Shown one piece after another: positions 1 through 25,033 of a stretch of DNA of 25,033 nucleotides. This DNA comes from a bacterium. GTDB lineage: Bacteria > UBA6262 > WVXT01. Each line of letters starts with the position of its first letter. Positions within the stretch are counted from its first letter, which is position 1. Made by a program: the position numbers and the translations under genes. Location: assembly GCA_046759165.1 (NCBI GenBank), contig JBHIBS010000023.1, positions 1 to 25,033 of the forward strand, written 5' to 3'. The notes beneath the pieces are model-generated. The model was not told the origin of the DNA and did not search any database. It saw only the letters and a list, made by a program, of their open reading frames with translations.

Positions 1-53
1 TCGCTTTGTGAAGAAATTCCTTCCTAACCTTTAGTTTTGTGACCGCCTAATAT

Positions 54-251
54 TTATTTATCTTTAAATTTTTCTGAACTCAATTCACCTCCAATTCCCC
101 AGTTATGTTTGGGAACATCCCTGATTATCACTGTAACCGCTTCTTTGGGGCATCCAGTAATTTCTACAAATAAATTGGTGATCCCTGCCACCAATTTTTT
201 CTTCTCCTCAACTTTCCGACCCTCCCATAAATCTACATTCACTAATGGCAT
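54..251 (-). CDS. 4-oxalocrotonate tautomerase family protein
   Basis: 65 aa, N-terminal catalytic Pro (MPLV), GR at residues 11-12, W-G-I-G-G C-terminal motif; GAGGAGG RBS upstream. Confidence 0.9.
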   Translation of the reverse strand: MPLVNVDLWEGRKVEEKKKLVAGITNLFVEITGCPKEAVTVIIRDVPKHNWGIGGELSSEKFKDK

Positions 252-283
252 TTATTCCTCCTCAAAAATTTGGTAGTAGTTAG

Positions 284-312
284 ATTATATAGATTATAAA
301 CCTGAGAGTCAA
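284..312 (-). promoter_or_regulatory. sigma70-type promoter for tautomerase gene
   Basis: Minus strand TTGACT (312-307), 17 nt spacer, TATAAT (289-284), 32 nt upstream of the ATG. Confidence 0.75.
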
Positions 313-410
313 CCAGAAAAAGGATATGCTTCTGGTTCGATTTCGCTCCCTTCACCAAATCCCTCGCTTGGTAAACGCAGGGAGTCGATTCATCGAATCC
401 GCTTCGACTT

Positions 411-896
411 CTACGTAAAAAATTTATTTGCTATTAAGCCAGCAATAGGCGGGAAGAAAAACGTGCTGGCAACACGAATGAGTGTAAATTTCCAGCCCAT
501 TATGCTCACTTCTATCGGCAAGCGAGTAACTGCCCATAACGACCATCCTGTCAAAAATGCTACCATAGTTCCTACACTGGCACCTGAACGCAAAAGCCCT
601 GCTGCAATCGGTAAACTGACATAGGGACCGCCTGGGGCCAAACTACCCGCTACTGTACCGATGAGTATACCTCGTATACCAGATTCTCTACCTATCCACT
701 TTGAAAGAAGTTCATGAGATACAAGAATCTGAACCATACCCGCTACTATAAACGCAAAAATCACTAATGGGAGAATCTGGATTGTCATGTTCATTGCTGA
801 TTTCAATCCCAGGACATGTTCTCCCCCTCCTCTATAATAACCAATAAAGACAAGAATAACTGCAAGAAGACCCATTATAAATGTGGGGATTACCAT
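411..896 (-). CDS. Small predicted permease (DUF318/ArsP-like half-size)
   Basis: 161 aa, several hydrophobic segments, PGGPYVSLPIAAGL motif typical of this permease family; AAGGGGG RBS. Confidence 0.7.
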   Translation of the reverse strand: MVIPTFIMGLLAVILVFIGYYRGGGEHVLGLKSAMNMTIQILPLVIFAFIVAGMVQILVSHELLSKWIGRESGIRGILIGTVAGSLAPGGPYVSLPIAAGLLRSGASVGTMVAFLTGWSLWAVTRLPIEVSIMGWKFTLIRVASTFFFPPIAGLIANKFFT

Positions 897-1098
897 TTAA
901 ATACCCCCTTTTTATTCATGTAATTGAAAAATTTTGGAATGAGAGAGACCGGAGAAGGGTAACTGTTCCGAGGAATAAGTCGAAACGAGCCTAGCCAAGG
1001 ACGCGAGATGGCCAATGGCCAGAGAGGCGGAGCGGTTCAACATCCTTATTGACTGACTAATTATCGCGCGTTTCATCGACTCTCACAATAATGCCAGC

Positions 1099-1120
1099 CA
1101 CGCCAGCTATAAATGGCGTG
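1099..1120. repeat. Intergenic hairpin (REP-like or RNA-stabilising)
   Basis: CACGCCA-gctataaa-TGGCGTG, perfect 7 bp stem about 40 nt past the copA stop; no U-tract. Confidence 0.4.
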
Positions 1121-1157
1121 CCTTCATCTTGCAACCTCTTCTCACTCCGTCGCCTAT

Positions 1158-3782
1158 CTACATGTTCCTTTTGTATCTCTTCATTAATAGCGAATTGCTA
1201 ACTACAGAAACAGAGCTAAAAGACATGGCTGCGCCAGCAATAATAGGATTCAATAGAAACCCAGTAAACGGATAGAGCAACCCCGCTGCCACAGGAATGC
1301 CCACACTATTGTAGAAGAATGCCCAGAATAGATTCTGTCTTATCTTCTTCATTGTGTATCTTGATAAGTCCATAGACATTACCACATCTCTAAGATCGTC
1401 TTTAATGAGTACTATGTCCCCAGATTCAATGGCGACATCGGTGCCCGTGCCAATGGCAATACCAATGTCAGCCTGAGTAAGCGCAGGAGCATCGTTTATG
1501 CCATCACCAACCATGGCCACCTTCAAACCTTGCTGTTGAAGTTTCTTTATCTCGTTAGCTTTATCTTGTGGTAAAACCTCTGCTAAAACTTCCTTTATAC
1601 CCAATTGCCTGGCTATGGCTTCACCTGTCCTTCTGTTATCTCCTGTTATCATAACAACTTCTTTGCCAAATTCCTTGAGTGTCTTAATTGCCTGTTTTGC
1701 ATTTTCTTTTAAAGTATCAGCCACAGCCACTATTCCCATAACTGAATTGTCTACGGCGACAATCATCGCAGTTTTACCCTGTGTTTCTAAGTCCAAAAGA
1801 AACTTATCTACTTTTGACAAATCTATACTTCTCTCCCGCATCAATTTACTATTTCCTAATAGAATCATTCTATTCTGGTATTTCGCGCTAACCCCTCTTC
1901 CAGTTATAGAATCAAAAGCTTCTGGTTCAGGGATATCTATTCCTTTTGCTTTTGCCCCCTCAATTATTGCTTCCCCCAGGGGGTGCTCGGAATTCTTTTC
2001 TGCTATTGCCGCAAATCTCAACACATCGTTTTCACTCATCGTATCCAGCTTGATGACATCAGTTAATTCCGGCTTACCCTTAGTCAGAGTTCCGGTTTTG
2101 TCAAATATAATTGTATTTATATTACGAGCCAATTGAAGTGATTGAGCACTCCTAATCAAAATCCCATTCTGCGCCCCAATACCAGTTCCTACCATAACCG
2201 CTGTGGGCGTCGCTAAACCCAAAGCACAGGGACAGGCAATAATCAAGACAGCGATAGCGATAGTCAAGGCAAACACAAATCCCTGTCCAACCAGAAGCCA
2301 CATGGTAAAGGCAATTATTCCAATTAAAACTACTGCAGGAACAAAATAAGCAGAAATCTTATCTGCCAATTCTTGAATAGGGGCTTTGGAGCCCTGCGCT
2401 TCCTCAACAAGTCTTATGATCTGGGCTAAAGCTGTATCTTTGCCAACTTTTGTGGCTACAAACCTAAAAGAACCTGTCTTGTTAATTGTGGCGCCAATAA
2501 CTTCATTGCCTGGTGTCTTCTCCACCGGAATGGACTCGCCACTAATCATTGATTCATCTACACTGGAATGCCCATCAACTACTTTTCCATCTACAGGGAT
2601 TTTCTGTCCCGGCTTCATCAGAACAACATCACCAACAATGACTTCCTCTATTGGAATCTCTTTCTCCTGCTCATTCCTGATGACAATGGCAGTCTTGGCC
2701 TGCAACCCCAAAAGTTTCTTGATGGCTTCCGAAGTCTTTCCCTTGGCAATGGCTTCCAGCCACTTTCCCAAGAGGATGAACGCGATAAGAATCCCGGCTA
2801 CTTCATAATATAGATTTTCTATTCCGTATTTGGGACTACCCGACCATATCGCTATAGACACAAAAAGACTATAAACATATGCTGCACCCGTTCCCAGAGC
2901 CACTAAAGTATCCATATTGGCAGTTCTGGTTTTGATAACTGAACTAAAACCCTTAGTATAAAATTGGTAGCCTGCCATTATGATAGGAGTTGTAAGAAGA
3001 AATTGGATGAGAGCCATATTCCTTAGAATAGAATCCGAAAGCGACAAACCCAGGTGGGGTGCCATAGCAAAATATAGAAGTGGTATACCCAAACTTAACG
3101 AAATCCAAAACTTAATCTTCAGGCTTCTAATTTCTCTATGTCGTGCTTCTTTTTCGATATCGGGTGTAACTTCTTTCTCCTCAATTGGTGTATACCCTGC
3201 AGCTTTAATTGTTTCTTTTATTCTATCCTTAGTTAACAAAGAGGTATCAAATTGGATTTTTGCTCGCTCATTGACATAGAGTTCTTGCTTTGTAATTCCT
3301 TTAAGGCTATTTAATGCCCCTTTCACAGTGCTCAAACAATGGGGATTATCCATGCCAATAACTTTTAGGTTGAGCGTTGAGATTATCCCTCCCTCTCTTA
3401 TTGGCTTATATCCGGCCCTGGAAATAGCTTCTTCCATCTTCTCTCTTGTGACTTTGTTAGGGTCATACTCAATATGTGCCTTCTCAGAAACGAAATTTAC
3501 TTTCGCATCCGATACGCCATCAACCTTCTTTAAAGAATTTTCTATCGTAATCACGCAGGATGAACAATGCATGCCTGTAATCCCGATTGTCGTCTTTTCT
3601 TTTTTCTTTGAGGCAGCTTCAGTTTTTGATTCTGAAACTGGTTCCTCTTTCTCCACACCTAAAAATTTATCTCGACAAAGAGGACTACAGAAAAAATATT
3701 GTTTACCGTCTTTCTCTACCTTAATCGCTTTTTTCTCATCAACTTCCATTTTACAGATCGGGTCTATCGCCACCTTAATCAC
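1158..3782 (-). CDS. copA: Copper-translocating P1B-type ATPase with N-terminal YHS and two HMA domains
   Basis: DPIC...FCS YHS domain, GMHCSSC HMA, SGES, CPC, DKTGT phosphorylation site, [15 protein letters not shown] and M-x3-S Cu(I) motifs. Confidence 0.95.
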
Positions 3783-3791
3783 CTCATTCGC

Positions 3792-5246
3792 TTATACCAC
3801 TTCCTTAACTTTGCGCGTCCCCTTCTTTCTTACTCTTATATTCCTTGGTTTTGGATATTCACCAGTCCAGCAATAGAGACACAGCTTCTCCTTGGGGAGC
3901 CCAATGGCCTTGACCATGGCATCCACAGTCTGGTATCTAAGTGTGGTAACTTCTAAATCGTTAGCAATCCATTCCACCATCTTTTTGTATTCTTTAGAAT
4001 TATGGTCTACATATTTTGCCACATTCTCTAAATCTCTGCCTTCCAGGCTGCGAATGGCTCTTCGGGCAGCGAGTTCATGGATGCTCCGCGTGGAGAGATT
4101 AAACCTGCATGGAAACATCAAGGGCGGGCAGGCGGGCCTTATGTGAACCTCTCTGGCCCCGCTGTCCCACAACTTCTTTATGGTGAAGTTCCTAAGCTGA
4201 GTTCCCCTGACTATAGAGTCCTCGCATACTACAATCCTGTTGTCTTCAACTATCTCTCTGACAGGAATGAGCTTCATCTTGGCTATCAAATCTCGGGTCT
4301 CCTGCGAAGGAGGAGTATAGCTCCTCCCATATCCAGGCGTATACTTCACAAGAGGTCGCCTGTAAGGCTTCCCGGACTCCATGGCATATCCCACAGCGTG
4401 TGCGGTTCCTGAATCGGGAACCCCAGAGACTACATCTACTTCTATATCTCTGTCCCGTTTTGCCAGAAACCTTCCGCATCTCTCCCTCACTGTCTCCACA
4501 TTTATCCCCTCATAGCTTGAAGCGGGAAAGCCGGTATATATCCAGAGGAATGCGCAGATTTGATTCATATCCCCGCCTGGCTTCTTCTGCGCCAGGCCCT
4601 CCTCATTTATCAGAACTATCTCCCCGGGCTCGAAGTATTTCACTGCTTCGAACCCAATATTTGGGAACGCACTAGTCTCAGAAGTAACTGCCCAGGCATC
4701 CTGTCGCTTTCCAACTACGAGAGGGGTATATCCATACCTATCTCTGGCGGCATAGACTCCATCTTTGTTCAGCAATAAAAGTGAGCAGGAACCATCTATT
4801 GCATCGAACATCTTCTCTATACCCTCTATCAAATTGTTCCCCTGGCTGATCAACTTGGCTACGAGCTCAGTTACATTAACCACACCTTTGCTCACTTCAC
4901 TGAAGGATATTCCTTTTTCCAACAGCCCTCCCACTAATTCTTCGATATTTTCTAAGAGTCCATTGGTGACTATACAAAACGGACCGAACTTGGAGTTTAA
5001 ATAAATAGGCTGTTCATCAAAGGCGCTAATAACGCCAATACCCTTGTTGCCCTTCATACGCTTGAAATCTTGATAGAATTTTGACTTAAACTGATTCTGG
5101 CTTATGTCATGTATCTGGCGGGTGAAATCCTCTCCCAGCACTGCCATGCCCCCATATTCTGTCCCCAAATGCGAATGATAATCCGTTCCACAGAATAGAA
5201 TTTCTGCACAATCTCCCTTAGAAACTACTCCAAAAATCCCGCTCAT
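3792..5246 (-). CDS. purF: Amidophosphoribosyltransferase-like protein lacking the N-terminal catalytic Cys
   Basis: VPDSG, EDSIVRGT PRPP loop, four Fe-S-type Cys (ICAF, FPCRF, CLYC); N-terminus is MSGIFG instead of MCGIFG. Confidence 0.85.
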   Translation of the reverse strand: MSGIFGVVSKGDCAEILFCGTDYHSHLGTEYGGMAVLGEDFTRQIHDISQNQFKSKFYQDFKRMKGNKGIGVISAFDEQPIYLNSKFGPFCIVTNGLLENIEELVGGLLEKGISFSEVSKGVVNVTELVAKLISQGNNLIEGIEKMFDAIDGSCSLLLLNKDGVYAARDRYGYTPLVVGKRQDAWAVTSETSAFPNIGFEAVKYFEPGEIVLINEEGLAQKKPGGDMNQICAFLWIYTGFPASSYEGINVETVRERCGRFLAKRDRDIEVDVVSGVPDSGTAHAVGYAMESGKPYRRPLVKYTPGYGRSYTPPSQETRDLIAKMKLIPVREIVEDNRIVVCEDSIVRGTQLRNFTIKKLWDSGAREVHIRPACPPLMFPCRFNLSTRSIHELAARRAIRSLEGRDLENVAKYVDHNSKEYKKMVEWIANDLEVTTLRYQTVDAMVKAIGLPKEKLCLYCWTGEYPKPRNIRVRKKGTRKVKEVV

Positions 5247-5317
5247 CTTTTACCTCTGTTATATTTAGTTTCAAATTCTAAAACAATCAAAATCTGAAAT
5301 TTGTAATGTGTAATTTA

Positions 5318-8300
5318 CTATTTCACTTGTTTATGGTATTCCTGTAATGATTTCACAAAGGTCTTTGGTCTCTTAATCAAATTCTCGATTCCATTAACAG
5401 ATGCCTGTGCACCAGCAATAGTAGTTATGAGAGGTACACTATAAAGAATTGCATGGGATCTTATCTTTGCCTCATCCTCTCTGGTCACCTTGCCAGCAGG
5501 AGTGTTTATTATAAGATCTACCTTACCATCTTTTATTAAATCGATTATGTTAGGTCTCCCTTCGTGAAGTTTAGGCAAAGTTTCTACCTCTATGTCATTC
5601 CTCATAAGGGCGGCTGCTGTACCAGAAGTTGCCATAATTTTAAACCCAAGGTCAGTAAGTTTCTTGGCAATGAACATTATACTCCTCTTATCCTGGTTCT
5701 TCACACTTATAAATACATTCCCCTTTTTTGGCAACCTTTGTCCAGCAGCTATCTGGCTCTTCCCATAAGCTACACCAAATGTGGAATCTATTCCCATAAC
5801 CTCCCCCGTGGATTTCATCTCCGGCCCCAAGATTGCATCTACGCCTGGAAACCTTATGAAAGGAAATACAGACTCTTTTACTGCAACATGATCTATCTCC
5901 TTTTCCTTGGTAAATTCTAACTCTTGCAGGGTCTTTCCAAGCATTATCCTAGTTGATAGCTTTGCCAGAGGAACCCCTATTGCCTTGCTCACAAATGGAA
6001 TCGTTCTACTTGCCCTGGGATTTACCTCCAGGACATAGACCACATTATTCTTGATGGCGTACTGGATATTCAAAAGTCCCTTCACATTCAATTCCTTTGC
6101 CATAGCATAAGTATTTTTCTTTATAACTTCTATTATATCTTCACCTAAGGTATAGGGCGGAAGGACCATTGCACTATCACCAGAATGGATCCCTGCTTCT
6201 TCAATGTGCTCCATAACCCCACCTATCACGCACCTCTTGCCATCTGCTATTGCATCCACATCAACTTCTATAGCATCTTCTAAGAATTTGTCGATAAGAA
6301 TTGGATGTTCAGGAGATGCCTCTACTGCTTTTTTCATAAAATTGCTTAAGCCTTCCTCATCATAGACTATCTCCATTGCTCTACCACCCAGAACATAAGA
6401 AGGTCTTACCACCACTGGATATCCTATCCTGTTTGCAACCTTCTTTGCTCCTTCGAATGAGGTAGCTGTCCCGTTATCAGGCTGGATGAGTTTCAATTTC
6501 TTAAGCATCTGTTGAAATCTTTTTCTATCCTCTGCCCTGTCTATAGAATCAGGGCTTGTTCCTAAAATCTTCACTCCTGCTTTGGCCAATGGGACAGATA
6601 TATTTAGAGGAGTCTGGCCTCCAAATTGAACTATCACCCCGATGGGTTTTTCAATATCCACAATATTTAATATATCCTCAACTGTCAAAGGTTCAAAATA
6701 CAATTTGTCTGAAGTGTCATAATCTGTCGAAACAGTCTCTGGATTGCAATTTACCATAATGCTTTCAATGCCCTCTTCCTTTAAAGCATACGATGCATGA
6801 CAACAACAGTAATCAAACTCTATGCCCTGCCCGATTCTATTGGGTCCCCCTCCAAGGATAAGAACCTTCCTATTCCCGGATGGCTGGCTTTCATCCCTGG
6901 TCTCATATGTAGAATAGTAATATGGTCTCTCCGCTTTAAATTCTCCTCCGCAGGTATCTACCAATTTATAAACTCCTTTTATATTGCACCTTTTTCTATA
7001 GAATCTTACCTTTTTCTCCGTCGAATTTAGAAGATAGGCAAGCTGCATATCTGAGAAGCCGTACTTTTTCGCTTTCCTAAGCAACTCTGGTGGGATTTCA
7101 ATTTTATATTTTGCATTTTTACTTCTATATCTCTTTATCTTTTTTTCCAGTTCTATGATCTGTTTCATATTGTCTATAAACCACCTATCAATTTTTGATA
7201 ACTCATAAATCTCATCAACCGTTAGTCCAAGCTTGAGACCATATCTGATGAAAAATAGCCTCTCATCATTGGGAATTCTTATTTTTTCCTTTATTTCCTC
7301 AATCAAATCTTCTGACGTTGATCTTAATGCTCCATCCGTGATTCTGTCTTTTCCGTCTGAACCCAATCCAAATCTCCCTGTCTCAGTAGACCTTATTCCC
7401 TTCTGGAGGGCCTCCTTAAAGCTTCTACCAATAGACATTGCCTCACCAACTGCTTTCATAGATGTATTTATGACCCTTTGAACTTGAGGAAATTTTTCAA
7501 AAGTAAATCTACAGATTTTAAATACGCAGTAATCAACTGTAGGCTCAAAGAATGATGTTGTCTTTCCTGTAATCTGATTGAGAATCTCTGGAAGAGTTAA
7601 GCCAACAGCCAATTTTGTAGCAACCCTGGCAATGGGGAAACCGGTAGCTTTAGAAGCTAAAGCTGAACTTCTTGAAAGTCTTGGATTGACTTCGATAATC
7701 ACAATGTGTCCATTATCCGGGTTTTGGGCAAATTGAATATTCGCACCTCCTCCCGTTATGCCAATCTTTCTTATAATCTTTTTGGATAGATTCACAAACT
7801 GTGCGTATTCATCTCCAGTAACGCTCTGGGATGGTGCAACCACAATGCTATCACCAGTATGTACACCCATTGGGTCCACATTCTCCATAGAAGTAATCAT
7901 AATAACATTGTCAACGTAGTCCCTCATCACCTCATACTCTATCTCTTTCCACCCCAATACAGATTGTTCCACCAATACTTGTCCCACCGGGCTTATCTCA
8001 AGGCCCTTTATTAGAAACTCCTCCAATTCCTCTTTATTATAAGCAGTAGAACCACCGCTCCCACCCAAACAATACGCTGGCCTCAAAATCAACGGAAACC
8101 CTATCTCAAGGCCTATCCTCATGCCCTGTTCCAAATTTGTAGCAATTCCACTTTTGGGGACATCTATCCCTATTTCTTGCATTGCCTTCTTAAATAGCTC
8201 TCTATCTTCAGCCCTTGAAATAGCCCCAACATTGGCTCCTATAGACTCTACACCATACTTTTCCAGTACACCTTCTTTCATTAAAAAATAGGCCAGATTC

Positions 8301-8587
8301 AAGCCCGTCTGGCCGCCCAGTGTGGGCAGAATGGCATCGGGTCTCTCCTTCTTTATTATCTCCGTAACCGCTTCTACTGTGAGTGGCTCAATGTATGTCA
8401 CATCTGCCATACCAGGATCTGTCATAATAGTAGCTGGATTGCTATTTACAAGGATTGTAAAGTAACCTTCTTCTCTTAAAGCCTTACAGGCTTGAGAACC
8501 AGAATAGTCAAATTCACAGGCCTGGCCAATAACAATAGGGCCGGAGCCTATCATCAATATCTTATTTATATCTTTGCGCTTTGGCAT
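5318..8587 (-). CDS. carB: Carbamoyl-phosphate synthase large subunit
   Basis: 1089 aa, [17 protein letters not shown], two ATP-grasp halves (HTGDS/EVNPR and [14 protein letters not shown]), C-terminal MGS-like domain. Confidence 0.98.
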
Positions 8588-8609
8588 GCTGCATCCCCTT
8601 TTTCAATGA

Positions 8610-8648
8610 GCACATCACCCTACACCCAGTGTGCTGGGTGATAAGTGC
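8610..8648. repeat. carA-carB intergenic inverted repeat
   Basis: CACCCAG-tgtg-CTGGGTG (8623-8640) with an alternative arm ATCACCC (8614-8620) able to pair with GGGTGAT (8636-8642). Confidence 0.5.
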
Positions 8649-8652
8649 GGGG

Positions 8653-9741
8653 TCATTTGATTCCTGAAAATCTTCTAAATACTTCGTTTACCTCCTCAAA
8701 CCCAGGACTTACCGGATAGTACTGGGTGGAAATAAACCTTAAAGGGCCACTTTCCATCTCCTCAATTGAGTCATCATTAACATTTCGCAGGGTAATGTTA
8801 ATATCATTTCTACCCTTTATTGAGTTCTCATCCACAATAAATGAATGGTTCTGAACAGTGATATCCCCCTTATATGAAGAAGGTGACTTCACTGGATAGT
8901 TTACACCGTGATGACCTACTTTGAGTTTTCTTAGTCTGCCTCCTAAGGCAAGACAGATAATTTCATGTCCTAAGGAAATACCTAAGAGAGGAATTTTGCC
9001 CACGAGCCTCTTAACTAACTCCACAATTTTAGAAATTGCTTCATCTTCTTCTGGTCCACTGGAAATGATCAAGCCATCAGGATTCAATCCAAGAATCTTA
9101 TCTCTATTAGTATTATAGGGTAATAACGTAATATTGCATCCCAGACTCTTTAATTGTTTGAGAAAACTATTCAAGATCCCAAGGTCTAATATAACTATCT
9201 TTGGTCCTGAAGGATTACCTTTAATTTCTGTAGTCCTTTTTACAGAGATATTTCTTATAAAGTCCTTTCTCATGTCTTTTTTATAATTTTTTAACCTGTT
9301 AAGTAAGTGACTAATCTTTGCCTCCTTGCACTCGAGCGGCACTATGGTCGAAACTATTCCTAACATCTGTCCTCTATCTCGAATCTTGACAGCCAATGTC
9401 CTTGTATCGACCTCGCTTATAGCAACAAGGTGTTCCTTCTTAAGGAAATTGTTAAAACTGTCCTCTGCCTGCCAATTGGAATACATTTTACTTCCCTCTT
9501 CTATAATCAAGGCCTCTATCCAACATTTTTTGGAATCATAAAATTTTTTGGCTACACCGTAATTACCTATCAAGGGATAGGTGAAAACCAGGATTTTGCC
9601 CGCATTTGCCGGGTCGGTCATAATCTCCTGGTATCCAACAACCGCAGTATTCAAAACCACCTCTCCTATCCTTTCTCCGGCTACCCCTATTGGGACGCCC
9701 TCAAAGTAGCTACCATCCTCTAACACTAATATTCCTCTCAT
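8653..9741 (-). CDS. carA: Carbamoyl-phosphate synthase small subunit, glutaminase-dead variant
   Basis: GEVVLNT..GYQE..TDP, TYPLIGNYG, VDTRTL, GHHG.NYPV, QNH; nucleophile motif GISLGHE, C-terminal QYYPV. Start moved to ATG 9741 (MRGILVLEDG, GGGAG RBS); ORF track begins at 9765. Confidence 0.92.
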   Translation of the reverse strand: MRGILVLEDGSYFEGVPIGVAGERIGEVVLNTAVVGYQEIMTDPANAGKILVFTYPLIGNYGVAKKFYDSKKCWIEALIIEEGSKMYSNWQAEDSFNNFLKKEHLVAISEVDTRTLAVKIRDRGQMLGIVSTIVPLECKEAKISHLLNRLKNYKKDMRKDFIRNISVKRTTEIKGNPSGPKIVILDLGILNSFLKQLKSLGCNITLLPYNTNRDKILGLNPDGLIISSGPEEDEAISKIVELVKRLVGKIPLLGISLGHEIICLALGGRLRKLKVGHHGVNYPVKSPSSYKGDITVQNHSFIVDENSIKGRNDINITLRNVNDDSIEEMESGPLRFISTQYYPVSPGFEEVNEVFRRFSGIK

Positions 9742-9793
9742 AATCTTCTCCCATTGATATTCCATTCTTGCCCAACCAGCTACCCTATATTTT

Positions 9794-9822
9794 ATTATAC
9801 CATAATATTCAAATATATTTAA
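9794..9822 (-). promoter_or_regulatory. Extended -10 promoter for carA-carB-purF-copA
   Basis: Minus strand TG-G-TATAAT at 9802-9794; weak -35 (TTAAAT) 17 nt upstream. Confidence 0.55.
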
Positions 9823-10130
9823 GAGTTTTTATTCTATTATTTTTGCGGTCGATTAACATATGGGGTTGAACTTTCATGCCTGTTAAATAGGGCTCTTAGG
9901 TCAATAAGAAATCTTGTCGAATGAAGAATAGATTACAGAGAAACGGACCCTAAAGTTTACAGACTTCTGGTGCTATACAGAATAGAAAAGCAGCGCGCCA
10001 ACGCTCTTGCCCAAACAGCTAAGAAGCCTATTCGCCACAGGCTTGTGTTATAGATAGTCCAACCCAGAATTTGATAGATAATAGGATGTGTCTCTTTTTA
10101 AAAAATGGCGGGCTTTTCAGCAGTTGTGCC

Positions 10131-11003
10131 TCAGAAAGGCTCACTGAGCAAACCATATAGTTCCGGTCGGCGGTCTCTAAAGACGGGCGAGACGGCTCTC
10201 ATCTCAAGCAGGTGGTCATTACTAAATTCCGCAAAAAGAACTTCTTCTTCCCCCTCCTTCTCTGCATAGGCAAGAATCTCTCCGTCAGGTCCGGCTATGG
10301 CACTATGCCCATCGAAATCATGCCGACTATATTTGCCCACTGGATTGCATGCCATTGCGTAGACCCTGTTTGATATTGCATGCATCATCGAGAAGCATCG
10401 GAAGCGAGTGGGTATATAGGTCACTCTCTTGTGAGGAGAGGTTGGCTTTCCCCATGAATAATTGGAGCAAAGAATTTCCATGCCTTTCAAAGCCAATATT
10501 CGTGGTAGTTCGGGAAATAGGTTATCCCAGCACACGGTCATTCCGATGTTACCGATCTCCGTATGGTAAACTTCCAATGTATTACCTGGGTAGAAGTAGT
10601 GTTTTTCCTCATCAGGAATATGCAATTTGTGATGGATGCCCAGTATCTCTCCTCGAGGCCCGATCAACACTGATGAATTGTATATGGTGCCTGGTATCCG
10701 AGGATGAAGCTGAGCTAATCCCACCACAATGTGAGTTTGGTGTTTTTTAGCCAGCTTAGCGACAATATTGGTGGTATAGCCGGGAATCGGCTCTGCACAC
10801 TTCAGGAACTCCCGGCCGAAATCCTGGTCCATCGGCTGGACGTATCCCGTGTTGGCAAGTTCGGGAAAGAGTATCAGGTCTGCCGCCCGGTTATCAAAAA
10901 TATTCTCAATAAATTCCTTGATTTTAGAGGCGTTCTTCTTTGGCTGTAGACTGGCCACCTCCATTTGAACCAAGGATGTTTTAACTTTATCTTTCATTTC
11001 CAT
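10131..11003 (-). CDS. Carbon-nitrogen hydrolase (nitrilase superfamily)
   Basis: Glu-Lys-Cys triad motifs FPEL, HKLHIP, VCWD; C-terminal RDRRPELY. Confidence 0.9.
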   Translation of the reverse strand: MEMKDKVKTSLVQMEVASLQPKKNASKIKEFIENIFDNRAADLILFPELANTGYVQPMDQDFGREFLKCAEPIPGYTTNIVAKLAKKHQTHIVVGLAQLHPRIPGTIYNSSVLIGPRGEILGIHHKLHIPDEEKHYFYPGNTLEVYHTEIGNIGMTVCWDNLFPELPRILALKGMEILCSNYSWGKPTSPHKRVTYIPTRFRCFSMMHAISNRVYAMACNPVGKYSRHDFDGHSAIAGPDGEILAYAEKEGEEEVLFAEFSNDHLLEMRAVSPVFRDRRPELYGLLSEPF

Positions 11004-11010
11004 TACCTCT

Positions 11011-11919
11011 CTATTTCTGCTTGTGTTTGGCTAAATATCTGAAGGCACTAAGTGCCGCTTTAGCCCCTTCACCGGCTGCTACTATAATCTGTTTTTCAGC
11101 CACATCAGTAACATCACCTGCGGCAAAGATGGCCGGCATATTGGTCTCGTTGTGACAGTTTACCTTGATTTCACCCAGTTCATTCTTTTCTAACTGTTTA
11201 GCAAATTCAGAATTAGGAATAAGACCGATTTCTACAAAAACTCCTTGCACAGCCAGCGTTTCTTCCCTTTCTTGTCTTTTTATCTTAATTCCACTTACCA
11301 TCCTATCTCCAAGGACAGCGGTTACCCGTGTGCTGTTTAAGATAGAGACCTTTTTACTCTCACTGACTTTTCCCCTCATTATCGCATCTCCAGTGAGGGC
11401 TGAGGTGATATTGATAAGATAGATATGTTTGGCTATCTTTATCAATTGTAGCGCTGCATCCAAAGCAGAGTTCCCTCCACCAATAACTGCCACATCCTTT
11501 CCAGCAAATAAAGGACCATCGCAAGTAGCACAGTAAGTGAGGCCTCTATTTTTAAATCCTTTTTCCCCCGGCACACCAAGTTCCCTTGACCTCTTGCCAG
11601 AGGCAACTACCGCTGTTTTCGCTTCGTAGGTACCTTTGTCAGTCTTAACCCAGACTCCGTCGTCTTTTCTTCTGAGTTCTATTACTTCTTCATTCTCTCT
11701 TAACTCGATGCCATATTTTTGCATATGCTCCTCAAACTTACCTGCCAGCTCAGGGCCGGTGATGAACTGATAGCCAGTGTAATTCTCTATGTCTCCACTC
11801 AATGCCGCCTGCCCCCCGATATCTTTGGTAATAACTAAAAGGTTCATTTTCTTTCTGGCAGCGTAGACGCTGGCTGTTATACCTGCTGGTCCTGCCCCTA
11901 CAATAATTAAATCGAACAT
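11011..11919 (-). CDS. trxB: Thioredoxin-disulfide reductase (TrxB/AhpF C-terminal-like)
   Basis: GAGPAG FAD motif, CATC active site, GGGNSA NAD(P)H motif, FAAGD. Confidence 0.9.
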   Translation of the reverse strand: MFDLIIVGAGPAGITASVYAARKKMNLLVITKDIGGQAALSGDIENYTGYQFITGPELAGKFEEHMQKYGIELRENEEVIELRRKDDGVWVKTDKGTYEAKTAVVASGKRSRELGVPGEKGFKNRGLTYCATCDGPLFAGKDVAVIGGGNSALDAALQLIKIAKHIYLINITSALTGDAIMRGKVSESKKVSILNSTRVTAVLGDRMVSGIKIKRQEREETLAVQGVFVEIGLIPNSEFAKQLEKNELGEIKVNCHNETNMPAIFAAGDVTDVAEKQIIVAAGEGAKAALSAFRYLAKHKQK

Positions 11920-11941
11920 TTTCCTATTATCTCTAATGGGG

Positions 11942-12181
11942 TTATAACCCCAATGCCTTTCTTATCCTCTCTTTGTCAAAACCCACTATAATTTCGCCTT
12001 CAATATCTATTACAGGCACAGCCATTTGCGCCGATTTCTGAACCATCTCTTGGGCTTTTTCCCGGTCACTAGAGACATCGATATCCTCAAAATCAATCTT
12101 GTTGTCCCTTAGGAAATTCTTGGCCATCATGCAAAACGGGCAAGTGGGGGTACTGTAGACTATGACTTTTTTGTCCACCAT
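11942..12181 (-). CDS. Glutaredoxin-like protein (NrdH/YruB type)
   Basis: CPFC active site, VPVI cis-Pro motif, IVGFD; ATG 12181 preceded by GAGGTG. Confidence 0.9.
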   Translation of the reverse strand: MVDKKVIVYSTPTCPFCMMAKNFLRDNKIDFEDIDVSSDREKAQEMVQKSAQMAVPVIDIEGEIIVGFDKERIRKALGL

Positions 12182-12197
12182 AGTCACCTCTTTTAGA

Positions 12198-12674
12198 TTA
12201 CAGGGTCTCCTTTAAATCGAACAACTGTCTTAGATGGTTTTGCTCTTCTAAAATAAGCTGATTAACTATTTTGTGGTCATATTCTGGCACTACCTTCTTC
12301 ATCCCTTCATAGAAAAGGATCGAATCTTTCTCAAATCCTATACCGAGATCGATAGCTTCTTTATCGCTTCTTATTCTTTTGGCTATTTCCTCGCCTTTAT
12401 CCTTCTGGGTAAATACATAGGCCCTTGCCAGCGCATTCATATATGCAAAATATTCCCCGGGATACGACTCTGGCGGTACATATTTGTGCACCGAATCTAA
12501 TATCTTTTGAAAAACAGTTATGTGTTTTTCTTCTTCGCCTGCCAAATATTTGAACGTGTCTTTAGCTTTTTGATTTTTTGATTGCTTAGCCAACGTGTTG
12601 TAGAAATCTCTACCATTCTTTTCAATTTGAATTCCCAATTCCACTATTTCGCTTCCTGCAAATATGTTTACCAT
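12198..12674 (-). CDS. Ferritin-like (rubrerythrin-family) diiron protein without rubredoxin domain
   Basis: Paired E...EEKH and E...EEQNH diiron motifs; AAGGAGG RBS. Confidence 0.85.
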   Translation of the reverse strand: MVNIFAGSEIVELGIQIEKNGRDFYNTLAKQSKNQKAKDTFKYLAGEEEKHITVFQKILDSVHKYVPPESYPGEYFAYMNALARAYVFTQKDKGEEIAKRIRSDKEAIDLGIGFEKDSILFYEGMKKVVPEYDHKIVNQLILEEQNHLRQLFDLKETL

Positions 12675-12706
12675 CTCTTCCCTCCTTCAACAACCCAACA
12701 CTAATT

Positions 12707-12847
12707 TTATTGAAAAGACTTGTGAGTAAACCCAAGAGTGTGATCAATGAAATGCCCTGTGCTTCTGGCTCCTTCCAGAACCTTATCCAGTAGAATATCT
12801 GTATTGCCACCTATTCGCGGGCTACCATTTATCCCTAATACTTTCAC
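12707..12847 (-). pseudogene. Truncated flavodoxin-family (iron-sulfur flavoprotein/FMN reductase) gene
   Basis: Hand translation from GTG 12847: MKVLGINGSPRIGGNTDILLDKVLEGARSTG then unrelated residues and stop after 46 aa; GSPRxxGNT is the FMN-phosphate loop of this family. Confidence 0.8.
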
Positions 12848-12850
12848 TTC

Positions 12851-12976
12851 TTAACCTTCTATTTTTTCCATGGGTTGCCCGCAACAAACAAGTTCACCAC
12901 CGCCCACTTTTGTTACAGTGACTTCATTACCACATACATTACATCTATACTTTTCCCCTACTTTTTCTACGGCCAT
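12851..12976 (-). CDS. Desulforedoxin (stand-alone FeS4 domain)
   Basis: Not in ORF track. [41 protein letters not shown] (41 aa), CxxC...CC motif, GAGGAG RBS. Confidence 0.92.
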
Positions 12977-13033
12977 ATGATATCTCCTCTCATAATCTCA
13001 ATTATTATATTTTTGATTATATCCCCCATCACT

Positions 13034-13678
13034 CTAGTGTATTAAATTCTTCAAATTCATTATATCGTCTATAATAAAATCTGGCTTTGCCTTGATTATA
13101 TCCTCCTTCTTGCCTATTCCATAAGTAACGCCACATGTAATTATACCAGCCCTCTTACCGGCTACTATATCTAAATCCATATCACCGACTATTATAGCTT
13201 CTTCTTTATTTGCATTAAGCCTGTGCATTGACATATCTAAAGGACATGAAGAAGGTTTCATACAACCTATGTCATCTCCTCCTACAATGTCTTCGAAATA
13301 ATCATATATACCTAACGTCTTTAGTGTAAGCAGAGCAAATTCATAATTTCTATTAGTTACAATCACCTTTTTCTTACCCTTAAAATATTCCAAAATTTCC
13401 TTCACGTTTGGGTAGAGAACAGAATTATCTGTGGAATGTTTTTTATAGTATTCTTCAAACGCGGATAGGGCTTTCTTAAGAAGAACTTCCTCCTTGTTAC
13501 CTAACGATTTTCTTATCAAGCCCTCTACACCTGTGCCTATATAAGAACTTATTTCTGATATACTTTTCTCTTTAAGCCCAATTTTTTTCAAAGTAAAATT
13601 AACAGCATTGGCTATGTCATCTCTTGAGTCAACCAGTGTGCCATCTAAATCAAAAATAATAAGGTCTATGTATTTCAT
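13034..13678 (-). CDS. HAD-family phosphatase (Gph/PpaX-like)
   Basis: FDLDGTLVDS motif I, VTN motif II, KP motif III, GDxxxD motif IV. Confidence 0.9.
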   Translation of the reverse strand: MKYIDLIIFDLDGTLVDSRDDIANAVNFTLKKIGLKEKSISEISSYIGTGVEGLIRKSLGNKEEVLLKKALSAFEEYYKKHSTDNSVLYPNVKEILEYFKGKKKVIVTNRNYEFALLTLKTLGIYDYFEDIVGGDDIGCMKPSSCPLDMSMHRLNANKEEAIIVGDMDLDIVAGKRAGIITCGVTYGIGKKEDIIKAKPDFIIDDIMNLKNLIH

Positions 13679-13684
13679 CCGTTA

Positions 13685-14398
13685 TCAATATCCTACAAAA
13701 TTTTCTATTTTGATTTTATCTTTTTGAATTCTTAATTTACTTTTTAGAATATTTATTAAACTCTCTACCATCCCTGGAGGTCCACAGATATAAAAGGTTC
13801 TTTCTATATAATCCGGTATCTCTTCTTTTATCACGGTATCATCTATATAGCCCGTTCTGCCTTTCCAAGTTTTTCTATCTATATCTGGGGAGGTTAAGGT
13901 GTAGACTATCCGCAGATTCTTATTGACTGACTGCATATTATCTAAGTCCTGTCTGAATATAATATCTTCTTCTCTGTTATTGCCATACAGTAACACCATG
14001 TCTGGTGGCAACATCGAGTCTGTGGCAAACTTGCATATGCTCCTTATGGGAGTTATGCCAATGCCCCCTGAAAGAAAGGCAATTTTTTCATACTCACCTT
14101 CAAATGTGAAAGACCCATACGGCATCTTCAATTTTGCCCAATCGCCAAGTTTTAATCCATTTAAGGCCTTTGAAAATTCACTTTCAGTAATTCTTTTGGT
14201 AAATTCTACATATCCTTTCTCAGTGGGTGAGTTTGAAAAAGAAAAATGTTTTGTCCTCTCTGTCCCGTCAATCTTTATTGTAACAAAAAAGAATTGCCCC
14301 GGTTTAAAATCCACATCTCCTTTTATGCTAAACCGGAAGCTCTTGACGTTATGGGTTCTTTGTACTATATCTATTACCTCTGTTTCAAATTCAATCAT
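13685..14398 (-). CDS. FAD/NAD(P)H-dependent oxidoreductase, FNR-like fold
   Basis: FKPGQF, HFSFSNSP, GGIGITP, YICGPPGM, terminal ENF. Confidence 0.88.
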   Translation of the reverse strand: MIEFETEVIDIVQRTHNVKSFRFSIKGDVDFKPGQFFFVTIKIDGTERTKHFSFSNSPTEKGYVEFTKRITESEFSKALNGLKLGDWAKLKMPYGSFTFEGEYEKIAFLSGGIGITPIRSICKFATDSMLPPDMVLLYGNNREEDIIFRQDLDNMQSVNKNLRIVYTLTSPDIDRKTWKGRTGYIDDTVIKEEIPDYIERTFYICGPPGMVESLINILKSKLRIQKDKIKIENFVGY

Positions 14399-14403
14399 TA
14401 TCT

Positions 14404-14913
14404 CTACTCGGTTAGTATTATATGGTCTGACTCTATCTCCGTTAAGGCTTTAAAGGACTCCTTTATTTCTTTCTCCGGGACTCGATTTCTTGCTTCTGTG
14501 TAGAATTTTACTGCCCTTTTTTCTCTCCTGTTGGCCTCTTCTATATTCGCTCGATCAGAATCAACTGCTTTATCCAATCCTACTTTTGAATCTGACTTCT
14601 CTATGTTTAGATGTTTGCATATCGCTGAGGCGTGTTCTCTCTCCACCTTTGATAAACCTTTAAACATACTTGAAACATAGACGTCTTTGCTTTTCTCAAA
14701 TATGGCTTTATAAAAATTTGTATTATCTATCTCCAGTTCCAACGCCTTCCTCAAATTCCTCTTACTTATGTCTGACAAAGATTCACTCTGTATCAATTTC
14801 CATTCTTTTGCTAAGACAAAATAATTCTCATGAGCGCCACAAAAAGGACAACTCTTGGGCTTCTCTTTTCCTATATAGACCTCTCCACAAATCCGGCAGC
14901 GATATACTTTCAT
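14404..14913 (-). CDS. Reverse-rubrerythrin-like protein (rubredoxin domain + ferritin-like domain)
   Basis: CRICG...CPFCG followed by E..EREH and E..ESDH; ATG 14913 has AAGGAG RBS 8 nt upstream. Confidence 0.85.
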   Translation of the reverse strand: MKVYRCRICGEVYIGKEKPKSCPFCGAHENYFVLAKEWKLIQSESLSDISKRNLRKALELEIDNTNFYKAIFEKSKDVYVSSMFKGLSKVEREHASAICKHLNIEKSDSKVGLDKAVDSDRANIEEANRREKRAVKFYTEARNRVPEKEIKESFKALTEIESDHIILTE

Positions 14914-14996
14914 ATCGTTCACTCCTTTCTAATATTTGTCATCTGTCCATTCGACAAGTTGCATATAAAGCTGACAAGTTATGTCTTCATTTCAAC

Positions 14997-15575
14997 TCAG
15001 TAATTTTCGCAAAGAAGCTCGTAGAATCCTTGGGGATGGGCACACGCTGGACATTCTTCGGGTGCTTCTTTTCCCTCATGGACATACCCACAATTCCGAC
15101 ATTTCCATTTAACCACCGTATCCTTTTTGAATACCTTACCCTCTTTTACATTCTTAAGCAACTTTCTATATCGTATTTCATGCTGTTCTTCTACTTCTGC
15201 TATTTCCTTAAATTGACGGGCTGTCTCTTCAAAGCCTTCCTGGCGCGCTACTTCTTCTGCCTCTTTGTAAAGTTTTGTCCATTCAAGGTTCTCTCCGGCT
15301 GCAGCTGCTTTCAGATTTGCTGCTGTGTCTTCTATCACGCCAGCTGGATAGGAGGCTGTAATTTCTACATCTCCGCCTTCTAAGAGTATAAAAAACCTCT
15401 TGGCGTGCTCTTTTTCATTATCAGCAGTCTCTAAAAATATTGCCGCTATCTGCTCATAGCCCGCCTTTCTTGCCACACTTGCAAAATAAGTATAGCGATT
15501 TCTTGCCTGCGATTCTCCGGCAAAAGATGCCAACAGATTCTTTTCCGTTTTGGTTCCTTTTATAGACTTTCCCAT
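14997..15575 (-). CDS. rbr: Rubrerythrin
   Basis: AGESQARNRY, EKEH, EEQHE diiron motifs and C-terminal CRNCG...CPAC. Confidence 0.96.
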   Translation of the reverse strand: MGKSIKGTKTEKNLLASFAGESQARNRYTYFASVARKAGYEQIAAIFLETADNEKEHAKRFFILLEGGDVEITASYPAGVIEDTAANLKAAAAGENLEWTKLYKEAEEVARQEGFEETARQFKEIAEVEEQHEIRYRKLLKNVKEGKVFKKDTVVKWKCRNCGYVHEGKEAPEECPACAHPQGFYELLCENY

Positions 15576-15604
15576 GATTCAACCTCCTTCCAGGAGACTT
15601 AGAC

Positions 15605-16195
15605 TTAGGAAAATGGTAACTTCTCAAAAGTCATTTTTTCAGCACCGCGACTGACCATTTCTTCTATAGCCTCTTCAGAATCTTTCGGCTTTATATTAAC
15701 GCCTTTAATAGCATCTATTAATAATTTAACTTTAAAGCCAAATTTTAAAGCATCCAAAACTGACGATTTAACGCAATAATCCGTAGCCAGACCGCCAACG
15801 AACGTTTCGTTTACTCCGAGAGTCTTCAATAGTTTGAAAAATTCAGTTCCATTGGAATCAACGGCTTGAAAAGCTGAATAGCTGTCCTTATCAGGATCCA
15901 TCCCCTTGGATAAGATTATTATCCCCTTAGGCAATTCTAAATCTGGATGGAACCTGGCTCCCCTGGTATTCTGTATACAGTGCTTTGGCCAGGGACCACC
16001 GAACTGTTTAAAGTGCTTGGTCTCCTTGGGATGCCAATCTCTTGAGACAAAAATTGGCAACTTTTTCCTCAAGAAAATCTTTATATATTTATTCAGCACG
16101 GAGATTATTCTATCGCCTTCTGGTACAGCCAGGGCCCCACCTGGACAGAAATCGTTCTGCACATCTACTATCAAGAGTGCTTTTTCTTGTTTCAT
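15605..16195 (-). CDS. pncA: Nicotinamidase/pyrazinamidase
   Basis: VDVQNDF, DWHP, WPKHC, SKG, GLATDYCV; start placed at ATG 16195 (GAGGAG RBS). Confidence 0.92.
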   Translation of the reverse strand: MKQEKALLIVDVQNDFCPGGALAVPEGDRIISVLNKYIKIFLRKKLPIFVSRDWHPKETKHFKQFGGPWPKHCIQNTRGARFHPDLELPKGIIILSKGMDPDKDSYSAFQAVDSNGTEFFKLLKTLGVNETFVGGLATDYCVKSSVLDALKFGFKVKLLIDAIKGVNIKPKDSEEAIEEMVSRGAEKMTFEKLPFS

Positions 16196-16233
16196 GGCTC
16201 CTCGCCAATGCATTAAAGAACTAATTGGAGTAT

Positions 16234-16569
16234 TTATCCCCACTTACCCTTCCCTATATGGACTTCTATCTCAGCCTTAATGAATTGACTCAATAGTTTT
16301 GCCTCATCCCTTGCCCTCGTAAAAATAACTGAACACCCCGGGTCTAAATTATCCTGGATACCTGCCTCAGCAATAGAATGCATCTGGTCTAATACAGCTG
16401 CCAATCCCATATGGAGTTGATTTGTGCATCTTGCCCTATCAACAAGTTTTGCTTTATCATCTGTTAATCTTACAAACTTATCCTTTGTTGCGCCACAGCG
16501 AGGACATTTATCCGGCGCATTTTCACCGTCGAAGACGTAATTACATACACCACACTTAAACTTCATCAT
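16234..16569 (-). CDS. Rubredoxin-like domain protein with helical C-terminal domain
   Basis: CGVC...CPRC N-terminus; DNLDPGC and [14 protein letters not shown]-terminus; AGGAGG RBS. Confidence 0.8.
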
Positions 16570-16628
16570 TTTTCGCCTCCTGTACCATTAAATCCTCAAA
16601 ACATCTCCATACTTTAGGTTCTATCTGT

Positions 16629-16787
16629 TCAAACCCTTTCAAACATATCCTTCCCCACACCACATTCAGGACAGACCCAACTGTCAGGCAAATCCTCAAA
16701 GGCTGTGCCAGGGTTTATCCCATTATCTGGATCGCCAATTTGGGGGTCATAGATATACCCGCAGACCGTGCAACGATATTTTGCCAT
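16629..16787 (-). CDS. Rubredoxin
   Basis: Not in ORF track. [52 protein letters not shown] (52 aa). Confidence 0.97.
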
Positions 16788-16806
16788 ACTCTAAATTTTT
16801 GCTTTG

Positions 16807-17991
16807 CTATAGTTTTTTTACAAAATCTCTTCCATATTCATAGCACTGTTTGGTTTCATTTTCATCCGGAACATATCTAATAGCAAGGGATGACTGAACA
16901 ATTTCTATCCCTGCCTCCTTTAGGATATTTTCAATGCTCTTTACTGCTCCTCCCGCCCAGCCATATGAGCCAAATACACAAGCAACTCTATTCTTGGGTC
17001 TCAAGCCTTTTAGGAATCCTAAAAATCCAGCAATTGCAGGAAGCATATCATTATCATGGGTTGAGGAACCAATAATATAACCTTTACTATCGAGCATCTC
17101 TTTGATTACCTCGGTGCGCTCGGACAAGGCTATATCGAAGAGTTTTAGCTCAACTTGAGAATCGATTATCCCTTCAGCTATCTTTCTTGCCATCTTCTCG
17201 GTCGCGCCCCACATCGTCTCATAGACGACCACAACTTTTGGTTTTGTTTCGTTCTTCGCCCAGGATAGATATGCGTTTATTATTCTTTCAGGGTCTTTAC
17301 GCCAGATAATCCCATGACTGGGGGCAATCATCATCAGGGGAATATTTAACTTTTGAATCTCTTCGATCTTTTTCAAAACCAAGGAGCTGAACGGCCAAAG
17401 AATATTTCCATAATACTTTGCTGCCTCATCCATGAGCACAGATTCATCAACCTCGCCGTCAAACCTTTGTGAAGTTGCATAATGCTGGCCAAAGGCATCG
17501 TTCGGCAAAAGGATTTGGTCTTCAATTAGATAACTGAACATACTATCTGGCCAGTGAAGCATTGGGGCCTCAATAAATGTTAGAGTTCTCTTGCCTAATT
17601 TTAATTTGTCGCCTGTCTTTACTACTTGGAAATCCCAGTTGCCATAGTAATGTTTATACAGTCCCTCTTTACATTTTTCAGTGCCAAAAACTTTTGCCTT
17701 TGGGGAGAGTTTAAGTATTTCTGGAAGCGCTCCAGAGTGGTCTATTTCTATGTGGTTGGCAATAATATAGTTTATTTTTTCGGGTGGGATAATCTGGTGT
17801 ATATTCTCAATCATCTCCTCTGCATACCGCCCATAGACAGTGTCTACTAGAGCTATCTTATCATCCAAAATCAGATAGGCATTATAGGTAGTCCCTCTCC
17901 TTGTCTCATAGGTGTGGCCATGGAAGTTTCTCACATTCCAATCAATGACGCCTACCCAATAAATATCCGGAAGAATTTTTGCACTAGACAT
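16807..17991 (-). CDS. fprA: Flavodiiron protein (class A O2/NO reductase)
   Basis: HIEIDH, HWPD, NDAFG, PSHG diiron ligands and flavodoxin domain TMWGAT / FGSYGW. Confidence 0.95.
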   Translation of the reverse strand: MSSAKILPDIYWVGVIDWNVRNFHGHTYETRRGTTYNAYLILDDKIALVDTVYGRYAEEMIENIHQIIPPEKINYIIANHIEIDHSGALPEILKLSPKAKVFGTEKCKEGLYKHYYGNWDFQVVKTGDKLKLGKRTLTFIEAPMLHWPDSMFSYLIEDQILLPNDAFGQHYATSQRFDGEVDESVLMDEAAKYYGNILWPFSSLVLKKIEEIQKLNIPLMMIAPSHGIIWRKDPERIINAYLSWAKNETKPKVVVVYETMWGATEKMARKIAEGIIDSQVELKLFDIALSERTEVIKEMLDSKGYIIGSSTHDNDMLPAIAGFLGFLKGLRPKNRVACVFGSYGWAGGAVKSIENILKEAGIEIVQSSLAIRYVPDENETKQCYEYGRDFVKKL

Positions 17992-18049
17992 TGCATCTCT
18001 ATCCTTTCTAAATGCTTCTCTTTTTTTAATAATACTTTCCTTAAATTTT

Positions 18050-18526
18050 TTATTTTAACTTTTGAGCAATCCCGGTTACTCTCTTACCTAATTCTTTAGC
18101 AATCTTCAAGTCGGTTTCTGTTGGTGGTTGGTCTGCTAAGTGCCCCACTACAACTGTAGGCCCGTAAGGTGTTCCTCCTTTTTTGGTTTCTATCGCTTCT
18201 TTTACACTGTAAGGAATGCCTACAATTATTGCTCCATGATGGATTAAGGTAAACATCATAGAAATAAGGGTTGTTTCCTGCCCTCCGTGTAAGGATCCAG
18301 TGCAGCAGAATACGCCTGGGGGCTTGTTGACAAGAGTTCCTTTCTGCATCTCTTTTGCTTTCTTTATTCTCTCATTAGAATCAATAATACTTTGGTGGAG
18401 TAATTCCGGAACTGTATGTAAGATGGCTTCGCCTCCTTCTTCTTCGATACCCCGACAGACTCCCTTTGCCATCAAAAAAGTATTTCCAAGCATGCTTGTA
18501 AATAAAACCATAACTTTGGGCTTCAC
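18050..18526 (-). pseudogene. wrbA: WrbA-type NAD(P)H:quinone oxidoreductase with in-frame internal deletion
   Basis: SMLGNT, VPEL, HGGQETT, GGTPYG motifs present; central segment with G-T/S-P-T-R-F-G is absent (EMQK joins GTLVNK); 158 aa. Confidence 0.75.
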
Positions 18527-18582
18527 AACCTCTATCTCCTTTCCTTTATCTTACCGTCTATTGACGGGCATTGAAACTTATT

Positions 18583-19434
18583 CTAAATAGCGTCTTCTAA
18601 TACCTTTTTTATCTTTGATTCTCTATCTATAATCTTAGTTTCAGGTCTCACAAGCCTCTCTTCAAATGTTGGAACTTCTTTTTCATAAAATGTTCCTAAG
18701 GCAATAAGAGCACCGGAGTTGTAATCCCATTCCCTTATCCTCTTTAAAGCATCATCATAATCTCGGGGATTGTGGTCTTTCAATTCATAGACCTTTTTGT
18801 TATAGTACTCGTAGATATTAAAGAAAGTTACGCATACTTGCAATACGTCAACAAGAGCAAAACCCTTATGCAAAACGGCTTCTTTGAAAATTCTTTTAAG
18901 AAGGTCCATGCCGTGAGAATAACCTCTGGCAATAAAAGTTCCGCCACTTGCCAACATAAGTTCAAGAGGATTTACGGGAAGTTCTTTTGTCCCTTGAGGT
19001 GTGGAACGGCCTTTAAAACCTAAGGGTGAAGTAGGAGTATATTGGCCGGTAGTAAGTCCATATACGCGATTATTATGGATTATCATCGTGATATCAATGT
19101 TTCTTTTCGCGACAAATATTAAGTGTTCTAAGCCCTCGCCATAGGCGTCGCCATCGCCTGCAAAACCAATTACTTTTAAATCAGGATTGGCAAGTTTTAT
19201 TCCAGTAGCTACAGGCACTACCCTTCCGTGGACGGCATAGAAACTATTAACATTTATGTAATCAACGATCTTAGCATGGCAACCAATTCCAGAAACCAAA
19301 ACTACCTTTTCCAAAGGAAATCCTTCCTCGTCTAATACATTAAGGACTGCCTTTATAGAATTTAAAATAGCAAAATTGCCACAGCCCGGGCACCAGGTAT
19401 TCTTGGCATACGTACTTAAATCTTTCATAGTCAA
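18583..19434 (-). CDS. 2-oxoacid:ferredoxin oxidoreductase beta subunit
   Basis: WCPGCG, SGIGC, HGR, GDGD...NN TPP motif, YGLTTGQ. Confidence 0.93.
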   Translation of the reverse strand: MTMKDLSTYAKNTWCPGCGNFAILNSIKAVLNVLDEEGFPLEKVVLVSGIGCHAKIVDYINVNSFYAVHGRVVPVATGIKLANPDLKVIGFAGDGDAYGEGLEHLIFVAKRNIDITMIIHNNRVYGLTTGQYTPTSPLGFKGRSTPQGTKELPVNPLELMLASGGTFIARGYSHGMDLLKRIFKEAVLHKGFALVDVLQVCVTFFNIYEYYNKKVYELKDHNPRDYDDALKRIREWDYNSGALIALGTFYEKEVPTFEERLVRPETKIIDRESKIKKVLEDAI

Positions 19435-21104
19435 TCCACCAGCTTTTCTAACCTTTCCTCTAACTCGTCCAAAGAAAAGGGTCTTCCATCATATTTTAAT
19501 ATTTTTTCATTAACACTAAATCCATAACGGTTGATAAGATTTGCCAATTGAGCGGTTGCGTTATTTTCCACGCAGATCAAATTTTGGACTCCTTTAAGTG
19601 ACTCCTGAAATTGTCTTGCGGGAAATGGTGAAAGCACCACTGGATATATGACCTTTAGGCCTAAATTTTCCGCTGCCTCGATACAGACCCCTTTATTCGA
19701 TCCCCAGCAAATAAGAGCGATTGAAGACCTGTTATTACCATAAACTTTTACTGTCTTATATGTCTCTAATTCCTTCATCAAATATTTTTCTTTACGCAGG
19801 CGTTTATCCTGCATAATTTTAACCTTTTGAGCTTCCTCAGTAGTTATCCCGAACTCATCGTGCGCGTAACTGTCTACTTTTATGACTGCTTCTTTGTCAG
19901 GCGCAAAATTTAAAGGAGAGACTCCTGTTTCTGTATCCAGATATCTTTTATAGGGTTGTTTTCTGTCCCATGAAATGGGATTTTCCTCTTTCAGCTCCCT
20001 TACTGAATCTATATCAAAACTATATGTCCCTTCGCTTAAAGCCTTATCCACCAAAATGATGGATGGTATCTCATACCCCCAGGAAATATTTAAGGCAACA
20101 CAAGACCAGAAATATGCATCTTCTGCATCTCCCGGAGAGACCACAAATCTTGGAAATTCTCCCTGTCCGGCATTTAATACAAAATGTAAATCTCCTTGAG
20201 CAGTATAAGTTGGAACTCCTGTGCTCGGTCCAGGCCTCTGGGCAATAACGATAACTATGGGTAACTCGGCCATGCCGGCTAAACTTAAACCCTCGGTCAT
20301 CAAGCAGAATCCCCCTCCTGAAGTGCCCACTGCTACCCTTTCTCCGGCATAGGAAAAACCCAAAGCCATCAATATTACGGCAATTTCACTTTCAGGATGG
20401 ATAACCTTTAAAGAAAAATCTTCGGATCTTTGGGCAAGAAAATGTAAGAGACTCGAAGAAGGAGTCATCGGATAGGCAATATAAGTCTTAAGACCACCCT
20501 TAATAAGACCTAAACCTATAGCTTCATTGCCGGTAAGTAAAGGTATGCTCTTGTTTGGTAGGAATTCTATCTTAACTAATTCTTTAGCCTCGTTATATCC
20601 CCGAAGAGCAACCTTTAAATTTAAATCTATTTCTCTAGAAATATTTTTCTTTAGCACCCTCTCTAAAATATCCCATTCTAACCCTGTAGCTTTACAGAAG
20701 CCTCCAATGATGCAGGAATTACGCATTACTGCTGGTGCATTTTCCTCTCTTACTATTTTTCCCAAAGGAAGCCCAAACCCCTGACTGCCGACAGGTAGGC
20801 CTTCTGATTTTACTAGGTCAGAGTCATAGATCATAAAGGTATTATCCTTTATTCTATCCTTATGTAAATCCACACTATCTCGATTTAAGGCAAGAAGAAA
20901 ATCTACTTTGTTCAGGTGAGTAGCGATCTTATTTTTAGATGCCCTGATAATAGAAAAGGTATGTCCTCCTCTTATAATAGAAGGATAGTCGCGGTATACA
21001 TATAGACGATAGCCGAGTTGATTTAAGATACGAGCGATAATTAATCCCGACTTATCTATACCATCTCCCGCTTTTCCACCAATGAAAACAGAAAAATCAT
21101 TCAT
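19431..21104 (-). CDS. 2-oxoacid:ferredoxin oxidoreductase alpha subunit (fused gamma domain)
   Basis: GGKAGDG, IRGGH, YPMTP, ESE, RPGPSTGVPT, VENN; 4 bp overlap with beta subunit. Confidence 0.93.
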   Translation of the reverse strand: MNDFSVFIGGKAGDGIDKSGLIIARILNQLGYRLYVYRDYPSIIRGGHTFSIIRASKNKIATHLNKVDFLLALNRDSVDLHKDRIKDNTFMIYDSDLVKSEGLPVGSQGFGLPLGKIVREENAPAVMRNSCIIGGFCKATGLEWDILERVLKKNISREIDLNLKVALRGYNEAKELVKIEFLPNKSIPLLTGNEAIGLGLIKGGLKTYIAYPMTPSSSLLHFLAQRSEDFSLKVIHPESEIAVILMALGFSYAGERVAVGTSGGGFCLMTEGLSLAGMAELPIVIVIAQRPGPSTGVPTYTAQGDLHFVLNAGQGEFPRFVVSPGDAEDAYFWSCVALNISWGYEIPSIILVDKALSEGTYSFDIDSVRELKEENPISWDRKQPYKRYLDTETGVSPLNFAPDKEAVIKVDSYAHDEFGITTEEAQKVKIMQDKRLRKEKYLMKELETYKTVKVYGNNRSSIALICWGSNKGVCIEAAENLGLKVIYPVVLSPFPARQFQESLKGVQNLICVENNATAQLANLINRYGFSVNEKILKYDGRPFSLDELEERLEKLVD

Positions 21105-21126
21105 TACTAATTTCTCTCCAAATTTT

Positions 21127-22083
21127 CTACAAGCCTGTTTCTTCTATCACTCTTTTTATGGCATTTGCCGAATTCTTAAATGCCTGCTTTTCTTGTGGGT
21201 CAAGTTCTATCTTCAAAACTTCTCTTACGCCCTCTTTATCAATCACAACTGGGAGACTTGAATATACATCATTTATTCCTAAATAATCCTCAACTAAAGA
21301 GGATACGGGCAAAATAGCGTTCTCATCATTTATAACTGCCTGGGTTATTCTTACCAGAGCCAGACCTATCCCATAAGAGGTCTCCTGTTTTCTTTCCATT
21401 ATTTTATATGCCGAATCCCTCACTTCCATAAAAATCTTGTTAAGTTCTTCATCGTGCTGGCAGGTGGCCGCTTTTTTACAAATATAGCAGTAATCCTTAA
21501 ATAAAACTCCACCAATCATTGCCCTGCTCCAGACGGGAAATTCGCTATCTCCATGCTCACCCAGAATATAAGCATGGATATTTCGAGGGTCAACCTGGCA
21601 GTGGTTGCTCAAGAGAGATCTAAATCTTGCTGTATCTAAAACTGTTCCTGAACCAATCACTTCTTTTGCCGGCTTTGAGGAAAATTTATAAGCAGCATAG
21701 GAAAGGACGTCCACGGGATTGCTAACGATTAAAAGAATTGCAGAGGAGGCGTATTTTACAATTTCAGGAATTATTTTTCTGTAAAGCTCCACATTATCTT
21801 TTGCCAGGTCAAGGCGGGTCTGATCTGGCTTCTGTTTTTTGCCGGCAGTGATTACAACTAAGTCTGAATTTATTATGTCAGGATAATCTCCGGCAATTAT
21901 CTCCACGGGTGAGATATAAGGAGCACCGTGGGAGAGGTCCATAACCTCACCCTCAAGCCTTTTCCTATCAACATCCACAAGAATAATTTGGCGCACCACA
22001 CCTTTCAACAGTAAAGCATAGGCATAGCGCATACCTACATTCCCGCAGCCAATGATAGACACCTTTGGCTTCAAATCAGCCAT
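21127..22083 (-). CDS. ldh: L-lactate dehydrogenase
   Basis: GCGNVG, substrate loop QKPDQTR (Gln, LDH-type rather than Arg of MDH), NPVD, LDTARF, GEHGDS. Confidence 0.92.
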   Translation of the reverse strand: MADLKPKVSIIGCGNVGMRYAYALLLKGVVRQIILVDVDRKRLEGEVMDLSHGAPYISPVEIIAGDYPDIINSDLVVITAGKKQKPDQTRLDLAKDNVELYRKIIPEIVKYASSAILLIVSNPVDVLSYAAYKFSSKPAKEVIGSGTVLDTARFRSLLSNHCQVDPRNIHAYILGEHGDSEFPVWSRAMIGGVLFKDYCYICKKAATCQHDEELNKIFMEVRDSAYKIMERKQETSYGIGLALVRITQAVINDENAILPVSSLVEDYLGINDVYSSLPVVIDKEGVREVLKIELDPQEKQAFKNSANAIKRVIEETGL

Positions 22084-22159
22084 TTCTCACTTCTTCTTCA
22101 TCCTATAAAGAAATCTATATACGTTGTCAAAGGTGAGACCAATCCGGAAAATAAGAATA

Positions 22160-22678
22160 TTATCTTTCTCCTTTCTTCAATTTTCTCAGTATCTCTCTAC
22201 AAAATGCCGGCAAATCGTAAGGATTGCGAGAGGTAATCAGATTGCCATCCACAACAACTTCCTTATCGATAAACAGTCCTCCAGCATTTACCAGGTCATC
22301 TTTTATAGCATAAACGCCAGTTGCCCTCTTATCCTTCAATATGCCTGCCGACACCAGAACCCAGCCCCCATGACAGATAGCGGCAACAAGTTTATTCTTC
22401 TTAGACATTTCTCTTACAAAGTTATTTACTTCTTTGTATCTTCTTAAAATATCAGGAGCATATCCTCCGGGGACAACTACTCCTAAAAAATCGGCCACCC
22501 TCGCCTTTTTTATGGAGAGCTCTTCTACTGCGGGGTAGCCTTCCTTACTTTTATACTCCTTTTTCCTCCCCGTTCCTAAAAGAAGAGTTTCTATGCCATT
22601 TTCCCTGAGACGGAGATAAGGATACCAAACCTCTAAAACCTGATAATTGTCCTCAACAAAAACTGCTACTTTACCCAT
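22160..22678 (-). CDS. PfpI/DJ-1 family protein (glyoxalase III/deglycase-like)
   Basis: Conserved Glu (VLEV), VPGGY, AICHG nucleophile elbow, DGNLITSR; start at ATG 22678 (AAGGAG RBS). Confidence 0.9.
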   Translation of the reverse strand: MGKVAVFVEDNYQVLEVWYPYLRLRENGIETLLLGTGRKKEYKSKEGYPAVEELSIKKARVADFLGVVVPGGYAPDILRRYKEVNNFVREMSKKNKLVAAICHGGWVLVSAGILKDKRATGVYAIKDDLVNAGGLFIDKEVVVDGNLITSRNPYDLPAFCREILRKLKKGER

Positions 22679-22852
22679 CCTGCCTTCTCCTTTATCGATA
22701 AATTTTGCATGCTCCTTCAAGAATGAGAACAACAGAACAATCAAATATCCTCAGCGGAAATAACCAGTGCCTTACTTACTTTGATCTTTTTCACCAAAGA
22801 CAGTTACTCTTTTTAAAGCAGCTCTTTCCACATTCTTTTTAATGTTCTGGTC

Positions 22853-22902
22853 CCAGACCAAGGGGTTCTGATTTGGCTTCTGTTTTTTCCCGGTAGGAAT
22901 TA
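22853..22902 (-). pseudogene. Degenerate ldh fragment
   Basis: 42/51 nt identical (one gap, hand alignment) to ldh 21804-21854. Confidence 0.7.
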
Positions 22903-22908
22903 TTTGAA

Positions 22909-23298
22909 TCAGCCCTCAACCTCGATGTCCCTTATCCCTTCCCAGAGGCCATGTAGATTACACTTTGCCCAAACCTTTAATGGGCCGTGTGCATGGGAGA
23001 GTTTAACGGGGATAGTAACTTTGGGGTGAGTTAGCGAACCGGATAGAGTCACTCTAAAAAGAAAGGTATCGCCAGAATATAATTCTAACCATTCGAAAAA
23101 ATGTCCTGGCTCATTGGGATGAGCTTTATATTTTCCTACCTCAACAGTTACCAAAAATGTTTTATCCCTTTTTACCTTCTCTGGCGCGCTAATTACCGGT
23201 AGATGCTTCTGCTCAAGTTCAGATAGAGCATTCATATCTTTGGGGATGTTCACACCACAGAGAATATCTTGCTCACAACTATATTTAGCTTCAGGCAT
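22909..23298 (-). CDS. Superoxide reductase, 1Fe (neelaredoxin-type)
   Basis: EQKH, HPNEPGH, CNLHGLW iron ligands; no fused desulforedoxin domain. Confidence 0.9.
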   Translation of the reverse strand: MPEAKYSCEQDILCGVNIPKDMNALSELEQKHLPVISAPEKVKRDKTFLVTVEVGKYKAHPNEPGHFFEWLELYSGDTFLFRVTLSGSLTHPKVTIPVKLSHAHGPLKVWAKCNLHGLWEGIRDIEVEG

Positions 23299-23404
23299 AG
23301 CAATTACTCCCTTATCCCTTTATTCCCTTTAGAATTACTTGTTCCGGTCCTTCTTTGATCTGTAGGTGCTCTTTAAACGGTCTTTTTGCTGGAACTCCTA
23401 CCTG

Positions 23405-23468
23405 TCACCTCCTTTTCATCTTTTAAGGAATCTGTGTATATTACCAAAACTAAGGCTAATCCAGAAAA
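23405..23468 (-). repeat. Diverged copy of the ldh upstream region
   Basis: 46/65 identity to 22087-22151; 16 of 18 substitutions are transitions (hand count). Confidence 0.6.
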
Positions 23469-23479
23469 GATGTTCCAGG

Positions 23480-23701
23480 TCATAAAGCGACGACCTCTTT
23501 TACCTCGGGCACTTCCTGTTTTATTATCCTCTCTATGCCCGTTTTCATGGTCATCTGGCTCAGCGGACATCCTTGACAGGCACCAGTCAATCTTACCTTG
23601 ACTACGCCATCAGAAGTAACCTCTATTAGTTCTACATCTCCACCATCTGCCTGAAGCGATGGCCTTATTTTATTTAAAGCAGATTCTACTTTTTCTTTCA
23701 T
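23480..23701 (-). CDS. NifU/Nfu C-terminal-domain Fe-S carrier
   Basis: IRPSLQADGGDVEL, GACQGCP; AAGGAGGAG RBS. Confidence 0.93.
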   Translation of the reverse strand: MKEKVESALNKIRPSLQADGGDVELIEVTSDGVVKVRLTGACQGCPLSQMTMKTGIERIIKQEVPEVKEVVAL

Positions 23702-23749
23702 TGTCTCCTCCTTTTTTCTTCTTAATTAATTGTTATTTAGGCAAGGCTT

Positions 23750-23778
23750 ATTCTATATAACATATCCATAACTGTCAA
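23750..23778 (-). promoter_or_regulatory. sigma70 promoter of the oxidative-stress cluster
   Basis: Minus strand TTGACA (23778-23773), 17 nt spacer, TAGAAT (23755-23750), 48 nt upstream of the NifU-like ATG. Confidence 0.8.
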
Positions 23779-24119
23779 GTTTTTTTGCTACGGAAGATAT
23801 ATCCTGTTTTAGCGTGGTTTATCCTTTTTTTATCTTTGCCAAAATATTCCTCTAATTCTTTTATGAGCTTCTGTTTTATGGTTATCGATCTATCTCTTAT
23901 ATACTTATTATAGAGTTGCTCTCCAACACACTCTTTGGCGTATCTACACCAGTCAAGGCAACTGGTGCCTTCTTGACGCACTACACTCTTCTTGCAGTGG
24001 GGGCAAGTTGCCTGAACCTCATCTGTCCATATCTCTACTTCCTCAGAACAGAAAGGGCAGTTTATAATCTCTGGCTGGGGCTGTCTAAACCTTTGAGCCC
24101 CCGGGCACTTAAAAATCAT
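23775..24119 (-). CDS. Cys-rich Zn-ribbon protein, probably a truncated HD-domain hydrolase
   Basis: CPG, CPFC, CPHC, CxxxCxxxxxC, then YFGKDKKRINHA (start of an HD helix) and an abrupt end. Confidence 0.65.
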   Translation of the reverse strand: MIFKCPGAQRFRQPQPEIINCPFCSEEVEIWTDEVQATCPHCKKSVVRQEGTSCLDWCRYAKECVGEQLYNKYIRDRSITIKQKLIKELEEYFGKDKKRINHAKTGYIFRSKKT

Positions 24120-24123
24120 TATT

Positions 24124-24963
24124 TCAGTTTCCCCCTTTTATTGTAATAGTAATCTCTTCTAATGGTATATTCTTCCCTGAGGCAGATATCGCCGATTTAA
24201 CAATACTCACCAACCCAAAACAGCAAGGCACTTCCATATGGGCGCAGGTTATGGACCTTATATTGTTATTTTTTAAAATCTGAGTAATCCTCTCTTTGTA
24301 AAAGTCTACATCATCGAACTTAGGACAGCCTACAAGTAAAATCTTTCCTTTTAATAAATCATCGTGGAAATCCGCGTAGGCAAAGGGAACGCAATCTGCA
24401 GCTATCAATAGGTCGGCTTCCTTCAGATAAGGGGCATTCGGCGGAACAAGCATGATCTGCACAGGCCATTGTCTGAGCTGAGATACACCTTTAGAAATGG
24501 CTTTCTTTTCTTTAGCTCCTTCTTTCTCTCTAAAATCCATTATTTTTGAGCCGGGGCATCCAGAAAAATTAGACATATTCTTATGCGCGCTGGGTAAATA
24601 TTCTTCTTCAAGATGAATTTCTATATTTCTCTCTTTTAAGAAATCTATCGCCTGTTTAAGATATTCAATCTGGTTATGCTGTTTAAGGTGTTCTAAGTGC
24701 GCTCTAATTACATTCTTTCCCTGTTTCACGATATTTTCCATAACTTTACTTTCATCGTACTCCTGGGCTTCTCTTTCTTCTATAGTAATTGCCCCTTCGG
24801 GGCAGTAGCCAATGCAGGCACCTAAACCATCGCAGAATAGGTCGCTTATAAGCCTTGCCTTCCCATCTATTATCTGTAAAGCCCCCTCAGGGCAGTTGGG
24901 AATGCAAAGGCCACAGCCATTACATTTTTCTTCATCTATCTTTATTATCTTTCTCTTTGCCAT
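24124..24963 (-). CDS. 4Fe-4S dicluster protein with Cys-rich C-terminal domain
   Basis: CNGCGLC...CP and CDGLGAC...CP; CPGS, QWPVQ, ADC, GCPK, MEVPCC. Start at ATG 24963 preferred to 24987. Confidence 0.85.
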   Translation of the reverse strand: MAKRKIIKIDEEKCNGCGLCIPNCPEGALQIIDGKARLISDLFCDGLGACIGYCPEGAITIEEREAQEYDESKVMENIVKQGKNVIRAHLEHLKQHNQIEYLKQAIDFLKERNIEIHLEEEYLPSAHKNMSNFSGCPGSKIMDFREKEGAKEKKAISKGVSQLRQWPVQIMLVPPNAPYLKEADLLIAADCVPFAYADFHDDLLKGKILLVGCPKFDDVDFYKERITQILKNNNIRSITCAHMEVPCCFGLVSIVKSAISASGKNIPLEEITITIKGGN

Positions 24964-24967
24964 CAGC

Positions 24968-25033
24968 TTATCCTCTCCTCGCTCCATAAGTCCGGGTATC
25001 GCCTAATAAAGACGTTAATGTAATATCTTTTAA
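24968..25033 (-). CDS. Partial CDS, possible C-terminus of an Rrf2-family regulator
   Basis: Open frame from the window edge LKDITLTSLLGDTRTYGARRG*; LxxITLxxLL resembles Rrf2 C-terminal helices, but only 21 aa are visible. Confidence 0.3.
   Translation of the reverse strand, partial: LKDITLTSLLGDTRTYGARRG

Follow-up and report, generated by a model that had tools for sequence, protein, structure and literature searches.

PurF is the archetypal Ntn amidotransferase and, to our knowledge, it is a textbook statement that every characterised bacterial carbamoyl phosphate synthetase (CPS) depends on glutamine. The bacterial CPSs characterised to date are likewise described as all glutamine-dependent in a 2021 paper (PMC8121099). 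Enzymes of arginine and nucleotide synthesis that use ammonia instead have published precedents in CPS I of animals, in PyrJ and in the orphan CarB2 of Bacteroides. In human CPS1 (the vertebrate mitochondrial CPS I; PDB 5DOU/5DOT) the catalytic Cys is replaced by Ser, free ammonia is used, and a Gln at the position of Escherichia coli Gly293 blocks the old ammonia tunnel (PMC4655335). For the orphan CarB2 (BT3866) of B. thetaiotaomicron, direct use of ammonium was proposed from fitness data and the enzyme is needed when ammonium is present, whilst the canonical carAB sits in a high-affinity-ammonium (HAA), low-ammonium locus; the idea of alternative enzymes depending on ammonium supply is already in print for this enzyme (PMC8121099). 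PyrJ (DUF1846) of Streptococcus pneumoniae is described as an ammonia-only CTP synthase (bioRxiv 10.1101/2024.09.24.614635). For PurF, the Cys1 to Ser or Ala mutants of the E. coli enzyme lose the use of glutamine and keep the use of ammonia; the same source describes Mlab_0150 of Methanocorpusculum labreanum, which arose by recent duplication of the purF of this archaeon and has Ser where the Cys would be, and leaves it without a function (PMC3261824). In the article texts covered, we found neither a bacterial CarA with an erased catalytic triad nor, save for this single archaeal protein, a natural family of PurF lacking the Cys.

Here we compare these systems with an operon from an uncultured anaerobe, which lies in a stretch of 25,033 nt that was analysed at its full length (the window). 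The open reading frames and their translations place three genes, which we call carA′, carB and purF′ (the prime marks homologues without the catalytic Cys), in the same orientation with intergenic gaps of 65 and 71 nt (Table 1), and confirm the coordinates of the original prediction, including the carA′ end at 9741. An alternative start for carA′ is offered by an in-frame ATG upstream at 9765 (ORF 8653-9765); the database copy of CarA′ begins at Met9 of this longer frame, which is position 9741. The entry enzymes of arginine/pyrimidine and of purine synthesis thus share one operon, and both glutamine-splitting sites have been erased although selection still acts on them. The presence of both families in one operon is new. 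The window as a whole has no Rfam match at E <= 0.1, and a riboswitch or leader RNA was rejected as a candidate on this basis. A promoter scan gave 21 sites against 16.1 +/- 3.9 in shuffled sequences, which is no better, and a convincing promoter was not called.

Table 1. Features of the operon and of the region upstream of it in the window.
Feature	Coordinates	Strand	Description
carA′	8653..9741	-	CPS small-subunit homologue, erased glutaminase triad (pseudo-glutaminase)
carB	5318..8587	-	full-length CPS large subunit, 1089 aa
purF′	3792..5246	-	PurF-type PRPP amidotransferase homologue, B. subtilis Fe-S type, 484 aa
Operon leader/promoter region	9742..10130	-	untranslated
Terminator-like hairpin	10005-9992		closes the CN-hydrolase gene upstream of the operon
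CN-hydrolase gene	10131-11003		upstream of carA′

CarA′ has the class I GATase fold, with the Pfam domains CPSase_sm_chain (PF00988) and GATase (PF00117), and scores 337.7 bits on TIGR01368 (cut-off 307.35). None of the Cys269-His353-Glu355 triad is left. In the alignment to E. coli CarA, GICLGHQ has become GISLGHE (Cys269 to Ser) and QGHPEASPGPHD has become QYYP-VSPGFEE; at this second site His353 is replaced by Tyr, Glu355 is deleted or replaced (Val), Pro360 is replaced by Phe and His361 by Glu (E. coli numbering). The Cys to Ser change and the loss of partner residues that had been predicted for CarA are therefore borne out, and they are not private to this protein: the nucleophile Cys is missing in 121/121 sequences of the CarA′ family. 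The best PDB matches are the entries of the E. coli C269S mutant (1c30/1c3o). Because the Cys269 position varies across the family (Ser, Ala, Gly, Gln or Thr), the Ser found here is not catalytic. The position of E. coli Gly293 holds Val or Leu in 109 of the 121 sequences and Gly in none.

CarA′ thus resembles CPS I both in having Ser for the catalytic Cys and in having a bulkier residue at the Gly293 position, and it matches 5dot at E 4.4e-39; as judged from the sequence, its inactive glutaminase and closed tunnel are of the CPS I kind. Unlike CPS I, CarA′ has also lost His353 and Glu355 and is variable at the nucleophile position. Moreover, CPS I is one fused polypeptide that needs N-acetylglutamate, whereas CarA′ and CarB are encoded by two separate genes and share their two-subunit architecture and gene order with E. 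coli CarA-CarB (PDB 1JDB, 1BXR, 1C30). CarA′-CarB is of independent bacterial origin and convergent with CPS I. CarA′ may have been retained as a structural, CPS I-like pseudo-glutaminase, and a scaffold role of this sort is part of the explanation that we favour.

The partner subunit is complete. CarB has both ATP-grasp halves, the oligomerisation domain and the MGS-like allosteric domain (Pfam), and scores 1627.4 bits on NF003671 (cut-off 599) and 1488.7 bits on TIGR01369 (cut-off 1027), in agreement with the intact ATP-grasp motifs of the original prediction. It is the sole full-length CarB found in this genome. Its N-terminal half matches E. coli CarB at E 3.6e-238, and the numbering of the two is collinear over residues 1-341. 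Besides the erased triad of the small subunit, the difference from E. coli CPS extends into CarB: positions 232, 249 and 265 are Thr, Val and Val in 28/28 CarBs paired with CarA′, whereas they are Cys, Thr and Arg in E. coli and in 10/10 partners of canonical CarA. We take alphaPro360, alphaHis361 and betaArg265 of E. coli CPS to form one wall of the ammonia tunnel. The three CarB positions belong to a set of 51 clade-discriminating columns among ~441; an enrichment of tunnel positions among the CarA′-specific columns was considered and set aside as not significant (3/15 tunnel positions versus 51/~441).

PurF′ matches B. subtilis PurF (1ao0) over residues 3-394 at E 1e-57 and shares with the B. 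subtilis type (PDB 1AO0/1GPH) the two-domain layout, the four [4Fe-4S] Cys ligands and the type I PRTase PRPP loop (CEDSIVRGT versus VDDSIVRGT). Unlike this type, it lacks Cys1 and all of the glutamine-binding residues Arg26, Arg73 and Asp127, and has a C-terminal insertion of ~18 aa. The N-terminus CGVFG has become MSGIFG (Cys1 to Ser), QHRGQE has become SHLGTE (Arg26 to Leu), the HVRYATAGG stretch with the Arg73-Tyr74 loop has been lost and another residue stands in place of Asp127, but Asn101/Gly102 remain. PurF′ scores 221.5 bits on TIGR01134, below the cut-off of 350. The loss of Cys and partner residues next to an intact PRTase site, as noted originally, holds for the whole family: Cys1 is absent in 197/197 PurF′ sequences (Ser in 194, Asn in 3), whilst the four cluster cysteines and the loop DSIVRGT are each kept in 196-197 of the 197, the first acidic position that precedes the latter being Glu in 191 and Asp in 6. 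By its published description, Mlab_0150 likewise has Ser at the nucleophile position.

Since both glutaminase sites are erased but under selection, the nitrogen most likely comes directly from free ammonia. We therefore think it probable that the operon encodes an ammonia-dependent CPS and an ammonia-dependent PRPP amidotransferase, neither of which is any longer glutamine-dependent. From free NH3 and bicarbonate, and at the expense of 2 ATP, CarB would make the carbamoyl phosphate that arginine and pyrimidine synthesis require. The Ntn domain of PurF′ would neither bind nor split glutamine, and free NH3 would reach the intact PRTase site, which would produce phosphoribosylamine, the first purine intermediate. 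A canonical, glutamine-dependent set elsewhere in the genome would work alongside, presumably at low ammonium, and the supply of ammonium may regulate which set is used. Consistent with ammonia feeding are the intact synthetase sites, genomes that hold only the primed forms, the gene context and purifying selection on the 'dead' domains. One point against it is that 57 of the 69 Omnitrophota with PurF′ show a second match, which is of canonical type among the matches listed; the genomes sampled were 151 Omnitrophota and 12 of the source bacterium's phylum. All comparative tests suggested with the original prediction came out in favour of the ammonia-specialised isoenzymes; ammonia use itself and the ATP saving are inferred.

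The canonical carA, purF and glnA of this genome are all found on another contig, C3, where carA and purF lie inside an amt-glnB-glnA cluster. The primed pair is therefore an isoenzyme set in this genome, as had been suggested. The canonical PurF scores 557.6 bits on TIGR01134, and the canonical CarA pairs only with a half-size CarB. The window operon and the C3 cluster give the same two-regime layout as in Bacteroides. The likeness is one of layout, and it does not extend to the small subunit, which CarB2 lacks entirely and which is retained here, under selection, as a dead CarA.

In sister genomes, the primed set is found without the canonical one, with the absences resting on MAGs of 83-96% completeness. 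G009 (96% complete) and G010 (93%) yielded no CarA, PurF or CarB beyond the primed operon; in G008 (92%) only the CarA′, PurF′ and CarB of this kind were found, plus a CarA-like fragment of 42 residues on another contig; and in G006 and G007 only these forms were found, with caveats. Contigs of G008, G009 and G010 are syntenic with the C3 cluster but lack its canonical purF and carA, the genes on either side lying tightly packed. All five genomes have purD, pyrB and an OTC-like gene, four of them (not G010) have purM, and glnA is present in G008, G009 and G010. With purM, purD, pyrB and the OTC-like gene present and canonical copies not found, the primed set must work alone there. The same follows for PurF′ in G013, a closed Omnitrophota chromosome in which no canonical PurF was found; it carries two purF′ genes, one of which overlaps the start of purM, and a CarB without CarA. 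One sister lineage was also found to lack purQ and hisH, which is new as well. PyrJ is comparable in concept, as an enzyme of nucleotide synthesis that depends on ammonia and replaces a glutamine amidotransferase, but its fold is unrelated. It was rejected as a third member here, as a DUF1846 gene was found in 0/9 genomes of the source bacterium's family, in which PyrG is normal with its Cys kept.

The N-terminal domain of PurF′ is more constrained than its losses would suggest, which also speaks against the ammonia-fed reading. A DYHSHLGT block replaces the Arg26 region, with His24 in 195/197, Leu27 in 196/197 and the other six positions in 197/197 sequences. Together with Ser2 in 194/197, this argues that the domain is constrained beyond being an open hole. 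Its dN/dS (0.06-0.14; whole gene 0.05-0.12) is as low as that of the PRTase domain, and PurF′ is 73-97% identical across phyla, which seems closer than one would expect of a simple isoenzyme when the adjoining CarBs without CarA are only ~53% identical to the window CarB. On the strength of Ser2, the block and this identity, the domain might be a new active or gating site, for an unknown nitrogen donor or for the capture of low NH3/NH4+, and might belong, together with CarA′-CarB, to a lineage-wide ammonia-only programme of amidotransferases that dispenses with PurQ and HisH too; we regard this extension as rather unlikely.

In a related alternative, the domain would have been re-tooled such that Ser2, perhaps with Asp22, His24 and His26, splits another amide or nitrogen donor and the NH3 is channelled to PRPP. 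Ser-type Ntn hydrolases exist, and besides the near-invariance of the block and the low dN/dS, the invariant Gly102 would fit such a site. However, Asn replaces Ser2 in three members, the Asn101 position of the oxyanion hole is not fixed (Asn in 162, Ser in 22, Asp in 5 and Thr in 4 of the 197), the entire Arg73-Tyr74 loop is deleted and the gene neighbourhoods yield no candidate substrate, and we consider re-tooling improbable.

The gene context is in keeping with the ammonia-fed reading. The co-location was found again outside the window: of the 16 metagenome loci that offer sufficient room, 11 have PurF′ downstream of carA′-carB at a distance of no more than 2 kb. The three genes are thus frequently, though not always, linked. 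In one other locus pyrK-pyrD follow carA′-carB, and in another carA′-carB lie near glnA-gltB. In other phyla, a solo CarB adjoins PurF′ in three loci and in three genomes (G013 among them), the three loci being those with the ~53% identity given above; one of these loci has the order carB-DUF1846 (PyrJ family)-purF′. If a separate protein delivered the nitrogen instead, candidate suppliers would be the CN-hydrolase, as a nitrilase-type glutaminase, or the canonical CarA of C3 docking on the window CarB. The glutamine-dependent NadE, with its nitrilase-type glutaminase, provides a model for the former, and the CN-hydrolase gene is found upstream not only in the window but in at least nine loci of near relatives; in favour of the latter is that the canonical CarA has only a half-size partner. 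Nevertheless, the CN-hydrolase gene is missing from five other close loci and from all 12 distant ones, and since its presence varies it was rejected as an obligatory partner. It matched no NCBIfam model above cut-off, and a terminator-like site and ~365 nt separate it from carA′. As for the canonical CarA, it was not found in G009 and G010, and the CarB residues co-vary with CarA′. A separate supplier thus seems doubtful for either protein.

It is also conceivable that PurF′ and CarA′ are pseudoenzymes that regulate or scaffold nucleotide synthesis without catalysing it, and that phosphoribosylamine is made by another route. Extreme conservation is typical of interaction hubs, and PurF′ adjoins canonical purF-purM in 18 or 19 of 80 loci, the taxon-labelled ones being Planctomycetota. 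(A 346-aa protein encoded downstream of purF′ in these purF-purM-purF′ loci, hydrophobic and without a Pfam family, was rejected as a general partner, since this genome lacks a homologue.) In PurF′, however, the residues of the PRPP and catalytic loop are invariant, and no other PurF-type gene was found in G008, G009, G010 and G013, all of which have later purine genes, making a purely regulatory role very improbable. Finally, recent pseudogenes in decay, for which nothing speaks beyond the lost catalytic residues, can practically be dismissed given the full-length frames, hundreds of conserved homologues in several phyla and dN/dS of 0.04-0.37 over all comparisons. Private changes with dN/dS near 1, the signature of decay named in the original prediction, did not occur: all 121 CarA′ and 197 PurF′ sequences are Cys-less, with dN/dS of 0.06-0.28 (0.09-0.28 in the GATase-like half of CarA′).

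CarA and PurF homologues without glutaminase chemistry are thus natural, widespread and selected, and some genomes yielded no other copies. If ammonia feeds them as we propose, anaerobes living in ammonium-rich, energy-poor habitats would bypass glutamine synthetase where the synthesis of arginine, pyrimidines and purines begins, with one ATP saved per nitrogen. The automatic names that CarA′ and PurF′ carry ('glutamine-hydrolyzing carbamoyl-phosphate synthase small subunit' and 'amidophosphoribosyltransferase') would then mislead metabolic models, and a genome that holds both regimes would be a ready system in which to test how ammonium supply selects between enzyme sets.

The carA*, carB and purF* genes of the window (an asterisk marks the glutaminase-dead form; canonical forms have intact catalytic residues) lie on the minus strand, as does nearly all coding sequence in the ORF calls, with intergenic gaps of 65 nt (carA*-carB) and 71 nt (carB-purF*). 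The original prediction had described this operon correctly on every point that could be checked. By Pfam and NCBIfam, CarA* consists of a carbamoyl phosphate synthetase (CPS) small chain and a class I glutamine amidotransferase (GATase), scoring 337.7 bits with TIGR01368 (cut-off 307); CarB is a CPS large subunit (NF003671, 1627 bits); and PurF* is PurF-like, its 221.5 bits falling below the purF cut-off of 350.

Features of the carA*-carB-purF* region of the window
Feature	Position (nt)	Strand	Evidence or placement
CarA homologue (carA*)	8653-9765; database copy begins at Met9 (9741)	-	ORF, translation
CarB, full-length	5318-8587	-	ORF, translation
PurF homologue (purF*)	3792-5246	-	ORF, translation
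Copper-type P-type (P1B) ATPase, YHS + HMA domains	1158-3782		starts 9 nt past purF* stop
ArsP-like permease	411-896		next after copper ATPase
CN-hydrolase (nitrilase superfamily)	10131-11003		upstream of carA*
Oxygen/redox defence block, dense	11011-23298		upstream of CN-hydrolase

Compared with E. coli CarA, CarA* has Ser for Cys269 (GISLGHE) and Tyr for His353, with Glu355 either missing or substituted (QYYP-V); the top PDB matches are entries for the E. coli C269S mutant. Neither the query nor its best 120 homologues have Cys at position 269, where the residue is mostly Ser and otherwise Ala, Gly, Gln or Thr. Because these other residues also occur there, the Ser is predicted to have no catalytic role. 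Tyr occupies the His353 position in 120 of the 121 sequences, and the Gly293 position is never Gly (Val in 96, Leu in 13, Ala in 7, others in 5).

In PurF*, numbered by B. subtilis PurF (1ao0), Cys1 is changed to Ser and Arg26 to Leu, Asp127 is substituted and the Arg73-bearing loop is missing. All four Fe-S cysteines are retained, as are the PRPP loop and the PDSG motif. The two alignments thus bear out the predicted loss of nucleophile and partner residues from both enzymes, with the PRTase motifs of PurF* spared. Amongst 197 PurF* sequences, Leu replaces Arg26 in 196, and the PRPP loop and cluster cysteines are essentially invariant. The N-domain is strongly constrained (a DYHSHLGT block is invariant, Ser2 nearly so, and PurF* identity across phyla is 73-97%), whereas the solo CarBs adjoining purF* (L028, L047, L067) share only ~53% identity with the window CarB. 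Such constraint would suit an N-domain re-tooled as a hydrolytic or gating site, but we consider this improbable: the glutamine loop is deleted, the oxyanion-hole Asn position is variable, and position 2 is Asn in three of the 197 sequences (Ser in 194).

Against eight relatives, pairwise dN/dS was 0.04-0.11 for CarB, 0.06-0.14 for the PurF* N-domain and, in CarA*, 0.09-0.28 for its GATase-like half. Simple decay, i.e. private substitutions with dN/dS near 1, had been considered beforehand; the losses are instead family-wide, with values of 0.06-0.28 across CarA*/PurF*. CarA* and PurF* are not decaying, and the residue losses are not private to this genome (G000).

All 28 distinct CarA*-paired CarBs carry Thr, Val and Val at positions 232, 249 and 265, where E. 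coli and all 10 CarBs paired with canonical CarA have Cys, Thr and Arg. Residues 264-270 form a block that also differs between the two groups. As the three positions are 3 of 51 clade-specific CarB columns, enrichment of tunnel positions cannot be claimed. In CarA*, Phe and Glu align with E. coli Pro360 and His361, which together with CarB Arg265 presumably form the wall of the ammonia tunnel in E. coli CPS; by our own numbering, we take CarB Cys232 to be equivalent to human CPS1 Cys648. The latter is part of a conserved ammonia-tunnel gate, according to PMC4655335.

Canonical carA, purF and glnA were all found elsewhere in G000, on contig C3: purF with Cys1 (557.6 bits), carA whose triad is complete (537.9 bits), and a second copy of glnA. 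C3:1-25400 (L153, L154) is a single long co-oriented cluster of nitrogen assimilation genes, including GOGAT-like pieces, and glutamine amidotransferase genes. Along the gene strand it reads orf521, carA, half carB, guaA, purQ, purL, hisH, hisF, purF, pyrG and, after intervening genes, continues with glutamine-type nadE, a class I GATase, amt, glnB, glnA and a class II GATase gene. The carB is an N-terminal half only (554 aa). Canonical carA followed by such a half (~550 aa) occurs in 6 of the 12 phylum genomes (G000:C3:21043-22707, L013; G001-G005) and in L126 and L128/L129, metagenome loci that also have carA* and full carB; G001 alone also yielded the C-terminal half separately. The C3 cluster is like the high-affinity ammonium (HAA, low-ammonium) locus of Bacteroides thetaiotaomicron, which contains canonical carAB, orphan CarB2 being needed when ammonium is plentiful (PMC8121099).

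The phylum comprises 12 species genomes in the taxonomy of the tool used. CarA* with full CarB is present in nine and PurF* in seven including G000 (84-89% identity), with a fragment in an eighth. Canonical carA and purF were not found in the sister-genus genomes G009 (96% complete) and G010 (93%), nor in the less complete G006 and G007; G008 (92%) has, besides CarA*, just a 42-residue CarA-like fragment. Each of G006-G010 has one CarB, belonging to the starred operon, and all have purD, pyrB with a second, OTC-like match, and glnA; four of the five have purM. Contigs syntenic with C3 carry guaA-purL-hisF-pyrG in G008 (C64, L159) and G009 (C51, L155:8198-14782; gaps of 49, 140 and 57 nt), and orf521-purL-hisF-pyrG in G010 (C46, L158), guaA being unmatched on that contig. 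Given this order and the short G009 gaps, canonical purF, carA, purQ and hisH are therefore truly absent from that place in G008-G010. Neither purQ nor hisH was found anywhere in G006-G010, suggesting that glutaminase subunits have been lost more broadly in the sister genus, four functions in all (purF, carA, purQ, hisH). GuaA and PyrG of G009 retain the catalytic Cys. The sister-genus purL (777 aa, 49% identical to that of G000) and hisF (65%) are tightly packed without the flanking glutaminase partners of C3.

On the closed Omnitrophota chromosome G013, which encodes CarB, neither a CarA nor a canonical PurF was found; it has two PurF* (L152, G013:C1:275790-277193, and G013:C1:1256379-1257800; 61% and 78% identical to window PurF*), the gene of one overlapping the purM start. 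Two further closed chromosomes (G012, G015) have CarB and no CarA of any kind was found. From these cases and the sister genus, the glutaminase-less forms must, judging by gene content, be able to run the pathway alone.

CarB follows CarA* in every metagenome contig locus examined, and PurF* lies at most 2 kb downstream in 11 of the 16 carA*-carB loci that leave room of 1.5 kb or more. Elsewhere the next genes are pyrK-pyrD (L127), a canonical purF (L126), or an unrelated ORF followed by glnA-gltB (L128/L129). Co-location of CarA* and PurF* thus holds from the carA* side but is rare seen from PurF*: across 80 PurF* loci, carA*-carB is upstream in two, a CarB of the CarA*-paired type is at a contig edge in one, and a solo CarB is present in three (in L047 with a DUF1846, PyrJ-family, gene between CarB and PurF*). 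Canonical purF is upstream in 19, with purM between in 18, those with taxon labels being Planctomycetota. An Elusimicrobia MAG (G016) has a canonical carA-carB-purF row and a separate carB-x-purF* row. A PurF*-type match was obtained in 69 of 151 sampled Omnitrophota genomes, as the sole match in 11; both G013 matches are of this type. Because the carA*-carB link is rare around PurF* and many PurF* loci lie elsewhere, including in Omnitrophota, PurF* is a broad family in its own right and the carA*-carB-purF* operon one recurrent arrangement. In L023:7339-12569 and 17 similar loci (Planctomycetota where labelled), canonical purF, purM, purF* and a 346-aa hydrophobic protein stand in a row; this protein is conserved, has no Pfam family and has no homologue in G000.

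In L100, L107 and L115 the copper ATPase and ArsP-like permease are again neighbours of the operon, and no functional link to it is apparent. The redox block holds thioredoxin-reductase-like, glutaredoxin, four rubrerythrin-type, FAD/NAD oxidoreductase, flavodiiron, DJ-1/PfpI and desulfoferrodoxin proteins, and many of the related loci (L100-L117) keep the proximal genes of this block (HAD, rubrerythrin, glutaredoxin, TrxR) upstream of their carA*. A 158-aa ORF (18050-18526) without a Pfam match separates the genes for 2-oxoacid:ferredoxin oxidoreductase from that of the flavodiiron protein. The CN-hydrolase matched no NCBIfam model above cut-off (top, N-carbamoylputrescine amidase, 152 bits against 410), and its gene has a terminator-like hairpin on its 3' side; an Rfam search of the window found no element. 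That a separate partner protein delivers nitrogen to the dead enzymes is unlikely and not supported, since the CN-hydrolase is a variable neighbour, upstream of carA* in only part of the close relatives, and canonical CarA was not found in several genomes.

The best explanation, and on these sequences a probable one, would be an ammonia-dependent CPS, in which CarA* is kept as a pseudo-glutaminase subunit and ammonia feeds CarB, together with a PurF* that would carry out the PRPP amidotransferase reaction from ammonia. The ammonia-fed concept is already known from CPS I, PurF Cys1 mutants, orphan CarB2 and PyrJ. PurF Cys1 mutants keep ammonia-dependent activity (cited in PMC3261824), and the same source has a single archaeal PurF paralogue with Ser for Cys, Mlab_0150. 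Our literature search gave no account of a bacterial CarA whose triad has been erased, nor, Mlab_0150 alone excepted, of a natural Cys-less PurF family. What the window adds is a sister lineage apparently without four glutaminase functions at once, a canonical counterpart cluster inside the same genome, and the CarA* and PurF* families in one operon within a very small phylum.

What the first reader, a model, noticed from the sequence alone, without database searches (positions are those of the whole stretch)
3792..5246. PurF-like protein without glutamine site but with Fe-S ligands and PRPP loop
Seen: starts M-S-G-I-F-G (AGC at 5243-5241) with no propeptide; QHRGQ->SHLGT; the H-x-R-Y-x-T glutamine-binding motif is replaced by GVISAF; HNGNL->TNGLL. 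PRPP loop CEDSIVRGTQ, the flexible loop and four Cys matching B. subtilis-type [4Fe-4S] ligands remain. Inference: ammonia-dependent phosphoribosylamine synthase, or a PRPP/nucleotide-sensing partner of CPS. Some Ntn hydrolases use an N-terminal Ser, so a different amide substrate cannot be excluded.
Basis: partly seen in the sequence, partly recalled or inferred. Interest (0 to 1): 0.7.

Follow-up and report, generated by a model that had tools for sequence, protein, structure and literature searches.

The report
Cysteine-less PurF, probably ammonia-using
This gene encodes a well-conserved copy of the first purine-synthesis enzyme that has lost its glutamine-splitting site but kept its sugar-phosphate site, so it most likely makes the first purine intermediate directly from free ammonia.

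Summary
ORF 3792-5246(-) encodes a 484-aa PurF homologue that starts Met-Ser. An in-frame stop 6 nt upstream rules out a propeptide. The Cys nucleophile and the Arg and Asp glutamine ligands are gone. The PRPP loop, the flexible loop and four Cys at the Fe-S ligand positions remain.

It scores 221 bits on TIGR01134 (cut-off 350), and a true purF (558 bits) lies on another contig. It belongs to a monophyletic Cys-less clade. In 44 aligned members position 2 is S, G, T, N, A, D, K or deleted, and the oxyanion Asn is kept in only 12. PRTase and Fe-S residues are kept in 42-44.

Gene context supports phosphoribosylamine synthesis:
- 19 of 80 related loci read purF-purM-purF'.
- A closed Omnitrophota chromosome has no canonical purF but carries a copy in a purB-purL-purF'-purM-purD-purE string.
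- Five genomes of a sister genus have purD but only this form.

Linkage to carB is lineage-specific (6 of 80 loci), so a CPS-partner role is not a family trait. Here the adjacent CarA has also lost its Cys-His-Glu triad.

No biochemistry was found in six literature searches. A 2011 paper proposed the same idea for crenarchaeal PurF'. This scan has met the family many times on other DNA.

The parts
3792..5246 (-). purF' coding sequence: 484-aa Cys-less PurF paralogue
   Evidence: TIGR01134 221.5 bits vs cut-off 350; PDB 1ao0 E 1e-57; AF2 model pLDDT 94.5, TM 0.81/0.86 to 1ao0_A
5250..5257 (-). Shine-Dalgarno-like AGAGG (5257-5253) and in-frame TAA (5252-5250) just upstream of the ATG
   Evidence: read directly; excludes a propeptide or an upstream start
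5241..5243 (-). AGC = Ser2 at the position of the PurF Cys1 nucleophile
4572..5246 (-). N-terminal Ntn-type domain (about residues 1-225) with a dismantled glutamine site: DYHSHLGT 5160-5183, shortened loop GIGVISAFDEQP 5007-5042, TNGLL 4953-4967
   Evidence: Pfam GATase_7 residues 75-194; domain conservation 0.51 vs 0.54 for the C-domain
3849..4571 (-). Type I phosphoribosyltransferase domain (about residues 226-466): SGVPDSG 4407-4427, flexible loop 4293-4334, PRPP loop VVCEDSIVRGTQ 4197-4232
   Evidence: D343, S344, R347, Q350, R308 and R318 kept in 43-44 of 44 clade rows
4554..4556 (-). Cys231, predicted [4Fe-4S] ligand 1
   Evidence: aligned to the Cys of B. subtilis PurF; 44 of 44 in the clade
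4107..4109 (-). Cys380, predicted [4Fe-4S] ligand 2
   Evidence: invariant in the 77-row alignment; 44 of 44
3870..3881 (-). Cys456-x-x-Cys459, predicted [4Fe-4S] ligands 3 and 4
   Evidence: 42 and 43 of 44
5318..8587 (-). carB, full-length carbamoyl-phosphate synthase large subunit; it ends 71 nt upstream of purF'
   Evidence: NF003671 1627 bits, TIGR01369 1489 bits
8653..9765 (-). carA' small-subunit paralogue without the Cys-His-Glu triad (GISLGHE 8962-8982; QYYPVS 8707-8724)
   Evidence: TIGR01368 337.7 bits vs cut-off 307; sequence; canonical CarA on contig C3 has GICLGHQ and QFHPEA
1158..3782 (-). P1B-type copper ATPase (YHS + HMA domains). It starts 9-18 nt after the purF' stop and is probably co-transcribed. 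It is not part of the enzyme's function as far as shown.
   Evidence: no terminator-like site between carA' and this gene; terminator-like sites at 10005-9992(-) and 1107-1093(-)

Best explanation
The gene encodes a glutaminase-dead, Fe-S-type PRPP amidotransferase (PurF'). It binds PRPP in an intact type I phosphoribosyltransferase site and forms 5-phosphoribosylamine with free ammonia as the nucleophile, without hydrolysing glutamine. The N-terminal Ntn-fold domain is kept as a structural part of the enzyme. In PurF this domain closes over the PRTase site and builds the oligomer (recalled). It is not catalytic here. In this organism the gene sits in an operon with a triad-less CarA' and a full-length CarB. 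The operon therefore looks like a glutamine-independent (ammonia-fed) entry into purine and pyrimidine/arginine synthesis, running alongside the glutamine-dependent carA and purF on another contig. Shown: the sequence features, the fold, the family-wide conservation pattern and the gene contexts. Inferred: the reaction, the nitrogen donor, the presence of the Fe-S cluster and co-transcription.
For: 1. Loss of the glutamine site. Ser2 replaces Cys1, and the Arg and Asp ligands and the R-Y-x-T loop are gone. In 44 clade rows position 2 is S 22, G 11, T 4, gap 3, and N, A, D, K one each. The oxyanion Asn is kept in 12 of 44.
2. PRTase site and Cys ligands kept. D343 43, S344 44, R347 43, Q350 43, R308 43, R318 44, C231 44, C380 44, C456 42 and C459 43, all of 44.
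3. PurF fold. The model has pLDDT 94.5 and TM 0.81/0.86 to B. subtilis PurF.
4. Purine context. 19 of 80 loci carry a second PurF-family ORF upstream on the same strand. 16 of these show Cys plus QHRGQ by pattern. purM lies between the two in 18 (TIGR00878 422 bits).
5. The purF slot. The closed chromosome G073 has no match over the TIGR01134 cut-off. It carries a clade member in a purB-purL-purF'-purM-purD-purE string. That copy groups with the window protein in a 12-row clade, SH-aLRT 99.
6. Sole PurF-family enzyme. 0 of 5 genomes of sister genus g4 (83-96% complete) have a match over the cut-off, while purD is found in 9 of 9 and purM in 8 of 9 genomes of the family. Among 80 genomes with PurF', 11 lack canonical purF. 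purD is over its cut-off in 8 of the 10 of these that were tested.
7. Ammonia theme. The adjacent CarA' lacks its triad. The same five g4 genomes also lack a canonical-scoring carA. In other loci purF' sits beside carB without carA and beside DUF1846. DUF1846 is PyrJ, an experimentally shown ammonia-only CTP synthase (bioRxiv 10.1101/2024.09.24.614635, passages read).
8. The N-domain is under selection: mean conservation is 0.51, against 0.54 for the C-domain.
Against: No enzyme of this clade has been assayed, and none was found in six literature searches. 69 of 80 genomes with PurF' also keep canonical purF, so the protein is usually not a replacement and could have a distinct role. The five g4 genomes lack canonical purF and canonical carA together. 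In G000, G002 and G004 these two genes lie about 10 kb apart on one contig. The five absences may therefore be a single loss event, or one unassembled segment, rather than five independent cases. All these genomes except G073 are metagenome bins. Clade-specific conserved residues (D22, Y23, F53, S74, N124, Q350) have no explanation under simple loss of function. The pyrJ link is absent from this genome's own family (0 of 9).
Confidence: 0.66

Rival explanations
1. A non-catalytic or regulatory subunit (pseudoenzyme) that co-assembles with canonical PurF and tunes its activity or feedback inhibition.
For: It co-occurs with canonical purF in 69 of 80 genomes and lies in the same gene string in 19 of 80 loci. 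PurF is an oligomer (recalled), so mixed oligomers are conceivable. The N-domain is conserved as strongly as the C-domain.
Against: PRTase catalytic and PRPP-binding residues are kept in 43-44 of 44, which a pure regulator would not need. It is the only PurF-family protein in 11 of 80 genomes and in 5 of 6 genomes of genus g4. It takes the purF slot in G073, which has no canonical partner.
Confidence: 0.1
2. A phosphoribosyltransferase with a different acceptor or nitrogen donor. The remodelled N-domain (DYHSHLGT, shortened loop) would bind or receive something other than glutamine, for example carbamate or carbamoyl phosphate from CPS, or ammonia handed over by a partner amidase. The product might not be phosphoribosylamine.
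For: Clade-specific conserved residues lie in the former glutamine region (D22, Y23, F53, S74, N124), and RGTQ replaces RGTT in the PRPP loop. The gene is linked to carB in 6 of 80 loci. A C-N hydrolase gene lies upstream here and in L007.
Against: The strongest contexts are purine operons in which the next enzyme is PurD. The carB link is lineage-specific. No partner is conserved across the 80 loci; after purM, the most frequent neighbour is an unannotated 346-aa ORF in 16 loci.
Confidence: 0.1
3. A PRPP- or nucleotide-sensing partner of carbamoyl-phosphate synthase.
For: Operon carA'-carB-purF' here, with only 71 nt between carB and purF'. The same order is found in L006 and L007, and carB lies near purF' in L016, L020, L035 and L055.
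Against: 74 of 80 loci have no carB within the DNA held. The family occurs in purine operons. The catalytic PRTase residues are conserved.
Confidence: 0.05
4. An Ntn amidohydrolase that uses the exposed N-terminal Ser as nucleophile on an amide other than glutamine, still feeding ammonia to the PRTase site.
For: Met-Ser would expose Ser after Met removal, and some Ntn hydrolases use Ser or Thr (established knowledge). Ser follows the initial Met in all 75 close paralogues read from the loci. In the 77-row alignment one close relative starts M-N-G instead (P0057).
Against: In the wider monophyletic clade position 2 is Gly in 11, deleted in 3, and N, A, D or K in 4 of 44. The oxyanion Asn is kept in only 12 of 44. 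Brown et al. 2011 state that PurF and AsnB lose function when this Cys is changed to Ala or Ser (passage read).
Confidence: 0.03

Closest known systems
Glutamine PRPP amidotransferase PurF, [4Fe-4S] type (B. subtilis, PDB 1ao0/1gph; TIGR01134; EC 2.4.2.14)
   Same: Two-domain architecture and fold (TM 0.81-0.86), about 31% identity, PRPP loop, PPi loop, flexible loop and four Cys at the cluster-ligand columns. Purine-operon context in relatives.
   Different: No Cys1 and no propeptide. The Arg and Asp glutamine ligands are lost. The glutamine loop is about 8 residues shorter. RGTQ replaces RGTT. It scores 221 bits against a cut-off of 350. It forms a separate clade from canonical PurF.
PurF' of Crenarchaeota (Brown et al. 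2011, Biol Direct 6:63, PMC3261824; passages read)
   Same: A second PurF-like gene that lacks the N-terminal Cys and lies near purF and other purine genes. The authors proposed an ammonia-dependent phosphoribosylpyrophosphate aminotransferase and did not test it.
   Different: The archaeal proteins are reported to carry Ala or Val, not Ser. Whether they belong to the same clade or are an independent loss was not tested here, because I could not obtain a crenarchaeal sequence. The sister Cys-less groups that I did find carry names from DPANN and Asgard archaea, Patescibacteria and Margulisbacteria.
PyrJ (DUF1846/UPF0371), ammonia-only CTP synthase of Streptococcus pneumoniae (bioRxiv 10.1101/2024.09.24.614635; passages read)
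   Same: An ammonia-using alternative to a glutamine amidotransferase of nucleotide synthesis. It often coexists with the canonical enzyme and sometimes replaces it. It is encoded next to purF' in 4 of 80 loci (L035, L055, L013, L039) and present in a fifth (L057).
   Different: An unrelated fold and a different reaction. Not found in this genome or its family (0 of 9).
Short-loop, Cys-containing PurF homologues (for example P0167, P0183, P0224)
   Same: They share the shortened glutamine loop. They branch at the base of the superclade that contains the Cys-less forms (70 rows, SH-aLRT 99).
   Different: They keep Cys1 and QHRGQ, so they may still use glutamine. They are uncharacterised as far as I saw.

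Membership tests
PurF, glutamine PRPP amidotransferase (TIGR01134 equivalog) | N-terminal Cys nucleophile exposed after removal of Met or a propeptide | tested here: not met
   Met-Ser start with an in-frame TAA 6 nt upstream. Ser2 aligns with Cys1 of 1ao0.
PurF, glutamine PRPP amidotransferase (TIGR01134 equivalog) | Glutamine-binding residues: Arg of the R-Y-x-T loop, Asp of D-T/S-E, Arg of QHRGQ (roles recalled from E. coli and B. subtilis structures) | tested here: not met
   GVISAF, Val and SHLGT stand at these columns.
PurF, glutamine PRPP amidotransferase (TIGR01134 equivalog) | Oxyanion-hole Asn-Gly (HNGNL) | tested here: inconclusive
   N95-G96 are present in this protein (TNGLL), but Asn is kept in only 12 of 44 clade members.
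PurF, glutamine PRPP amidotransferase (TIGR01134 equivalog) | Family HMM score at or above the curated cut-off (350 bits) | tested here: not met
   221.5 bits. The true purF of the same genome scores 557.6.
PurF, glutamine PRPP amidotransferase (TIGR01134 equivalog) | Type I PRTase PRPP loop, PPi loop and flexible loop | tested here: met
   VVCEDSIVRGTQ, SGVPDSG and GYGRSYTPPSQETR, conserved in 43-44 of 44.
PurF, glutamine PRPP amidotransferase (TIGR01134 equivalog) | Two-domain PurF fold | tested here: met
   AF2 pLDDT 94.5. Foldseek 1ao0_A E 2.3e-41, TM 0.81/0.86.
PurF, glutamine PRPP amidotransferase (TIGR01134 equivalog) | Four Cys ligands of the [4Fe-4S] cluster (B. subtilis type) | tested here: met
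   C231, C380, C456 and C459 align with the Cys of 1ao0 and are kept in at least 90% of 77 rows. Actual cluster binding cannot be tested here.
PurF, glutamine PRPP amidotransferase (TIGR01134 equivalog) | Formation of 5-phosphoribosylamine from PRPP | not testable with these tools
   Only inferred, from operon position and from sole-copy genomes.
PurF' (Cys-less PurF paralogue; Brown et al. 2011) | PurF homologue without the N-terminal Cys, present beside a true PurF in the genome | tested here: met
PurF' (Cys-less PurF paralogue; Brown et al. 2011) | Clustering with purF and other purine genes | tested here: inconclusive
   Not in this window, where the neighbours are carA', carB and copA. 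Met in 19 of 80 related loci and in G073.
PurF' (Cys-less PurF paralogue; Brown et al. 2011) | Phylogenetic membership in the crenarchaeal PurF' cluster | not tested
   No crenarchaeal sequence was obtained. The profile search with sister groups listed none by name.
Ntn hydrolases with a Ser/Thr nucleophile | Conserved N-terminal nucleophile and oxyanion hole | tested here: not met
   Position 2 is S 22, G 11, T 4, gap 3 and others 4 of 44. Asn95 is kept in 12 of 44.

The most novel reading that the evidence does not exclude
Some anaerobic lineages run the entry steps of both purine and pyrimidine/arginine synthesis without glutamine, on free ammonia. They would use a dedicated set of glutaminase-dead enzymes: PurF', a triad-less CarA' with CarB, and elsewhere PyrJ. 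The five sister-genus genomes here have only PurF' and only CarA'. The conserved, remodelled N-domain of PurF' (DYHSHLGT) would then not be an inert relic. It would be a gate or docking site that captures ammonia, possibly handed over by a partner such as CPS or the upstream C-N hydrolase.
Probability: 0.15. Interest if true: 0.75.

Novelty: new variant of a known kind. Interest (0 to 1): 0.5.

Why it matters
PurF is textbook as the glutamine-dependent committed step of purine synthesis. A large, conserved Cys-less clade is labelled simply 'amidophosphoribosyltransferase' in databases. It occurs in Planctomycetota, Omnitrophota, Elusimicrobia, Clostridia bins and Muribaculaceae of the Bacteroidales. 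If it makes phosphoribosylamine from ammonia, three things follow:
- Metabolic reconstructions of many uncultured anaerobes and gut bacteria mis-state their nitrogen and ATP budget.
- PurF joins CTP synthase (PyrG/PyrJ) and CPS as a step with an ammonia-only alternative.
- The 2011 PurF' hypothesis becomes directly testable in bacteria.

This window adds a case where PurF' is co-encoded with a triad-less CarA' and CarB, and where close relatives have no glutamine-dependent versions of either enzyme.

Tried and rejected
1. CPS-partner idea. tblastn with the window's CarA and CarB against 80 loci found carB in 6 and carA in 2. Rejected as a family trait.
2. Ser-nucleophile idea. Rejected on clade variation at position 2.
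3. 'Extraordinary conservation means a special constraint.' Across phyla PurF' is 78.6% identical, against 54.3% for canonical PurF (G000 vs 16 planctomycete loci). Within Planctomycetota the two are equal (81.8 vs 81.5%, 120 pairs). Lateral transfer is the simpler reading (inference).
4. Riboswitch or leader. No Rfam match at gathering score anywhere in the window. Promoter and terminator scans were near shuffle expectation.
5. Expression. No RNA holder was listed for 3700-9800. No reads were laid.
6. Relation to crenarchaeal PurF'. A profile of 12 sister Cys-less sequences (A2) returned 307 proteins at E<=1e-20. None of the 120 listed bore a crenarchaeal name. Cluster look-ups gave few names. 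Left open.
7. Literature. Six searches found only Brown et al. 2011 for PurF' and the PyrJ preprint.
8. Geometry of the ammonia path. Model coordinates are not exposed to scripts, so this was not done.
9. Complex prediction was not used. I claim no specific binding, and a PurF-like homodimer would pass by likeness to solved structures.
10. The conserved 346-aa ORF downstream of purF' in 16 planctomycete loci has no family match above cut-off.
Full report
**Observation.** ORF 3792-5246 on the minus strand encodes 484 residues beginning MSGIFGVV. The start ATG is at 5246-5244 and the Ser codon AGC at 5243-5241. AGAGG lies at 5257-5253. An in-frame TAA at 5252-5250 excludes any longer N-terminus or propeptide. 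Pfam sees only GATase_7. NCBIfam TIGR01134 (purF) scores 221.5 bits against a cut-off of 350. The best solved relative is B. subtilis PurF (1ao0, E 1e-57).

- Ser2 stands at the Cys1 column.
- DYHSHLGT stands for ..LQHRGQ.
- A loop about 8 residues shorter, GIGVISAFDEQP, replaces GIGHVRYSTTG...NxQP.
- TNGLL replaces HNGNL.
- Val stands at the Asp of D-T/S-E.
- SGVPDSG, GYGRSYTPPSQETR, VVCEDSIVRGTQ and the four Cys (231, 380, 456, 459) are kept.

The roles of these residues in glutamine binding and cluster ligation are recalled from the E. coli and B. subtilis PurF literature, not from a call. An AlphaFold2 model is confident (pLDDT 94.5) and superposes on PurF structures (1ao0_A TM 0.81/0.86).

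**It is a paralogue, not the organism's PurF.** The assembly (1.885 Mb, 165 contigs, 92% complete) has a canonical purF on contig C3 (557.6 bits). That gene has a propeptide ending in Cys and carries QHRGQ, HVRYSTTG and HNGNL. The two proteins are 36% identical.

**The family.** A word-indexed search returned only close relatives among its best 120. They are 78-97% identical and, where named, are called amidophosphoribosyltransferase. The named bins are Planctomycetota, Omnitrophota, Elusimicrobia, NPL-UPA2 and Clostridia/Firmicutes. The genome collection gave 216 confirmed relatives, of which 80 loci were kept at 73-89% identity. An exhaustive search of the 50%-clustered library gave 1105 proteins at E<=1e-30, with a continuous series from 68% down to about 33% identity. 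One representative's cluster holds a Muribaculaceae protein.

A quick IQ-TREE of 80 rows (SH-aLRT only) gave this picture:
- Canonical long-loop PurF is separated (99) from a short-loop superclade of 70 rows (99).
- At the base of that superclade sit Cys-containing short-loop forms.
- Inside it lies a Cys-less group of 58 rows (94).
- Inside that lies a DYHSHLG clade of 46 rows (100), which holds the window protein.

Counts over the 44 clade rows present in the alignment:

| Group | Position | Kept (of 44) |
|---|---|---|
| Glutaminase site | Position 2 | S 22, G 11, T 4, deleted 3, N/A/D/K 1 each |
| Glutaminase site | Asn95 (oxyanion) | 12 |
| PRTase site | D343 | 43 |
| PRTase site | S344 | 44 |
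| PRTase site | R347 | 43 |
| PRTase site | Q350 | 43 |
| PRTase site | R308 | 43 |
| PRTase site | R318 | 44 |
| Fe-S ligands | C231 | 44 |
| Fe-S ligands | C380 | 44 |
| Fe-S ligands | C456 | 42 |
| Fe-S ligands | C459 | 43 |

The glutaminase positions drift freely while the PRTase site and the cluster ligands are held. The N-domain as a whole is nevertheless as conserved as the C-domain (0.51 vs 0.54; canonical 0.55 vs 0.56). It is therefore retained for a reason, most simply structural.

**Gene context elsewhere.** I called ORFs in the 80 loci and clustered them. In 19 of the 80 loci a second PurF-family ORF lies upstream on the same strand. 16 of these show Cys plus QHRGQ by pattern, 2 are cut by the contig end and 1 was not matched by my pattern. 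In 18 loci purM (TIGR00878, 422 bits) lies between the two genes.

Scoring TIGR01134 over the 80 genomes, 69 have a canonical purF over the cut-off and 11 do not. Of the 10 canonical-less genomes that I tested, 8 have purD over its cut-off. The eleventh, G095, was not tested.

One of the canonical-less genomes is a closed 1.82-Mb Omnitrophota chromosome, G073. It has two sub-cut-off matches (208 and 192 bits). The second is a 462-aa clade member (MSGIFGAIS...DYHSHLGT) with all four Cys. It lies in the string purB-purL-purF'-purM-purD-purE (gene names are my reading of the translations, apart from purD, which one search scored at 565.6 bits). This is the slot that purF holds in classical pur operons (recalled). 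The copy groups with the window protein at SH-aLRT 99.

**The window's own family.** Among 9 genomes of the same family, genus g4 has PurF' in 6 of 6. Five of these (83-96% complete) have no match over the purF cut-off (0 of 5). purD is present in 9 of 9 and purM in 8 of 9 genomes of the family. G004 has a second PurF-family ORF (36% identical to PurF') that I did not score against the model.

The same five genomes have only the low-scoring CarA type (347-354 bits). G000, G001, G002 and G004 also have a canonical-scoring carA (525-538 bits). In G000, G002 and G004 canonical carA and purF lie about 10 kb apart on one contig. The joint absence may therefore be a single event, or in principle one segment that failed to assemble or bin five times. 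It should not be counted as five independent losses.

**The operon here.** The order on the minus strand is carA' (9765-8653), carB (8587-5318, full length, 1627 bits), purF' (5246-3792) and a P1B copper ATPase (from 3782 or 3773 to 1158). The gaps are 65, 71 and 9-18 nt. No terminator-like site lies between these genes, and there is one on each side (10005-9992 and 1107-1093). Such scans are weak evidence.

The CarA here reads GISLGHE and QYYPVS, where the canonical CarA of contig C3 reads GICLGHQ and QFHPEA. All three residues of the class I triad are replaced. The role of the triad is recalled, as is the fact that vertebrate ammonia-dependent CPS I carries a similar Cys-to-Ser change. L006 shows the same two motifs. 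The operon therefore joins two enzymes that have each lost their glutaminase nucleophile.

In L035 and L055 purF' follows carB, with no carA detected in the locus at E 1e-20. A DUF1846 gene lies between carB and purF' (556 bits for L055). In L013 and L039 DUF1846 lies just downstream on the other strand. I read the relevant passages of the preprint 10.1101/2024.09.24.614635. Purified Spd_0310 (DUF1846) converts UTP to CTP with ammonia but not with glutamine, and about 31% of genomes with pyrJ lack pyrG. pyrJ is not found in this genome's family (0 of 9).

**Best explanation and rivals.** The most economical reading is an ammonia-dependent phosphoribosylamine synthase (confidence 0.66). Evidence against this reading:
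- There is no assay for any member.
- It coexists with canonical purF in 69 of 80 genomes.
- The sole-copy cases within g4 are not independent.
- Almost all the genomes are metagenome bins.
- Clade-specific conserved residues (D22, Y23, F53, S74, N124, Q350) remain unexplained.

How the rivals fare:
- A regulatory pseudo-subunit fits the coexistence with purF. It does not fit the conserved catalytic residues or the genomes without a partner.
- A new donor or acceptor is not excluded but has no positive support beyond the conserved new residues.
- The CPS-partner idea rests on a lineage-specific adjacency (6 of 80 loci).
- The Ser-nucleophile idea fails on clade variation.

**Evolution.** Between this genome and 16 planctomycete loci PurF' is 78.6% identical, while canonical PurF is 54.3%. 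Within the planctomycetes the two evolve alike (81.8 vs 81.5%). I infer lateral spread of purF' rather than an unusually slow clock.

**Comparison with what is known.** Brown et al. 2011 (PMC3261824; passages read) described PurF' in Crenarchaeota. It lacks the N-terminal Cys, often carries Ala or Val, lies close to purF and purine genes, and was proposed but not tested as ammonia-dependent. I could not place those sequences in my tree. Six full-text searches found no characterisation of the bacterial clade.

This scan has reported the same family on other DNA many times, with the same reading. Those notes are not independent evidence. The one lead I took from them, PyrJ, I checked myself.

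**Verdict.** This is a real and well-conserved feature. It is a new variant of a known enzyme kind, with a published but untested precedent in archaea. What this window adds is the pairing with a triad-less CarA' plus CarB in one operon, and close relatives that appear to have no glutamine-dependent PurF or CarA at all.

Noticed in passing
window 8653-9765 (-): The CarA small subunit upstream of carB has lost the whole class I amidotransferase triad. It reads GISLGHE for GICLGHQ and QYYPVS for QFHPEA, yet scores just above the TIGR01368 cut-off (337.7 vs 307). A canonical carA (537.9 bits) lies on contig C3. Five genomes of the sister genus have only the triad-less type.
   Followed up: partly
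G000 contig C3:21040-23773 (loci L089, L093): The canonical carA is followed by a carB-like ORF of only about 555 aa, which matches positions 1-553 of the 1052-position TIGR01369 model. No second half was found at E<=1e-30 apart from the full-length carB in the window. This may be a half-size or split large subunit.
   Followed up: no
window 1158-3782 (-): A P1B copper-exporting ATPase with an N-terminal YHS domain and an HMA domain starts 9-18 nt after the purF' stop, with GAGGTG before the GTG at 3773. It is apparently co-transcribed with an Fe-S enzyme gene. The reason for the linkage is unknown, and it was not seen in the other loci examined.
   Followed up: no
window 10131-11003 (-); L007:1475-2344: A C-N hydrolase (nitrilase-superfamily amidase; N-carbamoylputrescine-amidase model 151.8 bits, far below its cut-off of 410) lies just upstream of carA'. 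The same neighbour, 85% identical, is kept in L007. An ammonia-releasing enzyme next to ammonia-using ones may be more than coincidence.
   Followed up: no
window 11011-12674 (-): A redox cluster typical of anaerobes: a thioredoxin-reductase/AhpF-like flavoprotein (302 aa), a YruB-type glutaredoxin-like protein (81 aa) and a rubrerythrin (158 aa).
   Followed up: no
L035:6430-7947, L055:6410-7966, L013:9630-11231(-), L039:9542-11152(-), L088:5461-6978: DUF1846 (PyrJ, ammonia-only CTP synthase) genes lie directly beside purF' or a distant Cys-less PurF-like gene. In L035 and L055 they sit between carB (no carA found in the locus) and purF'. The L088 ORF was judged by eye only and was not scanned.
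   Followed up: partly
L080:7172-8212 and 15 other planctomycete loci: A conserved 346-aa ORF lies downstream of purF' on the same strand in 16 loci, with no NCBIfam match. The only Pfam match is sub-threshold (GT-C_AftD, 18 bits).
   Followed up: partly
proteins P0167, P0183, P0193, P0221, P0224, P0234, P0265, P0269: A set of PurF homologues of 435-480 aa keep Cys1 and mostly QHRGQ, but share the shortened glutamine loop of the Cys-less forms and branch at the base of their superclade. They may be an intermediate, still glutamine-using type.
   Followed up: partly
G073 (closed chromosome), C1:1256406-1257794 and C1:275796-277172: Two PurF' copies occur in one genome with no canonical purF. 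One is in the pur operon (64% identical to its nearest close relative, P0078). The other is 78% identical to the window protein and lies elsewhere.
   Followed up: partly

Follow-up and report, generated by a model that had tools for sequence, protein, structure and literature searches.

The window, meaning the whole stretch of 25,033 nucleotides of bacterial DNA analysed here (GCA_046759165.1, JBHIBS010000023.1:1-25033), carries on its minus strand three consecutive genes found by ORF calling, in the order carA', carB' and purF', with gaps of 65 nt and then 71 nt between them. The prime sets these genes apart from their canonical counterparts.

8653..9741, minus strand: carA' coding sequence, a CarA paralogue without the glutaminase triad (362 aa from the Met at 9741)
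9352..9729, minus strand: N-terminal CPSase small-chain domain of CarA' (PF00988, residues 13-138 of the 370-aa frame)
8713..9192, minus strand: class-I GATase-like domain of CarA', its former glutamine site remodelled (PF00117, residues 192-351)
5318..8587, minus strand: carB', a full-length large subunit of 1089 aa with all domains intact (NF003671, 1627 bits)
3792..5246, minus strand: purF', a PurF paralogue with Ser at the Cys1 nucleophile position (PurF profile match and alignment)
9794..9802, minus strand: extended -10-like box TGGTATAAT 5' of carA' (consensus match only)

The open frame of carA' extends to an upstream ATG at 9765 (ORF 8653..9765, a 370-aa frame). The true start is likely to be 9741, since homologues start there and a conserved ribosome-binding site and the extended -10 box precede it, in agreement with the start chosen in the first-pass annotation, which had been made from the sequence alone. 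A domain search of CarA' returned the CPSase small chain (PF00988, E 5.8e-45) and the class-I GATase (PF00117, E 7.9e-30); the former we take to be the CarB-docking domain, as in E. coli. The protein passes TIGR01368, the NCBI equivalog for the 'glutamine-hydrolyzing' small subunit, with 337.7 bits against a cut-off of 307.35, and aligns with E. coli CarA over its full length (1c30_B, E 1.4e-56). Its top PDB match, 1c30, is an engineered C269S mutant of E. coli CarA.

The box TGGTATAAT at 9794-9802, kept in 4 of 5 aligned relatives, is the probable own promoter of the carA'-carB'-purF' unit by its resemblance to the consensus; promoter-like sites between 3500 and 10400 show no excess over chance (21 found; 16.1 +/- 3.9 expected), and no Rfam family reached its gathering score anywhere within the window. 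Upstream of carA' lies a C-N hydrolase (amidase-like) gene, in the window and at 3 of the 4 family-level loci having upstream sequence, and in relatives a small membrane-protein ORF stands between the two. A terminator-like hairpin and the -10 box set carA' apart from this gene, and the carA' operon appears, from these signals, to have its own promoter and not to be co-transcribed with it. The C-N hydrolase was considered as a general replacement source of ammonia and rejected, being absent at L021 and at 6/6 loci outside the family (flanks of these short) and forming a separate transcription unit.

Loss of the glutaminase triad in CarA'

Residues are numbered as in E. coli CarA, the sequence being that of the K-12 record. 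The alignment of CarA' with E. coli CarA gives S47A, Y48N, G243E, D244E, P245D, C269S, Q273E, G293V, H295Y, G313S, H353Y, deletion of E355, P360F and H361E, with Gly241 unchanged.

8974..8976, minus strand: TCC codon for Ser where canonical CarA has the nucleophile Cys269 (best 120 of 1594 homologues: Ser in 107, Ala in 8, Gly in 3, Gln and Thr in 1 each, Cys in 0)
8710..8718, minus strand: Tyr-Pro-Val in place of His353-Pro-Glu355-Ala (His to Tyr, codon TAT at 8716-8718; Glu deleted)
9043..9051, minus strand: Glu-Glu-Asp in place of Gly243-Asp244-Pro245 in the glutamine-site loop (alignment, codon mapping)
8902..8904, minus strand: Val at the tunnel position Gly293 (alignment, codon mapping)
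8695..8700, minus strand: Phe-Glu in place of Pro360-His361, adjoining the kept Ser357-Pro358-Gly359 (alignment)

The first-pass annotation had described four motif changes, a TCC serine codon and the loss of the whole catalytic apparatus. All four changes are present (GICLGHQ to GISLGHE; QGHPEASPG to QYYPVSPG, one residue shorter; SNGPGDP to SSGPEED; TDPSY to TDPAN), and the serine codon lies where it had been placed. The loss of the apparatus was likewise borne out: the triad positions hold Ser, Tyr and a deletion, and Ala, Glu, Glu and Ser stand at Ser47, Gly243, Gln273 and Gly313, which we take from the E. coli structures to be residues of the glutamine site. Canonical CarAs (n=76) retain S47, Y48, G243, P245, C269 and H353 in 76/76, Q273, E355 and P360 in 75/76, and Gly313 in 73/76.

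A word-indexed protein search with CarA' found 1594 proteins at E<=1e-3, of which the best 120 (62-100% identical) belong, where named, to Omnitrophica/Omnitrophota, Ratteibacteria or a 'bacterium'; their records say 'glutamine-hydrolyzing'. None of the triad residues Cys269, His353 and Glu355 occurs in any of these best 120 of 1594, position 353 being Tyr in 112/120 and Glu355 being deleted in 120/120. Chance or error is excluded as the origin of the changes, because this 0/120 stands against 75-76/76 in canonical CarAs. In the same best 120 of 1594 the new residues are nearly fixed (Glu243 in 120/120, Asp245 in 119, Val36 in 119, Tyr295 in 118, Ser313 in 118 and Asn48 in 117), position 293 is Val or Leu in 108/120, and the downstream tunnel residues are kept (N311 in 120/120, S357 in 115, P358 in 116, G359 in 115). 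Position 293 of canonical CarAs is Gly in 36, Ala in 28, Ser in 6 and Val in 3 (73 of 76 rows). Mean conservation reaches 0.94 over 12 replaced or tunnel positions compared with 0.77 over all 362 CarA' columns. An AlphaFold2 model of CarA', for which 26 aligned sequences were used, was of low quality (mean pLDDT 63.2, pTM 0.63).

Selection on carA' was estimated against 6 close relatives (dS 0.33-0.78), giving dN/dS of 0.13-0.25 overall, 0.12-0.28 for the N-terminal half and 0.14-0.25 for the GATase-like half in 6/6 comparisons; the corresponding values were 0.05-0.09 for carB' and 0.07-0.12 for three neighbouring genes. Constraint on CarA' is thus about half as tight as on its neighbours, and it bears as strongly on the dead domain as on the docking domain. 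The carA' sequence is identical in contigs of two runs that may be its source, and two contigs from two other studies (X4 and X5, 90-99% alike), which span 8687-9036, leave the Ser and Tyr codons unchanged among the differences listed, 23 further ones lying beyond the list. The earlier argument against a sequencing error thus stands, on the intact frame, the dN/dS and the 0/120 homologues (best 120 of 1594) with the triad, and the contigs of these two other studies show no canonical codon among the differences listed. With its catalytic residues lost, its fold and purifying selection kept, and a canonical paralogue encoded on contig C3 of the same genome, CarA' has the marks of a pseudoenzyme; it is, as predicted from these residues, a dead glutaminase retained under purifying selection.

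Partner subunit, canonical counterparts and genome distribution

In all 14 of the 14 loci examined (7 + 3 + 3 + the window), carA' lies beside carB'. CarB' has every CarB domain and is 53% identical to E. coli CarB. The N-halves of 8 CarB' proteins encoded beside CarA' were compared with those of 38 full-length and 12 half-size CarBs beside canonical CarAs, and 13 positions conserved in the canonical proteins were found to differ consistently in CarB'. Two of the codons concerned are located as follows.

7892..7894, minus strand: ACT Thr at the ammonia-tunnel gate residue Cys232 of CarB (alignment, codon mapping)
7793..7795, minus strand: GTG Val at Arg265 of CarB (alignment, codon mapping)

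C232T is found in 8/8 CarB', with Cys in 38/38 full-length and 12/12 half-size canonical CarBs, and R265V in 8/8, with Arg in 36/38 and 12/12, respectively; other consistent changes include D333P, P360C, A155G, V304L and A534G. The CarA' signature and all seven of these CarB' changes recur in three further pairs whose CarA' is more divergent (46-60% identical), bringing the total to 11/11, so that both C232T and R265V occur in 11/11 CarA'-CarB' pairs against 0/50 canonical ones. The carboxyphosphate-site residues checked (E217, T244, E299, N301 and R306) are unchanged in 8/8 CarB' N-halves. A314, A251 and C232 form a triangular gate at the point where ammonia passes from the tunnel into the carboxyphosphate site, according to parts of PMC8674909 and PMC4655335. 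Gate and subunit-interface residues have changed in step on both subunits, and CarA' and CarB' are, as this pattern indicates, co-evolved. Kim and Raushel in 2004 reportedly perforated the tunnel wall formed by R265 of the large subunit and P360 and H361 of the small subunit; all three positions, R265 in CarB' and P360 and H361 in CarA', are changed here.

The window's own genome also holds, on contig C3, a canonical carA (GICLGHQ, FHPEASPG, NGPGDP, TDPSY). After it come a carB of 554 aa, which stops precisely where the oligomerisation domain does, and then guaA. The cell thus has more than one CarA, CarA' being a paralogue, and the two share only 38% identity. No separate CarB C-half was found in this assembly (92% complete), the sole C-half being fused inside CarB'. 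A half-size carB directly 3' of a canonical carA recurs in loci labelled Omnitrophota and Planctomycetota. Of 11 genomes with such a half-size CarB (CarB.N), 10 hold a CarB'-type C-half and no other: it lies inside CarB' in six (G000, G002, G005, G012, G014 and G016), is free-standing in G001 (525 aa, flanked by genes for a permease and for pyruvate kinase) and in G013, is adjacent in G015 and sits at a contig edge in G003. In G004 (91% complete) carA-carB.N alone was present, with no C-half found.

A quick-search tree built from 53 rows of C-halves puts the free-standing ones among those of CarB' (L118 with L122 at SH-aLRT 99 and 89% identity; L115 84% identical to the window's C-half), and the CarB' C-half is placed among Omnitrophota-type sequences. 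The N-half tree (60 rows) groups the CarB' N-halves in one clade with SH-aLRT 100, a stem of 0.52 and a placement support of 9, and this clade is not sister to the resident CarB.N clade (SH-aLRT 97).

Distribution was surveyed in 12 genomes of the phylum. CarA' occurs in 9/12 (G000, G002 and G005-G011) and canonical CarA in 7/12 (G000-G005 and G011); both types are present in 4/12, CarA' only in 5 (G006-G010, 83-96% complete) and canonical CarA only in 3. Both pyrB and argF score over cut-off in 11/12 genomes and carbamate kinase in 0/12. In the CarA'-only genomes, which have pyrB and argF and lack carbamate kinase, carbamoyl phosphate would therefore come from CarA'-CarB', and the pair must then be sufficient alone in these five, if the assemblies are representative; a canonical copy could have been missed, because the MAGs are incomplete (83-96%). 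Glutamine synthetase was found in 12/12 genomes and the canonical GuaA GATase over cut-off in 8/12, including G008 and G009. These genomes have thus kept glutamine chemistry as such, and we rejected the idea of a cell without glutamine. The amt gene is present in 3/12 genomes (G000, G002 and G011), all with both systems and each time beside an extra glnA.

The gene 3' of carB' hits the PurF family with 221.5 bits, short of the cut-off of 350. Residue 2 of PurF' is Ser (AGC, 5241-5243), aligned at the N-terminal nucleophile Cys1 of B. subtilis PurF (1ao0), and against five canonical PurFs the protein lacks the 'HVRYSTTGS' segment and has Thr for the Asp of 'MDSE'. We take these elements to contribute Arg73 and Asp127 of the PurF glutamine site. 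Among 121 members of the PurF' family (78-100% identical), 112 begin M-S-G and 2 M-N-G, 7 fall outside the pattern, and Cys occurs in none. Canonical purF scores over cut-off in exactly the 7 genomes with canonical carA, on the same contig in 5, and PurF' is present in 8 of the 9 CarA' genomes, the ninth having CarA' on a 4.7-kb contig. These genomes are close kin and do not make a statistical test, but the way carA and purF vary together would fit a pair of modules, one using glutamine and the other ammonia. The occurrence of a Cys-less PurF with CarA' in one operon, co-varying in this way, suggests a coordinated switch of donor from glutamine to ammonia in ammonia-rich anaerobic niches.

Nitrogen donor of the CarA'-CarB' enzyme

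We consider it likely that CarA'-CarB' is a working carbamoyl-phosphate synthetase (CPS) that depends on ammonia and has a pseudo-glutaminase as its small subunit, which would make it a bacterial analogue, in two subunits, of animal CPS I. Lacking nucleophile, general base and glutamine-binding residues alike, CarA' should be unable to hydrolyse glutamine; with the glutaminase dead, free ammonia would be what supplies nitrogen to the carboxyphosphate site of CarB', as is the case in animal CPS I, where Ser stands in for the Cys. CarA' may have been retained because CarB' needs the small subunit as a docking and conformational partner, in which role it would be obligatory, and it probably provides the way in for ammonia too. 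Conserved acidic and aromatic residues seem to have turned what was the glutamine pocket into a new site (Glu243, Glu/Asp244, Asp245, Glu273, Tyr295, Tyr353 and Ser313), and this pocket, or the altered interface between 360/361 and 265, could serve as an ammonia or ammonium port.

The E. coli CarA-CarB pair (glutamine-dependent CPS, type II; PDB 1JDB/1BXR, C269S mutant 1C30) resembles CarA'-CarB' in two-gene order, domain order, end-to-end alignment and the kept downstream tunnel residues; it differs in that CarA' is without the Cys-His-Glu triad and the glutamine-binding residues, and CarB' has Thr for C232 and Val for R265. Animal CPS I (human CPS1, PDB 5DOU/5DOT) shares with CarA' a Ser at the nucleophile position and an inactive GATase-like domain that is retained. 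According to sections of PMC4655335, human CPS1 has Ser294 at the nucleophile position and works on ammonia, and its Gln318, at the equivalent of Gly293, blocks the ancestral tunnel; position 293 is thus bulkier in both, with Gln318 in CPS1 and Val/Leu in the CarA' family. Unlike the separate subunits described here, which have lost His and Glu too, CPS I is one fused polypeptide that keeps His and Glu and depends on N-acetylglutamate.

The first-pass annotation had proposed that CarA is kept as a structural, regulatory or ammonia-access subunit, in a bacterial parallel to CPS I. Retention is backed by purifying selection, by an intact full-length CarB partner and by the five genomes in which CarA' is the sole CarA found, a picture to be expected of an ammonia-using enzyme of the CPS I kind. 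The parallel needs qualifying, CarA' being a paralogue with a canonical CarA on C3 and the likeness being one of analogy, not kinship, because the subunits are separate and CarA' scores 195 bits with E. coli CarA against 138 with human CPS1. By these scores the loss of the glutaminase is probably independent of that in CPS I.

Two other systems offer partial likenesses. The split CPS of Aquifex aeolicus (GLN + CPS.A + CPS.B; Ahuja et al. 2001, as excerpted in PMC6022934) is like the carA and half-size carB.N of the window's genome and its relatives, with a separate C-half in G001, G013 and G015, whereas the window's genome has its sole C-half inside CarB', behind a divergent N-half with a dead-glutaminase partner. 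The pseudo-dihydroorotase of Pseudomonas aeruginosa ATCase, as portions of PMC7053772 describe it, is likewise an inactive paralogue kept for an active partner. It has another fold and acts at another step, and its requirement in P. aeruginosa was shown experimentally, whereas that of CarA' is a prediction.

Several observations count against an ammonia-dependent CarA'-CarB'. No recognisable Amt ammonium transporter was found in the five CarA'-only genomes. The substitutions G293V/L and C232T add bulk, and the tunnel might have been narrowed, not opened. In the window's own genome the primed enzyme need not be the main source of carbamoyl phosphate, a canonical CarA being present. The rebuilt pocket, conserved beyond what a mere scaffold would need, hints at a further function.

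Alternatively, the pocket may be an allosteric small-molecule sensor, or Glu243 may mimic the bound glutamyl group and lock CarB' in an activated state, without any carriage of ammonia. The near invariance of the replaced residues (0.94 compared with 0.77) speaks for this, as does the stimulation of the large subunit's ATPase in E. coli when the C269S small subunit binds glutamine; still, no ligand can be inferred, and the tunnel residues past the pocket are kept while the gate is altered in step, which suits transport better than sensing, so that we think this explanation improbable. That Ser269 has become the nucleophile for another amide, ammonia still passing through the tunnel, would account for Ser as the commonest residue at 269 (107/120; best 120 of 1594) and for the amidase-like gene upstream in the window and at 3/4 family-level loci with upstream sequence. 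It is very hard to maintain, however, when 13 of the best 120 of 1594 homologues have Ala, Gly, Gln or Thr there, His353, the general base, and Glu355 are absent from 120/120, and the C-N hydrolase is a transcription unit of its own, missing at L021 and at 6/6 outside-family loci (short flanks). The probability of a decaying pseudogene, or of an assembly or sequencing error, is close to nil: nothing except the loss of catalytic residues speaks for it, against an intact frame, dN/dS of 0.13-0.25, changes common to the best 120 of 1594 homologues from many samples, and agreement between contigs of two runs and of two other studies.

A different arrangement would have CarA' with the CarB' N-half, and canonical CarA with CarB.N, as alternative nitrogen front ends of one C-half; the glutamine front end would use the carbamate-phosphorylating/allosteric C-half inside CarB', and CarA' may be mainly a cap or regulator. 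We regard this as unlikely, even though 10 of 11 CarB.N genomes carry a CarB'-type C-half and no other, free-standing C-halves nest among those of CarB' (L118/L122 at SH-aLRT 99; L115 at 84%), and the CarB' N-half stands on a long stem (0.52) with its C-half among Omnitrophota-type sequences. The N'-C fusion should occupy the surface that a free CarB.N would need, and the CarB' N-half keeps its catalytic residues. Moreover, five genomes have CarA'-CarB' without canonical CarA or CarB.N, so the primed enzyme must work alone there, and G004 has carA-carB.N only. CarB.N may need no C-half, as both partial reactions are carried out by the isolated halves of the Aquifex CPS and Methanobrevibacter is reported to have a minimal CPS (according to parts of the review PMC6022934).

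A modular CPS can be proposed more speculatively, and we put it forward with considerable doubt. One C-half would serve both glutamine and ammonia front ends, the CarA' pocket would be an ammonium-capture port, lineages would keep both front ends or lose either, and with PurF' the set would form an 'ammonia module' for nucleotide and arginine precursors, able to replace the glutamine-dependent one.

Bacterial CPS is taught and annotated as glutamine-hydrolysing, and to our knowledge textbooks describe direct use of ammonia by CPS for the animal urea-cycle enzyme, not for bacteria. A full-text literature search brought up no report of a bacterial CarA lacking the triad, nor of a bacterial two-subunit CPS specific for ammonia. 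If ammonia is the donor of CarA'-CarB', 'glutamine-hydrolyzing' annotations and metabolic models are wrong on the nitrogen donor, and the CPS I solution, so far described for the animal enzyme only, arose independently in bacteria. The tunnel changes, akin to those engineered in E. coli, would be a natural experiment on opening ammonia tunnels to solvent.

An exhaustive profile search gave 12577 CarA-like representatives at E<=0.001, of which the best 150 were aligned with three references (152 rows). Position 269 is without Cys in 67 of these 152 rows (best 150 of 12577 plus references), two of them fragments, and in 61/136 after removal of 16 fragments, fusions and gapped rows, in a sample biased towards the query. 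A FastTree phylogeny of the 136 rows of this query-biased sample has 14 changes of state between Cys and no Cys, and well-supported branches force no fewer than 6 of these. Cys is missing at 5 of 80 genome loci, four in the CarA' family and one in Clostridioides difficile, with pyrF and carB as the flanking genes. A cluster look-up of ten Cys-less CarA representatives identified one as Planctomycetota.

A PurF paralogue beside carB'

Downstream of carB', the gene for the full-length large-subunit partner of CarA' (the CarA paralogue that lacks the glutaminase triad), the window carries a second glutamine-site paralogue.

3792-5246, minus strand: purF', a PurF paralogue with serine in place of the nucleophile Cys1

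Further residues of the glutamine site besides Cys1 have also been lost from PurF'. The family, annotated as amidophosphoribosyltransferase, is widespread and strongly conserved, with M-S-G in 112 of its 121 members and cysteine in 0, and CarA' and PurF' co-vary across the 12 genomes of the phylum set. The near-invariant serine directly after the methionine could represent a Ser N-terminal nucleophile rather than a dead site.

Cys269-less CarA proteins

Of the 136 full-length representatives of CarA clusters that lie closest to CarA' (P0121-P0269; from the best 150 of 12577 profile-search matches), 61 have no Cys269 (E. coli numbering). These 61 show several unrelated-looking motif types (GIGLGHQ, GISLG, GIALG and others), and at least six changes of Cys269 state are required on the representatives' tree. 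One example comes from a Clostridioides difficile record.

L103, 8001-9044: CarA in which Gly takes the place of Cys269; gene between pyrF and carB

In this protein Ile-Pro-Glu-Tyr replaces His353-Pro-Glu-Ala, and it scores 424 bits, above the cut-off of the 'glutamine-hydrolyzing' equivalog model (NCBI TIGR01368).

Canonical carA and the varied forms of carB

Loci carrying canonical carA, separate CarB C-halves or tandem carB:

Contig C3 of the window's own genome (L034, 5543-9816; L004): canonical carA, 554-aa carB N-half, guaA
L028 (G011, contig C7, 50000-62000): canonical carA with full-length carB (1076 aa), besides carA'-carB'
L115 (G001), 7299-8876: free-standing CarB C-half
L118 (G013), 2030-3739: free-standing CarB C-half
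L119 (G015), 1840-3433: free-standing CarB C-half
L040 (from 8193 and 11641): tandem full-length carB-like ORFs after a single carA
L056 (from 8163 and 11437): tandem full-length carB-like ORFs after a single carA

Contig C3 also holds canonical purF and amt, together with an additional glnA; no separate C-half to accompany its half-size carB was found in the whole assembly. Half-size carB recurs in genomes labelled Omnitrophota and Planctomycetota. Within its genus, G011 alone has a canonical carA with full-length carB alongside carA'-carB'; this CarB clusters with full-length Omnitrophota CarBs, outside the half-size clade, and replacement or acquisition could account for the pair.

The three free-standing C-halves nest within the C-halves of full-length CarB', and that of G015 is split over two reading frames, suggesting a frameshift or break. 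The second copies of both tandem pairs form a separate clade in the N-half tree, on a long stem (0.78; SH-aLRT 100).

The region upstream of carA'

10131-11003, minus strand: C-N hydrolase resembling N-carbamoylputrescine amidase
11011-23298, minus strand: thioredoxin reductase, glutaredoxin-like protein, four rubrerythrin/rubredoxin-like proteins, flavodiiron-type protein (ODP and flavodoxin), desulfoferrodoxin, DJ-1/PfpI; interspersed 2-oxoacid:ferredoxin oxidoreductase and malate/lactate dehydrogenase genes

The C-N hydrolase scores 151.8 bits against TIGR03381, well under the cut-off of 410, and adjoins carA' in family-level relatives only. In relatives a small hydrophobic ORF (~130 aa) separates the two genes; in the window (9742-10130) only its 3' end is left, the remainder being deleted. 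The closely packed oxidative-stress genes of the longer run are of strict-anaerobe type.
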